DNA of 64,000 bases from an uncultured Candidatus Saccharibacteria bacterium. GTDB taxonomy: Bacteria > Patescibacteriota > Saccharimonadia > CAILAD01 > BJGX01. Below the pieces are notes generated by a model. It worked only from the letters and a program-made list of their open reading frames with translations. It ran no database searches and had not been told where the DNA came from. The translations under genes and the position numbers were made by a program. Of the stretch, positions 1 through 64,000 are shown one piece after another (position 1 is the first letter of the stretch; the number at the start of each line of letters is the position of its first letter). The stretch covers positions 1,332-65,331 of the forward strand of contig CAYMHI010000003.1 of NCBI GenBank assembly GCA_964390265.1, written 5' to 3'.

Positions 1-30
1 ATAGCTTTTTTCTTTTTCTCGGTACCTTTT

Positions 31-564
31 ATGTTCAATATTAGTCAAAATGTAATGATCGCAGTATCTATAATAGGCGACTTATTTTTGTATGCACTAT
101 TTATTACCCAAACCTATATTCTTTATTATCTGCTACTCAAAGAAAGAGTTTCGGCTCGGCTAATTATGACGCCTTTTTTGGTTTTGGCGTTGGTGGGTTG
201 GCTATCGAATTGTTATGGCTATATATACAATGGTGTGGGCATTGAAAATAATAAGTTTATTTATAGTCTGCCACCATTGTCAGATTATATTCAGTTAGTT
301 TTTTTATTTATCATTATGATAGTGGGGTTACTTCTACTTGGTCGTGTTCGACAACAAACCAGTCTACGAGCCAAGGGTGGGCTAATAGGTATAGCTGTGT
401 TGTTTATGCTCTCAGGACTGGGTGGAGCACTTAATGTTATTATGTCTGGCGACCCCAACCAATCTCCGTACATTGTCCTTAGCTACATTGTAGGCTTTGT
501 ATCATTTGTGATTATTCTAGTAATTATTAGACACTTGGGTAAAGCGAAGAGTTCTAGACGCTAG
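31..564 (+). CDS. Polytopic membrane protein of unknown function (about 5 predicted TM helices). It may be 5'-partial, since there is no in-frame stop upstream before the window edge.
   Basis: ORF track; several hydrophobic segments of about 20 aa; no recognisable catalytic motif. Confidence 0.4.
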   Translation: MFNISQNVMIAVSIIGDLFLYALFITQTYILYYLLLKERVSARLIMTPFLVLALVGWLSNCYGYIYNGVGIENNKFIYSLPPLSDYIQLVFLFIIMIVGLLLLGRVRQQTSLRAKGGLIGIAVLFMLSGLGGALNVIMSGDPNQSPYIVLSYIVGFVSFVIILVIIRHLGKAKSSRR

Positions 565-1631
565 TAGTCAGATTTCTTTGGTAATCTTAACTCCATACCA
601 TCCTGCATTGGTTCGTCTGGGTTTCTGTCTATACAAGCTATTAGGTCATCTTTAAGCTTTTTACTATCAATATCTTGGCCGATAAAAACCAACTCGGTTT
701 TTGGCGCCTGATTTTTCCAGTTATCCCATGTAATTTCGGCCCTTACTCCCACCAAATGAAATATATAGCGACGCATATGGCCCTTAACACCTAGATTTAC
801 AATCCCTTTAGCTCGATAAACGTTGACCGGCAAAAGACGATTAACAAAGTTTTGAAATTTGACGGGGTCTAGTGGCTTAGTCGTACTCCAAGCGAAACTA
901 CTGAACTGATGATGTAGATGAGTTGAATGATCTTGTGGTTTGCCGCTCGTAGAACCAGAGGAATCTGGGGTTGGCTGAGTATTGGCTTTTGACTGACTAT
1001 TTAACTCTAAAAGAAATCGTATATCGACTTGGGCATTGATAGATTTTAATATTCTGGCTTTAGGATTAAACGAGTGTATTAAGTCAACTATGTCATCTAT
1101 AGCTGTTTTTTTTACTAGATCAATCTTATTGATAATTATATAGTCCGTAAAAATTATCTGATCTCTGGCCGTACTGAATTGTTTAGCATTTTTCTTAATA
1201 TTCTCGGCGTCGAGCACTGTTACTATGCCATCAAGACGCACATTTACACCAATGGTTTGACGTAGAGTCATCGCTAGATCTCGAGGCTCTGCAAGTCCAC
1301 TGGCCTCTATAATAATATGATCAATGTTGCTGCCCTTAAAAGTAAACTGATCAATAGCTTCTTGTAGATCTAGTGTTTGCAAACTACAACAAATACAGCC
1401 ACTGGTGAGTTCAAGCTGTTTGTCGGTTTTGCTCTTTACTAACTTAGAGTCGATATTGATATCGCCAAAGTCATTCACTACCACGCCAATGTTAAGACCT
1501 TGATTATTTTGCAATATGTAATTAAGTAGTGTCGTTTTGCCAGAACCCAAAAAGCCCTGTATGACGGTTATTGGTATTTTTTTACTAGTGATAGGATTAT
1601 TCATGCAACAACCAGTATACAATAAAATCAT
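561..1631 (-). CDS. CobW/COG0523-family GTPase (putative metal chaperone)
   Basis: Walker A GFLGSGKTTLL, CxCC motif (CICCS), His-rich stretch HSTHLHHQF typical of COG0523 metallochaperones. Confidence 0.7.
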   Translation of the reverse strand: MILLYTGCCMNNPITSKKIPITVIQGFLGSGKTTLLNYILQNNQGLNIGVVVNDFGDINIDSKLVKSKTDKQLELTSGCICCSLQTLDLQEAIDQFTFKGSNIDHIIIEASGLAEPRDLAMTLRQTIGVNVRLDGIVTVLDAENIKKNAKQFSTARDQIIFTDYIIINKIDLVKKTAIDDIVDLIHSFNPKARILKSINAQVDIRFLLELNSQSKANTQPTPDSSGSTSGKPQDHSTHLHHQFSSFAWSTTKPLDPVKFQNFVNRLLPVNVYRAKGIVNLGVKGHMRRYIFHLVGVRAEITWDNWKNQAPKTELVFIGQDIDSKKLKDDLIACIDRNPDEPMQDGMELRLPKKSDY

Positions 1632-1751
1632 TATAGATCACCAAGCCTGGTTAATTTAAGGCTTCAAAATGCATACTTTACTATTTTTCTTGTAACACGC
1701 TTTGAGTGAGTGCTATAATAATACTTAAGATTAAATATTGGAGTAGTTAGA

Positions 1752-2297
1752 ATGCCCAAAATACTTATTGTAGAAGACGAAATTAGTTTGCGAGATGTGT
1801 ATGCTGCACGCCTGGAGGCTGATGGATATCAGATTGTTGTAGCCGGAAATGGCGAAGAGGCCCTAGCTACTGCCGTCAAAGAGCGACCAGATCTTATTTT
1901 GCTAGATATTATGATGCCCAAAATATCTGGATTTGACGTATTAGATATTATTCGTACTACCCCCGAGATTGCCGACACCAAAGTAATAATGATGACTGCA
2001 CTATCTTCACCCGAAGACCGAGCCCGCGGTGAAAAACTAGGAGTCAATAGATACCTTGTAAAGTCTCAGGTGGTACTTGAAGAAATGGTTAAAACAATTT
2101 CTGACGTTTTACAAGAACCCTCAAAGGGGGGCTCAACTCATGATGACCTAGTAGGTGCTAGCGGAAATCAACGAGCAGCAGTCAGTGCCGAAGATTTAGC
2201 TAAGGTAGAAGCCGGCACACCACCAGAAACAAGCTCAAATGCGCCAAGCGAGTCGACTCTTGCCGATAAAACCGCTAGTCCTCGATCTGAAGAATAA
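1752..2297 (+). CDS. Response regulator with CheY-like receiver domain and a C-terminal low-complexity Ser/Ala/Glu-rich tail
   Basis: N-terminal acidic pocket (VEDE), phospho-acceptor Asp in DLILLDIMMPK, conserved T (MMTA) and K; no DNA-binding output domain recognisable. Confidence 0.65.
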   Translation: MPKILIVEDEISLRDVYAARLEADGYQIVVAGNGEEALATAVKERPDLILLDIMMPKISGFDVLDIIRTTPEIADTKVIMMTALSSPEDRARGEKLGVNRYLVKSQVVLEEMVKTISDVLQEPSKGGSTHDDLVGASGNQRAAVSAEDLAKVEAGTPPETSSNAPSESTLADKTASPRSEE

Positions 2298-2330
2298 TAT
2301 TATTTTTCACCACAAGCTCGCAAACTATAT

Positions 2331-3677
2331 TTGGTGAGTATGCTTATATCTGATAATATATATTATATGCGTACACTAATAGCTGATCTAATTAACCATC
2401 CAAATAGCAACAAAACAATTTCGGGCTGGCTTCACAAGCGAAGACTACTTGGTGGTATTAATTTTTTAATTATCAGAGATAGAACCGGACTAGTGCAGGT
2501 GCTGGTAAAAGACGAGGTAGAGATAAAAAAACTTGATGGTATGCAGTTGGGTACGGTACTAACCATAAGCGGTACAATCGTTACTGATGAAAGAGCACCG
2601 GGCGGGGTAGAGATTCACGAACCTAATATTGACGTAGACACACCAGTGGTTGATGTAATGCCAATTGAGATAGACAAACCTATTAGTCACAAGCCCGAAC
2701 ATTTAGAAACGCTGTTTGAAAACCGCGTACTTAACCTTCGCAATGTAGAGGAGCAAAAAATATTTAAAATTCGTTCAAGCATTAATCGATACATTCGTGA
2801 ATATCTACATCAAACTAGTTTTGTTGAAATACAAACCCCCAAGATATTGGCCGAAGCCACTGAAGGTGGGGCCGAAGTATTTAAGCTTGACTACTATACT
2901 AGAGAGGCCACCCTGGCTCAAAGCCCTCAACTTTACAAGCAAATCATGGTGGGGGTCTATGAGAGAGTATTTGAGATTGGCCCAGCATACCGAGCCGAGC
3001 CGAGCACAACCACTCGCCACATGAGCGAAGTGACTATGCTAGATATTGAGATGGGTTTTGTAAAAAACCATACTGAAGTGCTTGATTTTGTAGGTAATAT
3101 GACCATAGAAGTGATAAAAAGAACTTACGATGAACACGCCAATGATCTAAAAAGCTTAGGTGCACCCGAGCTAAATCTAACTAACGAGGTACCTAAGTAT
3201 ACCGTAGCTCAAATTCACGAACTTTACACCAAAGACACCGGCAATGATACCACCAACGAGAAAGACCTAATTCCGGCAGAAGAGCGCTGGATAAGTGAGT
3301 ATGCCCAAGAAAAACATAGTACCGATCTAGTTTACGCCACCGAGTTCCCTGTAGAGGCAATGAAGTTTTATCATCAGATCAATCCTGAGAACCCAAAAAC
3401 GGTCTTGTGGGGCGACCTGTTATTTAGAGGTCTTGAGATATCAACCGTACCGCTGCGAGAGCATCGATACGAAGTGTTAATTGAGCAGATGAAAAAAGCC
3501 GGATTAGATGTGACCCACCCGGGCTACAAGTACTATTTACAAGCATTTAAGTTTGGCCTACCTCAGCACGGCGGCTGTGGCTTTGGTATTGACCGGTTTG
3601 TAGAAAAGCTCATTGGTCTTAACAATGTTAAAGAAGCGACGCTTTTCCCGCGGGATATGCAAAGACTAACGCCATAG
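2331..3677 (+). CDS. Class II aminoacyl-tRNA synthetase of the AspRS/AsnRS subgroup. Most likely archaeal-type aspartate--tRNA ligase, possibly non-discriminating.
   Basis: N-terminal OB-fold (FLIIRDRTGLVQV), QSPQLYKQ, motif 2 GPAYRAE, motif 3 GGCGFGIDRFV...LFPRD; length 448 aa. Confidence 0.7.
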   Translation: MVSMLISDNIYYMRTLIADLINHPNSNKTISGWLHKRRLLGGINFLIIRDRTGLVQVLVKDEVEIKKLDGMQLGTVLTISGTIVTDERAPGGVEIHEPNIDVDTPVVDVMPIEIDKPISHKPEHLETLFENRVLNLRNVEEQKIFKIRSSINRYIREYLHQTSFVEIQTPKILAEATEGGAEVFKLDYYTREATLAQSPQLYKQIMVGVYERVFEIGPAYRAEPSTTTRHMSEVTMLDIEMGFVKNHTEVLDFVGNMTIEVIKRTYDEHANDLKSLGAPELNLTNEVPKYTVAQIHELYTKDTGNDTTNEKDLIPAEERWISEYAQEKHSTDLVYATEFPVEAMKFYHQINPENPKTVLWGDLLFRGLEISTVPLREHRYEVLIEQMKKAGLDVTHPGYKYYLQAFKFGLPQHGGCGFGIDRFVEKLIGLNNVKEATLFPRDMQRLTP

Positions 3678-3688
3678 GAGACACGGGT

Positions 3689-4369
3689 ATGCAAACTACA
3701 GCCTATACGGTTGAGCTAGAGAACTTTAGCGGCCCCCTGAATGTACTACTTCAGCTAATTCAGCGCCAAAAACTTGATATATGTGAGATAAACCTAGCTA
3801 CAGTTACCAACGACTACTTGTATTTTATGCAAAATACCCAGCTCGACCAGCACTCAGCCAATTCGTTTTTAGAGATTGCCGTAAGATTAATTCTCTTTAA
3901 ATCAAAAGCATTACTGCCCAGCGAAGAAGCAATACAATCTGAGGAAGAAATTGAAGATTTAACTGAACAATTAAAATTATTGGCACTATACCAAAATACT
4001 TTTATTCAGCTAAACAGTAGCGGAGAAAATAGCCTAGTAACACGTAGACAACAAATCAAAGAGTTGGCCAATACTGTATATACCAATGTATCAGCCCAAA
4101 CTCTCTACAAAGCTATGTGTAATTTAACACTCGAAAAAAAGCCGCCAAAAATATTTAAACTAAAAAGAAAAAATAATCAATTATTACGAGCCCAGCTTCT
4201 TAAGCGCCTCAAAAGCCTAAAAAATATTCAACTCGCTGAAATTTCTACACTTGGGCAATCTAAGCAAGAAACCGTTATGTTGTTTATGATTATTTTAGAG
4301 CTTATAAATAAAAATAATGCTAGTTTAAGCACTCATTCTGGCCAAAGCACTATTGAGGTGCTGGCGTGA
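3689..4369 (+). CDS. scpA: Segregation and condensation protein A (ScpA kleisin)
   Basis: N-terminus FSGPLNVLLQLIQRQKLDICEINLATVTNDYL matches the ScpA signature; followed by scpB with a 4-nt overlap. Confidence 0.6.
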   Translation: MQTTAYTVELENFSGPLNVLLQLIQRQKLDICEINLATVTNDYLYFMQNTQLDQHSANSFLEIAVRLILFKSKALLPSEEAIQSEEEIEDLTEQLKLLALYQNTFIQLNSSGENSLVTRRQQIKELANTVYTNVSAQTLYKAMCNLTLEKKPPKIFKLKRKNNQLLRAQLLKRLKSLKNIQLAEISTLGQSKQETVMLFMIILELINKNNASLSTHSGQSTIEVLA

Positions 4370-4872
4370 ATATACCAGCGCAAAAACTGCACGCAATTTT
4401 GTTTACCAATGCATTGGGTATAGAAAAAAACATAATCTTAGAAAGCAATTTTTGGACTGAAGAAAAACTCGACAGTGCAATAAAAGAATTAAAAGATTTT
4501 CTAAACGGATCTGGTTTAGAAATTATTGAGCACCAAGACAAACTCACCCTGGCTGCCCGCAAAGCACTGCTAAGTGATGGTACAACCTTACAAAAATATA
4601 ACGAATCACTCAGCAGCTCAGCCCTAGAGGTGCTGGCCGTTGTTGCCTATCGGCAACCTATTACCAAAGACGAAATCGCCCAAATAAGAGGGTTTAACAG
4701 CGAACAAAGCCTTAAGGGTCTGCTAGAGAAAAACCTTATTGAAAAACGTACCACCAAACGGGCTGGCATAAATTACACATATTACCACACCACTGCAATA
4801 TTTTTACAACATATGGGCCTAGGGTCGATTACCGATCTACCGCCCCTAGAGAGCAGTGATGATACCAAGTGA
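4366..4872 (+). CDS. scpB: Segregation and condensation protein B (ScpB)
   Basis: Winged-helix region LEVLAVVAYRQPITKDEIAQIRG; operon position after scpA. Confidence 0.65.
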   Translation: MNIPAQKLHAILFTNALGIEKNIILESNFWTEEKLDSAIKELKDFLNGSGLEIIEHQDKLTLAARKALLSDGTTLQKYNESLSSSALEVLAVVAYRQPITKDEIAQIRGFNSEQSLKGLLEKNLIEKRTTKRAGINYTYYHTTAIFLQHMGLGSITDLPPLESSDDTK

Positions 4873-5566
4873 ATCAGCCACCACCCGGCTAAATAAGCGA
4901 ATGGTAGAACTTGGCTTGGCCGACTCTAGACGAAAAGCAGATATATTAATTGAAGCCTGCCAAGTTAAAATAAATGGTCGACTAGCTCCAATAGGTTCTC
5001 AAGTCATCCGTTCAGACAAAATCTCTTTGCTTGGGAAAACAGGTGTTGATCGCTCCGACATTACTATTAAATTCTATAAGCCTACTGGCTACATATGCTC
5101 ACATCTCAAAAACAGCCGTTCAAAAACAATATTTAAATTATTACCCAAGGCCTTCTCATCACTCAAAATTGCCGGTCGGCTCGATCGCAATAGCCAGGGC
5201 TTAATGTTACTCAGCTCAGATGGTGATTTAATACAATTCTTATCACATCCTAGCTCTGGTAAAGAAAAAGAGTATTTAGTGACACTCACCAAGCCATTTG
5301 ACAAATCACTAGTTAGATCATTAACCCGGGGAGTGGAACTTGATGATGGTATTAGCAGATTTGTCAAAGCATCGCTTTTGCAACCCACCAAACTACGATT
5401 GGTATTAACTGAAGGCCGAAACCGACAAATTCGACGAACATTTGAGAAGCTTGGCTATAAGGTTGCAATACTTGAAAGAACTAGGATTGGAAATATTTCG
5501 CTTGGTACACTTGCAGCAGGAAAGTATCAATTCGTGAAAGAAAGCGACATTGGGGGAGGATTGTAA
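4856..5566 (+). CDS. RsuA/RluB-family rRNA pseudouridine synthase with N-terminal S4 domain
   Basis: S4-like N-terminus; catalytic GRLDRNSQGLMLLSSDG; NRQIRR motif. Confidence 0.65.
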   Translation: MMIPSESATTRLNKRMVELGLADSRRKADILIEACQVKINGRLAPIGSQVIRSDKISLLGKTGVDRSDITIKFYKPTGYICSHLKNSRSKTIFKLLPKAFSSLKIAGRLDRNSQGLMLLSSDGDLIQFLSHPSSGKEKEYLVTLTKPFDKSLVRSLTRGVELDDGISRFVKASLLQPTKLRLVLTEGRNRQIRRTFEKLGYKVAILERTRIGNISLGTLAAGKYQFVKESDIGGGL

Positions 5567-6482
5567 TATGTTGGTTTACTACGCCCTTGTAGCCCTTATT
5601 ATACAGTTTAGTTTTGGTGCAAATGCTATTCTGGAAGGTTCCGCCAAGCTACTGGCTACCAACTCTCAAAAAACTGCTACTACCAAACTACCACTAACCA
5701 CCGCAAAATTCACAGCGGCTCCAGAACTTAAACCAAATTCAAATCCATTGAGCACTCAAGCCCAAGAAGCTATAGTGTATGACGTAGCTAGTGGTAAACT
5801 GCTTTACGCTAAAAATACCGATCAATCCACTAGCATTGCTTCACTCACCAAGTTAATGACGGCTTTAACAATTTTACAAAGCCACTCACCTAATGAAATG
5901 GTGACCATACCATCCAACCTTCCAGCCTTATCGAGCGACGACCAAAAAATTGGCGTTATAGCCGGTGAAAAATTTAAGTTGTCTGAGTTAATGAAAGCAC
6001 TACTAATTTACTCAGCTAACGATGTTGCCAACAGCTTAGCTATTTGGGATGCTGGCTCGGTAGAAGCTTTTAGTAGCAAGATGAATCAGAATGCTGAAAA
6101 GTGGGGATTGAGAAACTCCCATTTTGTTAACCCTAACGGTTTAGACCAGGCCAATCATTACAGCTCAGCAGCTGATATCTTGGTGATTGCTAATGTTTTA
6201 TTGCATAATCAAGATTTTAAAAAAATTGTAAACACACAGTCTACCACTATTACCAACACTGCCGGCAAAAGCTATTTACTTACCACTACTAATAAAGATC
6301 TGAGCTTGCCCTATGTATATGGCATCAAGACTGGTTTTACTGAGTTGGCCGGGCAATGCCTAATTCTCCTGTCGCAAAAAAATGGCCATGAGATTATTAC
6401 TATAGTATTAAATAGTCCAGACCGTTTCCAAGAGTCTAAAAATATGGTAGAATATACGTTCAATAATTACGTTTGGAAATAA
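5550..6482 (+). CDS. Serine-type D-Ala-D-Ala carboxypeptidase (PBP5/DacA-like), with signal peptide/TM anchor
   Basis: SxxK (SIASLTK), SxN (SAND) and KTG (KTGFT) motifs at the expected spacing. Confidence 0.65.
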   Translation: MGEDCNMLVYYALVALIIQFSFGANAILEGSAKLLATNSQKTATTKLPLTTAKFTAAPELKPNSNPLSTQAQEAIVYDVASGKLLYAKNTDQSTSIASLTKLMTALTILQSHSPNEMVTIPSNLPALSSDDQKIGVIAGEKFKLSELMKALLIYSANDVANSLAIWDAGSVEAFSSKMNQNAEKWGLRNSHFVNPNGLDQANHYSSAADILVIANVLLHNQDFKKIVNTQSTTITNTAGKSYLLTTTNKDLSLPYVYGIKTGFTELAGQCLILLSQKNGHEIITIVLNSPDRFQESKNMVEYTFNNYVWK

Positions 6483-6488
6483 ATCTTT

Positions 6489-7853
6489 ATGACTGTCAAT
6501 AATTTACCAGAAATAGCCTTGGTTGGTATGCCCAATAGCGGCAAATCTACTTTGTTTAATCGCCTAACACACTCATCTCAGGCTATTGTCTCAGAAATTG
6601 CCCATACTACCCGCGATACAAATCGAAAAATTGCCCATAGTAAATATGGCAAGTTTAATGTAATTGATACTGCTGGCTATACTAACGAAAAAGGACAAAT
6701 TCCAAAAGCTGCAATGCAACAATTAGCATACTCGCTCGATCTTGCTGACGCTATTATTTTTATTGTCGATATTACAGTTGAGCCTACTAGTGGCGACCTA
6801 TCTTTAGCTAAGCTAATTCGCAAGTCTGGCAAACCCGTGATAGTAGCGACCAATAAGGCCGACGATCAGCGCAATTCCATTCCTACTACTAACTTTCGCA
6901 AGCTTGGTTTTGAGCAAATCGTGACAATCTCAGCCATACACGGAATCGGCATAGAGGAGTTGGTGGGCCAATTAACAAAAATAATTCCTAGCAAAAAAAT
7001 TATCAAAAAATCAATCACCGATAGTATTAAGGTAGCTATTATTGGACGACCCAATGTTGGAAAATCTAGCTTACTTAACGCTTTAGCTGGAAAAAAATTA
7101 GCTATCGAGGCTGATGAGCCTGGCACCACCCGTGATACTAACGAGTTCTCACTCAACTACCATGGCTCTAATATTACTATTATTGATACCGCTGGGTTGC
7201 GTCGACCAGGTAAAATTGCCAAGGCTGAGAATATTGAATTTTACTCAAAGGTAAGAACCAAAAAGGCTATTGAAAACTCCGATATTTGTTTGATGCTAAT
7301 TGACTCTGACGATCCCGCCACTGCCCAAGATCAGCACCTCTTGGGGATGATAAAAGATGCCCAGCGTGGCCTTATAATTGTCGCTACCAAATGGGATGCA
7401 GCTGAAAAAGATTCGCACACAATGGCCGAAGTTACATCAAAACTTAAAAGTAAGCTTCAGTTTGTTTGGTGGGCTCCATTAATTTTTACATCGGCTAAAA
7501 CTAGACAAAATATTGATCAACTACTGAAAATTATAATTGATGTAAATAAGCGTCTCGATTTTAGCCTGAGTACACCTAAACTAAATAGATTTTTAGAAGA
7601 TGCCAACGCCAAAAATCCACCAGCGGCAATCAAGACTAAAAAACCCAAGGTAAATTATATTACTCAAACCGGCACCCGGCCGCTGGAGTTGACAATTTTT
7701 GCCACCCATCCCGAGTACATGCACTGGAGCTACACCAGATTCTTAGAAAACCAACTTCGCGAACAACACGATCTTACCGGGGTGCCTGTAGCTATAAAGT
7801 ACAAGAGTAAATATAAAGAGGGTAACCGCGATAGGTATAAGGCAAAAAAATGA
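6489..7853 (+). CDS. der: Ribosome-biogenesis GTPase Der (EngA), tandem GTPase domains plus KH-like C-terminus
   Basis: Two G1 motifs (GMPNSGKST, GRPNVGKSS), two DTAG motifs, NKxD motifs. Confidence 0.8.
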   Translation: MTVNNLPEIALVGMPNSGKSTLFNRLTHSSQAIVSEIAHTTRDTNRKIAHSKYGKFNVIDTAGYTNEKGQIPKAAMQQLAYSLDLADAIIFIVDITVEPTSGDLSLAKLIRKSGKPVIVATNKADDQRNSIPTTNFRKLGFEQIVTISAIHGIGIEELVGQLTKIIPSKKIIKKSITDSIKVAIIGRPNVGKSSLLNALAGKKLAIEADEPGTTRDTNEFSLNYHGSNITIIDTAGLRRPGKIAKAENIEFYSKVRTKKAIENSDICLMLIDSDDPATAQDQHLLGMIKDAQRGLIIVATKWDAAEKDSHTMAEVTSKLKSKLQFVWWAPLIFTSAKTRQNIDQLLKIIIDVNKRLDFSLSTPKLNRFLEDANAKNPPAAIKTKKPKVNYITQTGTRPLELTIFATHPEYMHWSYTRFLENQLREQHDLTGVPVAIKYKSKYKEGNRDRYKAKK

Positions 7854-7866
7854 TAAACTATTAATT

Positions 7867-8424
7867 ATGAAACTTATTGTAGGACTCGGTAACCCAGGAA
7901 CGGAATATGCTAAAACCAGGCACAATCTGGGATATATGGTTGTTGATGAGCTATGCAGTAGATGGGGTATAAGTTTAAGTAATAATGACAAACTCAAAAC
8001 TCAGATATTCACGGGACTTATAGATAACCAAACTTTAGTGCTGGCAAAACCACAGACTTTTATGAACTTAAGTGGCCAAGCGGTTCAAAAAGTAAAACAA
8101 TTCTATAAGTTAAATAATGCCGATATTTGGGTTATTAGCGACGATCTCGATCTTGAATTTGGCAAAATACGAACCCGTATTGGTGGCAGCAGTGGGGGAC
8201 ACAATGGACTCAAAAATATCATAGAACAGATTGGTGACGATTTTGTTCGTATTCGTATAGGCATCAAGAATCAAACTTTAACATCGATTCCAGCCGATAA
8301 GTTCGTGTTGCAAATATTTGATAAGAATGAAGAGAATAAATTACCAGATATAATTAACCATACGGTCCAAGTAATCTTGGGTTCATTAGAAAATGGCGTC
8401 GAGCATACTTCTGTCTTATCATAG
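7867..8424 (+). CDS. pth: Peptidyl-tRNA hydrolase
   Basis: MKLIVGLGNPG...YAKTRHNLG signature N-terminus with catalytic His. Confidence 0.8.
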   Translation: MKLIVGLGNPGTEYAKTRHNLGYMVVDELCSRWGISLSNNDKLKTQIFTGLIDNQTLVLAKPQTFMNLSGQAVQKVKQFYKLNNADIWVISDDLDLEFGKIRTRIGGSSGGHNGLKNIIEQIGDDFVRIRIGIKNQTLTSIPADKFVLQIFDKNEENKLPDIINHTVQVILGSLENGVEHTSVLS

Positions 8425-8506
8425 CAATACACTATAGCTAGCTAGACAACACATTGCCGAGTTGATAACATAAAGGCGACCACCGCACCCAGAAATAGAG
8501 GTTGGG

Positions 8507-8773
8507 ATGTCTGAGCTTAGTGCTACGGAGCTAGAACTAGCCATACTTGATCGCGAAATAGCCGAGCTCGAAAGTCGCATACGCGGGTTAAGAGGGAGTT
8601 ACCGGCTTGTATCTATGTATAGCTCAAATCGAGGCATACTAAATCGCCTCCACAACCAACAACAGCTGGCCGAGATCAGCAAACAAATCAGACCTCTGCA
8701 AGAGCAGCTCACGCATAAACAACGCAGAAAAGCGATGATAGAAGAGATCGGCGCCGAGTATAGGGCCCAGTAG
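8507..8773 (+). CDS. Small hypothetical protein (88 aa), predicted coiled-coil, GC-shifted
   Basis: ORF track; heptad-like ELELAILDREIAELESRIRGL; followed by a strong hairpin terminator. Confidence 0.35.
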   Translation: MSELSATELELAILDREIAELESRIRGLRGSYRLVSMYSSNRGILNRLHNQQQLAEISKQIRPLQEQLTHKQRRKAMIEEIGAEYRAQ

Positions 8774-8813
8774 AAACTTATTATTATTATTACCGATCCG
8801 ACGATATCAGCCA

Positions 8814-8846
8814 GCTTCGTACAATCCTGTACGAAGCATTTCTTTA
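8814..8846 (+). terminator. Rho-independent terminator (9-bp perfect stem GCTTCGTAC / GTACGAAGC, 6-nt loop, T-rich tail)
   Basis: Read directly from the sequence downstream of the 8507..8773 ORF. Confidence 0.6.
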
Positions 8847-8923
8847 CAAGCTGATTTGAAGGTAGTATCATCTTAATCATTCATCGCAAAGCGCGATTTG
8901 TACCTAACTTAAAGGATATTGTA

Positions 8924-9202
8924 ATGAGCCAAGACTTTACAGCAACTCAGACCAATACCTACACACAAACGTGGATTGCAGAGCTCGAGGCTGATACTGA
9001 ACGTCTCATGAGTAAAAGACAAAAACTTGAGGTTCGATATGATCGTTGCGAGCCAGGAACGCTATATAGCGACTGGCGAGGATGGATAAAGCGACGTAGA
9101 TGCAACCGCCTGCGTCGTCGCATTCTTCGGCTCGACAAAGCCATCGGTAGAAAGGGCGATGCCGTTACTCAACTCAAACTCAACGAAGTAGGGAGGCTAT
9201 GA
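8924..9202 (+). CDS. Small hypothetical protein (92 aa), highly basic Arg-rich C-terminal half (RRRCNRLRRRILRL)
   Basis: ORF track; RBS-like AAAGGA upstream; no recognisable domain. Confidence 0.3.
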   Translation: MSQDFTATQTNTYTQTWIAELEADTERLMSKRQKLEVRYDRCEPGTLYSDWRGWIKRRRCNRLRRRILRLDKAIGRKGDAVTQLKLNEVGRL

Positions 9203-9206
9203 GATA

Positions 9207-9476
9207 ATGCCCACACTTGGTGAACTACAGGCAGAATTTAATTCATTGCAGCTTGAAGTATTGCAAAATCTAAACCATATGGCTTCTCGTGGCGGACGAG
9301 GCATACAATCTGCACAAGCCGAAGCTAACAATAGAACACTTTTTGAGAAGATGGTAGCGATTAATGATCAAATTCGAGTACATCCATCTGGAACGTGGCG
9401 AGATATCAAGCGCCAAGAAAAAGCACATCGCTTAGACCGGTTAACCGAGCATCGACGAGCACGTGACCAATTATAA
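9207..9476 (+). CDS. Small hypothetical protein (89 aa), charged/helical
   Basis: ORF track; starts 4 nt after the preceding ORF, suggesting an operon. Confidence 0.3.
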   Translation: MPTLGELQAEFNSLQLEVLQNLNHMASRGGRGIQSAQAEANNRTLFEKMVAINDQIRVHPSGTWRDIKRQEKAHRLDRLTEHRRARDQL

Positions 9477-9580
9477 CGTAATGTCCTCATTAGTTTATGG
9501 GGATTTTTTATTATTTATGCAAAATAATAAGTTTATACCGCTCCATGCTAGCAATGTGTAAAAAAGTCCGTTAATATGAA

Positions 9581-9616
9581 AAGCAGACCTGCCGTACGAA
9601 TCGAACAGATCTGCTT
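9581..9616. repeat. Imperfect hairpin (AAGCAGAcctg ... cagaTCTGCTT) within the structured intergenic region
   Basis: 7-bp perfect plus 3 of 4 extended inverted repeat with a 14-nt loop, seen in the sequence. Confidence 0.45.
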
Positions 9617-9687
9617 ATCACACCCTTTCATACCCCCAAAGAATTGGGATTTGTCAGTCTCATAATAAATAATTAGACCGTGGTAAT

Positions 9688-9771
9688 GAAAGGGAGTAAT
9701 CTGCTAGCGAGAATCTAAAAGGAGGGTGAGTTTTAGACATTGCCTCGACTAGCAGATTACTCCCTTTAATC
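9688..9771. repeat. Near-perfect 23-bp inverted repeat (GAAAGGGAGTAATCTGCTAGCGAG / CTCGaCTAGCAGATTACTCCCTTT). The 37-nt loop itself contains a 7-bp inner inverted repeat (TCTAAAA/TTTTAGA).
   Basis: Seen directly in the sequence; not followed by a T-run on either strand. Confidence 0.6.
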
Positions 9772-9896
9772 ATAAAGAGCTTAAATCTATTAAGTTTTTA
9801 ATCCGACAAGTATTGTATCACGCTAGTGCTTATTTGTCAATACTATTTTCTCCATATTATTTATTACTCTTATGGTCTATAGATAAGCACAGTTTT

Positions 9897-10748
9897 ATGA
9901 ATATACAAGAATTATCATATAATAGCAATAGTTATCCGCAGCTTTTAAGCAACATATCATCACCGCCCAAAAAACTCTACTGCTTAGGGCAAATTCCTGA
10001 CTTACCTATGGTGGCAATTGTTGGTAGCCGTAAACCAAGTAATTATGGCGAACAAATGACCCACCAATTAGCCTACGACCTCGCCAGTGCTGGAATGTGC
10101 ATAGTAAGTGGCTTAGCCTACGGCGTAGATGCAATTGCGCACCGTGCCGCACTTGAGGCTGGTGGAAAAGTAGTGGCCGTACTGGGCACACCACTAGACA
10201 CTATCTACCCAGCAGCCAATAGAGATCTCGCCAAAAAAATACTTGGCCATGGAGGAGCCATATTAAGTGAATACGAGGTAGGTACCAATACTCAACGATT
10301 TAATTTTCCGGCTCGCAATAGAATAATAGCTGGCTTAAGCTTAGCCACCATTATCACCGAGGCTAATGCCCAGAGCGGCAGCCTTATAACCGCTAATTTT
10401 GCCATCACTAACGATAGGTTGGTAATGGCCGTACCAGGTAACCTCACCAGCCCACGAAGTGCTGGGCCCAATAATCTCATTAAACTAGGCGCCAAACTAA
10501 TTACCGATGCCACCGATGTGCTAGCCGAACTAGAACTCAAAAGTAGTGTATTGCAGGCCAAAAAGATTGCTCCCGCTAGTAAAGAGGAGGCTATAGTATC
10601 CGAACTAATCGCCGCAGGGCATAACAACACTCATACCATGATAGAAAATAGTGAGTTTGATGCCGCCCGGCTTGCACATGTTCTTAGCCTAATGGAGATT
10701 ACTGGCAAGATACGTAATCTTGGTGCCGGACAGTGGATGTTGAATTAA
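9897..10748 (+). CDS. dprA: DNA processing protein DprA (Smf), Rossmann-like DNA-binding domain
   Basis: AIVGSRKPSNYGEQ...GLAYGVDAIAHRAALEAGGKVVAVLGTPLD signature. Start placed at the internal ATG (MNIQEL...) rather than the ORF-track start 9813, because the first 28 codons are hydrophobic and poorly DprA-like. Confidence 0.7.
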   Translation: MNIQELSYNSNSYPQLLSNISSPPKKLYCLGQIPDLPMVAIVGSRKPSNYGEQMTHQLAYDLASAGMCIVSGLAYGVDAIAHRAALEAGGKVVAVLGTPLDTIYPAANRDLAKKILGHGGAILSEYEVGTNTQRFNFPARNRIIAGLSLATIITEANAQSGSLITANFAITNDRLVMAVPGNLTSPRSAGPNNLIKLGAKLITDATDVLAELELKSSVLQAKKIAPASKEEAIVSELIAAGHNNTHTMIENSEFDAARLAHVLSLMEITGKIRNLGAGQWMLN

Positions 10749-10817
10749 GTATTTACTAATTAATCTTAAAGTGATATTATAGCCCAGTTATTTAGCACCT
10801 ACTGAAGAGAGATCACT

Positions 10818-11240
10818 ATGAAAGCCTTTGTAGCATATCGCCATACCGGTGAAGATCCAGTCAAGCTGAGGCAATACATGTCAGCTCTACAATTTGCTTC
10901 TCAACAATCAGGGCTTGAGTATTACTGCACCTACTTTGATGAAAACGTTTTTCAAGACAGACTGATGGGGCCGCGCGATATCATGCACCACGCTTTTAAC
11001 ACAATCAAGAACGAGTGCGATTTCTTACTCGTTATTCTGGCCTCTGACGAAAAAAGTGAAGGCATGCTAATGGAGGTGGGCTACTGCATCGCCAACAACA
11101 TCCCGGTGGTCGTGGTTGTCTCAACCGAAGTTCAGAATTCGTACTTGCCCGAACTAGCCAATCAAGTATTTTGGTGGACACAAATTGGCGAGCTAGAGGA
11201 GGCTTTGACTAGGGTCGACATTCGGCACCTGGTCAAGTAA
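10818..11240 (+). CDS. Standalone nucleoside 2-deoxyribosyltransferase-like (SLOG/Rossmannoid) protein, 140 aa
   Basis: MKAFVAY N-terminus; DFLLVILASDEKSEGMLMEVGYCIANNIPVVVV resembles the NDT active-site region (acidic residue plus E-x-GY). Confidence 0.4.
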   Translation: MKAFVAYRHTGEDPVKLRQYMSALQFASQQSGLEYYCTYFDENVFQDRLMGPRDIMHHAFNTIKNECDFLLVILASDEKSEGMLMEVGYCIANNIPVVVVVSTEVQNSYLPELANQVFWWTQIGELEEALTRVDIRHLVK

Positions 11241-11303
11241 CTTATTCACCCCTTAGCGGGGTGTTTTTATTTTGTTATAAATAGTTTGCTATAATGAGTC
11301 TAT

Positions 11304-13133
11304 ATGTGTGGAATAGTTGGCTGTACAGGCAATAAGCAAGCAGGCCCAATTTTGTTGGAAGGCTTAAAGCGCTTGGAGTACCGAGGCTATGACTCGGCGG
11401 GAATTGCGACTATAGCCTCTGGCAAGTTATCAATTGTTAAAGAAAAAGGTAAACTCGATAATCTCAAGTTATCTCTCTCTAAGAAACCTCTAAAAGGTAA
11501 TGTTGGGATTGGTCACACCCGTTGGGCCACCCATGGGGAGCCATCAAAGCTTAATGCGCACCCACATGTAGCCGGCAATACCATCGCAGTAGTTCATAAT
11601 GGAATAATAGAAAACTATTCCGAACTCAAAAAATCACTATACAAGAAAGGCTATAAATTCCTAAGTGACACCGACAGCGAGGTAATAGCCTGGCTTATTT
11701 ATGATTATTACCTTAAATCTAAAGATATATTGAAGGCATCTCAACAATGTGTAGCCCAATTAGAAGGAACTTTTGGCATCTTGGTAATTTGCAAAGATCT
11801 ACCAGACACAATCGTAGCAATACGTCGAGGCAGCCCGCTACTTATAGGGATCGGCAAAAACGAAATATATTTTGCCAGCGACACTAACGCGATAGTAAAT
11901 TACACAAACAAAATAGTATACCTTAAAGACAATGAGTTGGCCGTATGTGAAGGTGGTGACTACCAAATAATAGATTTTGAAAATAATATACAAAAGCGCG
12001 ATGTAAACCGTATTGATACCTCGAGCGCAATCATTAAGAAGGGTGGATATAAACACTTTTTATTAAAAGAAATAATGGAACAGCCAGAAGTAATAATAAA
12101 TGCTACCCGGGGTAGACTAAGACCGCAAGAAGGTAGCGCCGTTTTGGGTGGAATCAATTTGACTCCTAATAGACTAAATCGATTTGATAGGTTATTAACA
12201 ATAGGCTGTGGCAGCGCTTACTATGCGGGATTGCTAGGTAAGTACATATTAGAGCGTATCGCCCTTGTACCAGTAGACATAGAATACGCGTCAGAGTTTC
12301 GCTACCGTCAGCCAGTTATTAATAAAAACACCTTGGCATTGATTATAAGCCAATCTGGCGAAACGGCCGACAGCTTGGCGAGCCTACAAGAACTCAAGCG
12401 AAAAAACATATTTACACTTGGCATAATCAATACGGTAGGCTCAACAATTGCTCGTGAGGTAGATGGCGGCACCTACATTCACGCCGGGCCAGAAATATCG
12501 GTGGCATCTACCAAAGCCTTTAGTGCTCAGGTAATTGTGCAAACTATGTTGGCCATTCAGATTGCTAGAGGTAAAACTATGAATATTACAGAAGGCCAGG
12601 CCATAGTTAAGGCTATATCTCTGCTACCGGAGCTGATCCAAAAAGTGCTTGATGCAAAAAAGCAAATTGAAATAATTGCCAAAAAGGTAGCAAAATACAA
12701 TGATGTGTTTTATTTGGGTAGAGATTTGTTGTACCCAATTGCTCTTGAGGGTTCTCTTAAACTAAAAGAAATTAGCTATATACATGCCGAGGCCTACCCA
12801 GCCGGCGAGATGAAGCACGGGCCAATTGCTTTAATCGACAAAAATTTCTTAAGCGTGTTTTTGTGCCCCCAAAATAGCACTTACTCAAAGACTCTAAGTA
12901 ACCTTGAGGAAACCAAAGCCCGTGGTGGTGAGGCGGTAATAGTTGCCAGCGAGGGAGATAAAGAGGTAACTAAGCACTCAACTAATATTATTAGCATTCC
13001 AGTTTGCGATGAGCTTATACAGCCACTGGTTGTAAATGTTGCATTGCAACTCTTTGCTTACTTTGTGGCAGTAGAACGTGGCACCGATGTAGATCAACCC
13101 CGCAACTTAGCCAAAAGTGTCACAGTAGAGTAG
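11304..13133 (+). CDS. glmS: Glutamine--fructose-6-phosphate aminotransferase (isomerising)
   Basis: N-terminal MCGIVG Ntn-amidotransferase nucleophile, two SIS domains, C-terminal ...VTVE. Confidence 0.85.
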   Translation: MCGIVGCTGNKQAGPILLEGLKRLEYRGYDSAGIATIASGKLSIVKEKGKLDNLKLSLSKKPLKGNVGIGHTRWATHGEPSKLNAHPHVAGNTIAVVHNGIIENYSELKKSLYKKGYKFLSDTDSEVIAWLIYDYYLKSKDILKASQQCVAQLEGTFGILVICKDLPDTIVAIRRGSPLLIGIGKNEIYFASDTNAIVNYTNKIVYLKDNELAVCEGGDYQIIDFENNIQKRDVNRIDTSSAIIKKGGYKHFLLKEIMEQPEVIINATRGRLRPQEGSAVLGGINLTPNRLNRFDRLLTIGCGSAYYAGLLGKYILERIALVPVDIEYASEFRYRQPVINKNTLALIISQSGETADSLASLQELKRKNIFTLGIINTVGSTIAREVDGGTYIHAGPEISVASTKAFSAQVIVQTMLAIQIARGKTMNITEGQAIVKAISLLPELIQKVLDAKKQIEIIAKKVAKYNDVFYLGRDLLYPIALEGSLKLKEISYIHAEAYPAGEMKHGPIALIDKNFLSVFLCPQNSTYSKTLSNLEETKARGGEAVIVASEGDKEVTKHSTNIISIPVCDELIQPLVVNVALQLFAYFVAVERGTDVDQPRNLAKSVTVE

Positions 13134-13204
13134 TTACACAGATTGACTATCGTATAAATTACTATATAATCTGTAGCGTAAATGCACCTACGAGGGGAGA
13201 GAAT

Positions 13205-13648
13205 ATGTGGTTTAAGTCTAGTGACAAGAGACTTATTGATGTTTCGAGTTGCTCATTGCAACTTATGGCAGACCCTAATGGCAAATGGGGAGATCAAGCA
13301 ATCATGCTTAGCGGCCCTTTTCAACGAGCCCTGTTTACAGACAGGCATATTCGGCGACATAACACCGCGATCGTGACAGAAATCACTATGGCCGACGTAT
13401 GGCTAGCTCTCGAGCAGCTATTGCAGGAGGGACTCAACATTGTTGCCGAAAACGACGAGCAAGTTCTTGATAGAGCCCAGGCTATTGTAGATGCCAGCAC
13501 AGTAAAAACAAATTCATCAAGTGTAGCTAATGCGCCACCCGACACTTTCTCAATGGTAATTCATACCACTTATGGACCAGTACGTGGCACTTTCCTGGCC
13601 GATCCACTCGTTGACGCCAAAACCGAACCCGGAGAAGGCGACTCGTAA
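13205..13648 (+). CDS. Hypothetical protein (147 aa), GC-shifted, strong RBS GAGGGGAGAG
   Basis: ORF track; RBS; no domain recognised. Confidence 0.35.
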   Translation: MWFKSSDKRLIDVSSCSLQLMADPNGKWGDQAIMLSGPFQRALFTDRHIRRHNTAIVTEITMADVWLALEQLLQEGLNIVAENDEQVLDRAQAIVDASTVKTNSSSVANAPPDTFSMVIHTTYGPVRGTFLADPLVDAKTEPGEGDS

Positions 13649-13750
13649 CGACTTAGCTCAACTGTTTTGGTTGGGCTTTTTATTTACAAATGCAGTTATT
13701 TATATATAATAGTCACCAGCTATAATACCCCAGCGAAAGAGAGCTAGAAA

Positions 13751-14050
13751 ATGTGGCTACTAACTAAAGACAATTTTGCAATCAACTTGGCTACCGGCGC
13801 CAAATTGTACGTTACAGATCTACCAGTATCAAGGTTTAAAGCAATTTGCCTGGTACTTCCAGGCGAAAAGGAGATGAGAATCTGGCACGAAGGTAATATT
13901 GAAGCCTACCTAGCTGAAGAAGATAGAGTTAGCAAAGTATCTATCTATGATGTCTTTGGTGAGCTGGTAGGCTGCCTACGTAGGGGCGATGGCTTTAGAG
14001 AAATAGGTGAAGTTGTTGAGCTAGCAATAACAGCTATTAACTTGGAATAG
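13751..14050 (+). CDS. Hypothetical protein (99 aa), GC-shifted
   Basis: ORF track; own TATATAAT-like -10 element and RBS AAAGAGAG. Confidence 0.35.
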   Translation: MWLLTKDNFAINLATGAKLYVTDLPVSRFKAICLVLPGEKEMRIWHEGNIEAYLAEEDRVSKVSIYDVFGELVGCLRRGDGFREIGEVVELAITAINLE

Positions 14051-14189
14051 TCTAAACAAATTTTTACTCCGTCTACGTCTAAGTAGTCGGTTTTTTATTT
14101 GACAAAATATATTTATGTCTGTTAGTATCGGCAACTCATGCAATAACTTGCAATTATTATATTAAAGCGTTAGCATAATACAAACTCTT

Positions 14190-16499
14190 ATGGCAAAAAA
14201 ATTACTTATAGTAGAATCACCGGCAAAAGCCAAAACAATCGAAAAGTACCTGGGCTCAGACTACCAGGTGCTTTCAAGCTACGGCCATATACGTGATCTG
14301 CCCAAAAGTGGTATGAGTATAGATATAGAACATAATTTTGAGCCCAACTACGAGATTCCGCCAGAGTCAAAAAAAACTATAGCAGCTCTTAAAAAAGCCA
14401 CCAAAGACAAAGAAGTACTGCTAGCCACCGATGAAGACCGAGAGGGAGAAGCTATAAGTTGGCATTTGTGCGAGGCCCTAAAGCTGGACCCTAAAAGCAC
14501 TAAACGAATTGTGTTTCACGAAATCACCAAAAAAGCTTTAATAGAAGCGGTTAATAACCCTCGCAAAGTAGACTTAAATTTAGTAAATGCCCAACAAGCT
14601 CGTCGAGTATTAGATAGATTGGTCGGATACGAATTGAGCCCGGTGATATGGAAAAAAATCCGCCCTGGTCTAAGTGCTGGTAGAGTTCAGTCTGTCGCGG
14701 TGCGCTTTATAGTAGAACGCGAACGAGAAATTGAAAGTTACGTTGCGACATCTACTTATAGAGTATCTGCCGAGTTTAATCTTGGTAAAGACGGGTTATT
14801 GCTGGCCGAACTCAAAGACAAACTAGCATCACTACAAGAGGCTAATGACTTTTTGGACTCCTTAAAAAAAGCTAAGTTTACCGTGTCAGCTCTAGAGAAA
14901 AAACCTGGAAAAAAATCACCTTCACCGCCTTTTACTACCTCAACTCTCCAGCAAGCTGCTAGCTCACAACTCGGCTTTTCGGTGCGTCAAACCATGGTGC
15001 TGGCTCAGAAATTATATGAGGCTGGTAAGATTACCTATATGCGTACCGACTCACTCAATTTATCTGAGGCCTCTATAAAACACGCCGTCGATGAAATCAA
15101 AAAAAACTTTGGAGATAAATATGTAAAAACAAGGCGGTTTAAAACTAAATCGGCCGGTGCTCAAGAGGCCCATGAGGCTATTAGGCCAACGGATTTTTCT
15201 GTTGAAAAGGGCAGTGAAGACTCTGGCCAGCAACGATTATATAAACTCATACGAGCGCGTGCTCTGGCCTCACAAATGGCCGAGGCAGTGATTGAGCGAT
15301 CGGTAGTTACTATTAGCATTAGTAACTCTAAGCGTGTTTTTGTCGCCAAAGGCGAGATAGTAGTGTTTGATGGCTTTTTAAAAGTTTATGGAAAAATGGT
15401 GGATGATATTATTTTGCCGCCTCTTAGCAATGGCCAGAAGCTCGAAGCTCAAACAATCACTGCTCGTGAGACTTTTGATAGACCGCCTGCTAGATACACC
15501 GAGGCTAGCTTGGTAAAAAAACTTGAGGCTGAAGGAATAGGCCGACCAAGCACCTATGCACCTACTATTTCCACTATCCAATACCGTGAGTACGTAGTTA
15601 AAGAAAGTCGCGATGGAGAACCAAGAGAAGTGAATGTTGTTACACTTTCCAACAATAAGCTCGATAACATTATCGAGCAAGAGAATTACGGCGTTGAAAA
15701 AAATAAGCTATTCCCAACCGATACCGGTAAGGTGGTTACGGACTTTTTAGTCAAGTATTTCCCATCTATAGTAGACTATAGTTTTACCGCTAAGGTAGAG
15801 GAGGAATTTGATAAAATTGCCGAAGGTGACGAAAAATGGAACACCATGATTGCCGATTTTTACAAACCATTTCATAAATTAGTGGTTAAATCTGAAGACA
15901 TTTCGCGCCACGATGCCAACCAGGGTAGAGTGCTTGGTAAAGACCCCAAATCAGGTAAGCCAGTGATTGCGAGGCTAGGTAAATATGGAGCAATGATTCA
16001 AATAGGCCAAGCCGAGGACGAGGAAAAACCAAAATTTGCTCCTATGCCGGCCGGCAAACAGCTTGCCGACGTAACACTGCAAGAAGCTCTTAAGATGTTT
16101 GAGTTGCCTAGAGTGGTAGGGAATACACCTGAAGGTGAAGAGATTACCGCTAATTTTGGCCGGTTTGGACCGTATGTGAAGTTTGGTAGTACTTTTGTTT
16201 CTATAAAGGGCGATGATCCATTTTCTATAACTTTAAAAAAAGCCCTGGAACTCATTGCAGCAAAGAAAAAAGCCGATAAAGAAAAGGTAATCAACACCTT
16301 TGAAAAAGAAGGTATATCGGTTTTAAATGGTCGATATGGTCCATATATTACAGATGGTAAAACCAACGTAAAAATACCTAAAGATGTTGAACCTAAAACC
16401 ATTACAGCAAAGAAAGCTCAAGAGCTACTAGTAAATAAACCTGTTGGCAGGCAGTCCAAAAGAAAGCCAGCTACGAAAAAGGCAACAAAAAAGCGTTGA
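14190..16499 (+). CDS. topA: DNA topoisomerase I with Toprim domain and C-terminal basic tail
   Basis: MAKKLLIVESPAKAKTIEKYLG Toprim N-terminus; catalytic Tyr region; 769 aa. Confidence 0.85.
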   Translation: MAKKLLIVESPAKAKTIEKYLGSDYQVLSSYGHIRDLPKSGMSIDIEHNFEPNYEIPPESKKTIAALKKATKDKEVLLATDEDREGEAISWHLCEALKLDPKSTKRIVFHEITKKALIEAVNNPRKVDLNLVNAQQARRVLDRLVGYELSPVIWKKIRPGLSAGRVQSVAVRFIVEREREIESYVATSTYRVSAEFNLGKDGLLLAELKDKLASLQEANDFLDSLKKAKFTVSALEKKPGKKSPSPPFTTSTLQQAASSQLGFSVRQTMVLAQKLYEAGKITYMRTDSLNLSEASIKHAVDEIKKNFGDKYVKTRRFKTKSAGAQEAHEAIRPTDFSVEKGSEDSGQQRLYKLIRARALASQMAEAVIERSVVTISISNSKRVFVAKGEIVVFDGFLKVYGKMVDDIILPPLSNGQKLEAQTITARETFDRPPARYTEASLVKKLEAEGIGRPSTYAPTISTIQYREYVVKESRDGEPREVNVVTLSNNKLDNIIEQENYGVEKNKLFPTDTGKVVTDFLVKYFPSIVDYSFTAKVEEEFDKIAEGDEKWNTMIADFYKPFHKLVVKSEDISRHDANQGRVLGKDPKSGKPVIARLGKYGAMIQIGQAEDEEKPKFAPMPAGKQLADVTLQEALKMFELPRVVGNTPEGEEITANFGRFGPYVKFGSTFVSIKGDDPFSITLKKALELIAAKKKADKEKVINTFEKEGISVLNGRYGPYITDGKTNVKIPKDVEPKTITAKKAQELLVNKPVGRQSKRKPATKKATKKR

Positions 16500-16621
16500 C
16501 CTTATACAACTAAAGTGATATAATTTAACTAAGTAATTTGTTAATTTGTCATATGTAGTATATGGACTTTAATAAATCTGCAAAATATTATCATTGTTAT
16601 AATTAATAGGAACGTAAACTT

Positions 16622-17689
16622 ATGCCAATTAAGAAACAAAATGTAAGTCAAAAACAGCTAGATTCACTTATTAATGACAGTCTTGAGTTACTCAAAAAAG
16701 ACCGAGATAGAGAGATATTACTACGACGCTACGGTGTAGCCACTGGTAAAACCCAAACTCTAGAACAAATTGGCCAAGACTTAGGCATTACTCGTGAACG
16801 TGTTCGACAGATAGAGAAGGCAGCTATCACCAAGATTCGCGAGCAAGCTCGTCACGATCATGAACTAAATGACATATTAGTAGCTATTACCAATGAAAAG
16901 GGCGGAATAATTGGCTTCGCCTCGCTAATAAATGAACTCGGCCTTGATGGAAAGCAACGTCCGCACTTAAGTTTTTTACTCAAACTTAACCCCAACTTTA
17001 CCTTTTTAGACCGTAGTGATCAGCACGCTGATTTGGTGTTTCTAAGTGACAGCTACAAAGAGGATGGGGTACGTAAATTACACGAACAAATCATAACTGT
17101 CGCCAAAGAGAGTGGCAAACCAGTTAAATTTGATAAATTAGTCAGTAAAATTAGCGGTGAGCACAAAACACAATCACTGCAAGAGCTAGCAGCGGCCAGC
17201 ACCCAGTTAGCTCAACTAGATAACGTATGGGGGTTAAGCATATGGCCTGAGGTCAACCCTAAAAGCATTCGTGACAAAATATATTTGGTACTCAAAAAGG
17301 GTGGTCGCCCAATGCACTTTACCGAAATTTCTACAAAAATAGAGGTAATGCCTGCCAACCCCAAAAAAGTTACTACTCAAGCCGTGCACAATGAGCTTAT
17401 TAAAGACTCTAGATTCGTGCTGATTGGTCGAGGTATTTACGCACTAGGCGAATGGGGCTATCAAAGCGGCACGGTTGCCGATATAATTGAAGAAGTACTA
17501 CGAGAAAATTCACCAATTAGCAGAGAAGATATTATTACTCAAGTTTTGGCTCGCAGACAAGTCAAAACTACCACTATCACGCTAAATCTGCAAGAAAAAC
17601 CGCAATTCGTACGTACCAGCAATGGCGATTATCAGCTCAAAAAGGGCTATAAGCCCAGCCCTAGCAAAAGCCGTCGCGGCGGTCGGTAA
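16622..17689 (+). CDS. DNA-binding protein with N-terminal sigma-70 region-4-like HTH and C-terminal HARE-HTH-like domain(s)
   Basis: LLRRYGVATGKTQTLEQIGQDLGITRERVRQIEKAAITKIR (sigma r4 pattern); MHFTEISTKIE...DSRFVLIGRGIYALGEWGY (RpoE-delta/HARE-HTH pattern). Confidence 0.5.
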   Translation: MPIKKQNVSQKQLDSLINDSLELLKKDRDREILLRRYGVATGKTQTLEQIGQDLGITRERVRQIEKAAITKIREQARHDHELNDILVAITNEKGGIIGFASLINELGLDGKQRPHLSFLLKLNPNFTFLDRSDQHADLVFLSDSYKEDGVRKLHEQIITVAKESGKPVKFDKLVSKISGEHKTQSLQELAAASTQLAQLDNVWGLSIWPEVNPKSIRDKIYLVLKKGGRPMHFTEISTKIEVMPANPKKVTTQAVHNELIKDSRFVLIGRGIYALGEWGYQSGTVADIIEEVLRENSPISREDIITQVLARRQVKTTTITLNLQEKPQFVRTSNGDYQLKKGYKPSPSKSRRGGR

Positions 17690-17757
17690 CTAAAAGCCGA
17701 TTACAAATTTTTATATATTTACCTTAACTTGTTCCGTCTTATTTTAAATAGCACCTC

Positions 17758-20475
17758 ATGAATACTTTGCTCTCATTTATTTCAACTTCTATAGCCGTGA
17801 TTGGTACAATTCTTTTTCAGTTTTGGGGCTGGACGCTAATTGCTGCATATCTTATATTTATGATATGGAAGAATAACCAAAAAGTTGAGTACATCAAAAC
17901 ATCCGAACATAATCTACTCCACATAGTGGTTCCCAAAGATAACGAAAAAAAAGAACTCTCGGCCGAGCAAATGTTTGCCAGCCTACACGGCATATTGCAA
18001 TCTACTAGCGAGTTAACCCAAGAGAAACGCATACAAGACCATATAAGTTTTGAAATTGTCGCTCGCGACTCAGTAATTCATTTTTACGTATGGACGCCCA
18101 AACAACTTAAAGACTTTGTGACTAGCCAAATCTATGCACAATATCCTACCGTGCAAATTAGTGAGATGGCTCATGACTATGCCGAGCAAGAAGGTTTAGA
18201 CCCCAACCGAGTATATTCTACCGAGATTACCCTTATTAAAGACGAAATATTTCCTATAAGAACTTTTCAAACCTTTGAGGTTGACCCCTTGGCTGGCCTA
18301 ACGACCGTGTTGGCCTCAATAACCGAAGGTGAACAGTTGTGGATTCAATTCTTGATGGAGCCAGTAGATGATAGCTGGCACAAAAAAAGTCTGCAATACA
18401 TTAGTGAGATAGTGAATGGTAAAAAACCCGGTAGATTCGAGAATCTTGGTGCTAAATCGTTGGTAGCTATTAAGGCTCTCTCGGTACCACCCAGCGTTCA
18501 AGCCGCCAATGATAAAAAACCCGAAAAAAAAGAGCTTAGTCCTGGGCAAACTACACTCAACTCTGCTATCGAAACTAAGGCCGAAAAGCTCGGCTACGCT
18601 GTAAAAATTAGAGCTGTCTACGTTGGCGACAACGACACTGCCGCCAAAACTCGTATGCAAGCTCTCGTAGGAGGCTTTAAGCAATTCAACACGATTAACC
18701 TAAATGGTTTTACTAATACTGGTCTACTTAACGGCGAGGCCGCTTTAAAACAGTATCAAGAGCGTGAATTTGATGATGCCGGATATGTACTGAATATTGA
18801 AGAAATTGCAAGTCTTTATCACTTACCGCACACCAGTGTAGAGACTCCAGGTGTGGCCTACACTAGCACCAAGGTGGGAGAGCCGCCCAGCAATCTACCA
18901 ACCGTTAACAACACTCCAGCTAAGGATATAAGCTTGTTTGGTGTTACCACATTTAGGCAAGCTAATATTAAGTTTGGTATCAAACGCGAAGATCGCAAAC
19001 GTCATATGTATATCATTGGTAAATCCGGAAGTGGTAAATCATTCTTGCTTAATCTTTTAACCCTATCTGACATCTACCATAACGAAGGTTTTGCAGTAGT
19101 CGACCCTCACGGCGATTATGCTCAAGATATGTTGCGCTACATACCCGAACACCGCCTAGACGATGTAGTATACTTCAACCCCGCCGATGGTGAATTTCCG
19201 GTGGCCTTTAATCCAATGGAAGTTTATGATGTCAATCGCCGAAGCAACGTTGCCTCCGAAATTGTTGGGGTACTGAAAAAAATGTTTGGTGACAGTTGGG
19301 GGCCACGACTTGAGCATATCTTGCGCTATACACTACTTGCATTACTAGAAACCCCTAACACAACCCTCTTGGGCATTACCAGAATGCTAACCGATAAAAA
19401 ATATCGAAATGAAATAATTGCTAACGTTCAAGACCCGGTTGTAAAAGCCTTTTGGATAAATGAATTTGCCAGCTGGAACGATAAATTCGCCTCTGAGGCT
19501 GTAGCGCCGGTACTTAACAAGGTTGGAGCTTTCACTGCCAACCCTTTAATTCGTAATGTTATTGGTCAAGAAAAAAGTACCTTTAGTATTCGTAAAATGA
19601 TGGATGAAGGCAAGATCTTAATTGTCGATCTTAGTCGCGGTAAAATAGGTGAAGACAATGCCAGTATATTAGGTAGTCTACTGATTACAAAGATTCAGCT
19701 TGATGCTATGAGCCGAGCCGATATACCTAATATTGATGATCGCCGGCCGTTTTATCTATATGTCGACGAATTTCAAAATTTTGCTACTGAAAGTTTTGCC
19801 GTAATTCTGTCTGAAGCTCGAAAATACGGACTGTATTTAACGGTAGCTAATCAATATATTGCCCAAATGCCCGAAGAAGTAAGGGATGCAGTATTTGGTA
19901 ATGTAGGTAGTATGATTACTTTTAGAGTGGGCGCCGAAGATGCTACTAGCTTAGCCCGTTACTTTGAACCTGTATTTGAGCCTCTAGATTTAGTAAATTT
20001 GGATAAACAAGATATATACGTTAGTATGAGCATTGACGGTCAAACTAGTCTGCCTTTCTCAGCAAAGACTCTATTTGTACCTAAATCTCCATCTGATCAA
20101 TCGGCTAAGATTTTGGAACTAAGTCGCCATAAATACTCAAGCGGTAAAGCCAGCGTAGAAGACGCTATCGCGAAATGGAGCGGTATGAATGAAGAAAAAC
20201 CTACCGATAACTCGGGTGGGGGATCAAATACCGAACAAAAAATTGCCGGTACCGCTGCTAGCTTGCCATCGCTTAGAGTGAGTGGAGCCGAGCCCAAAAA
20301 ATACAGCGAGATGGTAAAAGGTAAAAGTCAAAATATTAATAATCGCCAAAACCAACCTTATAGACCTAATAATAATCAAGGTGGTGGTCAACGCCGCGAC
20401 GACAACCGAAGGGGCAATAACTCTAGTAGCCAAGGCGGCCATAATAAACCATTCTACCCCAAAAAGAAAAACTAG
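17758..20475 (+). CDS. Membrane-anchored FtsK/HerA-superfamily ATPase of the TraG/TraD/VirD4 type-IV-coupling-protein type. It has a roughly 380-aa unknown domain between the N-terminal TM hairpin and the NTPase, and a C-terminal Gly/Asn/Gln/Arg-rich disordered tail.
   Basis: Two N-terminal TM segments; Walker A IIGKSGSGKSFLLNLL about 420 aa in; Walker B-like YLYVDEFQNF about 240 aa later (spacing typical of T4CPs); low-complexity tail NNRQNQPYRPNNNQGGGQRRDDNRRGNN. Confidence 0.55.
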   Translation: MNTLLSFISTSIAVIGTILFQFWGWTLIAAYLIFMIWKNNQKVEYIKTSEHNLLHIVVPKDNEKKELSAEQMFASLHGILQSTSELTQEKRIQDHISFEIVARDSVIHFYVWTPKQLKDFVTSQIYAQYPTVQISEMAHDYAEQEGLDPNRVYSTEITLIKDEIFPIRTFQTFEVDPLAGLTTVLASITEGEQLWIQFLMEPVDDSWHKKSLQYISEIVNGKKPGRFENLGAKSLVAIKALSVPPSVQAANDKKPEKKELSPGQTTLNSAIETKAEKLGYAVKIRAVYVGDNDTAAKTRMQALVGGFKQFNTINLNGFTNTGLLNGEAALKQYQEREFDDAGYVLNIEEIASLYHLPHTSVETPGVAYTSTKVGEPPSNLPTVNNTPAKDISLFGVTTFRQANIKFGIKREDRKRHMYIIGKSGSGKSFLLNLLTLSDIYHNEGFAVVDPHGDYAQDMLRYIPEHRLDDVVYFNPADGEFPVAFNPMEVYDVNRRSNVASEIVGVLKKMFGDSWGPRLEHILRYTLLALLETPNTTLLGITRMLTDKKYRNEIIANVQDPVVKAFWINEFASWNDKFASEAVAPVLNKVGAFTANPLIRNVIGQEKSTFSIRKMMDEGKILIVDLSRGKIGEDNASILGSLLITKIQLDAMSRADIPNIDDRRPFYLYVDEFQNFATESFAVILSEARKYGLYLTVANQYIAQMPEEVRDAVFGNVGSMITFRVGAEDATSLARYFEPVFEPLDLVNLDKQDIYVSMSIDGQTSLPFSAKTLFVPKSPSDQSAKILELSRHKYSSGKASVEDAIAKWSGMNEEKPTDNSGGGSNTEQKIAGTAASLPSLRVSGAEPKKYSEMVKGKSQNINNRQNQPYRPNNNQGGGQRRDDNRRGNNSSSQGGHNKPFYPKKKN

Positions 20476-20576
20476 AATTGCATTTGAGTTATTGCCTAAG
20501 TATTGACTTATTATAGTATTTATGCTATCATATTTACGTACCCATTTAGTCCCCAATACAGAAATGAGCAAGATCG

Positions 20577-20936
20577 GTGCCTACCAAACCCATCACTCTC
20601 GCTGTAATACTGGGCCTGTGCCTAACCCTCCTGGTGAGCTGTAGCCACAAGACGACCGAAGCGAAGTCGTCTGTTGTGCTGCCTCACCTGGCCGTCAGCA
20701 CGACGTCAACAGCACCGGTGCATCACTACGCACCAGGTTACACCGTAGAGGCCACCTGTGCCTTCTCAGTGAATATCTGTGTGCCTACCAACAGCGCAGT
20801 AACCCAGAGTATTCGCTCGCCACAGATTGCCCCCAATGGCAGTGGCGAGTATGCACCACAGGTTCGTCTGGAAGACGGTTCAACCTGTGTGTGGATGACA
20901 GATTTCCACGACTACCTGTGCTCGCGCCCAAAGTAG
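20577..20936 (+). CDS. Putative lipoprotein (119 aa) with 6 Cys in the mature part. GTG start. Strongly GC-shifted relative to neighbours.
   Basis: Signal peptide with lipobox LVSC; local GC about 53% versus about 40% in flanks; followed by a hairpin terminator. Confidence 0.4.
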   Translation: MPTKPITLAVILGLCLTLLVSCSHKTTEAKSSVVLPHLAVSTTSTAPVHHYAPGYTVEATCAFSVNICVPTNSAVTQSIRSPQIAPNGSGEYAPQVRLEDGSTCVWMTDFHDYLCSRPK

Positions 20937-20942
20937 TCAACC

Positions 20943-20990
20943 GCCGCCCTACACCATCAACGATGATGGAGTGGGGCGGCTTTCATTTAT
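20943..20990 (+). terminator. Rho-independent terminator (imperfect 9-bp plus 6-bp compound stem, T-rich tail CTTTCATTT)
   Basis: GCCGCCCTA...TGGGGCGGC pairing with inner CCATCA/TGATGG seen in the sequence. Confidence 0.5.
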
Positions 20991-21917
20991 GAACTATATT
21001 AAATACCGAATAGGGGAGCGGGCTAACAAATACCGAACTGCGGATAGTATAAATAATGTGGTAGATTGTTGGTATAGTAGTTTTTAGTATCAAGACATAA
21101 TCCGCACCTGAAAGGATGGAGATGATCAATCAAAACTACAAACTCCAATTAGCCTAGAACGCTTCCCCTATCTTTTGTATTGATTTTCAATTCACTATTC
21201 CCTACCATCATTCTGCAGTAGTAATAGAGAAGCAATAAAATTTCTCATTGCAAAATCACACCGTAATTGGTCGCGCAGCTTTGACGGCTATCCTAGCTAA
21301 TTATATTGCGGCGCCTGATTAATATGTAAACACCCAACGCAAAACATTTACAATGAGCGCCAAGCTGACTACAGTAGCAAACGTGCTAGCCCTATTACCA
21401 ACTCTTCGCAATAGTTGAGGGTATCTTAAATGCTTTGTCGTCAATGGGGATGTATGATAAATCAACTTAGGTTAATAATAAACTTAGTCGCACAATGTTT
21501 ATTTTGCGACGTATACTATCTATTTAACTAATAAATACATTTTAGCAGATTATTTGTTTATTATATCATCAAATTTTTGTTCCCTGTTTTTCTCCCCTGT
21601 TATATGCCGTTACAATTTGTTGTGGTAACGTAGCCTATATATAGAATATAACATATATAGTAGTAAACATAAACCGAACATGCCACAGTAGTATTGGTAG
21701 CATGACTTTAGCAGTTTTTTACAGACCATTTGAACGAGGTAGTATTTTTACAAATTCTTGTTTCTATATACTTTTTACATTTTACATATATTATGAGCTA
21801 CTAGCTGTCTTTTTTATGTCTTTTACAAAATAGTTATCCACAATCAGCCGTGAAACATTATATATTGTACGTTGTATTTTATACAATGCTGTTTCTCTAC
21901 TCTAATTAAGCTCTTCC

Positions 21918-22739
21918 CTACTTATAAAATACTCGGCCGTTTATTCTTAGATCAATATATTCAGCAGGTTTTTTTCCTTGTTTTTTAAGCTCATCAAGCA
22001 CGGCAACCAAATCTGTTAATTGATCGTTTACAGATCGTGTTGTATCAAATCTTATCTTATAACCAGATTGAGTAACTACGTATAGGTCTGTGGTAGTCTC
22101 TTGAACCTGATATTCGCTTACCGCTACTCCCTTCTCAGGTAATCTGCTATGCAACTCCCCTACAAAAGATACAAATGACTCTGTAAGTGACTTCTCCCCT
22201 GTTTTGACTGGCAAGTTTGATGTATCCACTACTGTTGGTAAACTTTTTTTGAGCTGCTCGCTCGGCTCGCCGCTATATGCATGGCCATTGCTGGCAAAGA
22301 CAGAAAGCGTATTGCCAGATCGCCAAAGTATGCTCGGTTTTTGTTCGGTTATTGTTATTTTAACAGTATTAAATAATTTTCGCTCTATCTTGGCTTTTGA
22401 TATTTGATAATTATTCTTTTTTAGGTTTGTTTCAATGGTTTGCCCAGGTACAAACAAAATGTTTTGATTTATAAGCGAACTGTTAATTACTTCTAGGGCT
22501 TGGTTTTTAATTGTATCCTCACTAAGCGTTTGGTTGCCCGAAACTTCAATGTACTTAACTCTAAACAAGCTAGAAATTACTATGCTGTAAAACATTAAAA
22601 TTATTATTGCAGCATAAATACTAAGACGTAATATCTTCTTAAAAAGACTATAATTGGCTTTCTTGGTTGGCTGTTTTAGATTTTTATAACCTACTTGGTT
22701 AGATTGAGATGAGTACCTTACCCTTCGCTTAGTTGACAT
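21918..22739 (-). CDS. ftsQ: FtsQ/DivIB-like cell division protein (single TM plus POTRA-like domain)
   Basis: N-terminal TM (LSIYAAIIILMFYSIVISSLF), then VKYIEVSGNQTLSEDTI POTRA-like start; last gene of the dcw cluster. Confidence 0.5.
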   Translation of the reverse strand: MSTKRRVRYSSQSNQVGYKNLKQPTKKANYSLFKKILRLSIYAAIIILMFYSIVISSLFRVKYIEVSGNQTLSEDTIKNQALEVINSSLINQNILFVPGQTIETNLKKNNYQISKAKIERKLFNTVKITITEQKPSILWRSGNTLSVFASNGHAYSGEPSEQLKKSLPTVVDTSNLPVKTGEKSLTESFVSFVGELHSRLPEKGVAVSEYQVQETTTDLYVVTQSGYKIRFDTTRSVNDQLTDLVAVLDELKKQGKKPAEYIDLRINGRVFYK

Positions 22740-22745
22740 TAAGTT

Positions 22746-23885
22746 TTACTCTCCCGATCTTTGAATTAGTGTTGCTACGCGCTGGGCGGCGTCGGGTACC
22801 CATAGCTCATGAATATTGGCTTGTAAATATTCTTTAGCTTGTTTGTTTGACAATATCTTATCTATCTCAGAACAAAGCCTTATGGGAGTTAGGTCTTTTT
22901 GATTCAATACTCTAGCTGCACCAAGTTTCTCAACAAATTCGGCATTAATCTGCTGGTGCTGATTGGCAGAGTTGGGGTTGGGTATAATAATTGTTGGCTT
23001 AGAATGAGCAGCTACCTCGGCGATAGAACTAGCACTTGCTCGAATAATTGCCAAATCGGCAATGAATAATGCCTCAGCCATTTCTGATTGTAAAAACTCG
23101 TATGGTCGATAATTTAGTTCTGCACCGCCTGAGAGTTGGTGGGCAGCTACCCTAGCTTTCTCTATGCCTTGTGTACCGGTGTGGTGAATAATGTTGTAAC
23201 TTTTAAGGATTAGCTCTAGGCCATCAAACAACACTTGGTTAATTGCAGCAGCACCCTGCGATCCGCCAAAAATAAATACGGTGGGTTTGGTGTTATCAAA
23301 ACCAAAAGTGTTTTTTGCTTTAGTTGGGTTTGCAGTTAAGAGTTCTTTTCTGACTGGGTTGCCGGTAAAGACAATCTTGTTGAAATAAGTATAGTCACTA
23401 AAAGCCTGCTCTGGAAAACCGGTAGCAATTTTTTGGGCTCGTTTGGCTAATATTTTACTAGACATACCAAAAACAGCATCTGAGTCGTGAATAATTAATG
23501 GTATATTGAGATGATCGGCTGCCAGGCCTACTGGCACAGTTACAAATCCACCCTTTGTAAACACCGCATCGGGCTTGAATTTTTTTAAGATTTTTTTGGC
23601 CTGAAAGTATCCACGACTAATCTTGGCGACATCAGCCAAGTTCTGTGAACTAGTCTTTAAATCGGTCAATTCTTTACTCAAACTTCGGCCATATCTTCTA
23701 AACTTTCCAGCAGTTATAGTTTTGTATTCAAAAGTATACGAGCTAACAAGCTTTTTTTCTACGTCATTGCCCAATCCAATAAATAGTATCTCTACTTTGG
23801 GTTCAAGTTTGTAAAGGGCGTCTACTATTGCTAGTACCGGGGTAATGTGCCCGGCTGTTCCGCCGCCGCAAACCGCGATTCTCAT
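22746..23885 (-). CDS. murG: Undecaprenyldiphospho-muramoylpentapeptide beta-N-acetylglucosaminyltransferase
   Basis: MRIAVCGGGTAGHITPVLAI N-terminal G-loop. Start placed at the internal Met; the ORF-track start 23939 would overlap ftsW by 137 nt. Confidence 0.75.
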   Translation of the reverse strand: MRIAVCGGGTAGHITPVLAIVDALYKLEPKVEILFIGLGNDVEKKLVSSYTFEYKTITAGKFRRYGRSLSKELTDLKTSSQNLADVAKISRGYFQAKKILKKFKPDAVFTKGGFVTVPVGLAADHLNIPLIIHDSDAVFGMSSKILAKRAQKIATGFPEQAFSDYTYFNKIVFTGNPVRKELLTANPTKAKNTFGFDNTKPTVFIFGGSQGAAAINQVLFDGLELILKSYNIIHHTGTQGIEKARVAAHQLSGGAELNYRPYEFLQSEMAEALFIADLAIIRASASSIAEVAAHSKPTIIIPNPNSANQHQQINAEFVEKLGAARVLNQKDLTPIRLCSEIDKILSNKQAKEYLQANIHELWVPDAAQRVATLIQRSGE

Positions 23886-25032
23886 CAAGTGCTTCTCCTT
23901 TCGTATAGCGTGAAATGTTTTGTAAAATGCCCACACCAATTAATAATGCTATCATACTGGTACCGCCGTAGCTTATAAATGGCAAGGTAATACCAGTAAG
24001 AGGAATTACACCCAACATAGCAGCAATATTAAAAAATGACTGAAAGCCTATCCAGGCAACTATACCAGTAGCTACAAATTTGGCATAATCATCTGGGGCA
24101 TCGCGAATAATTCTAAACCCACGCCAAAGTAAGAGCAATATTATCATTATTATTGTAGTTGCCCCAATTAAACCAAACTCTTCACCGATAATTGCAAATA
24201 TAGAGTCGTTAGTGGCCTCTGGAAGGTAGCCATAGGCCTGTAAGCTTTTGCCCAGACCACGACCAAATATTCCACCTGACCCCAGTGCTATTAGAGCTTG
24301 GTTGATATGATATCCAGAGCCGGCTGGGTCTTCGCTATGATTAAGAAAAGTAATATATCGCGATAATCGATAACTCGAGCTGGCTATCAGTACTGCTCCA
24401 GCCGCTATCATTCCAGCCAATGTACTCATAAACATCCAAATCGGTACTCCTGACATAAAATACATAGCAAATATAGTACTTGCCAATACAGTAGCCGAAC
24501 CCATATCTTTTTGCAGTATTACTATAAGAGTCATAGCCAGTACCATAATAATTATAAGTGGTACTAAACCTTCAAGAGGTTCGTTGAGTTTAGTCCGGTT
24601 CTTTTGAATCCAGGCCGAGACAAAAAATATGGTACCAAGCTTAAAAAACTCTACAGGTTGAAAGTTGATTGGTCCAAAGTGAACCCAGCGCGCTGCTCCA
24701 TTTACCTTGACAGATATGCCAGGCACCAACACCAAGAACATTAGTGCCAATGATGCATAGAAAAATACGCTAGCGTATTTTTGCCAAAAAGTATACTTAA
24801 CCCTACTAGCTACAAACCAACCTGTAATACCCAGCCCAAAACTTAAGAGTTGAGTATAGAAAAATCCATTTTGATCACTACTCCCCCCGGTCTGTTTAAG
24901 TACAGCTATCCAGCCGGTAGAATAGATCATTATTAGACCGATTGAAATAAGGGCCAACACCAATATAGCTAAAAAATAGTCTGGGCGATGAGCTAGGGCA
25001 AATTTTTCTGGTTTTTGTATTGGTGGATTCAT
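23803..25032 (-). CDS. ftsW: SEDS-family peptidoglycan glycosyltransferase FtsW/RodA
   Basis: About 10 TM helices; position between mraY and murG in the dcw cluster. Confidence 0.75.
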   Translation of the reverse strand: MNPPIQKPEKFALAHRPDYFLAILVLALISIGLIMIYSTGWIAVLKQTGGSSDQNGFFYTQLLSFGLGITGWFVASRVKYTFWQKYASVFFYASLALMFLVLVPGISVKVNGAARWVHFGPINFQPVEFFKLGTIFFVSAWIQKNRTKLNEPLEGLVPLIIIMVLAMTLIVILQKDMGSATVLASTIFAMYFMSGVPIWMFMSTLAGMIAAGAVLIASSSYRLSRYITFLNHSEDPAGSGYHINQALIALGSGGIFGRGLGKSLQAYGYLPEATNDSIFAIIGEEFGLIGATTIIMIILLLLWRGFRIIRDAPDDYAKFVATGIVAWIGFQSFFNIAAMLGVIPLTGITLPFISYGGTSMIALLIGVGILQNISRYTKGEALDENRGLRRRNSRAHYPGTSNSRRPLQT

Positions 25033-25057
25033 TTTGTTTATATATTTATTAGTGAAA

Positions 25058-26083
25058 TTATACTCTAGTAATTAAGCCAATTAGCATTCCTATTCCCCCA
25101 CTTACTGCGCCAATTATCAATAGTCTCATAGTAACTTTGGTCTCTGGCCAGCCAATTGCTTCAAGATGATGATGTAAGGGTGCTGATAAAAATATTTTGC
25201 GCTTAAAGACTTTTTTGCTAAATATTTGTATTACACTCGATCCGGCCTCGACAACGAATACTGCCCCAATAATTGGTAATACAAAAACTGAGTTGGTTAG
25301 CATAGCAACAATTCCAAGTGCAGTACCAAAAGCAAATGAGCCACTATCGCCCATCATAAACCGACAAGGATAAATGTTAAACCAAGTATAGGCCAATACT
25401 GCACCAACCATGGCCAAACAAAATCCGGCTATACCAAAGTTACCTTGAGCAAAAGCAATAATACAATACGCCCCAAAAGCACTAGCAAGCAAACCTCCAG
25501 ATAATCCATCGAGACCGTCGGTAATATTAACAGCATTGGCTGTTGAAACAACCACTAATATAAATAGCGGAATATAGAGCCAGCCTATCTCGAAATTACC
25601 AACAGCCGGTACGTGAATTTGGCTATAGCCAAGGCGAAAGAAAAAGTATAATGCTCCGCTCAGGGCGACTAGTAAAATGAGTCCAAATTTGAGTCGCGTA
25701 CGCAGGCCCGCAACACCTTTGCCTTGACCCCTTACATTTATAATATCGTCAATTAAACCAACCGTACCCGCTGCAACCAGCCCAAACACAGGTAAATAAG
25801 TTTGTGAACGACTCCAGTTAAGAGCCAACATTGTTATGGTAACTGCTACTACGCCAATCACTCCTGCCATAGTCGGAATGTTACGCTTATGCTTGGCGGC
25901 GTGGAGTTTGTAAAAAACCGGTGCTTTCTCGCCTGTAGTGGTAGTGTCACGAACTTGTTTCCAGAGCTTATATTTATATGCAAAATGCGTATATATAGGT
26001 GTTAAAATCATTGCCAAAACAAAACAGACAAAGCCTTGGAGCAGGATGTGAGATAATTGGGCTGATAGTGTGGTTTCAAACAT
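25058..26083 (-). CDS. mraY: Phospho-N-acetylmuramoyl-pentapeptide transferase
   Basis: Polytopic; conserved DDxxN (IDDIIN), NxxNxxDGxDGL (NAVNITDGLDGL), and a His-rich HHHLE loop. Confidence 0.8.
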   Translation of the reverse strand: MFETTLSAQLSHILLQGFVCFVLAMILTPIYTHFAYKYKLWKQVRDTTTTGEKAPVFYKLHAAKHKRNIPTMAGVIGVVAVTITMLALNWSRSQTYLPVFGLVAAGTVGLIDDIINVRGQGKGVAGLRTRLKFGLILLVALSGALYFFFRLGYSQIHVPAVGNFEIGWLYIPLFILVVVSTANAVNITDGLDGLSGGLLASAFGAYCIIAFAQGNFGIAGFCLAMVGAVLAYTWFNIYPCRFMMGDSGSFAFGTALGIVAMLTNSVFVLPIIGAVFVVEAGSSVIQIFSKKVFKRKIFLSAPLHHHLEAIGWPETKVTMRLLIIGAVSGGIGMLIGLITRV

Positions 26084-26115
26084 AATTAATAGGTTTATTT
26101 TAACAAATTTACGGC

Positions 26116-27846
26116 TTAATTACTACTGGGGGGTATCTGATAATAATTAAATAGTTCTTTGGCCACTACAGCGAAGGCTGGCACAGCAGTCTTCTCGGCA
26201 AAGCCCTCTACCTTGGGGTAATCTACTCGTACCAACATTACAAATCGGGGGTCTTCAACCGGTGCAAAACCCACAAAACTACCGATGTTTTTGTTTTCTT
26301 CATAACCCTTACCATCAGCTCTTGGTACCTGGGCAGTACCGGTTTTTCCGGCGATCTTATAGCCTTTCATTTTGGTAAGATAACCAGACCCACGCTCGAC
26401 TACTTGGGTCATTATCTCGGCCAATTGAGATGCCGATGTGGCACTAATGACATTTCTTACCACCTCGGTCTTTGTTGGCTTAACTACTTGATCATTTGAC
26501 ACTTCTCCGGCCAATATATGCGGCTTAACAAGGTTGCCACTATTGGCAATGGCACCCACGGCGGCCACTAACTGCACAGAGTTGACTGAGATGCCTTGCC
26601 CAAAGCTCATATTAGCGTAATCAATATCTGAGCTCGTAACAGGCTTTACCTTGCTGCTTACCTCTCCAGCCTGTTCTATGCCTGTAACTTTCCCGAATCC
26701 AAACTTCTCTATATAGTCGTGTAATACCTGTTTACTCGTTGGGGTAATATTTTTAGGGTCACTGCCGAGCATTTGCAGCACAAACACTACGCCGGTATTT
26801 AGAGACTTCTGAATTACATCTGTCATAGTTTGGTAGCCATACTTATGATTTTCGGCGTTTTTGATAGTCTTACCACTTATGGTTAACTCACCAGTGTCAT
26901 TATAGGTAGTCTGGGGTGTTACCTTACCACTATCTAATCCGGCAGCCATAGTTATTACTTTAAACCCACTACCCGGCTCAAACAGGCTCGACGTAGCCTT
27001 GTTAGAAAAAACTGAGTAGTCTTTTACGTCTCGAAAATTATTGGGGTCAAAATCGGGATAGTTTACCAAAGCTTTGATTTCGCCGGTTTTGACATCCATT
27101 ACGATAATACTACCAGAAGATGCCTTATTGGTTTCAACAGCCGACTTTATGGCGTCACGTGCGACGTTTTGTATGCCTCTATCAAGGGTGAGTAGATAGT
27201 TCTTACCGTTTTGCGGTTCTATTAAAGTATTTTCGGTGCTATTTATAGGTATTCCTAGTGCGTCGGTAATGGTGTTGTACTGACCTTTTTGACCGCTTAA
27301 ACCATCGTCGTTGAACTGCTCAAAACCATACTGACCCTTTCCGTCATCATTGACGTAACCCAAAACATGCGAAAACAATGCGCTCTCGGGATAATAACGG
27401 CTAGCCCGCTGCTGTAAAATAACACCCGCTAGCGACATAGCTTTAATCTTTTCGGCTTGGTCTGAACTAATATTTTTGGACAACTCAACATAGCGTCCTG
27501 ACCTGGTAAGCTTAGATTTAATATCATCTTCAGACTGCAACGTAATTGAGCTAAGTTTTTGGGCCGTAGAGTCGGCATTGGTGATAAATTTAGGATCGAC
27601 CGCTAGCGTATAGACTTGTGTGTTAAGGGCAATAGGTACCAAGCCTTGCGACTCTTTTAAATACACCGTTCCTCGGTTGGCGGGGATTTCGAATTTACGA
27701 GATTGTTGTTCGCTAGCTTTGGCGGCATAATCTTTGCCACGAATGGCTTGTACATAAAAAAGGCGCCCCAGCGCTATCAGCCAAAGTGCGATTAATACAG
27801 CAGCAATAGCATAAAGCCGCCAGTGTTCACGATTACTAGAAAGCAT
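26116..27846 (-). CDS. ftsI: Penicillin-binding protein (class B transpeptidase, FtsI/PBP2-like)
   Basis: N-terminal TM; SxxK (SGFK), SxN (SLN), KTG(T) (KTGTAQV). Confidence 0.75.
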   Translation of the reverse strand: MLSSNREHWRLYAIAAVLIALWLIALGRLFYVQAIRGKDYAAKASEQQSRKFEIPANRGTVYLKESQGLVPIALNTQVYTLAVDPKFITNADSTAQKLSSITLQSEDDIKSKLTRSGRYVELSKNISSDQAEKIKAMSLAGVILQQRASRYYPESALFSHVLGYVNDDGKGQYGFEQFNDDGLSGQKGQYNTITDALGIPINSTENTLIEPQNGKNYLLTLDRGIQNVARDAIKSAVETNKASSGSIIVMDVKTGEIKALVNYPDFDPNNFRDVKDYSVFSNKATSSLFEPGSGFKVITMAAGLDSGKVTPQTTYNDTGELTISGKTIKNAENHKYGYQTMTDVIQKSLNTGVVFVLQMLGSDPKNITPTSKQVLHDYIEKFGFGKVTGIEQAGEVSSKVKPVTSSDIDYANMSFGQGISVNSVQLVAAVGAIANSGNLVKPHILAGEVSNDQVVKPTKTEVVRNVISATSASQLAEIMTQVVERGSGYLTKMKGYKIAGKTGTAQVPRADGKGYEENKNIGSFVGFAPVEDPRFVMLVRVDYPKVEGFAEKTAVPAFAVVAKELFNYYQIPPSSN

Positions 27847-27860
27847 AACCTAATTATACT

Positions 27861-28199
27861 CTATTTTGCCGACTTTGGGGCCTGGGCGAACGAAACGGTA
27901 GTAGTTTTTACCAAGCCACTATCAGATGCGGTTGCCTTGGCTTCAGCCAGTGATTGTGCGCGAGCTGCTTCTATCTCGAGTTTTTGCTTTTCAGTTTCGA
28001 GGTTGGCTTGAGTATTTTTTAAATTTGAAATTTTATAACTAAACACTGATGTTTTAGTGATTTGATTTAAATACATCAACGATAGCAAGATGATAAGTGC
28101 CAAGAGCATAAGGCCAACAGCTATGGGGCCAGTCTGAAACTGCAGACGATTTCTAGTAATATTTTGGTTGCGGCGCATTGATGCGATAGCTGTGGTCAT
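27861..28199 (-). CDS. ftsL: FtsL-like small bitopic cell-division protein
   Basis: Single TM (IAVGLMLLALIILLSLMYL) followed by a coiled-coil. Start placed at the internal Met (MTTAIAS) with RBS GGAGAA, because the ORF-track N-terminal extension is encoded by a (TTTTTG)n simple repeat. Confidence 0.45.
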   Translation of the reverse strand: MTTAIASMRRNQNITRNRLQFQTGPIAVGLMLLALIILLSLMYLNQITKTSVFSYKISNLKNTQANLETEKQKLEIEAARAQSLAEAKATASDSGLVKTTTVSFAQAPKSAK

Positions 28200-28210
28200 A
28201 TAATTCTCCT

Positions 28211-28252
28211 TTTTTATTTTTGTATATTTTTGTTTTTGTTTTTGTTTTTTGT
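28211..28252. repeat. Degenerate (TTTTTG)n hexamer tract upstream of ftsL
   Basis: Seen in the sequence; the same motif recurs at 29321..29357 and 29521..29575. Confidence 0.6.
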
Positions 28253-28379
28253 ACAATTTAGTACATAGCATTTAGAGCTTAATAATATATCGCTCTAGTG
28301 TACGGTAATAACTCGAACTTTTAGTTTGCGGGCACGGGGACTTTGGTTTTTAATTAATAAGGTCATGTGATTTCTCCTT

Positions 28380-29291
28380 TTATTTTTGTTTTTTAATTAT
28401 TTTTTCGACGACTCGAAGTTTAGCACTGCGAGCACGTGGATTGGTTTTATCAAATTCAGAGCCTTTTATGGGCTTTTTGGTAACTATTCTGTATTCTGCT
28501 TCAGACACAATTTGACCGAAGTCATCGCGAACTGGCGTAGCTAAGCGCTTAAAGGCTTGCTTAACCATTCTGTCCTCTAGGGAATGAAAGCTAATGACTG
28601 CCATTCTTCCACCAGAACTTAACTTGGTTGGACCGTTTTGTAACAACTTTTCTAGAGCTTTGAGCTCATTATTTACTTCAATTCTTAAAGCTTGAAAACT
28701 GCGTGTTGCGGGGTTAATCTTTGTTTTGTGCGTTATACAGTCGTTTATTATTTTGGCCAGCTCGGTCGTTGTTTTTATCGGTTTAGAGTTTCTGTAGTTA
28801 ACAATCGCTTTTGCAATTTTTCTACTCGCTCGTTCCTCTCCATATTTGTATAGAATGTCAGCCAACTCTCTTTCTGAATAGCTATTTACTATCTTCTCTG
28901 CCGTAATCTCTTGAGTAGTGTCCATTCTCATATCTAATGGACCCTCTGCTTCAAAACTAAATCCTCTGCTTGATTGATCTATTTGTGGTGAACTCACTCC
29001 AATATCGGCTAATATTATATCAACCGCTGGAATATCGTTTTCCCAATTTAGATTATTAAAATCAGCGTGCTTAATACTTACATTGGTTACATTACTAAAT
29101 TTAGCTTTTAGTGCCTTTATGGCGTCAGGATCTTTATCGAATAAATATCCATAACCGTTAGAGCCCACTTTGCTAAGCAACATCTCGCTATGTCCGCCAT
29201 AGCCAGCAGTTAAATCAGCAAAGCAATCCCCTACTTGTGGATTGAGCAAACTTTCTACCGAACCTAGTAAAACTGGTATGTGTCTTTTCAT
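28380..29291 (-). CDS. rsmH: 16S rRNA (cytosine1402-N4)-methyltransferase
   Basis: MKRHIPVLL N-terminus; SAM-binding DxTxGxGGHS-like motif (DLTAGYGGHSE); position after mraZ. Confidence 0.8.
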   Translation of the reverse strand: MKRHIPVLLGSVESLLNPQVGDCFADLTAGYGGHSEMLLSKVGSNGYGYLFDKDPDAIKALKAKFSNVTNVSIKHADFNNLNWENDIPAVDIILADIGVSSPQIDQSSRGFSFEAEGPLDMRMDTTQEITAEKIVNSYSERELADILYKYGEERASRKIAKAIVNYRNSKPIKTTTELAKIINDCITHKTKINPATRSFQALRIEVNNELKALEKLLQNGPTKLSSGGRMAVISFHSLEDRMVKQAFKRLATPVRDDFGQIVSEAEYRIVTKKPIKGSEFDKTNPRARSAKLRVVEKIIKKQK

Positions 29292-29320
29292 GTCAAGGTT
29301 ACCTATTCAGCAGCCAGCTG

Positions 29321-29377
29321 TGTGTTTTTATATTTGTTTTTGTGTTTTTGTTTTTGTGAAAATCTGCAGTTGCAGAT
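29321..29377. repeat. (TTTTTG)n tract followed by the 16-bp palindrome ATCTGCAgtTGCAGAT in the rsmH-mraZ spacer
   Basis: Seen in the sequence. Confidence 0.55.
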
Positions 29378-29473
29378 ATTAGTGTGACAAGGACTTAATA
29401 AATAAGTCCTTATAAGTAGAGATAGTTTGTGAGGTGGAGTTTTATGTTGCATGTACGTACTAGAGTATTATTT

Positions 29474-29500
29474 TACGCGTCACCCTCCATTGAACGCGTA
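29474..29500. repeat. Inverted repeat TACGCGT-n13-ACGCGTA in the rsmH-mraZ spacer
   Basis: Seen in the sequence; 7-bp perfect stem. Confidence 0.5.
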
Positions 29501-29638
29501 CTGACTGCCAAATAGTTAACTTTGATTTTTGTATTGTTTTTGTAGATTTTTTGTTTTTATTTTATTTTTAATGAGCAATTGTCTTTTTGTAGATGATTTA
29601 TCTAACAAGACCATCAGATAGATTGCTGGCGCTTGGTA

Positions 29639-30001
29639 TTACTTTGCGCTAAGGCGAAAATACTTACCAGCTCGTACAGCGACAATGTTTTTTTTGCCAC
29701 CTAGCAATGCCATTTGATGAGCTTCTAGAGTAATGCGACCTTGTTTGCCATCGAGACGAGCAATTGTCTTGCCGGCTCGAAAGCGAACATTAAGGTCGGC
29801 TGTTGCCTCGTCAAGAATATCCCCCTGCAGAGCAGTCTCCATATCTTTATTCCAGACGCTCTCTGGGTATAAATGTAGATACTGCTTAAAACCTGGGGTT
29901 ATTACGATGTTTTTGCCAAACTCTTTGTGTAGTTGCGAGGGAATGGTCAGTCGGTTTTTATCGTCTAGCTTGCGTTCGAAGTAATCCATTGTTGTTTTCA
30001 T
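29639..30001 (-). CDS. mraZ: Transcriptional regulator MraZ
   Basis: Duplicated DxxxR motifs (DDKNRLTIP, DGKQGRITL); first gene of the dcw cluster. Confidence 0.8.
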   Translation of the reverse strand: MKTTMDYFERKLDDKNRLTIPSQLHKEFGKNIVITPGFKQYLHLYPESVWNKDMETALQGDILDEATADLNVRFRAGKTIARLDGKQGRITLEAHQMALLGGKKNIVAVRAGKYFRLSAK

Positions 30002-30019
30002 TGTTTAGACTTAGTTGTT

Positions 30020-30090
30020 AGTTTTTCTTACCCACTGTTACCCACTAACTTCATTATATACGCCTACTTACCCACTTGTAAATAGTTTTG
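30020..30090 (-). promoter_or_regulatory. dcw promoter with three GTGGGTAA MraZ-box-like direct repeats. Two are in tandem with a 10-nt period. A TATATAAT -10-like element lies between the distal and proximal repeats.
   Basis: TTACCCAC occurs at 30028-30035, 30038-30045 and 30068-30075 on the plus strand, which reads GTGGGTAA on the mraZ strand. A GTGGG-N5 tandem arrangement is the known MraZ operator architecture. Confidence 0.5.
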
Positions 30091-30205
30091 ATCAAAGTTT
30101 TTATGGTTATGTATCATTTTGTTTTGGCTCTATATAAGCTTTTTATTGAGTTTTGCGAACAGTCTACGAAAGCGCAGCGGGGATATTTTTGTTATACTTA
30201 TAGTC

Positions 30206-30703
30206 ATGAAGCACCGCAAACACATTGCACCCGACTATATACACAGCTCATTTTTTGGTTTAGAAGATAGCTTGGTATCTACCACCGGAGCGCTAGCCGG
30301 TATTGCTATAGGTGCCGGAAGTAAAGAGGTTATTTTAATGACCGCTTTAGTAATTATTGCGGTAGAATCAACATCTATGGCTGCCAGTGAATTTATTAGT
30401 GAAGAAACCGAAGAAGATATTGAGAAGCAAAAAGTTCCCGCTAGTCCATTAGTAAGTGGGTTAATAATATTTGTGAGCTACGTAGTAGCCGGTATATTAC
30501 CTCTTGCCCCCTACTTGTTTTTATCGCACCTGCAGGCTATTCCGGTCAGTATTGGCTTAGCGCTGGCAGGGCTGACAGTTCTTGGAATATTTAAGGGCAA
30601 AATTACTCATAAAAGCCCTGTACGCTCAGCTTTTGAAGTTCTTATAATTGGTGGTATCGCTGCCGGAATTGGGCTAGCCGTAGGTATAATATTTAAGGTC
30701 TAG
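30206..30703 (+). CDS. VIT1/CCC1-family putative iron/manganese transporter (short form)
   Basis: SSFFGLEDSLVSTTGALAGIAIG signature plus C-terminal TM helices. Start placed at the internal ATG 30206; the upstream part of the ORF-track frame overlaps the mraZ promoter. Confidence 0.5.
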   Translation: MKHRKHIAPDYIHSSFFGLEDSLVSTTGALAGIAIGAGSKEVILMTALVIIAVESTSMAASEFISEETEEDIEKQKVPASPLVSGLIIFVSYVVAGILPLAPYLFLSHLQAIPVSIGLALAGLTVLGIFKGKITHKSPVRSAFEVLIIGGIAAGIGLAVGIIFKV

Positions 30704-31416
30704 GACTGCCACTCTTTATAGAGCGTGTAGTCTACATTACTTTGGCCGCCATCAGCAAATATAACAGCACCATTTATATAGCTTGATTGCTCTGATAATA
30801 AAAATGTCACTATGTTTGCTATCTCTTGTGGGGTTCCAATGCGACCTAGTGGAGTAATTTCTTCAGCCGCCTTCTTGATAGTATCATTTTCTGGTCCCAT
30901 ATCTGTATCTATCCAACCAGGAGCAATTGCATTTACTCTTATTCCCTTGTAGCCAAGCACATTACCGAGGCTCTTGGTAAGACTAATAAGCCCAGACTTT
31001 GCTGCAGAGTACGCAAAACCTACAAATGCTCCTGTGGCAGCATCGTTACTAACTATATTTACAATTGCACTACCTTTTTCCATATTTTTGCTTAATGCTT
31101 CAACTACAATGTAAGGTGCGGTTAGCATAATTTCAATAGACTTATCCCACTTATCTAAGTCAAAAAGCTCTATACTTTCTTCTTCGAACAAACCCGCACA
31201 GTTCACAATATAATCAAATTTTACTGTACTCAATTCCTTGACTAAACTTAGTGTTTGATCCCTATTTGACAGGTCTACTCGACGATAAAGAATTTCTTCA
31301 TTTTTGGGTTTTGTAGTATTGTATGTACCCACTACTTCAATACCATCAGAAATGAGTTTTCTAGCTACAGCAAGTCCTATACCTTTTGACGCCCCTGAGA
31401 CAAAAGCTCTTTTCAT
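30700..31416 (-). CDS. Short-chain dehydrogenase/reductase (SDR) family oxidoreductase
   Basis: N-terminal SGASKGIGLAVARKL cofactor-binding motif; Y-x3-K (YSAAK). Confidence 0.7.
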   Translation of the reverse strand: MKRAFVSGASKGIGLAVARKLISDGIEVVGTYNTTKPKNEEILYRRVDLSNRDQTLSLVKELSTVKFDYIVNCAGLFEEESIELFDLDKWDKSIEIMLTAPYIVVEALSKNMEKGSAIVNIVSNDAATGAFVGFAYSAAKSGLISLTKSLGNVLGYKGIRVNAIAPGWIDTDMGPENDTIKKAAEEITPLGRIGTPQEIANIVTFLLSEQSSYINGAVIFADGGQSNVDYTLYKEWQS

Positions 31417-32774
31417 TTCAACTTATCGCCTAAATAGCTTTTTAGCTCAGTTATCTTAATCCGATCCTGCTTCATACTATCTCGCTCTCTAACCGTAACA
31501 GCCTGGTCTTCTAGGCTTTCAAAATCTACCGTAACACAATATGGTGTACCTATCTCGTCTTGGCGGCGGTAGCGCTTACCTATTGATTGGGTTTCGTCAT
31601 ACTCAACGTTGTAATCACCCGCTACATTCTTAAACACATCTCGAGACAAATCTGTCAGTTCAGATTTTTTACTGAGTGGCAAAATGGCAACTTTGACAGG
31701 CGCCAAATCGACCGGAAGGCGCAATACTACCCGCTCCTCATTACCGACTTTCTCGGTAGTGTAAGCATCGAGCAAAACCGCCATAAACAACCGCTCTACC
31801 CCCACTGAAGGTTCAATAACATAAGGTACAATACTCTCGCCACTCTCTTCATCAAAATAACTCAAATCTTTTCCAGACGCCTTCATGTGGCTTTTAAGAT
31901 CGTGGTCGGTACGATTAGCAATTCCGTAAAGTTCTTTAAACCCAAATGGATATTTGTATTGAATATCACTGCTGGCCTTGGCATAGTGGGCACGCTCGTC
32001 TTCACTGTGTTCATGCCATTTAAGATTATCGGCTTTAATGCCCAGACTCTGTACCCATTTGAGACAATCTTTCTTCCAAAACTCAAACCATTTTTCGGCT
32101 TCATCAGGGCGGGTAAAAATTTCAAGTTCCATCTGGCTAAATTCTCTCACTCTAAAAATAAAATCCCCAGGAGTAATCTCATTACGAAAGGCCTTACCTA
32201 TTTGAGCAATACCAAATGGTAGTTTCTTGCGTGCTGTTTCGCGCACCAAGTCGTATTGTGCGAAAATTCCACCAGCGGTTTCGGGTCGTAAGTATGTAGT
32301 GGCAGCATCGTCTTCTACCGGGCCCACGAAGGTCTTAAACATCATCTGAAAATTCCGTGGTTCAGTAAGAGTACCTTTTTTGCCACAACTCGGGCAAGCT
32401 TTGTTTATAATTTCAGCATTTAACTTGTTAAGATCGCTAGTATCCATATCGGCAACATGATCGGCGCGAAATCGATGTTTGCAGCTTTTACAATCAACCA
32501 TAGGATCTACAAAAGTATCGACATGACCGCTAGCCTGCCAAAGTTTGGGGTTTTGAATAATTGCAGAGTTTAGACCAATGATATTAAAGTTGCTGTATAC
32601 AAAGTGACGCCACCAAGACGCTTTAATGTTGTTGGCCAGTTCGCTACCATATGGCCCAAAATCGTAAAATCCAGATAGACCACCGTAAATTTCGCTGGCC
32701 TGAAATACAAAACCGCGCCTTTTACAAAAACTTACTAGTTCTTCCATACTGATATTCGATGATATTTTTTCCAT
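31413..32774 (-). CDS. glyQS: Glycine--tRNA ligase (alpha2 dimeric type)
   Basis: N-terminus ...CKRRGFVFQASEIYGGLSGFYDFGPYG characteristic of GlyRS; 453 aa. Confidence 0.8.
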   Translation of the reverse strand: MEKISSNISMEELVSFCKRRGFVFQASEIYGGLSGFYDFGPYGSELANNIKASWWRHFVYSNFNIIGLNSAIIQNPKLWQASGHVDTFVDPMVDCKSCKHRFRADHVADMDTSDLNKLNAEIINKACPSCGKKGTLTEPRNFQMMFKTFVGPVEDDAATTYLRPETAGGIFAQYDLVRETARKKLPFGIAQIGKAFRNEITPGDFIFRVREFSQMELEIFTRPDEAEKWFEFWKKDCLKWVQSLGIKADNLKWHEHSEDERAHYAKASSDIQYKYPFGFKELYGIANRTDHDLKSHMKASGKDLSYFDEESGESIVPYVIEPSVGVERLFMAVLLDAYTTEKVGNEERVVLRLPVDLAPVKVAILPLSKKSELTDLSRDVFKNVAGDYNVEYDETQSIGKRYRRQDEIGTPYCVTVDFESLEDQAVTVRERDSMKQDRIKITELKSYLGDKLK

Positions 32775-32788
32775 AAAGATATTATACC

Positions 32789-33508
32789 CTACAAATCATT
32801 ACCTTGAAAAACTTTGGTGCTTTTAAATTTAATATCAAAATGATATTCATAGTAGCGCATAAGTAACTTCTCACCTTCTTCAATTGCGTGGCTAATATTC
32901 TGTAATTTAGCAAGACTACTAAGTTGATGTGACAATATTAATCGCCATAGCTTAATTGTAGGTATAGAAATTATGCCATAGTGGCCCTGCGGCCTAGATC
33001 TAGATAATTTACCCGACCCGTATACCAAATAATGATTATTACCTAGCTTTGTATCGGTTAAATCTGGTTGATTACCAGTTGAGCTTAAAAAATTAAGACC
33101 AAAGTATTGACGAACCAGCAAAGCATCTACTCCAGTATGCAGAGCTCGTAAACATTCTGTAACTAAATTTATAGCTGTTGTGTTAGGCTCCCCTTCGGCT
33201 GATAATTTTCCTAAAATTTCTATTATTAAATAAGCTGTTTGAAGGGCTTGCGAACTCAATTTTGATAAATCAGACAATTCTATTGCTTCCGCACCAATAA
33301 TAATATCTAAATTTCTACCTTTGGTGAGTCTTATCTTGCAAAGCGTAAATGGCTCTAAGTGTCCGGCTAGTTTTGCCTGGGCCTTCCTAACCCCCTTAGC
33401 AATTGTCTTTTGTTTACCCTCTTCAATGCTAAATATTGTTATTATGCGATCAGCTTCACCAAGATTTTGATGATGAATAATATAACCAGTCAGCTCCCTG
33501 TACTTCAT
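32789..33508 (-). CDS. recO: DNA repair protein RecO
   Basis: N-terminal OB-fold pattern GYIIHHQNLGEADRIITIFS; Cys/His cluster absent (short form). Confidence 0.65.
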   Translation of the reverse strand: MKYRELTGYIIHHQNLGEADRIITIFSIEEGKQKTIAKGVRKAQAKLAGHLEPFTLCKIRLTKGRNLDIIIGAEAIELSDLSKLSSQALQTAYLIIEILGKLSAEGEPNTTAINLVTECLRALHTGVDALLVRQYFGLNFLSSTGNQPDLTDTKLGNNHYLVYGSGKLSRSRPQGHYGIISIPTIKLWRLILSHQLSSLAKLQNISHAIEEGEKLLMRYYEYHFDIKFKSTKVFQGNDL

Positions 33509-33897
33509 TGTTCTTTATTTAATGATAGTAAGTGCCCAATATTTTTTACCAATTGCCCTGGTGTTATGCGTGTTTTTACATAGTAGGCATCTACGCCTAA
33601 GCTATCACGTACGCTATTATGCAGATTAATATCTGGCTGAGTAAGATTAGTTAATATAACTATCTTGGTTTTTTTAAGGTTAATATTTTGTCGCATTGAC
33701 TTAATTAATGCTATTCCGTTAGTGCCAGGCAAGAGAATATCTACAATCACACAATCTGGGGTATTTTTTACTAGCCAATCAAGCGCGGCTTTGGCATTAT
33801 TTTTTGTAGTTAGCTTATAATTTGCATTAGTAAATTTGAGTTTATACATTTCACTCAAAATTTTATCTTCTTCTACTAAGAGAATACTCGGTTTCAT
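33505..33897 (-). CDS. Single-domain response regulator (CheY-like receiver). Its stop overlaps the recO start (ATGA).
   Basis: LLVEED acidic pocket; phospho-acceptor Asp in CVIVDILLPG; conserved T/K positions. Confidence 0.6.
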   Translation of the reverse strand: MKPSILLVEEDKILSEMYKLKFTNANYKLTTKNNAKAALDWLVKNTPDCVIVDILLPGTNGIALIKSMRQNINLKKTKIVILTNLTQPDINLHNSVRDSLGVDAYYVKTRITPGQLVKNIGHLLSLNKEQ

Positions 33898-33907
33898 TTA
33901 CTTAACT

Positions 33908-34639
33908 CTACTCCTTTAACGGCGATTCATCAAATACATTGAGCTGCCGCGCAAGCGGGACATGAATATATAAAAACTGCTGATTTTGCACCAACTTTGT
34001 TGTAATTGTTACATTTAAGCATTGGAGTATTGCTACTACGTAGCCACACACAATCAAATCTAGATTCATATTTTTGATTGGCCCAAGGTATTTGGTGGAG
34101 TTTGAAAACACATGAAAAATATCTTTTTCGAGCCAAGAGTGCTTGGGTGCTCTAATGGTAATAACGCCATAGCGAGCACTTTTTCTAAAACCTAGAGTTA
34201 GTCTTTTGGTTGTCGTAAAAGCAGTTAGTAAAACACCAAGGGTTTGGGCTAATGCCCCAAGCTGAGTATAAATAAGTATTTTGTCGTTAATACTATTCAT
34301 ATTAAACTTAACACCTTCAAAATTTTTATAAATCTCTTCAACCAGCTGCTTGAAATAAAAGCTTTTACTAGCACTCTCCTCTAGACCAGTAAGAATTTGT
34401 AACGAATCAAGTAACACTACAGTTTGATGATAATTTTTAGTTAACCGAGTAAGTTGACCAATTATAGACCGTTGTTTGGAGTTAGCCTTGAGGTTCAATT
34501 CCTCTAGGTATCCCAGCATGGCTCGCTCAGAATTATTAATGTTCTTTGTGATGCCAAAAAGTGTAAATGTTAGGCCATTTTGGGCGCTCCATTCTTTCTT
34601 TACTGCATCAATACTGTTTATACCCTCCAAGATCTTCAT
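33908..34639 (-). CDS. Hypothetical protein with a degenerate RecA/KaiC-like fold (pseudo-ATPase lacking an intact Walker A)
   Basis: Aligns by eye to the KaiC-domain pattern: GINSIDAVKK...GLTFTLFGITKN occupies the Walker A position, and VVLLDSLQIL resembles the Walker B / hhhhDS motif. Confidence 0.35.
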   Translation of the reverse strand: MKILEGINSIDAVKKEWSAQNGLTFTLFGITKNINNSERAMLGYLEELNLKANSKQRSIIGQLTRLTKNYHQTVVLLDSLQILTGLEESASKSFYFKQLVEEIYKNFEGVKFNMNSINDKILIYTQLGALAQTLGVLLTAFTTTKRLTLGFRKSARYGVITIRAPKHSWLEKDIFHVFSNSTKYLGPIKNMNLDLIVCGYVVAILQCLNVTITTKLVQNQQFLYIHVPLARQLNVFDESPLKE

Positions 34640-34700
34640 TACTATCTAGACTAACTGCTACAGCAAGTTGTTGGCAAGCATTAGCAATAATGTGTGTTAG

Positions 34701-35414
34701 CTATGGATTGAGGTGAACATTTTTGACGATAGCGTTAAATACATCTATATAGGTGGCGTTATCGTCGGTCTGAATAGTAAATGTTTTATCACGTAAAGGA
34801 ACCATTACGATTGTACCGTTTGGAATTTTAGTACCAATTTGTCCGGTATATCGCATACCTTTAATGCCTGAAACTGTGGTTTCTTCGGCCGTTACTTTTC
34901 TTTTGGCTACAACTTTTTCTTGAGCTAAAGTATCGAGAGGCTTTTTGAGTGAATCGATTGATTTTTCAGCCAGAGCAAATCTTAGGGCATATTGAGTCAG
35001 CTTGGTGTTTACTTCGTCAGGCATAGCAATTCCAGAGATAGTATTACCACTATCTTCTGGCGTGGTAGTGAGACTCCATGATTTGGGAATATCTATAGTG
35101 AAGCTGCCAGCGGCCTCAGGGGCAGTGTAGGTTCTAAAATCAGCATTGAGTTTTTTTGCAAATTGCTCTTCATCGAGTTTCTTTTGGGCCGTCGCACCCT
35201 CATTTTGGCCTTGTTTTAGGGTTGCAGCAATTTTGTTGTCATTGATAAAAGCCTTAGCGCCAAATACCATAACCAATATTAATAATATTGCAGCCACTCC
35301 ACCAAGAACCATCAGCAAAGTCTTATAGAGCTTTTCTTTTTTGTTGCCAGGGTTACCGTCAGGTTTACTGGTAGGTACTTCTGGAAGATTATTGTATGGT
35401 ACTTGGGGGTCCAT
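34701..35414 (-). CDS. Membrane-anchored/secreted hypothetical protein (N-terminal TM after a Pro/Gly/Lys-rich cytoplasmic head)
   Basis: ORF track; single hydrophobic segment LLMVLGGVAAILLILVMVFGA. Confidence 0.35.
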   Translation of the reverse strand: MDPQVPYNNLPEVPTSKPDGNPGNKKEKLYKTLLMVLGGVAAILLILVMVFGAKAFINDNKIAATLKQGQNEGATAQKKLDEEQFAKKLNADFRTYTAPEAAGSFTIDIPKSWSLTTTPEDSGNTISGIAMPDEVNTKLTQYALRFALAEKSIDSLKKPLDTLAQEKVVAKRKVTAEETTVSGIKGMRYTGQIGTKIPNGTIVMVPLRDKTFTIQTDDNATYIDVFNAIVKNVHLNP

Positions 35415-35420
35415 GATATA

Positions 35421-35942
35421 TTAAAGGTTCTTTTGCCCTGGCTCCCAGTCTATTGGACACAATCCACCCGTCTGCAAAGCCTTCACTACTCTCATAGTTT
35501 CGTCCACGCTACGACCTACATTACTATCAGATATCACTACGTATCGCAGATTGCCTTCAGGGTCAATAATAAACGTTCCTCTTTCGGCTTCGCCATTTTG
35601 CTCATTTAAAACCTCGTAGTCACGTGACAGCTGGTGGTTAGTATCGGCCAAAACCGGAAACTCTACATCTGACAAATCACGCTCAAACCAAGCTTTATGC
35701 GAGTGTACGCTATCGGTACTTACTCCTAAAATCTCTGTGTCGATTTTGGCAAACTCCTTGGAGTGCTTGGCAAAACCATTTATTTCGGTTGGACACACAA
35801 AAGTGAAATCTCGGGGATAAAAGAAAAGCACCACCCACTTACCTTTGTAATCTTTTAAGCTAACTTCTTTGAAATCATCTTTTAATCTCTTTTGATATGC
35901 CGGGACTGAAAATTCTGGTGCGGGTTGATTTAGTTTTAACAT
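35421..35942 (-). CDS. Peroxiredoxin (AhpC/TSA family)
   Basis: Peroxidatic Cys motif FTFVCPTE. Confidence 0.75.
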   Translation of the reverse strand: MLKLNQPAPEFSVPAYQKRLKDDFKEVSLKDYKGKWVVLFFYPRDFTFVCPTEINGFAKHSKEFAKIDTEILGVSTDSVHSHKAWFERDLSDVEFPVLADTNHQLSRDYEVLNEQNGEAERGTFIIDPEGNLRYVVISDSNVGRSVDETMRVVKALQTGGLCPIDWEPGQKNL

Positions 35943-35951
35943 AATTTTCTC

Positions 35952-36605
35952 CTATTGTTTTTTGTTAAATGTAGGAATATTTTGTTCTATTCGCTTATTG
36001 ACAATATTCCAATCTATTAATTGCATAAAAGCCTCAATATAACCTTTGCGAGCCGTTGCATAATCTAAGAAATAGGCATGCTCATACACGTCAAGTACCA
36101 ACAACGGCACGGTAGACCATATACCACCTTGGTTGTGAACATCGCATATATAGTTATCTACGGTTCCTGCTTCGTAATCCCAGGCTAGCACTACCCAGCC
36201 ACGCGAAGCCAATCCCATAGCTGCAAACTGGTCGGCCCATGTATAAATACTACCCCATTTATCTTCTATTAACTCTTTTATTGCACCAGCACAATCTTGT
36301 CTTTGGTCGGTCATATTCTCAAAGTACCACTCGTGTAATTTAACGCCGTTTAGGGCAAACCCCTTTTCAAGCTGTAACTCACGAAGTTCAGAATATGTTG
36401 CATTTGCAAGCTTATTGTCGACTTTTTCAAGTAATTCGACTATTTCATTGTATTTATTGACATAGCCAACGTACAAAACATCGTGGTGCTCTTGGAGTTG
36501 TTTTTGCGATATACCCTCGAGCTCGATATATTTTAACGGTTTTGGTTCTAGTTTTTGTAATTTACTCATGAGTCTATTGTAGCTTAAACCATAACTACTA
36601 GTCAA
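35952..36605 (-). CDS. Fe/Mn-family superoxide dismutase
   Basis: C-terminal DVYEHAYFLDY (the D-x-W/Y-E-H-A-Y-Y-L-D-Y SOD signature); N-terminal HH pair. Confidence 0.7.
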   Translation of the reverse strand: MTSSYGLSYNRLMSKLQKLEPKPLKYIELEGISQKQLQEHHDVLYVGYVNKYNEIVELLEKVDNKLANATYSELRELQLEKGFALNGVKLHEWYFENMTDQRQDCAGAIKELIEDKWGSIYTWADQFAAMGLASRGWVVLAWDYEAGTVDNYICDVHNQGGIWSTVPLLVLDVYEHAYFLDYATARKGYIEAFMQLIDWNIVNKRIEQNIPTFNKKQ

Positions 36606-37084
36606 AACTTATAAAAATGCGTGTTTTTATTTTTATAAGTAATTTGAGTATTGGGCAGTTCAAATACAAAGCTAGCAAAGTAGCTACCAGTCTTCATTTC
36701 GCTACGAAGCTTCTCTTCTAGCTTTTGCATATGTTTGGTTAATAAAAAAGTAAATACCAAGTCTGCATTTGAAATGTCAGCCCTCCAAAAACTTTTAAAC
36801 TTGACCTTGGCATTAGGATACCTTCGCAGTCTATAAACCGAAATTAACCATAAATATGGGTTGATTTCATAACCAACGGCCCTATAGCCTTTTTGCGCGG
36901 CTAATAACACCATTCTGCCGTCACCCGAGCCTAAATCAATTACCAAATCATTTTTAGCAAGTTTTACTTTGTTAAATATTTGTTTTAAAAATTTTGTGTT
37001 GGTTGGCACGTATGGTGCCCCAAAAAATATTGAGTAACAATACAATAGTACAAGTACACCTGCTACACAGTATAGAATAATCAT
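36602..37084 (-). CDS. Small membrane-anchored class I SAM-dependent methyltransferase-like protein
   Basis: Motif I VIDLGSGDGRMVLLAA and acidic post-I (GYEINP); N-terminal TM. Confidence 0.4.
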   Translation of the reverse strand: MIILYCVAGVLVLLYCYSIFFGAPYVPTNTKFLKQIFNKVKLAKNDLVIDLGSGDGRMVLLAAQKGYRAVGYEINPYLWLISVYRLRRYPNAKVKFKSFWRADISNADLVFTFLLTKHMQKLEEKLRSEMKTGSYFASFVFELPNTQITYKNKNTHFYKF

Positions 37085-37101
37085 ATATATTCCTTGGTAG
37101 A

Positions 37102-37569
37102 TTACTTATTTTCTTTTAGCCACTTTTCTACTTCACTCACCGTTTTGAGTGGTTGAATCTTGGGCCAAGCATGTAGAATTTCTAAATTTGGCCCTACAAG
37201 GACGGCTGAGCGAATTATTCCCATAAACTTACGTCCATACATGCTCTTTTGGCCCCAGGCTCCATAGGCTTCAATCATTTTAGTGCTAGGATCGGCCAGA
37301 ATAGTAAATGGTAACTTATGCTTTTGAGAGAATTTTAAATGACTGGCTACATCGTCTTTACTTACACCAATTACGTCAATCCCCTTGGCTTGTAGGCTTT
37401 CAAAATTATCACGTAAACTACAAGCTTGAGCTGTGCAGCCTGGCGTTTCGTCTTTGGGGTAAAAATATATCAGAGTAGTTTTACCCATTATGTCTTTTAA
37501 ACTATTCGGGATGTTGTTTTGATCTAATAATTTGTAATCTGGTGCTTGATCGCCCGCTTCTAATGCCAT
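37102..37569 (-). CDS. bcp: Thiol peroxidase Bcp (thioredoxin-dependent peroxiredoxin)
   Basis: YFYPKDETPGCTAQAC active-site motif. Confidence 0.75.
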   Translation of the reverse strand: MALEAGDQAPDYKLLDQNNIPNSLKDIMGKTTLIYFYPKDETPGCTAQACSLRDNFESLQAKGIDVIGVSKDDVASHLKFSQKHKLPFTILADPSTKMIEAYGAWGQKSMYGRKFMGIIRSAVLVGPNLEILHAWPKIQPLKTVSEVEKWLKENK

Positions 37570-37573
37570 ATTT

Positions 37574-38320
37574 CTAGTTCCTCTCTCTTAAGTACTGATC
37601 CCACTTATGAAACAGTGCCGTGGTGGCCCGTAAATCATCAACATTGTAACGAGCTATCTCTAGGCCTTTTCCGGCCTTATAATACTCGCCTACCTGGCTG
37701 CCGTCCATTTCGCCCTTAGGCGAATCAATACCAAAAGCCCTGCACCACCGGTGTAAGCTGCCTCTATACATCGCTGTGCCATAAAAGCTCAATAGCTCGG
37801 CTAGATCATAATGTACTGCGCCTGGGTACCTGCTTGAGTTGTAACGATTAGATATAAGGTCTTTGCTGGGGCGAATACTGTGAATGGCCGAGCGAATATT
37901 GATATATGGTACATCTGAGCGACGCCCAAAAAAACTTATAAATTCATCAGCCGTTTCAGCCAAAGCCCAAAACTTTACCAATATTTCAGGCTCAGTCATC
38001 GGTACGTATTTGATATCACCTTCTTCTAAATCTTTTTGTTTCCCACTAGGGTCTTGATAATATACTGCACCCTTCTCGGTATCTATATCGTACACGCCAA
38101 TTGCCACAATAAATCCCGTGAGGGGGCTAAAAACCAATTTATCTTTTACATACTCAAGTTCTTTTTCGTACCCCTTGGGGTCTTCTTTTTTATCTGGCGC
38201 CTGTTTAAGTAAATCTTTTTGGGTAATGGCGTCAAAATCATCCCAGTTTTCGGCCGCAAACTCTACATCGAATACTAATCTTTTTTTCTGCATTGGTTTA
38301 TTATACTCGACCTCAAACAT
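37574..38320 (-). CDS. RNase H-like 3'-5' exonuclease-fold protein (DEDDy-type, PolB-exo/YprB-like)
   Basis: Exo I-like LVFDVEF and Exo III-like YNVDDLRATTALF (Y-x3-D). Confidence 0.4.
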   Translation of the reverse strand: MFEVEYNKPMQKKRLVFDVEFAAENWDDFDAITQKDLLKQAPDKKEDPKGYEKELEYVKDKLVFSPLTGFIVAIGVYDIDTEKGAVYYQDPSGKQKDLEEGDIKYVPMTEPEILVKFWALAETADEFISFFGRRSDVPYINIRSAIHSIRPSKDLISNRYNSSRYPGAVHYDLAELLSFYGTAMYRGSLHRWCRAFGIDSPKGEMDGSQVGEYYKAGKGLEIARYNVDDLRATTALFHKWDQYLRERN

Positions 38321-38379
38321 TATTCCCAGTACCTAAGAATATGATTGGTCATTCAGAAGGTATTTTTACTTACATTATA

Positions 38380-39249
38380 TTAAACCACTTTCTCTATCCA
38401 ATTAAGCAATTGTTCTAGTGAGAGATGCTTTTCAATATTGTGGTACTCAAAAAATTCATTTGGGAAAAATAATAATGCTTTTAAATTTAGGCTACCAATA
38501 TCAGCAAGTAATTGTATATTTGCTTGAGTGACATATTTTGAAAAGTCGCTTGTTTTTTCTGGTGCAATACTTGAGCGCGCGGCAATATTAACGAAAGGCG
38601 CGCAATATGGGACTCTAAATTTTTTATTTGCTAGACTCACCACTAAGCCACCCTGTTTGGCGCCAAAGATATAATCCCTGGGATCGGTAAGCTCAAGTAA
38701 ATCATCAGGTTGATAGTAAACACAAGCGTCAATATAGTGCGAATCAATTAATTGTGTGCTCGAAACTCCCGTAATAACAGAGTGGATCACCATCCCTTGT
38801 TTCTCTAAAAAATCAATCATGAATTTTAGGGTACTACCAGTATACACATCGTCTTCAAGTATACCGAATTCGTTGCCATACAATGCAATTACCTGTTTTG
38901 ATTGATTGACCAACTCATCAAAGCCGGGGCGTGAAGTAATATCTATCTGTTTACTCGTGGCATAGTTAAATCGCCTACTAACTCCAAATGGAATACCAAG
39001 CTTACTTTGTGAGTCGAAATTAAGATACTTCTTGGTGCTATTTAGCTTTGCAGATTTCTGCTTTTCAAGTTGTGTAAAGCTATGCAATTCTATCTTAACA
39101 GGCTCTCTCAGACACATATTTATTGCATCTACAAGAGCTAATATAAACTTGTCATAAGCAGTCTTAAGTTTGTTGGGTGGAATGATATTACTTGCCAGAC
39201 AACCTATTACTGTTTCAGGTTTTTCGGTTCTTAATGCGTATATTTTCAT
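38380..39249 (-). CDS. Phosphoribosyltransferase-domain protein of unknown specificity
   Basis: PRPP-binding-like motif ILEDDVYTGSTL. Confidence 0.35.
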   Translation of the reverse strand: MKIYALRTEKPETVIGCLASNIIPPNKLKTAYDKFILALVDAINMCLREPVKIELHSFTQLEKQKSAKLNSTKKYLNFDSQSKLGIPFGVSRRFNYATSKQIDITSRPGFDELVNQSKQVIALYGNEFGILEDDVYTGSTLKFMIDFLEKQGMVIHSVITGVSSTQLIDSHYIDACVYYQPDDLLELTDPRDYIFGAKQGGLVVSLANKKFRVPYCAPFVNIAARSSIAPEKTSDFSKYVTQANIQLLADIGSLNLKALLFFPNEFFEYHNIEKHLSLEQLLNWIEKVV

Positions 39250-39338
39250 TGTCTTATTATATTCTAGTTTTGACGAATGGCACCAAGCAAGCGATGCTCA
39301 ATGAGTATTTACCCAAGTTCTATCGTGGGTCGTCTAAG

Positions 39339-40562
39339 TTATTTTTGTACAAAGGTATGAGCGTGCCCACGTTTGCCAGCACGACCTGTACGGCCAATGC
39401 GGTGCACGTAGTCTTCGTAGGTTGAGGGCTGATCGTAGTTGATTACGTGGCTTACGTTAGGAATATCGAGTCCTCTAGCAGCAACATCAGTAGCAACGAG
39501 TACCTCTACTTTGCCGTCAGTAAAAGCCTTAAGGGCTCTTTGGCGTTGGGGCTGGCTTTTATTACCATGAATGGCCTCAGATTTTATTCCCTGCCTGTTC
39601 AGTGAATCAGCTAACTTTTGCACCCCCCACTTGGTTTGGCCAAATACTAATACCTTGTTGTAGTGACCTTGAATTAACATCTTTTCTAGTAGTTCAACTT
39701 TTTGGGCGGGATTGGTGTACTCAACAACATCCTGCTCAATATGTTCGCTAGTTTCTACTGTGCGAGCCGAAATTGTTACCGGCTTATCTAGCATGGCATC
39801 CATAAGACGTTGTATTTCTGGAGTAATGGTGGCGCTAAAACATAGCGATTGGCGCTGCTTGGGTAGTAAATTAATTAAAAATCGTATATCGGGTATAAAT
39901 CCCATATCAAGCATTCTATCGGCTTCATCAAGAACCAGCATGCTTGTATTGCTAAGATCTAGCTTGCGCTGATTGCACAAATCTTTTAGACGACCAGGGG
40001 TACCAATTATTACTTGAGGGCGACGAGCTATCTCTCTTATTTGCTTTTGGATGTTTACTCCGCCTACACAGATTGTGCTATATAACTGCAGGCCACGAGC
40101 AAATATCTTAAATTCTTCATCTATCTGCACGGCCAATTCTCTAGTGGGAGCAATTATTAATGCTATAACACCTTGTGGGCGATCCTTTTGGGTTTTGAGC
40201 ATATGAATAAGCGGCAGTACAAAGGCAGCCGTCTTACCGGTACCAGTATTGGCTAGCCCTATTACGTCGTGCCCCTTAAGTACTTCTGGGATTGCTCCGT
40301 CTTGAATTTGGGTAGGTATTGTGTAGCCTTTATGCTCTAAATTACTTTGCAGGGCTTGTATTAAACCAAAATCGGCAAATGTGTGTTTGGGCACATACGG
40401 CTCAAAGTCTTGCTGGGCTACAGCTTTGTTTACGAACTTTTGTGGATCAATATATTTACCATGGCGGTTGCCGCCACCCTGTCGATTGTTATTACTTTTT
40501 TTATAGCCAAACGGCTTTCTAGATCGCGAACTTCTTCGCGAGTTATATGAATTACTTTTCAT
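39339..40562 (-). CDS. DEAD-box ATP-dependent RNA helicase with C-terminal Arg/Gly-rich tail
   Basis: Q-motif (FADFGL...PTQIQ), TGTGKT, DEAD, SAT, HRIGRTGRAG. Confidence 0.8.
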   Translation of the reverse strand: MKSNSYNSRRSSRSRKPFGYKKSNNNRQGGGNRHGKYIDPQKFVNKAVAQQDFEPYVPKHTFADFGLIQALQSNLEHKGYTIPTQIQDGAIPEVLKGHDVIGLANTGTGKTAAFVLPLIHMLKTQKDRPQGVIALIIAPTRELAVQIDEEFKIFARGLQLYSTICVGGVNIQKQIREIARRPQVIIGTPGRLKDLCNQRKLDLSNTSMLVLDEADRMLDMGFIPDIRFLINLLPKQRQSLCFSATITPEIQRLMDAMLDKPVTISARTVETSEHIEQDVVEYTNPAQKVELLEKMLIQGHYNKVLVFGQTKWGVQKLADSLNRQGIKSEAIHGNKSQPQRQRALKAFTDGKVEVLVATDVAARGLDIPNVSHVINYDQPSTYEDYVHRIGRTGRAGKRGHAHTFVQK

Positions 40563-40761
40563 GTTTTAAATGGATTCCTTAATAAATTAGTTGTTATTTT
40601 CATCTTGCTTGGTGAATAGCAAAGATTAATTAAACAACTTTGGCATCCACTTTTTAGGTGTTAATGGCACCTATAACAAATGTATCCAATCAGTATAACA
40701 CATCCTGCCTTGTTTGTCTATGATAGTGATGTTTTTATATTGTAAACTACTATTTTATAAT

Positions 40762-41553
40762 TTATGAAGTTTTGCCAAATTTCCAGACGGCCAATGGTAC
40801 AAATACAATTAATATACCTACTATCCAGACCATAGTAATATATACTGCATCAATTGCCACACCACCAAGGAGTAGTGCTCTCATGGCGTTTATTAGTTGG
40901 GTTACCGGTTGATTACGCGCAAAGGTCTGTAGCCAGCCTGGCATAGTAGCTACTGGCACAAAGGCCGAACTTGCAAAAGTAAGAGGAAACACAAATAAGA
41001 ATCCAGCTGTCTGTACAGCTTCGGCATTACGAATAAACAAACCAAGCGTAGCAGTTACCCAAGAAAAGGCAAAGCTAAAAGCCACTACAAGTACCAGTGC
41101 AGCAATAAATTTACCTGTACCGGCCTGGTAGCGAAAGCCCATCATAGTACCCACTACAAACATTAAGGTAATAGTAAAGGTGGTACGCAACCCATCGGCG
41201 ATAGTTCTGCCGGCCAGTACTGCTCCTCGGCTCATCGGTAAACTCCTAAAACGATCAATCGCCCCTTTGTCGAGGTCTTCTACTAGAGCTACTGGAGTTT
41301 GTAATGCGCCAAAAAGTGCGCTCTGGGCCATAATGCCGGGTAATAAAAAGTTGATGTAGCTACTACCTGGTGTGGCTACGCCAATGGCCCCGCCAAAAAC
41401 ATAGTTAAACAGTACCAAAAACATAATGGGTTGAATACTAGAAAAAACCAAAATCTGCGGCGATCTTCGTACCCTCATAATGTTTCTTTTGACTATGGCT
41501 GCTACATCACTAAGACTAGATTTAATAGTTGTGAGAATATTGGTTTTTTCCAC
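40762..41553 (-). CDS. ABC-2 type transporter permease
   Basis: Six TM segments; translationally coupled (stop/start overlap) to the upstream ABC ATPase. Confidence 0.6.
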   Translation of the reverse strand: MEKTNILTTIKSSLSDVAAIVKRNIMRVRRSPQILVFSSIQPIMFLVLFNYVFGGAIGVATPGSSYINFLLPGIMAQSALFGALQTPVALVEDLDKGAIDRFRSLPMSRGAVLAGRTIADGLRTTFTITLMFVVGTMMGFRYQAGTGKFIAALVLVVAFSFAFSWVTATLGLFIRNAEAVQTAGFLFVFPLTFASSAFVPVATMPGWLQTFARNQPVTQLINAMRALLLGGVAIDAVYITMVWIVGILIVFVPLAVWKFGKTS

Positions 41554-42536
41554 TATTTCTTCCCCTTTTTGGTAGCTTTATGATCTTTAGTTGTTTTTTT
41601 GCCAGTTACGGCTAAAAATACATCATCTAAGCTTGGTCTGTGAACCGAAACATCGTCTGGCTTAATATTGGCCTTATCTAATTCCTTTAAAATCTTTATA
41701 AGCATATCTGAGCCCTTTTGGGCCCTAACGCTTAACGCACCGCTCATTTCGTCGGTGGTGGGATTTGATTTAGAAACTCTTTTCATTATTTCTTTGGCCT
41801 TGTCGTGATCGGCCTTACTTACATGCATTTCTACCACATCTCTGCCCAGGCTAGATTTGAGCTGTGTTGCAGTACCAGACTTTACTACCTTACCTCTATC
41901 GATAATACTAATATAGTCACAAAGTGCGTCGGCTTCTTCTAGATATTGCGTGGTGAGTAGTAATGTTCTGCCTTCAGCTACTAGCTCTCGTATAAGCTCC
42001 CAAAGTTCTTGGCGGGTTCGCGGATCTAAACCTGTAGTAGGCTCGTCTAAAAATAAAATTTCGGGTCGGCCTACTAGGCTGGCACCTAGGTCTAAACGAC
42101 GACGCATGCCGCCTGAATATGTTTTGGCAGGCCTATCGGCAGCATCTTGCAGGCTCAGACGCTTGAGTAATTCATTGGTGCGTTTTTTGGCCTCTCGCTT
42201 GGGTATATGGTAAAGCCTAGCTACCATCATTAGAGTCTCGCGGCCAGTTAAAAAATCATCAACCGCGGCGAATTGTCCGGCCAGGCCTATCATACGACGA
42301 ACTTGAGTAGGATGCTCGGTTACGTTTACGCCATTTATTAATACCTCGCCGCTGTCGGGCTGTAAAAGTGTTGCTAGTGCACGTACAACTGTAGTTTTAC
42401 CAGCACCATTAGGCCCCAGCAAACCATATATTTTGCCTTTATCTACATGTAGGCTAACACCGTCTAGTGCTTTTACTTCGCCATAGTATTTCTTGAGATT
42501 GTCTACTACAATTACTGCAGTTTCAGATTTGATCAT
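41553..42536 (-). CDS. ABC transporter ATP-binding protein (DrrA-like)
   Basis: Walker A GPNGAGKTT, signature LSGGMRRRL, Walker B LFLDEPT. Confidence 0.8.
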   Translation of the reverse strand: MIKSETAVIVVDNLKKYYGEVKALDGVSLHVDKGKIYGLLGPNGAGKTTVVRALATLLQPDSGEVLINGVNVTEHPTQVRRMIGLAGQFAAVDDFLTGRETLMMVARLYHIPKREAKKRTNELLKRLSLQDAADRPAKTYSGGMRRRLDLGASLVGRPEILFLDEPTTGLDPRTRQELWELIRELVAEGRTLLLTTQYLEEADALCDYISIIDRGKVVKSGTATQLKSSLGRDVVEMHVSKADHDKAKEIMKRVSKSNPTTDEMSGALSVRAQKGSDMLIKILKELDKANIKPDDVSVHRPSLDDVFLAVTGKKTTKDHKATKKGKK

Positions 42537-42589
42537 AATACATTAATTGTATCATATAGCTTCTAGCCTCATAGAAATTCTATTTAAAT

Positions 42590-42628
42590 TAAAAAGCCCG
42601 CATCGACATTTAAGCTGATGCGGGTGGA
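42590..42628 (-). terminator. Rho-independent terminator for the 113-aa ORF (9-bp GC-rich stem GCCCGCATC/GATGCGGGC, U-run)
   Basis: Seen in the sequence; on the minus strand the hairpin is followed by TTTTT. Confidence 0.6.
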
Positions 42629-42688
42629 TCCCCAAAAAGCGCCAAAAGGCATGCTCCCTGGGGTGACCCGTGGCGGGCCGAGAGCGAG

Positions 42689-43030
42689 TTAGAACAGGCG
42701 CCGGTCATTGAGCAACATGCCTGTGATCTCTTCCCAGATACTTGGGCTATGGGCGGGGTTGATTTTGAACTTATCACCCATCTCGATGAATCGAGGGGCG
42801 GTAATAATCTTGGATTTTCTCCAATCGCTGTTCAAACCCCTTGTGCGAAAGGTTACTTCCTCGACTTGATTCAGTCCAACTTTTGAACCAGAATTGAGGT
42901 TAAGCTCGATGCGGGTGTCGGTGGTTTCGACTGTGAGTACATCTCCTAGACGAATGTCTCTACCTAGTTCGACATATTGCTTGCCAGCCAACAGTCGTTC
43001 TGGTAGAGGCGACCTTCGTGTGTGAATCAT
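42689..43030 (-). CDS. Hypothetical protein (113 aa), GC-shifted. Weak resemblance to a PilZ-like beta-barrel.
   Basis: ORF track; local GC about 48-50%; RR..R and DIRLGD are only loosely PilZ-like. Confidence 0.3.
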   Translation of the reverse strand: MIHTRRSPLPERLLAGKQYVELGRDIRLGDVLTVETTDTRIELNLNSGSKVGLNQVEEVTFRTRGLNSDWRKSKIITAPRFIEMGDKFKINPAHSPSIWEEITGMLLNDRRLF

Positions 43031-43363
43031 TCAACATCTCCCTGTTGTAATGTCGGCAACAATTGGCAGTGCAGTAACCGGGCCTTTCCCGTTGGTACGG
43101 CAATTATATTATCATAGTAGTAGTGTATTGTCAATTATTACCCTTGCGATAAGATTGTGTACTTTTCTAAGCATTAGGTATATACACACTTAAGTGCTAT
43201 ACTAATTGGTAGCAAGAAAATCTCGTGAAGTATCGTAGCAATCATTAGCCTTCAAAAAGCTCATAGAACTCGGTTTGAACGGAGACCCTTGTCTCATTAA
43301 TAAACTAATTTGAGCCCTAGATTAATCTAGAAATACTCATACAAGAAAGGCTAGCTAAATTAA

Positions 43364-43645
43364 ATGGCAGCAAAACTATACGTAGGAAAACTTCCCTACT
43401 CAACAACAGAAGAAGAATTAAAAACAATGTTTGGTGCTCACGGCACCGTAATAAGCGCACAAGTTATTACCGATCGTGACTCAGGACAATCAAAGGGATT
43501 TGCTTTTGTAGAAATGGAATCAGAAGCCGAAGCTGAAGCAGCTATCAAGGCATTAGACAACAGCGAAGTAGATGGTCGCAATATTGTTGTAAATATTGCC
43601 CGTCCAAAAGAAGACCGCCCAGCTGGCGGTGGTTACCGTAACTAA
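43364..43645 (+). CDS. RRM-type RNA-binding protein with Gly-rich C-terminus
   Basis: RNP-2 (KLYVGKL) and RNP-1 (KGFAFVEM) motifs. Confidence 0.7.
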   Translation: MAAKLYVGKLPYSTTEEELKTMFGAHGTVISAQVITDRDSGQSKGFAFVEMESEAEAEAAIKALDNSEVDGRNIVVNIARPKEDRPAGGGYRN

Positions 43646-43706
43646 CCAAAACCTTTAAATCTAAAATTAAATAGATAATATATAGACTGGCTTTTGCGCC
43701 AGTCTA

Positions 43707-44777
43707 TTGGTTGCCCATAAAATTACAAAACTTATGAAAATCGATAAAAACATACAAATCACATATTCTACAAATTCCACTCATTTAGCGATGAGTAGCA
43801 AGACTCGTGAATTAATATTAGATGCATTGTCAAAACGATTCACTCGGGTGGGTCAAGTGATGATAAATTGCGAATCAGATCTAAACAAACTACTTATCGA
43901 TAAGCCAGATTTGGTATTCCTTGGTATGAAAGATAAAGCACTTCCAAGTACTAGAAATACCAATATCTACTTAAGTGATTTTCTTAATGAAAACAACATT
44001 TTATGTGTTGGCTCTTCCAAAAAAGCCAGAAAATTAAGTAGTAATAAGTATTTAGCCAAAGAGCTTGTACGGGATGCTGGGATACTCACAGCTGATTTTT
44101 TTCTGGCTCATCCGGGCCAATTTACTAGCGCGCAGGACTTACCTCTGGAGTTTCCTCTATTTATTAAGCCACCTAGTAGAAGTAAGGGTTCGGGTATAGA
44201 TAGCAAATCAGTAGCAAGAGATTTTACGCAGTATGTGGCCAAAATAGAGCAAATTTACAATAAGTACCAATCAAAATCCTTGGTAGAAAAATATTTGTCA
44301 GGACGTGAATTCTCGGTAGCGATTCTTGAGCGGCCAAACAACAAGCAACCCTTGACGATGCCCATAGAACTCATTGCTAAGCCAAATATAAGAGGCGATA
44401 GATTGCTTGGATTGGTAGAAAAAACTGAAGACAAAGAAAAGGTAGTTTTGGTCAATGACCCCCCAACTGCTCAAAAACTAAAAGACACAGCTATTAAAGT
44501 ATTTAAAATACTTGGTGCGAGGGATTATGCTCGAATTGATTTTAGGATGGATGATAACGGACAGATCTTTTTTCTTGAAGCAAACACATTGCCCGGACTA
44601 GGGTATGGCTATTTTTATCGTGCCTGTCAACTAAACTACTCGCTAGATTATGACTCTATTATTATAAAGCTTGTTGAGCAGGGTCTAAATACAAGTCTGC
44701 AACAATCGTTGAGTGATTTTAATCTTAGCGATGAAAGCGTCAAAAGCATAGATTTACACGGTGCAAGGTCAGCTTGA
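43707..44777 (+). CDS. ddl: D-alanine--D-alanine ligase-like ATP-grasp enzyme
   Basis: C-terminal ARIDFRMDDNGQIFFLEANTLPGLG...YRACQLNYSLDYDSIIIKLVEQ closely parallels the Ddl C-terminal pattern; N-terminal region is divergent. Confidence 0.55.
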   Translation: MVAHKITKLMKIDKNIQITYSTNSTHLAMSSKTRELILDALSKRFTRVGQVMINCESDLNKLLIDKPDLVFLGMKDKALPSTRNTNIYLSDFLNENNILCVGSSKKARKLSSNKYLAKELVRDAGILTADFFLAHPGQFTSAQDLPLEFPLFIKPPSRSKGSGIDSKSVARDFTQYVAKIEQIYNKYQSKSLVEKYLSGREFSVAILERPNNKQPLTMPIELIAKPNIRGDRLLGLVEKTEDKEKVVLVNDPPTAQKLKDTAIKVFKILGARDYARIDFRMDDNGQIFFLEANTLPGLGYGYFYRACQLNYSLDYDSIIIKLVEQGLNTSLQQSLSDFNLSDESVKSIDLHGARSA

Positions 44778-44835
44778 TAATAATTGCATAATAAAGTATT
44801 ATTATCTGGTTAGTACAACAAAATATTGAGTATAT

Positions 44836-44910
44836 TGGGGTGTGGCCAAGTGGTAAGGCAACGGCTTTTGGTGCCGTCATTCGGGGGTTCGAATCCCTCC
44901 ACCCCAGCCA
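44836..44910 (+). tRNA. tRNA-Gln (anticodon UUG), CCA encoded
   Basis: Cloverleaf folded by hand: acceptor UGGGGUG/CACCCCA, D-arm GCC-AAGUGGUAA-GGC, anticodon stem ACGGC/GCCGU with loop UUUUGGU, T-arm GGGGG-UUCGAAU-CCCUC, discriminator G plus CCA. Confidence 0.8.
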
Positions 44911-44920
44911 TAATGAACAC

Positions 44921-44950
44921 CGTGACGATCCAAAAAGGTCGTCCTTTTTT
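44921..44950 (+). terminator. Hairpin plus T-run downstream of tRNA-Gln (GACGAtCC-AAAAA-GGTCGTC-CTTTTTTG)
   Basis: Seen in the sequence; stem imperfect. Confidence 0.45.
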
Positions 44951-44964
44951 GTTATAATATTTTA

Positions 44965-45747
44965 ATGAATGAATTTCTAAACTTTGCTAAACAGCAGGCA
45001 CTTCATGCTGGCGAGATAATGCTAACACACTTTCAAATGGGCATAGACGTCACCGTTAAGGCCGATAATACACCTGTAACAACTGCTGATACAACCATAA
45101 ATAATAAAGTAATCGAAGCGATTAAATCATCTTACCCAAGCCATGCCGCAATTGGCGAAGAACAAAGCCACGAGGTTTCAAATGCCGAGTACACTTGGAT
45201 TTGCGACCCTATAGATGGCACCGTCCCCTACACACTCGGTGTGCCAGTTAGTGTTTTCTCGCTTGGTTTGGTATCTCAAAATGACGGACAACCAGTAGTT
45301 GCAGTTATTTACGATCCTTATCAAAAACGTATGTATACAGCTATTAAAGGTCAGGGAGCTTATCTTAATGACAAGCCTATTAAAGTCAACTCTCAAGGCA
45401 AGCTAGATGAAGCTATTATTGGGCTATCTGGAGGTAGATCTAAGGTAGTTGATCAGGCTGAATTTAAAAAGGACGTCATTTCTCAATGTTTTAGACCAAT
45501 AATACTTAATTGCGTTATGTACGAAGCCGTATTGGTGGCTACTGGTCAGATTGGGGCTAATATATTCCCTGGCCACACTGCTCACGATGCCGTTACCGCC
45601 AAGCTTATAGTTGAAGAAGCAGGCGGTAAAGTAACAGATATTTTTGGAGAAAATCAACGCTACGATCAGCCGGTTAAAGGTGCTATTTTTAGTAACTCCC
45701 TACTTCACGACCAGCTAGTAGAAATAACTAGTAAAAATAAACTATAG
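44965..45747 (+). CDS. Inositol monophosphatase family protein (SuhB/IMPase-like)
   Basis: Metal-binding motifs (EE in IGEEQS region; WICDPIDGT). Confidence 0.7.
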   Translation: MNEFLNFAKQQALHAGEIMLTHFQMGIDVTVKADNTPVTTADTTINNKVIEAIKSSYPSHAAIGEEQSHEVSNAEYTWICDPIDGTVPYTLGVPVSVFSLGLVSQNDGQPVVAVIYDPYQKRMYTAIKGQGAYLNDKPIKVNSQGKLDEAIIGLSGGRSKVVDQAEFKKDVISQCFRPIILNCVMYEAVLVATGQIGANIFPGHTAHDAVTAKLIVEEAGGKVTDIFGENQRYDQPVKGAIFSNSLLHDQLVEITSKNKL

Positions 45748-45802
45748 CTTTTTTAATAATTAGCTACTAACACTAATTCTATTTTTTGATATAATAACAG
45801 GT

Positions 45803-46369
45803 ATGAATGATGTAAAAAGCTATAAAGAGCCGGTGATATTGGTAGATGAAGCCAACTCGCCAATTGGCCTAACTGAAAAAGCTAGCGCACACACTGCCTC
45901 CACTCCGCTCCACAGAGGGTTCTCTATATTTTTATTTAACACTAAAGGGCAGGTTTTATTGCAGCAAAGAGCCATGAGTAAAATTACTTGGCCTGGAGTA
46001 TGGAGCAATACCTGTTGTGGCCACCCTATGCCTGGAGAAACCACTCAACAGGCTGCCTTGCGAAGACTAGATTATGAACTTGGCATTAAAATTTCGGCTC
46101 AAGATATTATCATTGTATTTCCCGATTATCGTTATAAAGCCGAGCGCGAGGGCGTGATAGAAAATGAATTTTGCCCAGTAATGATTGCTAGAACCAACTC
46201 TGAGCCGGTAGCCAACCCCAAAGAAGTGATGGCAACAAAGTGGCTACTATGGAAAGATTTTATCGCCGACTCAGAAAGTTTTAAAAATTTCACTCCTTGG
46301 TGCCAAGAAGAGGCCAATTTATTAACCAAGAACGATAAATTTAGTGATTTTTATGAGACATTAAGTTAA
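45803..46369 (+). CDS. idi: Isopentenyl-diphosphate delta-isomerase, type 1 (Nudix fold)
   Basis: Conserved NTCCGHP active-site motif plus the Nudix-like region. Confidence 0.7.
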   Translation: MNDVKSYKEPVILVDEANSPIGLTEKASAHTASTPLHRGFSIFLFNTKGQVLLQQRAMSKITWPGVWSNTCCGHPMPGETTQQAALRRLDYELGIKISAQDIIIVFPDYRYKAEREGVIENEFCPVMIARTNSEPVANPKEVMATKWLLWKDFIADSESFKNFTPWCQEEANLLTKNDKFSDFYETLS

Positions 46370-46441
46370 TAATTACTATTTACATTGTAAGTATTATGTG
46401 TTATTATCTGTTTTGTACCTATTGCCTAGGTAAGGATACCA

Positions 46442-46837
46442 ATGCCTACACTAGTAGTTGAAGAGGTATGCGAGATCCACTTCCTCGATCCCGTACCAAA
46501 ATCTACGTGTACAATCTGCAGCAAGAAATCCACAAAGAAATCACGTGCTAGGACAGCCGGTGGTATTGCCAAGATTATTGTTCCTTCCAGCGCAAGGCCC
46601 AAGAAGCCTGTATTCATGTGGGATCCCCAAAGGCTTAATGTACGGAATATTCCGGTTGATCGTGACATCGTCCATATCACCAGAACCTTTTCAATGGAAG
46701 AATTCAGGCAGCTTGCAGTAACTCTTCCCGGCCTGATTATTGTGGAAGTTATTCCGTCATCAATACCGCTTGTAGAAGCAAACATTGAATGGTTTAAAAA
46801 ATTCAATGTGGGTATTACGGCTCAATGCCGTAAATAA
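46442..46837 (+). CDS. Hypothetical protein (131 aa), GC-shifted
   Basis: RBS AAGGA 6 nt upstream; weak hairpin plus T-run downstream at about 46869-46895. Competing ORFs on both strands in the same interval reduce confidence. Confidence 0.3.
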   Translation: MPTLVVEEVCEIHFLDPVPKSTCTICSKKSTKKSRARTAGGIAKIIVPSSARPKKPVFMWDPQRLNVRNIPVDRDIVHITRTFSMEEFRQLAVTLPGLIIVEVIPSSIPLVEANIEWFKKFNVGITAQCRK

Positions 46838-46896
46838 AGAGTTGCAACGGTAGGAATTAGTCAAACCTCAAGCCAGTGTGCTTGGGGTTTTTATAT

Positions 46897-48123
46897 TTAA
46901 TCCGCGATAATATCGTTATATATAGATAAATAATCTCTAAGCATTATTGGTGTTATAAACTTATTAGCAACCATTTTTCTAGCATTTACACCAATTTGTT
47001 TATAGTCTTGGGAATTACTGATTACCTGGGCAATTTGTTTAGCAGTATTACTTGTATTACTATCCAAATAAAAGCCGGTTTTGCCGTCTACAATTTGTGA
47101 TTTAATACCACCTACCGGATTGGTAAACACTATCTTTTCTTTCCATAGAGCCTCCGTAATAGTTAAGCCAAAGCCTTCTTCGGTGGAGTTTTGTATAATT
47201 AAAGTGGCTGATCTTTGTAAGGCATTAATAGTTGTATCATCAACATTAACAATAGTTTGAATTTTACTTCCAAACTTCTCGGCCTTTGACTTAACTAGTT
47301 TAAAGTATGGTTCACCCTCAGGGTCATCTGTCGAATAATCTCCAGCTAATATACAATTCAAGTTAGGCACTAATTTGTGTGCGTGCTCAAAAATATCAAT
47401 TACACCAAGAGGATTTTTGAACTTATCAAATCTAGAAACTTGTAGTAAATATGGTATATTCTTATCAATATTGTTTTTATTTAGTTGCGCGCCGATTTCA
47501 GCCCCTGAAAGTGATTTATTTTTGTCACTTAATGGATCGATAGAGGGATAAACTATAGCTACTTTGTTTTCTTCAGCTCCCACTGCATAATCTTGTTGTG
47601 AAAATATTAGTTTATCAAAATTTTTATAGTAACTTTGAGCCCAGCTTAAGACTTGCGGATTGGCCATAGTTGTATCTATATGGCAACGCCAAATTAGTTT
47701 ATTGCTCGGCAATAATGGAGCCAGGCCAATAGTTTGGGGGTCGTGCAAGACATACATGTCGCCGTCCTGTGGAATATCTTTTGCTATACTCGCCAGATGA
47801 TTGTTGTAATAGTCAAAATCTAATTCGTTAGGTAGTGCACACTTGCCTTGCAAGCAATTATGTATATTTTTGGTAATAGTAAAATATCGCTCATCGGGGT
47901 CTAGTACTAACCAATTTATATCTAACCCTAAATCTTTATAAAGGGGCATTTGGGCATACAATAATTCGGCTACACCGCCACCTTTGGACGTAGAATTGAT
48001 TTCGTAAATTTTTTTACCCTGTAGATTTTTAGAAATTTTAGTAAGTTGATTAATTAAATCGCTACTTACAATATTATGGTAATCGGACAGTTTGCGATAA
48101 GTGAATTTGTTTATATTCTGCAT
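46897..48123 (-). CDS. GT4-family glycosyltransferase, trehalose synthase (TreT)-like
   Basis: N-terminal NSTSKGGGVAELL resembles the TreT/GT4 nucleotide-sugar pocket; 408 aa. Confidence 0.45.
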   Translation of the reverse strand: MQNINKFTYRKLSDYHNIVSSDLINQLTKISKNLQGKKIYEINSTSKGGGVAELLYAQMPLYKDLGLDINWLVLDPDERYFTITKNIHNCLQGKCALPNELDFDYYNNHLASIAKDIPQDGDMYVLHDPQTIGLAPLLPSNKLIWRCHIDTTMANPQVLSWAQSYYKNFDKLIFSQQDYAVGAEENKVAIVYPSIDPLSDKNKSLSGAEIGAQLNKNNIDKNIPYLLQVSRFDKFKNPLGVIDIFEHAHKLVPNLNCILAGDYSTDDPEGEPYFKLVKSKAEKFGSKIQTIVNVDDTTINALQRSATLIIQNSTEEGFGLTITEALWKEKIVFTNPVGGIKSQIVDGKTGFYLDSNTSNTAKQIAQVISNSQDYKQIGVNARKMVANKFITPIMLRDYLSIYNDIIAD

Positions 48124-48146
48124 AAAACTCTAATCTCTGGGAGTAG

Positions 48147-49523
48147 CTAGATATGTACCCTAGATACCATGGTTCCTAGATTAGTATCGGCTACAGCTAA
48201 TTTATGCTTTTCTTTTAAGATAACTCGCAATTTGTCAGATTTAGTAAAGTCTTTTTGGGTTCTAACGTCAATATATTCATTGAGTGTGTTTGACTCTTCA
48301 AGGGTTAATGGCTTTATTTTTAAAAGCTGAAGGCCCAACACAGAGTCGGCAAATTCTATAGCTTTTAGGCTTTCTTGGGTATAGATTTTGCCCTCTACAG
48401 CGCTCATAGCAGCGATAGCGTCTGGAGTGTTTAAATCGTCTTCAAGTGCAGACTTGAAATGTTGCATAAATTTACTAGTTTCGCCACTAGTATCTGTTGG
48501 ATCAAATTTAATTGGGCTAAGAACTAAGTTTTCTACGTAAATACGTAAGTTATTTAATCGCTCGTGTGCTGATTGTAATGCACTAGAGCTATAATCCATT
48601 TGCGAACGATAATGAGCTAGCAAAACTAGTAAGCGAAAAGCCAAAGGATCCGGCATAGTTTCAACTTTGGTTATATTACCCAAACTCTTGCTCATTTTTT
48701 CGCCACTAATATTTAAAAATTCATTATGGATGTAAAAGTTGGCTTGCGCTCCACCACACTGAGCAAGTTCGTTTTCGTGATGAGGAAACTTTAAATCAAC
48801 TCCACCGGTGTGAATATCGAAGGGCTGGCCTAGATACTTTGTGCTCATGGCTGAGCACTCTATGTGCCATCCCGGGCGTCCGGGATAATTTTTATCTTGC
48901 CAAATAAAATCCCAGGCAGGTTCATTGTTTTTTTGGGCTTTCCAGAGCGCAAAGTCGCCCACCCCTTCTTTCTGGTCTTGGTCGTCAGTAACTCTTGCTT
49001 GGGAGTCAAAATTTAAATTAATAAGTTGCCCATATTTATGCCCGCTTTGGGTATATTTTTCTATACTAAAATATATACTGCCCTGGCTAACGTAAGCAAT
49101 TTGTTCCTTCAATAGTTGCTTAATTAGCTCTTGCATAGCATCAATATGGTCTGTAGCCCTGGGCAACTTATTAATATCGCCACGATTGATTCCAACCTTT
49201 TCAATATCGTCTATAAATATATCGGTGTATTTGTCGGCGAGTTTTGCTAGTGCCAACATTGCATCTTTGTCATTACTTACTTTATCTAGTTGAGCTATCA
49301 TCTTATCGTCTATATCGGTAATATTCATCACCCATTTAACGTCTAAGTTCTCTACATGGCGCAATACTCTTTGTAATAAATCATCGACAATAAAAGATCT
49401 TAAATTACCAATATGAACATGGTCATAAACAGTAGGCCCACATGAGTAAATAGTTGCCAAATCCTTCTTTATAGGCTTAAATTCATCTTTAGCTTTGGTG
49501 AGTGAATTGTATAGTCGTAGCAT
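48147..49523 (-). CDS. cysS: Cysteine--tRNA ligase
   Basis: CGPTVYDHVHIGNLR (HIGH region with the CysRS-specific CGPTVY) and KMSKSLGN. Confidence 0.85.
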   Translation of the reverse strand: MLRLYNSLTKAKDEFKPIKKDLATIYSCGPTVYDHVHIGNLRSFIVDDLLQRVLRHVENLDVKWVMNITDIDDKMIAQLDKVSNDKDAMLALAKLADKYTDIFIDDIEKVGINRGDINKLPRATDHIDAMQELIKQLLKEQIAYVSQGSIYFSIEKYTQSGHKYGQLINLNFDSQARVTDDQDQKEGVGDFALWKAQKNNEPAWDFIWQDKNYPGRPGWHIECSAMSTKYLGQPFDIHTGGVDLKFPHHENELAQCGGAQANFYIHNEFLNISGEKMSKSLGNITKVETMPDPLAFRLLVLLAHYRSQMDYSSSALQSAHERLNNLRIYVENLVLSPIKFDPTDTSGETSKFMQHFKSALEDDLNTPDAIAAMSAVEGKIYTQESLKAIEFADSVLGLQLLKIKPLTLEESNTLNEYIDVRTQKDFTKSDKLRVILKEKHKLAVADTNLGTMVSRVHI

Positions 49524-49526
49524 TGT

Positions 49527-50072
49527 TTATGGCTTGGTTTCAAAGACGATTTTGCGCAATACCTCGGCAGTATGTCGGCAGTCCTCTAGGGCGTCGTGGG
49601 CTTTGCGTGACGGCAGGCCAAACTCTTGAAAGGTTTGTTCTGAACGGTATATATCTCCCCGTCCCTGCCGAACAAAATGTATATAAATGATTGGCCAGAT
49701 GTCGAGTATATGAAAATCATATTCCATAAAATCATGGCCAATGCCGGTCATCATATCTTCTAGCATTTTGGTATCCAACATAGTCGTCCAGCAGCTCAGA
49801 TATACATTGGTGCCAAAATAGTCTAAAAACTTTTGCATCACTTCGTCTTGGCTAGGTGCATCTTTAAGCATCTCTTTAGTAATGCCGTGTATAGCGCTTG
49901 CTCTAGGGTCAGATCCTTCAATTTCTTGCTTAATGTAGCTACTAAATTCTTTTTTCTCTTTAAGAGTATTTTTGTCGAGTAATACAGCGGCTAGTTGAAT
50001 AGGCTTGGCCAGTGGCGGACGACCATCGGTGGTCTCAAAATCTATCATTAAAATATCTTTTTTGAACTTCAT
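49527..50072 (-). CDS. DEDDh-family 3'-5' exonuclease (DnaQ/oligoribonuclease-like)
   Basis: Exo I LMIDFETT, Exo II, Exo III H-x4-D (AHDALEDCRH). Confidence 0.6.
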   Translation of the reverse strand: MKFKKDILMIDFETTDGRPPLAKPIQLAAVLLDKNTLKEKKEFSSYIKQEIEGSDPRASAIHGITKEMLKDAPSQDEVMQKFLDYFGTNVYLSCWTTMLDTKMLEDMMTGIGHDFMEYDFHILDIWPIIYIHFVRQGRGDIYRSEQTFQEFGLPSRKAHDALEDCRHTAEVLRKIVFETKP

Positions 50073-50204
50073 TATCTTATTATACCTGGAATGGACGCTT
50101 GACGCTAGACGGTTGAATCTAGCATTGTTTAGACACCCCAGGCTTAATTAGAAATCACTAAAACAACCACTAATTAAAAAGCCCGAGTATATACTCGGAC
50201 AAAG

Positions 50205-50951
50205 TCACTTTAGCAAGATAGTCCAGTATGGATATGGATCGTCATCGATAGATATATCGTAGCCGGCATCTTCATAGTGACGTCGCACCAGCTTCATGGT
50301 GTCGGGATGAATTGGATAATGAATAACCAATTTAAGTCCGTCAATTGAAAGGTCGTAAGCTTCTTCCCATAGTTTGTATTCAATCAGTCCAATCACAAGC
50401 TCAAGCTGAGTGCGACGATGTCGCGACAGCGCCTGGAGCATTCTTTTTGGCGTAATTCTTTCAGTGCCTAGAGTTTCCATATCGGTACCTATGAAGTATC
50501 TTGGATGGATTGCAATTGTTTTATGGAGGACAACCGATAACGCATCGTTATCGAGTTGAGTTAGCTTACCATCCTTATGCATTGCCAAAAGTTGCTCTTT
50601 TGATACCCACCAGCTAAAGTTGGTGCCCGCAGGAAATCGTAAAGACTCTGAAGTTTTGGCTTCACAAACTACCGCTAGTATCATCAACTCGTCGTCTTGT
50701 ACGATATCTTGTGGGATATCTCGCAAATCAAAAGAACGTATGAAATGTATTGTAGGTAACATTAGGCCAAATCGTTCACGAGCACTTGCTGCGAGGCGCT
50801 CTACCACCCAATCAATTTCACCAGGCGCGTCTTTATCGAGCATTACCTGGACACCAAACATATATCTTTCAAATAATTGATTATATTCTACCAAATATTC
50901 GCCTTTGTAGTTTTCAACTGCAAGTACAGCGCAGGTTCTAAACACTATCAC
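50205..50951 (-). CDS. Hypothetical protein (248 aa)
   Basis: ORF track; no recognisable motif; co-directional with recR/ybaB. Confidence 0.35.
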   Translation of the reverse strand: MIVFRTCAVLAVENYKGEYLVEYNQLFERYMFGVQVMLDKDAPGEIDWVVERLAASARERFGLMLPTIHFIRSFDLRDIPQDIVQDDELMILAVVCEAKTSESLRFPAGTNFSWWVSKEQLLAMHKDGKLTQLDNDALSVVLHKTIAIHPRYFIGTDMETLGTERITPKRMLQALSRHRRTQLELVIGLIEYKLWEEAYDLSIDGLKLVIHYPIHPDTMKLVRRHYEDAGYDISIDDDPYPYWTILLK

Positions 50952-51016
50952 TCCCTTGGTAGGTACTAAGTGGTTGTAATTATTTCATATACTTCTATAT
51001 AAGACAATCATAAGTA

Positions 51017-51616
51017 TTAAAAAGCCTGGCGGTTATCAAGTGCTCTACCAAGTGTCATTTGGTCAGCATACTCCAGGTCGCCACCCATTGGCAGACCATG
51101 AGCCAGCTTGGTGACACGCACTGGCATGTCTTTGAGTTGGCGCAAAATGTAGAGAGCCGTGGTTTCACCTTCTAGATTGGGGTTGGTGGCGAGTATTATT
51201 TCTTCTGGCTTGGTTTTTTCTATTCTTTTAAGCAGGCTACCTATCTCAATATCATCAGGACCAATCCCGTCTATAGGGCTTATTACGCCGTGCAAAACAT
51301 GATACTTGCCTTTGTATAGACCGGTTTTTTCAATAGCGACAATATCGAGCGGTTGGGAGACCACGCAAATAGACGAATCGGATCGATTGGGGTTTTGGCA
51401 TATCTTACAGGTTGGCTGGGTGCTAAAATTTTGACACTTATTACACCTTACAATGCCATCTTTGAGCTTCAATGCGGCCTCACCCAAGCTAGTGCTATCT
51501 TCACTTTTGAGTAAATAAAAAACCAATCGCTCCGCTGTTTTGGGCCCAATACTGGGCAGCTTAGCAAATTCGTCTATTAATTTAATAACACTTTCTGGTA
51601 AAACTTCTGAATTCAA
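51017..51616 (-). CDS. recR: Recombination protein RecR
   Basis: C4 zinc finger (CNKCQN...CKIC), Toprim domain. Confidence 0.8.
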   Translation of the reverse strand: MNSEVLPESVIKLIDEFAKLPSIGPKTAERLVFYLLKSEDSTSLGEAALKLKDGIVRCNKCQNFSTQPTCKICQNPNRSDSSICVVSQPLDIVAIEKTGLYKGKYHVLHGVISPIDGIGPDDIEIGSLLKRIEKTKPEEIILATNPNLEGETTALYILRQLKDMPVRVTKLAHGLPMGGDLEYADQMTLGRALDNRQAF

Positions 51617-51720
51617 AATACGCCCTCGTTTTTATCTTGACGATCGACGCTAGATAATAGAATCTCGACAAGGCCTTGGCGGCTTTCCCGAGCGTCAATA
51701 GTCAGGCGTCAATAGTCTAA

Positions 51721-52029
51721 TTACATTCCTGGCAGGTTCATAGAACCGGCTATCTCTTGCATCTTACCGGTAGCCTCGCTCATCAGCTCTTTGTTTGCCT
51801 GGTTGATAGCCGATACAAGCAGGCGTTCTAAACGATCCATATCTTCTGTGGCTTCAGGCTTAATATCGATAGCTTGCACTTCAACATTCATGCTGGTTTG
51901 CGATATTGACATACCGGCGGTCACTTTTACATCGCCGTCACCAGCTTCGGCCTCTATTTTCATGCGCTTAAGTTCTTTTTGCAGTTTTAGAGCTTTTTGA
52001 GCCATCTTGGCTTTATCCATCATTCCCAT
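51721..52029 (-). CDS. ybaB: Nucleoid-associated protein YbaB/EbfC
   Basis: MGMMDKAKMAQKALKLQKELKRMKIEAEAGDG...VKVTAGMSIS pattern; position upstream of recR. Confidence 0.75.
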   Translation of the reverse strand: MGMMDKAKMAQKALKLQKELKRMKIEAEAGDGDVKVTAGMSISQTSMNVEVQAIDIKPEATEDMDRLERLLVSAINQANKELMSEATGKMQEIAGSMNLPGM

Positions 52030-52074
52030 AATTTTTCTCCCGTTTAATACAGACTAAATTCTATCTAGTGTTTA

Positions 52075-53550
52075 TTATTTTACTTGATAAAGTCTAATTT
52101 CGCTATACCCAGCTTGGCTCTGTAATAGTAGTACCCAGTTTGATGGAATCTGATTATAATAATCATGTTCACCAGTCTTTCCAATGATCCACACTCTTCC
52201 TGGTAGCACTTTTGAATAGGAATCTAAATATACATTTTGGTTATATAATAGCCCCGATTCGCCGTAGCCATTTAAGTTACTATTGGCCGTATAAAGACCA
52301 ATTATTTTACCCGTGGAGTTATAATAACTTGCGTCAAAATATACATATAACTCGCCAGCCAGTATGGTATCGCTAGATTGGACCTGATTGTTAATAATTT
52401 TTATTACTTGAGACATCTTATGCGAAGACTGGGCATAAACGTTGCGTACGCCAATCAATTCTGTACCAATTACCAATGCCGATAGCAATACTAGTAACCA
52501 AGTTCGTTTGCCAGCCAACTTATCTATGCTAATGGCGATAATTAAATATATTCCTACTGCTACAAATACAAAATATCGTTCATGAAATATTGGCTTTTGT
52601 AATGATACTGCTAAAGCGATGATGATAGGAACAAAGCTATAAGAAGCCAGTAGGCGAGAATATTTATGTATACCCTTATCGCTAAAAACTAGATATATCG
52701 AAAGAGCTATTATTAGTATTGGCACTAACCAATACAAATAAACTATTAATTTTTGCGCATCGGTAAAGGTTAAATATTGCCATATTGTATCGTGAAATGT
52801 TTGCCAGGAAGTTTTTGGTAGCCAACCCAAGCCCTGTCCACGACGTAATTGGGCAATCATATTGGGTACCCACGGTATAAACAGCAATATTGCCACAATA
52901 TTAGCAAGCCACCAGCGTCCAGATAAAATTATTGATTTATTAAATCTTATATGAGTTGGTTTTTGCATTACTAACAAGTATATCCACATAGCAATAACCA
53001 CAAGAGCTGCGAAATAGTGCGTATATAGTCCGGCCACGATAGATAACGTATACAAAATATATGGCCACGAACTTTTGGGTTTTTGAGCAATGCAGGCCAC
53101 GGAGTACAAAGCTAATAACATAAACAAGCCCAGTAAACCATACATACGTGCCTCTTGACTATAACGAATTAGAAAAGGCGCGCAAGCCAAAATTAAACTA
53201 GCCAAGATAGCAGCTCTGTTAGTGGCAATTTTTTTAACTACCAAGTAGCCTACTGGTATCAAGGCTACTCCTGCTAGAGCGCTTAGACTCCTAATCGCTA
53301 ACGCAGAAGTGCCAAACAATCGTATCCAAAAGTGCAAAAGTTCATAATACAGTGGTGGATGAACATCGCGCGCCGAGCCAGCCCAAATAAGTTCGGGTGA
53401 GCGAGTGGCTAAAAATATCGAGAATCCTTCGTCATGCCAGATGCTTGCTTTAGTAATATTAATAATTCTTAGTGCTGCACCCAAACTAGTAGCCGCTAGC
53501 AACCACAGTAAACTGATTAGACTACTTTTTTTAGGCGACCATTTGTTCAT
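52075..53550 (-). CDS. GT-C fold membrane glycosyltransferase (GT39/GT83 PMT/ArnT-like)
   Basis: About 11 TM helices; DE-type motif in the first extracytoplasmic loop (IWHDEGF). Confidence 0.55.
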   Translation of the reverse strand: MNKWSPKKSSLISLLWLLAATSLGAALRIINITKASIWHDEGFSIFLATRSPELIWAGSARDVHPPLYYELLHFWIRLFGTSALAIRSLSALAGVALIPVGYLVVKKIATNRAAILASLILACAPFLIRYSQEARMYGLLGLFMLLALYSVACIAQKPKSSWPYILYTLSIVAGLYTHYFAALVVIAMWIYLLVMQKPTHIRFNKSIILSGRWWLANIVAILLFIPWVPNMIAQLRRGQGLGWLPKTSWQTFHDTIWQYLTFTDAQKLIVYLYWLVPILIIALSIYLVFSDKGIHKYSRLLASYSFVPIIIALAVSLQKPIFHERYFVFVAVGIYLIIAISIDKLAGKRTWLLVLLSALVIGTELIGVRNVYAQSSHKMSQVIKIINNQVQSSDTILAGELYVYFDASYYNSTGKIIGLYTANSNLNGYGESGLLYNQNVYLDSYSKVLPGRVWIIGKTGEHDYYNQIPSNWVLLLQSQAGYSEIRLYQVK

Positions 53551-53554
53551 AACT

Positions 53555-54322
53555 TTACTTCTTATATTTACCGGTCGTCAGGCCCCATTTAATCTTAATA
53601 AGGTCCGGGAATGTTTGCAGAGCTGCTTTGGCGGCTGAAAATTTTGAACTTGACACCTTACTACCCTCTTTAATGTCTTGCCAATCTGGCACATCAATAG
53701 TTTCTATTTGGTAGCCCATTTGCCGCGCAATAGCTAGTACCTCCATATCAAAGCCCCAGCCCATCACGGTTTGTTTGGCAAAAATTGCCTGTGCAGACTT
53801 TTTATTAAAGGCCTTAAAACCACACTGAGTATCTTTAATACCAGGCAAAATTAGCAATTGAACCAAAAAATTAGCACCGCCAGATATAAATTTGCGCAAT
53901 CCGGTATGGCTTTTTTGGAGATTGCGCACACAGATACCTATAGGCTTGTCCTTTTTTGCCAAGTCTAATACATCATCAAGATATTTTAGCGGAGTGGCCA
54001 AGTCGGCATCCATAAAAACAATATATTCACCTTGAGCAGCCAGCATTCCCATTTGCACTTGTTTACCTTTAATAGCTTTTTTGTGTGGCTTAGGGCCAGC
54101 ATCTATTAATTTAAAGTGCTTAAAAAAATGTCCCGATTTCTTAGCTACCTCGGCAGTACCATCGGGGCTCTGAGCATCAACCACAATTAGCTCAGCAGAT
54201 ATTTTTTTGGAATTAATATACTTAGCTATCTGCGAAATTGTGTCTTCAATCCTAAAAGCCTCTTTATAGGTAGGAATCACAATGCTAAGATCGATCATGT
54301 CGGGTTGGTTTTTTGAGCTCAT
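53555..54322 (-). CDS. GT2-family polyprenyl-phosphate sugar synthase (Dpm1/GtrB/ArnC-like)
   Basis: LSIVIPTYKE N-terminus, DAD (VVDAQSPDGT ... MDADL) motifs. Confidence 0.7.
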   Translation of the reverse strand: MSSKNQPDMIDLSIVIPTYKEAFRIEDTISQIAKYINSKKISAELIVVDAQSPDGTAEVAKKSGHFFKHFKLIDAGPKPHKKAIKGKQVQMGMLAAQGEYIVFMDADLATPLKYLDDVLDLAKKDKPIGICVRNLQKSHTGLRKFISGGANFLVQLLILPGIKDTQCGFKAFNKKSAQAIFAKQTVMGWGFDMEVLAIARQMGYQIETIDVPDWQDIKEGSKVSSSKFSAAKAALQTFPDLIKIKWGLTTGKYKK

Positions 54323-55890
54323 TGATTTACTCTATAGCTAAGATACAGCAATTTTTTATTGTAGCTGGAGTAGTATGGTCTGAGTTGACCGTTAGGGTAT
54401 TTAGCTTTTAGTATATCGGTAATTTTTTGAGCTTGATCACCCTGAGGGTAAACATAAAGTAGTTTCTGAGTAGACAACGATTGATTTTGAAGTTCGTCGA
54501 TACTTAGTAGTGAATAGACCGACTTACCAAAGGTAAGGTACTGCGTAGGCATCGCCTCATAGCCACCTGCGATTAAATAGTTGGTACCTACTTGTTGGGC
54601 AGGGTTGGCATTTAAAAAGTAGCCCACTTGAACCATGTTCTCGCCGTAGGCCGAGTATGTCATGGGGTCTTGGGCCCATGCTACAAAGTATTGCCGCCAA
54701 CCAATAATAGCTGTAAGCGCTAGTAGAATACTTATACTTATTACCCCGGTATTTCTTGCTGGATTGTTAATTGGAAATGTTTTGTACCATCTGGTAAGTA
54801 GATAATTAATACCAACGGCTGCAATAGTAAATACACTAGCTGCCGTACCGATACTTCTTAGGGCGTGCGGTAATCCCTCGGCGGTAAGAATAGACGGTAA
54901 CATCATGGCAAAGAACATAGCAAGTATGGCCGCGTATTTAACTCTGGTAAAGCGACTAAAAGCAACTAGCAAGCCCAATATAAGCATGAGTCCAACAAAT
55001 GTATTGAGTAAAGGCTCGCCCGGCAAGTTGTGGCGACTATTTTGGTCGCCCTGATAGTTAAATTGCAATAAAGTTTTACCAGTGCTATCAAAAAGTGTTT
55101 GTAGGGGCTTGCCATTATTAAGTTCTTTGTTTAAAAAGCTAGTACCACCGGCCCTAGCTGTAGAATCGCCAGGGTGTCGTACGATAGTAACGATTAGCGG
55201 CGATAAGGTAATTAAAAATATAACGCCACCTATTAATACATTCTTAATATTACTTAGTAGCCACTGACGCTTGAGGGCCAATAAATAAAGAAAACCACCT
55301 AAAACAATCACGCCAAACATAGTAAAAGCAGTATAAGTGTAGAAACCTAATCCCAAAAATAATCCAGCCAGCAAAAAGTAACGTGTTTTGTTTGTTTTGT
55401 AAGCTCGACCTCCAAAATAGGCCACTAGAGCTATCATTAAAGGCACCATGCTGGCTCTAAATCCGTCTCTGCTTACGGTATTAACCCAAGGATTTACAGC
55501 TATTAAAAAGGCCGCTATGAGTGCCGTTCTACGTCCAAACCAATCTTTGGTATATAAATACACTACAAATACGGTCAATATACCAAGTAGCGCCGGTGCT
55601 AGGCGTAGCGCCAAAATAGTATTGCCGAATATTAGCACAAACAATGCTTGCAAAAAGAAAAATAAAGATTCACGTGGGCCGTTAGTATTATAGATAATTC
55701 GCCAATCATAATGATAAATGCGCTGCAAAATATCTAGCCCGTTAGCGGCTTCGTCGGGATGCAGGCCAGGTGGTAAACTATTTAATTGATACAATCGAAA
55801 AATAGTTGCCAACCCCAAAATACCAATTAAGATAATTAAAGCTCGCTTGTCTTTTATAAATGCCAGTAGTTTAGAATTATTTTTTTTCAT
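54319..55890 (-). CDS. Second GT-C fold membrane glycosyltransferase (PMT/ArnT-like paralog)
   Basis: Polytopic; LHPDEAANGLD motif in the first loop. Confidence 0.55.
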   Translation of the reverse strand: MKKNNSKLLAFIKDKRALIILIGILGLATIFRLYQLNSLPPGLHPDEAANGLDILQRIYHYDWRIIYNTNGPRESLFFFLQALFVLIFGNTILALRLAPALLGILTVFVVYLYTKDWFGRRTALIAAFLIAVNPWVNTVSRDGFRASMVPLMIALVAYFGGRAYKTNKTRYFLLAGLFLGLGFYTYTAFTMFGVIVLGGFLYLLALKRQWLLSNIKNVLIGGVIFLITLSPLIVTIVRHPGDSTARAGGTSFLNKELNNGKPLQTLFDSTGKTLLQFNYQGDQNSRHNLPGEPLLNTFVGLMLILGLLVAFSRFTRVKYAAILAMFFAMMLPSILTAEGLPHALRSIGTAASVFTIAAVGINYLLTRWYKTFPINNPARNTGVISISILLALTAIIGWRQYFVAWAQDPMTYSAYGENMVQVGYFLNANPAQQVGTNYLIAGGYEAMPTQYLTFGKSVYSLLSIDELQNQSLSTQKLLYVYPQGDQAQKITDILKAKYPNGQLRPYYSSYNKKLLYLSYRVNQ

Positions 55891-56404
55891 CTACAAACAC
55901 GAAGTATTTATACATTAGGTAATTATAGACTAGCACCACCAAAATAGCAGCCATCAGAGCCAGATTACGCTCGTCAAAATCTCGACTTAGCGGCAAATGC
56001 AATCCCGATGTAATAGAATAAGCTAGTTGCGACGGCCAAACCCACACATCTGTAAAAAGCTTTAATATTATTGGCCTAATAATATATAACCCTGCGATAG
56101 TAATGATAAAAAAGTAAACTGTATGCTTGGTATCTATATTACGTTTACGAAATGTAAAGCGCATATTAAAAATATAGCTGTTTACCATGGCTACTGTACC
56201 AGATATTAAGCCAGCCGCGACAATACCGGTAATAGCGACTGTTACGCCAAAAAATGTGGCCGTAAACAAAACACTACCCTTGGGCAAAATAGTTATTACC
56301 AAGATATTTAAAATTACAAAGTCCACCACAGTGTTGAGTATCCCCACCAAGCCAAATCGGCCTACCTGCTTTACTTCGTGATCTGAATGTTTTGTGGTTT
56401 TCAT
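55877..56404 (-). CDS. GtrA-family membrane protein (putative polyprenyl-phosphate-sugar flippase component)
   Basis: RFGLVGILNTVVDFVILNIL GtrA-like N-terminus, 4 TM. Confidence 0.6.
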   Translation of the reverse strand: MKTTKHSDHEVKQVGRFGLVGILNTVVDFVILNILVITILPKGSVLFTATFFGVTVAITGIVAAGLISGTVAMVNSYIFNMRFTFRKRNIDTKHTVYFFIITIAGLYIIRPIILKLFTDVWVWPSQLAYSITSGLHLPLSRDFDERNLALMAAILVVLVYNYLMYKYFVFVDEKK

Positions 56405-56449
56405 AGTTGTTATTCTTAGTATAGCGCAGAGTTAAAAACTAAAAAAGCC

Positions 56450-57823
56450 CTACTTCTGAGTATGTACATTATCCACACTTCTAAATAGCATTTGCTCGGG
56501 TTGAAAGTACAGCTCTACCTCGCCAGTTGGGCCATTTCTGTGCTTACGAACCAATATATCGGCAATGTTTTTACGTTCACTTTCTTTTTCATAATAATCT
56601 TCTCGATAAATAAACATTACTACATCGGCATCTTGCTCAATACTGCCAGACTCACGTAGATCTGAAAGTTGAGGTATTTTGGGAGAGCGCATCTCAACGC
56701 TACGTGACAGTTGTGATAGCGCTATGACTGGCACATTGAGTTCTCGTGCTAGGCCCTTAAGGCCACGTGATATCTCTGATATTTCTTGTACTCTGTTCTC
56801 GCCGCCAGCGTTGCGGCCGCTCATGAGTTGTAGATAATCTATAACTATTAGTCCCAAGTCGTTTTCGGATTGCAAACGACGAGCTTTGGTGCGCATTTCC
56901 ATTACATTACTCATAGCTGAGTCGTCTATATAAAGTGGTGCTTCTGAAAGCACACCCATGGCCTTATTAATTTTTTCAAAATCAGTATCTTCAAGATTAC
57001 CCGTTCTAAGCTTCCAGCTATCTATGCCAGCCTCGGAGCTTAGCAATCTATCAATTAGTTGTTCTTTGCTCATTTCTAGGCTGAATATTCCAACCGGTAT
57101 ACCCTCCTCGGTAGCAACATGCTGGGCGATATTTAAGGCAAAGCTAGTTTTACCCATACTAGGGCGTGCGGCCAAAATAATTAAGTCGGAGTTTTGTAAT
57201 CCGGCAGTAAGATTATCTAGCGCTCTATAGCCAGTCGGTATGCCTCGAAGCGAGTTTTTGTCTTTATGCAAACTATCTAGCCGCTCAAAGCTACTGGTAA
57301 GAATCTCTGAAATTGGAGTAAAGTTTTTCTTGAGATGTTTTTGTGAAACTGCAAATAGTGCCTGCTCGGCCTCATCTAGTACGGAATCGAGAGCCTCACC
57401 CTCACCAAATGCCATGGAATTAATAGTACTAGCTGCCGAGATTAACCTTCGCAACGTGGCTTTATCGGCTACTATTCGGGCATACTGTTGTACGTGTGCA
57501 CTAGATGGCACGCTATTTACTAACTCGGTCAGGTAAGCAGCCCCGCCAATATTTTCTAATTGCTTAGCCTTACTAAGAGAGTTCGCCAGGGTTACTACAT
57601 CGATAGGTTCGCGACGTTCAAAAAGGCCCAGAATAGCCTCAAAAATCTGGCCGTTTTTTGTTATGTAAAAATCATCGGCACCAACAATATCGGCAACCTT
57701 AATTATGGCATCTTTATCTATAAGCAAAGAGCCTATCAAGCTTGACTCAGCCTCGGGATTCTGCGGAGGCAAGACAATAGACTTATCGTTATTTTTTGAT
57801 GATTTATTATCTAAATTAGCCAT
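56450..57823 (-). CDS. dnaB: Replicative DNA helicase DnaB
   Basis: GIPTGYRALDNLTAG, Walker A ARPSMGKTSFALN, RecA-like C-terminal domain. Confidence 0.85.
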   Translation of the reverse strand: MANLDNKSSKNNDKSIVLPPQNPEAESSLIGSLLIDKDAIIKVADIVGADDFYITKNGQIFEAILGLFERREPIDVVTLANSLSKAKQLENIGGAAYLTELVNSVPSSAHVQQYARIVADKATLRRLISAASTINSMAFGEGEALDSVLDEAEQALFAVSQKHLKKNFTPISEILTSSFERLDSLHKDKNSLRGIPTGYRALDNLTAGLQNSDLIILAARPSMGKTSFALNIAQHVATEEGIPVGIFSLEMSKEQLIDRLLSSEAGIDSWKLRTGNLEDTDFEKINKAMGVLSEAPLYIDDSAMSNVMEMRTKARRLQSENDLGLIVIDYLQLMSGRNAGGENRVQEISEISRGLKGLARELNVPVIALSQLSRSVEMRSPKIPQLSDLRESGSIEQDADVVMFIYREDYYEKESERKNIADILVRKHRNGPTGEVELYFQPEQMLFRSVDNVHTQK

Positions 57824-59252
57824 CTACCAACTCCCCACCAAGTATTGCCATGGCAGAATTTACCAATTCGGTATCTTCTTTGGCCGGCTGAGTATTATCT
57901 TGTACCAATCGACACTTGAGCCCAATAGGCTGATTACAGGTTCGGCTCATCACTTTCTCAACTATCTCGCGATTACGATGCTCTTCTATTCTCTCTTTGT
58001 GAAAATTAAACCGGCAATCTACTACCAAATTAGTACCTTCTATATGGGCATTGCCAGATCTAAGCAGAGCGTATAACGAGTTGTTATGCTCTTTTATTAT
58101 GCTAAGGCCCTTAGCACAACGGCTGGTCAAATCTTTACCAACTTGGGTGGTTTTGACATTATCTCGTGCGTCTACCTTGTCTGCCTTAACTACTGAGGCC
58201 CTTGAAGTAGCGTTTGTAGTATTGATAGTTTTGTATGGATCTGGCTGAGTAGTGGGTTGGCTGTTCTCTTTACCTATGGCTAATTTTGCCACAGCAATTT
58301 CTAGGGGTAGGCTTCTATGGTTACTATACTTAAAACGCTGATCAGCCTGCGCAAAAAACTCTAGAGCCAAAATTACAAACTCGGTGTTAAATTCTTCATT
58401 AGTGTTAGTACTGGTTAATAAAGTACGCAAATATCTTTGCAGTTGCGCATTAAACGCCGAGGGTTCTACACCAAGACTTAGTAGCTCTGTAGTTATTTCA
58501 AGGGCCTTGTCCGATTTACCCTTGGCTGCCGCCTCTAATAATGCTTTGATTTGCTTGCTACTAGCCAAGCCCATTCTGGCGCTCACTACTTCAGCATTGA
58601 GTGTGTCATTATAAACCGACATTTGATCTAACAGGCTTATTGCGTCGCGCATTCCACCTTCACTAAGCTCAGCAATAGCACGCAAGCCGTCATCGGTAGC
58701 GTTTATTTTCTCAGCTTTGGCAATTCTACGCAGATGATCAATAATTATCTCATCTGAAAATGGTCTAAAATCAAATCGCTGAGTTCGTGAAATAATAGTG
58801 TCGGGCAATTTATGGGCTTCGGTAGTGGCTAGAATAAATAAGGCGTGAGCTGGTGGTTCTTCGAGGGTTTTTAGTAGTGCATTAAAAGCCTCCTTGGTAA
58901 GCATATGTGCTTCGTCAATAATGTACACCTTGTATTTAAGTTGAGTGGGACTAGAGTTTATTTTATCGCGTAGTGAACGTATCTCATCAATGCCGCGATT
59001 GCTGGCAGCATCTATCTCTATAATATCTAACTGGCTAGCAGTATCTTCGTCTGCGCTCAATCCGTTGGCTCGGCGAGCTAATATGCGCGCTACACTGGTT
59101 TTACCCACGCCGCGTGGGCCAGTAAATAAGTAAGCGTGCGAAATCTGACCATTTTTTAAACCCATCTCTAGGGTTTTGGTGATATGGTCTTGGCCCACAA
59201 CATCGGTCAAATCTGCCGAACGATATTTACGATATAGCGCTAAACGCGACAC
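57816..59252 (-). CDS. dnaX: DNA polymerase III subunit gamma/tau (short form)
   Basis: YRKYRSADLTDVVGQDHITKTL, Walker A GPRGVGKTS, clamp-loader AAA+ boxes. Confidence 0.8.
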   Translation of the reverse strand: MSRLALYRKYRSADLTDVVGQDHITKTLEMGLKNGQISHAYLFTGPRGVGKTSVARILARRANGLSADEDTASQLDIIEIDAASNRGIDEIRSLRDKINSSPTQLKYKVYIIDEAHMLTKEAFNALLKTLEEPPAHALFILATTEAHKLPDTIISRTQRFDFRPFSDEIIIDHLRRIAKAEKINATDDGLRAIAELSEGGMRDAISLLDQMSVYNDTLNAEVVSARMGLASSKQIKALLEAAAKGKSDKALEITTELLSLGVEPSAFNAQLQRYLRTLLTSTNTNEEFNTEFVILALEFFAQADQRFKYSNHRSLPLEIAVAKLAIGKENSQPTTQPDPYKTINTTNATSRASVVKADKVDARDNVKTTQVGKDLTSRCAKGLSIIKEHNNSLYALLRSGNAHIEGTNLVVDCRFNFHKERIEEHRNREIVEKVMSRTCNQPIGLKCRLVQDNTQPAKEDTELVNSAMAILGGELVDG

Positions 59253-59587
59253 CTTTTGCTCCCTCCATTACTATTATGTATCTACCAATTATACACCAAA
59301 ACCACCCCTCTCTGTCATTCTGAACTTGTTTCAGAATCAATACGTCATTGATAAAAGAGCCAGTAACAATAGATTACAATAAAAAAGTTGAGGTTTTATT
59401 ACGAAGGTGAAGTATAGAACGAAAATGATCATTTTTTTGATGTATAGTCGGGAATCGTAATAGAGAGTTTGATTGAGAAATAAAGTGCAAGACGTAAGCG
59501 AGAATCGAAACGAGATGTACTTAGAGTACATTGAGCAAGAATCGCAGCGACAACGCAGCAATTTGTTCTCAATTAAGCTCGAAAAGT

Positions 59588-60160
59588 CTAAGCGCCTATT
59601 ACTGCCTCAATAGCGGCCCAATTAGCCTCGCCGTGAGCAGGAATAACTACCGTTACTTCATCGCCTGGTTGGGCTTTGAAATACGTAACACTAGCATAAA
59701 GTACTCGAAAATGGTTGTCGCCAACTTGAGCAATATATTGGCCGTTTTCTAGCCCTAGTTTGGCTATTAATTTTTTTCGTTCAATTGGTCCAATTTGTTT
59801 GTATATAAATGACCCGTCAGTCGCAATAGTAAGCTTGAGGGTGTCGCCCTCTACCAACTTAGATTTGCTAGCGTAGTTGGCTGGCACTGGGTAAGTATTG
59901 CCATCGGGACCAATCATATTTTGACCATCAAAATGGCCTTCTATGATTTTGCCAGTTGGCTCGCTAGCACTCGATGTTTGATCACTTTGAAGTGGAACGC
60001 TCACCAAGGGTTTAGGTGCTTGGTCGGTTGGTTTGGGCAAGTCTTTACCGCTTAGACCCATTTTTTTCAATAACTGTTCGGCTTGCTTTAAACTTTGTTC
60101 TGCAGCATGCATTTGATTAGAGAGTTCTTGTAGCTCTAATTGTTTGTCTTTATTACTCAT
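59588..60160 (-). CDS. Hypothetical protein (190 aa) with N-terminal coiled-coil
   Basis: ORF track. Confidence 0.35.
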   Translation of the reverse strand: MSNKDKQLELQELSNQMHAAEQSLKQAEQLLKKMGLSGKDLPKPTDQAPKPLVSVPLQSDQTSSASEPTGKIIEGHFDGQNMIGPDGNTYPVPANYASKSKLVEGDTLKLTIATDGSFIYKQIGPIERKKLIAKLGLENGQYIAQVGDNHFRVLYASVTYFKAQPGDEVTVVIPAHGEANWAAIEAVIGA

Positions 60161-60251
60161 TTTTTACCTCTTTTGATTTTAGCTCTTTTCTTTCACAGTT
60201 ATTGTACCAAATAGTTGTACAATTACCAAATAATATTGGTTTATAAGGGTA

Positions 60252-60941
60252 CTAGTTCGCAATATTATATTTCAAATGTAGGTATGAGTCTTTAAGAATA
60301 TCAGCAGAAATGAGCTGCAATGATTGTATTTTTTTTAAATCTTCAACATCATTAAGAGATTCTCCGTCTATAAGAGTAGGTGTCGTACGACCACCAACTA
60401 TCATGGGTGCTACAACAATCGACAACTCATCAATAAGGCCAGCTCGTAATAGTACTGCATTCATTTCCCCGCCAGATTGAATCGTTAACCTATCAACCCC
60501 TTTTTGCTTCAATAACTGAAAAAGTTTGTTAAAATTAATCTTTTTTGGATATAAAATAATTTCCAAGTTTAAACTGCTAATCTGATTGGCTGGATGATTA
60601 GTGTTGGATGTAACAATATAAAGCTTACTTGTGTGATTTAAAAGATTTTGTACGCCCTGTTTTGTAAGATGCGGTTCGTTGTCTAAAATTATAAAGCTAA
60701 CTGGTGATTTTGGTATATTTGTCTTCGGTTTATTCCAGCCTACTTTTGCCATTACCTTGCCAGTATTTAATGAGTATAAGTCGGTTTGTTGCTCTAGATC
60801 ATAGTATTGTTGTAGCCCGCTTGAAACTGGCGGAATGTTTGGAATATCTTTATCAAAATCTCTATTGGGGCTGGCACCGGTAGAGATTTTACCATCTACC
60901 GACATTAACATGAATAGTGTAGCGTGAGGTCTATCTTTCAT
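60252..60941 (-). CDS. RibD C-terminal-domain / dihydrofolate-reductase-family reductase
   Basis: ATLFMLMSVDGKISTG N-terminus, GGxxL, and C-terminal LRAGLIDELSIVVAPMIVGG pattern. Confidence 0.6.
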   Translation of the reverse strand: MKDRPHATLFMLMSVDGKISTGASPNRDFDKDIPNIPPVSSGLQQYYDLEQQTDLYSLNTGKVMAKVGWNKPKTNIPKSPVSFIILDNEPHLTKQGVQNLLNHTSKLYIVTSNTNHPANQISSLNLEIILYPKKINFNKLFQLLKQKGVDRLTIQSGGEMNAVLLRAGLIDELSIVVAPMIVGGRTTPTLIDGESLNDVEDLKKIQSLQLISADILKDSYLHLKYNIAN

Positions 60942-60997
60942 AATGCTAGTATAACAAAAAAGACTCTTTCGAGTCTTTTTTGTATGAGAACAACAAC

Positions 60998-61531
60998 TTA
61001 CTGTAGTTCTACAGTAGCACCAGCTTCTTCAAGGGTTTTCTTAGCGGCTTCGGCTTCTTCGGCAGGTACGCCTTCTTTTACCATCTTTGGTGCGCTATCT
61101 ACTACGCCTTTTGATTCGGCAAGACCTAGGCCTGATATTTCTCGTACAGCCTTAATTACATCAATCTTTTTATCGCCTGCGGCGGTAAGCATAATGTTGT
61201 ATGAGCTTTTGGCTTCTTCAGCGGCTTCGGCTTCTCCGCCAGCGGCAGCACCACCGGCAGCAGCAACAGCTACTGGAGCAGCTGCGCTAACACCATAGTG
61301 GTCTTCAAGTACACTTACAAATTCTGACAGGTCTAGTACGCTTAGCTTGTCAATTTCATCAACAAGTGATTTAAATTTTGCAGGTACTTCTTTCTTTTCT
61401 TCGGCTGGCGAATCGGTTTTGTCTTCTTTCGCATCGGTTGACGGACTTTCAGTTTTTACTTCTGCAGCAGCAGCTTCTGGAGCTTTTGCTTCTTCCTTTA
61501 CTTCTTCTTGTTTTGCAGTTTCTTCTGCCAT
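60998..61531 (-). CDS. rplL: Ribosomal protein L7/L12 with an unusual roughly 50-aa acidic/Lys-rich N-terminal extension
   Basis: C-terminal [34 protein letters not shown]...[10 protein letters not shown]; hinge [17 protein letters not shown]. Confidence 0.75.
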
Positions 61532-61556
61532 AATATTTCTCCTTTAAATTAAGTTT

Positions 61557-62084
61557 TTAAGTTGTTTTTTGTTCTTGAATTGCTTTTAGGGCGTATACGA
61601 GTCCACTTAGGTTACCATTTAGTACTCTCACAAAACCACTAAGTGGTGCAGCAATAGTGCCAACGGTTTGAGCAAGTAATTGCTCTTTGGACGGTAGCTT
61701 GGCAAGCGCCATAATATCATCGCGGCTAAGTGCGTTTCCATCTTCGTCGATTCCGCCAACTATCTCTAATGCATCGTTAGTCTTGGCAAAATCAAATACG
61801 ATTTTGGCTGCGGCAACTTCGTCTTTAGAAAACGCAATACCTACGGGGCCAGCTAGCATAGTTGTGTCTTCAACATTGCGATTAGCGTTGTTTAGCGCAA
61901 TCTTCACTAGGCTGTTTTTTGCCACCGTAAATCGCGCATCGCTTTCTCTCAGGCTGGCACGCAGAGCCGATATAGCTGGCACATCCAGACCACGATAATC
62001 AGCCATAACAGCTAATTTGTTTGAATTAAAAGCATCGGTTAGATCTGCAACCGTCTGCTCTTTTTGATCACGGGTTTTGGCCAT
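61557..62084 (-). CDS. rplJ: Ribosomal protein L10
   Basis: MAKTRDQKEQTVADLTDAFNSNKLAVMADYRGLDV. Confidence 0.8.
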   Translation of the reverse strand: MAKTRDQKEQTVADLTDAFNSNKLAVMADYRGLDVPAISALRASLRESDARFTVAKNSLVKIALNNANRNVEDTTMLAGPVGIAFSKDEVAAAKIVFDFAKTNDALEIVGGIDEDGNALSRDDIMALAKLPSKEQLLAQTVGTIAAPLSGFVRVLNGNLSGLVYALKAIQEQKTT

Positions 62085-62126
62085 AAGTTACTTCCTCTCC
62101 TTTATTTAATGTGCGTGATTAACCAA

Positions 62127-62154
62127 CAAAAAAATCTTTGGAGATTCCAAAGAT
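62127..62154 (-). terminator. Hairpin (9-bp perfect stem ATCTTTGGA/TCCAAAGAT) followed on the minus strand by a U7 run. Candidate glyA terminator and/or rplJ leader attenuator.
   Basis: Seen in the sequence between the glyA stop and the rplJ start. Confidence 0.5.
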
Positions 62155-62267
62155 AGCTTTAAAAAGTATTTTTGCCTCGTGTAGCAAATTAAGTCTTAAT
62201 AAAATGACTGCTACAGTCTTTGGTAATCGAGTAATATTGTATCAAAAAGTTATAGATTGGTCAAGCA

Positions 62268-63515
62268 CTAATAATACCAGTGTAGTGAGTTTACAATATC
62301 GACAACAGTCTTATTGGCTTTTGAGTTTTCTATCTCATTTGCCAGAATATTGCCGATTAACTCCCCCAAATCTTCAGCTTGCTGGGTGCTAATACCTCGC
62401 GAAGTCAATGCTGCCATGCCTAGACGCAAGCCACCCGGTCGCCAAGGCGACTTAGTATCGTTTGGTATGGCATTACGATTAGTTACAATACCCACTTCTT
62501 CAAGTTGAGTTTGTAGCTCTAAACTATCAATATCATCTGGCACTTTTGCCAGGCAAAGATGATTTTGAGTGGGTGACACCATCTCTACACCAGTTTTTAC
62601 TAGGCCGTTTTCAAGTGCCTTGGTATTGGCAATTACCTGCTTGGCATAATCTTCAAATGGCTTTTTATCGGGATACTCGTCATCACCCAGTACCTCTAGT
62701 AGACTCTGACCAACAGCAGCTATCTGATTTAGGTGTGGCCCTCCACTGGTGCCAGGAAAAATAGTTTTATTGATAGCTGGCATATATTCTTGTTTGGCAA
62801 AAATAAGTGCTGATCGAGGTCCACGTAAGGTTTTGTGGGTGGTAGTGGTTACGAAATCAGCCCCTTCGCCGTCTTTTTTGAATGGGCTATCATGCAGACC
62901 AGCCGCTACCAGACCAGCAATATGAGAAATATCTGCCATAACAAGCGAACCAGTATCGTGAGCCAGTTTACAAAGTTTGGCAAACTCATATTTTCGAGGG
63001 TAAGAGCTAAAACCGATTATCGTTAGTCGTGGCTTGTGCTCTTTGAGCTTGGCTACAAAATCGGCCTCGTCAATGCCGGAACCGTGTTTTCTACTTAGCA
63101 AACTATAGTTGGCATACTTAAAAAACTTTAACCAATTACTGGTAGCATGCATGTGACTTAAGTGCCCACCGCTGGCGAGATTAAGGCTCAAGACTGTATC
63201 GCCAGGTTCTAAAACTGTAAGATACACCGTAGCATTGGCTGGGCTACCAGATAGCGGCTGAACGTTTATGCCATACTCGCCAGTGCTGTCAAAAACCTCT
63301 AGAGCTTTTTGACAAACAAATTCTTCTAGCGTATCGGAATTTACGTTACCGCCATAATAACGTTTACCGGGGTACCCCTCGGCATACTTGTCGTTCCAAA
63401 GACTTCCTAACAACCCTAAGGTCTTGGGGCTAGGATAATTTTCAGCGGCAATAAGATTGAGGGTACTCTTTTGGCGTTCTGTTTCGGTTTGAGTGAGTTG
63501 AAAAATTCTATTCAT
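62268..63515 (-). CDS. glyA: Serine hydroxymethyltransferase
   Basis: LIAAENYPSPKTLGLLGS, PLP-lysine region TTTTHKTLRGPRS. Confidence 0.85.
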   Translation of the reverse strand: MNRIFQLTQTETERQKSTLNLIAAENYPSPKTLGLLGSLWNDKYAEGYPGKRYYGGNVNSDTLEEFVCQKALEVFDSTGEYGINVQPLSGSPANATVYLTVLEPGDTVLSLNLASGGHLSHMHATSNWLKFFKYANYSLLSRKHGSGIDEADFVAKLKEHKPRLTIIGFSSYPRKYEFAKLCKLAHDTGSLVMADISHIAGLVAAGLHDSPFKKDGEGADFVTTTTHKTLRGPRSALIFAKQEYMPAINKTIFPGTSGGPHLNQIAAVGQSLLEVLGDDEYPDKKPFEDYAKQVIANTKALENGLVKTGVEMVSPTQNHLCLAKVPDDIDSLELQTQLEEVGIVTNRNAIPNDTKSPWRPGGLRLGMAALTSRGISTQQAEDLGELIGNILANEIENSKANKTVVDIVNSLHWYY

Positions 63516-63605
63516 TATTCAATTATACCACTTTGCAGATTGGTTAGTCTTGTAGTATTATCTAACAGACCTACAAAACAGGTGGACCTTTACAGAAAGA
63601 AGTGA

Positions 63606-64000
63606 TATGTCAAAACTTGAGTACAAGCACGAACGCATAATGAATTCACAGTATCGAGTTATACTAGAATTCATTCTACGTAATGGCCAATGGACATCAA
63701 CTCGCCAGGGACCACGTACTAAGGTTTGTACTGGTATGCAAATGCGATTTGATCTACTAAACGATGGCTTTCCGCTCATTACAGAGCGAAAAATTGGATT
63801 TTGGCGAAAGCCAATAAACGAGCTTGGTGCAATGATTAATGGAGTGCGCACCGCCGAAGACTTCGCAGCCTGGGGTTGTGATTGGTGGGGCGACTGGGTT
63901 ACGGAAGAAAAATGCGCAAAGCGCGGGCTACAAACAGGCGATATTGGTCCAGCAAGCTATGGGGCAATGTTCCATGATTGGCCTGATGAAGCCGGCCAAA
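63606..64000 (+). CDS. thyA: Thymidylate synthase ThyA (3'-truncated by the window edge)
   Basis: Hand translation: ...GTGMQMRFDLLNDGFPLITERKI...ELGAMINGVRT...WGDWV...GDIGPASYGAMFHDW parallels the E. coli ThyA N-terminal half. Not in the ORF track because no stop falls inside the window. Confidence 0.6.

Follow-up and report, generated by a model that had tools for sequence, protein, structure and literature searches.

The 243-residue protein encoded at positions 34639..33908 (minus strand) of the window, the 64,000-nucleotide stretch of DNA analysed here, is a shrunken, catalytically dead relative of bacterial histidine kinases and a homologue of the GHKL/Bergerat type. The protein, which we call X, is kept beside a still-intact stand-alone receiver and recO in one Saccharibacteria group. 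We see here a signalling enzyme that has become a non-enzyme, and no new kind of system. Taken as a whole, the data are best explained if X is a minimal, dead, HisKA-derived kinase that acts as a non-catalytic, DivL-like partner of the receiver, a reading in which we place moderate confidence.

Three co-directional open reading frames (ORFs) occupy positions 32789-34639 on the minus strand, as the preliminary description had claimed: X (an ORF call without a match to any Pfam or NCBIfam model), the stand-alone receiver (33897..33505, minus strand; 130 aa; PF00072, E 7.9e-15, 55.4 bits for a cut-off of 30.2) and recO (33508..32789, minus strand; 239 aa; TIGR00613, E 2e-29, 102.7 bits for a cut-off of 48.7), whose product contains both Pfam RecO domains, RecO_N and RecO_C. 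These are followed by glyS, which encodes a dimeric class II GlyRS (31413..32774, minus strand; tRNA-synt_2b and HGTP_anticodon) and starts 14 nt 3' of recO. The spacings along X-receiver-recO-glyS are 10, −4 and 14 nt; the sequence thus bears out both the 10-nt gap described earlier between X and the receiver gene and the ATGA overlap of the receiver stop and recO start (33505..33508, minus strand; present in 7/7 X-clade loci) by which the receiver gene is translationally coupled to recO. The same module recurs in many independent metagenome contigs, and dN/dS relative to an 82%-identical orthologue is low (0.14 for X, 0.04 for RecO), so all three genes are real. X-receiver-recO was found in every full-length X-clade locus examined, and the sister clade has the same arrangement with a different protein, Y, replacing X. 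The arrangement had been presented as undescribed. This stands for its position beside recO, and literature searches found no published description of the X-receiver-recO module in Saccharibacteria; it does not stand for the pairing of a pseudo-kinase with a single-domain receiver, which is known from DivL-DivK (PMC4211667).

The X family was represented by 15 cluster representatives of 215–250 aa among 1.84 billion proteins. Searches of all 17 family members against Pfam gave nothing consistent, and none of the 17 matched HisKA or HATPase_c. A phmmer search of the PDB with X gave a chance match to a PTS IIB protein (E 0.11) as the sole hit, and the family profile retrieved coiled-coil noise only (dynactin, for example) from the PDB. 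AlphaFold prediction with three close sequences was unusable (pLDDT 44), and the 17-sequence alignment gave a confident model (pLDDT 83.8, pTM 0.82). The model comprises a DHp-like helical hairpin (residues 23–84; 34388..34573, minus strand), with helices at residues 23–50 and 54–84 that align with the DHp of CpxA, KinB and metagenomic kinases, followed by a Bergerat-fold, CA-like α/β domain (residues 92–229; 33953..34366, minus strand) that lacks N, G1 and G2 boxes. Foldseek comparison of the model with the PDB gave 191 matches at E ≤ 1e-3. All 50 of the matches listed are histidine kinases or kinase-fold proteins, including CpxA (4e-9), RetS, ZraS (TM 0.53), DivL (TM 0.48), WalK, ChpT and a KinB-like protein.

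These results correct a tempting misreading. The preliminary description took X for a degenerate KaiC/RecA/RadA-like P-loop pseudo-ATPase, solely on the by-eye likeness of the strings GITKN (residues 29–33) and VVLLDSL (residues 74–80) to Walker A and Walker B motifs. Both strings do occur in X, and X is indeed a degenerate ATPase-fold protein without a working nucleotide site next to a stand-alone CheY-like receiver. The KaiC/RecA assignment itself fails, in that X has no significant similarity to P-loop ATPases: no P-loop match was obtained in Pfam, NCBIfam, PDB sequence and profile, or fold searches, and no RecA/KaiC protein is among the 50 Foldseek PDB matches listed for the model. GITKN sits within the first DHp helix, with no strand-loop-helix arrangement, and its residues G29, T31 and K32 are not conserved (position 29 is Ala in 13/17 family members; positions 31 and 32 are variable). 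VVLLDSL lies inside the second helix, not at the end of a strand; its counterpart in kinases is DHp helix 2. The first string is what remains of an H-box, and the second a segment of DHp helix 2. As the homology chain described below also ties X to HisKA kinases, we regard the P-loop reading as almost certainly wrong.

Homology of X to the kinases is transitive, running through Y, the positional orthologue in the sister clade, and through closer kinases, with the direct similarity between X and kinase sequences not significant alone. Profile alignment (hhalign) joined Y to X with a probability of 95.7% (E 9.6e-9, 191 columns) and Y, over the full core, to real HisKA kinases with a probability of 97.3% (E 1.8e-11, 221 columns). 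Y (~256 aa) also matches KinB (3d36; E 4.2e-4 over residues 19–250) and 18 metagenomic kinases (E down to 7e-13); Y from locus L024 matches Pfam HisKA with E 0.0016 and 18.9 bits, under the cut-off of 26.9. Y keeps the H-box His (HQAKSPL) and is without G1 and G2. Aligned directly with metagenomic kinase cores, X gave a weak but collinear match (E 1e-3, 21%, 195 columns), and its hhalign comparison with the Escherichia coli EnvZ, CpxA and PhoR cores was not significant (0.2%). In a more distant relative (RecO 34% identical), a 960-aa GAF/PAS/HisKA/HATPase_c kinase lies upstream of a 125-aa receiver near recO-glyS; homology of this kinase to X and Y would follow from position and Pfam content only. 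The three proteins, all from one candidate phylum, look like a stepwise decay series, from the 960-aa sensor kinase through the ~256-aa form with the His and without the ATP site to the 243-aa form with neither. A metagenome scan with Y found nothing, and a scan with the receiver alignment yielded the bridging kinases and no orthologous loci linked to recO. A scan of genome contigs with the receiver retrieved only unrelated Chloroflexi and Parcubacteria receivers.

The catalytic motifs have been lost from both domains of X. In the decayed H-box (residues 27–48; 34496..34561, minus strand; LFGITKNINNSERAMLGYLEEL), K32 occupies the position of the phospho-acceptor His: in the hhalign alignment it lies opposite the His of LLLHQAKSPL in Y, and the bridge alignment sets the same region against real kinases (ASHQLRTPLTAVKGY). 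Column 32 of the family holds Q5/K4/T3/E2/R/G/S (17 members). No His, Asp or Tyr is conserved on the DHp helices, and no column within residues 1–90 contains six or more His. The same region contains a conserved patch, G43-Y44-L45-E46-E47, at His+11 to His+15 (G43 in 17/17 members, Y44 in 15/17), of which the G-Y pair at His+11/+12 is common to real kinases, Y (as G-F) and X. In the CA-like domain, the bridge alignment places VLLT-AFTTT of X at the N box (NIVDNAIKYT in the real kinase, QLGDIFSQHA in Y), RAPKHSW at G1 (SDTGEGM and LAPSLDR, respectively) and NMNLDLI at G2 (GAGLGLY and DSELVVQ). No conserved Asn, Asp or Gly columns occur at the N, G1 and G2 positions of the X family. The phmmer alignment of Y to KinB was also used for this comparison; the ATP/Mg-binding boxes are absent. 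Lacking its phospho-acceptor His and all three boxes, X can neither phosphorylate itself nor serve as a phosphate donor.

The receiver, by contrast with X, has an intact phosphorylation site (E9/E10/D11, D53, T83 and K108), of which E9, D11, D53, T83 and K108 are invariant across 7–8 orthologues, and it stays intact throughout the apparent kinase decay series. Its nearest solved relatives are the stand-alone receivers 3t6k and RR468 (3dge chain C; E 2.2e-10). In all loci the receiver gene lies 9–36 nt downstream of X. Its Shine-Dalgarno sequence in the window (AAGGAG; 33911..33916, minus strand) constitutes the last two sense codons of X; AGGAG or GAGGAG occurs right before the X stop in 4/7 loci, the window included, and is absent from L007, L011 and L022. 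No canonical kinase that could serve as phosphodonor for the receiver is encoded within the 64-kb window.

X, the receiver gene, recO and glyS appear, from sequence features, to form one transcription unit read from a conserved promoter that lies immediately 5' of X. A promoter-like element (34648..34680, minus strand), consisting of TGCTTGCC, 18 nt and TAGTCT, ends ~8 nt before the ATG of X, and its GCTTG core keeps a constant spacing to the start codon in 8/8 loci, the Y clade included. A generic scan for σ70 promoters and terminators told little (32 promoter-like sites against 29 expected) and did not flag the element, and the element is not enriched in the window; its weight comes from cross-locus conservation only. 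No terminator-like site lies between X and glyS, the nearest minus-strand candidate being inside glyS; recO-glyS adjacency is present in all loci, and glyS is probably in the same transcription unit as recO. At the receiver/recO junction the sister clade has a 1-nt overlap (TAATG) or a 26-nt gap. We rejected the ATGA overlap alone as a sign of function, as 3/56 co-directional pairs have a 4-nt overlap, including glyS and an SDR gene. The membrane protein encoded upstream (34701-35414) was considered as a split sensor for X and rejected, since an Ig-like gene separates that protein from Y in the sister clade.

X is under purifying selection. Sequence identity within its family drops to ~20% while RecO and the receiver stay at 47–55%, with length and fold kept across the 17 members, and six residues (G43, L193, P228, Q232, V235 and F236) are invariant. 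X is also the fastest-evolving gene of the block, changing 2–3x faster than its neighbours with dN/dS ~3x more relaxed. Fast, relaxed evolution of this kind also fits a protein on its way out.

Three of the six invariant residues belong to a short C-terminal peptide, R-Q-L-N-V-F-D in the window (residues 231–237; 33929..33949, minus strand), which is predicted to be disordered (pLDDT below 50 for residues 233–243) and is the lowest-entropy block of X. The family pattern, Q[L/M]xVF, is found in 17/17 members, always 3 residues past the conserved P228, and is followed by 0–14 variable residues. It is close to the canonical β-clamp motif, Q-φ-x-[L/M]-[F/L] or Q-φ-x-[L/M]-x-[F/L] (PMC11139829), and falls outside it because position 4 is always Val. 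A tail after the CA domain (LPIRLNPKLL) is already present in related real kinases, so X may have inherited its tail and not newly acquired it.

Like DivL of Caulobacter crescentus, X has a DHp and CA fold without a phosphorylatable His and is paired with a phosphorylatable stand-alone receiver. DivL is without kinase or phosphatase activity, yet it binds DivK~P through its kinase core and senses the phosphorylation state of the regulator; it is a large, membrane-anchored, multi-PAS protein in which the N, G1, F and G2 boxes are retained and Tyr stands in for the His (PMC4211667). The X model matches DivL (4q20) with a TM of 0.48 and an E of 1.9e-7 in Foldseek; beyond this shared kinase fold, the sequences showed no relationship. 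X differs from DivL in its size of 243 aa, the absence of a sensor, the loss of all ATP boxes, the variable residue at the His position and the unique Q[L/M]xVF tail. As neither the boxes nor the PAS domains of DivL are present in X, the analogy is functional only.

X also resembles ChpT and Spo0B, soluble dimers acting on receivers, in being small and in combining a DHp hairpin with a Bergerat-like domain unable to bind ATP (X model against ChpT 4fpp, E 4.9e-7). ChpT and Spo0B keep the catalytic His and shuttle phosphate (PMC3433190), whereas the DHp helices of X carry no conserved His, Asp or Tyr; a ChpT-like phosphotransferase role for X was rejected on the missing His, and Y, with its H-box His kept and G1/G2 gone, fits this type better than X does. 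The kinase-then-receiver gene order is that of HK853-RR468 of Thermotoga maritima and of metagenomic kinases with the H-box SHQLRTPL (loci L025-L101), and the receiver itself is similar to RR468, with which the HisKA kinase HK853 is paired. Real HisKA kinases, however, measure 370–600 aa or more, carry sensor or transmembrane parts at the N-terminus and have their H, N, G1 and G2 boxes intact; X has none of these features. A kinase fold is further shared with RetS, the Streptomyces protein PsmA (PMC12963549) and a ChrS pseudokinase variant (PMC9491836), which signal by protein-protein contact and not by phosphotransfer. All three are large sensor or hybrid proteins, unlike X; RetS (6dk7; E 2e-8) is among the best fold matches listed for the X model. 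RetS acts by heterodimerising with another kinase. For X, no such partner kinase is known.

We propose that the ancestor of X was a genuine HisKA kinase whose partner was the stand-alone receiver encoded downstream, and that X kept the kinase core fold while losing any sensor or transmembrane part, the phospho-acceptor His and the ATP-binding N, G1 and G2 boxes. X would still dimerise through its DHp hairpin and would bind the receiver as a non-catalytic partner that reads, holds or localises it, the contact possibly being set by the phosphorylation state of the receiver, as for DivL with DivK~P. The receiver would draw phosphate from a source other than X. The disordered Q[L/M]xVF peptide could relay the state of the receiver to a partner protein, and recO would be translated by coupling to the receiver gene. 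A non-catalytic, receiver-binding role is the most likely one because the receiver is fully intact and because the best-conserved DHp positions of X are those that dock receivers in real kinases.

The same conserved docking patch would also suit a dedicated DHp-based phosphatase, with no kinase function, that speeds dephosphorylation of receiver~P through a polar residue at His+4. The His+4 equivalent is S, N or T in 15/17 X-family members, S in Y and T in related real kinases; the HisKA phosphatase motif, which Willett and Kirby are said to have described in 2012, is H-E/D-x-x-T/N, with T/N at His+4, and EnvZ domain A alone reportedly has phosphatase activity, as found by Zhu et al. in 2000. 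In X, however, neither the His, the acidic His+1 residue nor the Pro at +5 has been retained, the canonical motif does not have Ser at His+4, and S or N could be a mere vestige of the H-box, so we consider a phosphatase possible but unlikely. The loss of every catalytic motif and the fast evolution of X would fit a relic that has lost all function in the decay of a two-component system and is retained only as the carrier of a promoter and ribosome-binding site for receiver-recO-glyS; the promoter-like element just 5' of X and the receiver Shine-Dalgarno in the last X codons of the window and three other loci are consistent with this. We find such a relic highly doubtful given the dN/dS of 0.14 and the retained length of 215–250 aa, the confident model obtained from co-variation in only 17 sequences, and the six residues that are invariant in a clade where RecO has diverged to 47%. 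Dead genes are, moreover, expected to be purged from the reduced genomes of Saccharibacteria.

A further alternative is that the module feeds a signal into recombination, repair or competence, with the receiver or the X tail targeting RecO or a hub of the replisome such as the β sliding clamp. The receiver gene adjoins recO in all X- and Y-clade loci, with the ATGA overlap in 7/7 X loci, and a kinase-receiver pair lies near recO even at 34% RecO identity, beside exoVII and NUDIX genes. Neighbours of the module encode peroxiredoxins, SOD, a PolB-type 3'-5' exonuclease and a DEAD helicase, and the X tail, in its disordered terminus, resembles clamp-binding motifs such as QLNLF of UmuC. Adjacency to recO is weak evidence, however, because the whole surrounding block of ~15 kb, from the DEAD helicase to mraZ/mraW/PBP, is syntenic throughout the lineage; unrelated genes here share 4-nt overlaps too, in the distant relative a NUDIX gene lies between the receiver gene and recO, and the tail departs from the canonical clamp motif at position 4 and may come from the kinases. 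We therefore judge an input into repair rather improbable. In its most specific form, X would be an adaptor whose dead core reads the phosphorylation state of the receiver and whose Q[L/M]xVF tail docks on the β sliding clamp or RecO/RecR, which we see as a long shot; if true, it would amount to a two-component-derived switch on RecO-mediated recombination in reduced-genome, naturally competent Saccharibacteria. The linkage of X, the receiver gene, recO and glyS is kept across the clade, as is the whole block around it, and a functional tie to recO is at most putative.

A DivL-like, non-catalytic partnership of X with the receiver remains our preferred reading, and the analysis defines a family without a Pfam or NCBIfam model as kinase-derived pseudoenzymes. 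It also draws attention to X-receiver-recO-glyS as a conserved, probably co-transcribed unit that would be open to knockout in cultivable, transformable Saccharibacteria, although the practical importance stays modest if the link to recombination is not borne out. Since the receiver stays intact through the decay of the kinase, the X-receiver pair is a compact natural test case for the repurposing of two-component partners in shrinking genomes and for the function of a stand-alone receiver whose kinase has died.

The interval 32789–34639 of the window comprises three tightly packed minus-strand genes. The first encodes X, a 243-residue protein (34639–33908), the second a 130-residue stand-alone receiver (33897–33505; PF00072, E 7.9e-15), and the third a 239-residue RecO (33508–32789; TIGR00613, E 2e-29; RecO_N and RecO_C). 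As the preliminary description stated, a gap of 10 nt separates the genes for X and the CheY-like receiver, and the receiver and recO genes overlap by 4 nt (ATGA); glyS (GlyRS) lies 14 nt downstream of recO. A scan of the window found no terminator-like site between X, receiver, recO and glyS. The Shine-Dalgarno sequence of the receiver gene is built from the final codons of X in the window and in 3 of 6 other loci; in the window, AAGGAG (33911–33916, minus strand) coincides with the Lys and Glu codons that precede the X stop codon. This double use may account for the many family members with a -KE or -EE terminus, whose conservation is then probably imposed by the RNA and not by the protein. 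By the names attached to close relatives of the receiver and of RecO, the lineage is Candidatus Saccharibacteria/Patescibacteria.

X had been assigned to the KaiC/RadA P-loop domain, but it matched nothing in Pfam or NCBIfam, sequence and family-profile searches of the PDB gave no match either, and its model has a histidine-kinase fold. Only three close relatives came from a word-indexed search covering 5.8 billion proteins; HMMER, run exhaustively over 1.84 billion representative proteins, gave a family of 15 clusters, all of 215–250 residues. An alignment of 17 sequences, used for column counts and for AlphaFold, yielded a confident model (pLDDT 83.8, pTM 0.82) with two long helices (residues 23–50 and 54–84) followed by an α/β domain. 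The strings GITKN and VVLLDSL, previously read as Walker-type motifs, are indeed present in X but lie midway along helix 1 and within helix 2, respectively, which rules both out as Walker motifs; the family does not conserve their key residues. Foldseek comparison of the model with the PDB gave 191 matches at E ≤ 1e-3. All 50 matches listed are histidine kinases or kinase-fold proteins aligned across both the DHp (the helical hairpin with the phospho-acceptor His) and the CA (the Bergerat-fold ATP-binding domain), including CpxA (4e-9), RetS, ZraS (TM 0.53), DivL (TM 0.48), WalK and the phosphotransferase ChpT; no RecA/KaiC protein is among these 50. Motif placement, non-conservation and fold matches together reject X as a KaiC/RecA-like P-loop protein.

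Direct comparison of X with kinase cores of E. coli gave no significant similarity, and the link to kinases was found through the gene context of RecO relatives outside the X clade. In sister clades (RecO 37–40% identical) the position upstream of receiver-recO is occupied by Y, a protein of 256–259 residues with no Pfam domain that hhalign shows to be an X homologue (95.7%, E 9.6e-9, 191 columns). Y matched solved kinase structures along its full length [KinB 3d36 (E 4.2e-4, residues 19–250), a hybrid kinase, RetS and DivL] as well as 18 metagenomic kinases (best E 7e-13), at least 14 of which are encoded directly upstream of a stand-alone receiver. Five such kinase cores aligned with Y over 221 columns (hhalign 97.3%, E 1.8e-11) and with X weakly but collinearly (E 1e-3, 195 columns). 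In a more distant relative (RecO 34% identical), X's position is taken by a 960-residue GAF/PAS/HisKA/HATPase_c kinase, a putative homologue by position and Pfam content, in the order kinase, 125-residue receiver, NUDIX gene, recO, glyS. X belongs to a family of pseudo-histidine kinases that is unannotated and lineage-restricted and whose receiver partner is intact; kinase, Y and X form an apparent decay series.

The bridge alignment shows the loss of the kinase motifs. The H-box reads ASHQLRTPLTAVKGY in the related real kinases, LLHQAKSPLVATAGF in Y and GITKNINNSERAMLGY in X; the corresponding segments are NIVDNAIKYT, QLGDIFSQHA and VLLT-AFTTT for the N box, SDTGEGM, LAPSLDR and RAPKHSW for G1, and GAGLGLY, DSELVVQ and NMNLDLI for G2. 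Y thus keeps the phospho-acceptor His and lacks the ATP-binding boxes; in the two Y loci (L023:3793–4572 and L024:3825–4595) the His lies in LLLHQAKSPL, and G1 and G2 are absent. In X the His is also gone, with K32 in its place. The column is Q/K/T/E/R/G/S across the family, and no conserved His occurs in the DHp columns of the 17 members. Lacking both the His and the ATP boxes, X can neither autophosphorylate nor shuttle phosphate. ChpT, whose kinase fold has a closed ATP pocket, still acts on receivers but requires its His (PMC3433190). Y is ChpT-like in keeping the His without the ATP boxes, and its sequence suggests either a phosphotransferase of the ChpT/Spo0B type or a protein midway through decay.

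The order X-receiver-recO-glyS was found in every full-length X-clade locus examined (with Y for X in the sister clade), and the linkage is conserved across genomes; the ATGA overlap occurs in 7 of 7 X-clade loci. The proposed signalling input into DNA repair or competence is nevertheless unsupported. An equally conserved block surrounds the module (DEAD-box helicase, PolB-type exonuclease, peroxiredoxins, SOD ... mraZ/mraW/PBP), 3 of 56 co-directional pairs have a 4-nt overlap, which also joins unrelated genes such as glyS and that of an SDR, and a NUDIX gene separates receiver from recO in the distant relative. These features weaken the recO linkage as evidence of function, and a functional connection of X-receiver to recombination is possible but unsupported. 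The competence-specific recombination mediator gene dprA (9897–10748, plus strand; DNA_processg_A, E 1.3e-74) lies 23 kb from recO; it bears on the competence idea as background only, since nothing was found to link it to the module.

The spacer upstream of X or Y (50–77 nt) contains an element conserved in 8 of 8 loci of both clades (the window, L001, L007, L008, L011, L022, L023 and L024), although X and Y share only ~20% identity. Its consensus is TGCTTGC[C/T], about 18 nt, then a TAGTCT-like sequence; the window form (34648–34680, minus strand) is TGCTTGCC, 18 nt, TAGTCT. The rest of the window shows no enrichment of this motif. Its end, ~8 nt before the ATG, suggests a conserved operon promoter and a near-leaderless transcript, with a very short leader or none.

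Directly upstream of X lies a gene for a conserved single-pass membrane protein of 237 residues (34701–35414, minus strand) with no Pfam match. Its sister-clade orthologue is 36% identical (L023:2163–2933), and there an Ig-like (Big_1) protein gene is inserted before Y. An oxidative-stress/nuclease cluster (35421–38320, minus strand), syntenic in all related loci, lies just upstream of the module and encodes a PolB-type 3'-5' exonuclease (DNA_pol_B_exo2), Bcp/AhpC-TSA, a small methyltransferase, Fe/Mn-SOD (TTG start, 4-nt overlap with the methyltransferase gene) and a second peroxiredoxin. The 64-kb window holds no canonical kinase, only a second orphan receiver protein (1752–2297, plus strand; 181 residues; PF00072 at residues 4–112, E 2.6e-24) with a ~65-residue C-terminal extension without Pfam match. 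It is directly upstream of the Asp/Asn-tRNA synthetase gene (2340–3677, plus strand) and, like the receiver beside recO-glyS, has no kinase nearby; each of the two stand-alone receiver genes shortly precedes one for an aminoacyl-tRNA synthetase, a curious parallel. Elsewhere, a 355-residue protein (16622–17689, plus strand) unusually pairs N-terminal Sigma70 region 4 (27–74) with HARE-HTH (218–278), its gene lying between topA and that of a 905-residue TrwB/VirD4-like coupling-protein homologue (17758–20475, plus strand) with a long low-complexity Gly/Asn/Gln/Arg-rich C-terminus. The region 20476–21917, without an Rfam match, contains a small putative lipoprotein ORF (20577–20936; GTG start, LLVSC lipobox), then ~1 kb with no ORF of at least 50 residues before ftsQ.

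Comparison with an 82%-identical orthologue gives X a dN/dS of 0.14, which shows purifying selection; RecO and the membrane protein encoded upstream give 0.04. X nonetheless evolves far faster than the genes around it: where RecO, receiver and membrane protein hold 47–55% identity, X is down to 20–24%. Its most conserved block, Q[L/M]xVF (17 of 17 members), begins 3 residues past the Pro closing the CA-like domain, is followed by 0–14 variable residues and is predicted to be disordered in the AlphaFold model. The corresponding tail of Y is RQLQLSLL or RQLHLDRLL, vs RQLNVF in X. The block can be likened to clamp-binding motifs such as UmuC QLNLF, but its invariant Val places it outside the canonical pattern, Q-phi-x-[L/M]-[F/L] (PMC11139829). 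A post-CA tail is already present in the related real kinases, and clamp binding by X has a low probability.

G43 and Y44 of X, among its invariant or nearly invariant residues, occupy His+11 and His+12 (offsets from the phospho-acceptor position), which reportedly set receiver specificity in HisKA kinases; the related real kinases have G-Y there, and Y has G-F. The receiver, which resembles stand-alone receivers such as RR468, keeps its acidic pocket, D53, T83 and K108 in all orthologues. The main rival reading, that X is a DHp-only phosphatase, draws on S/N/T at His+4 in 15 of 17 members. Best supported, by analogy, is that X would be a non-catalytic kinase-fold partner of the intact receiver. 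DivL has neither kinase nor phosphatase activity, and its kinase core detects DivK~P (PMC4211667). Unlike DivL, X is minimal and lacks the ATP boxes; by this analogy, its dead kinase core would partner the intact receiver.
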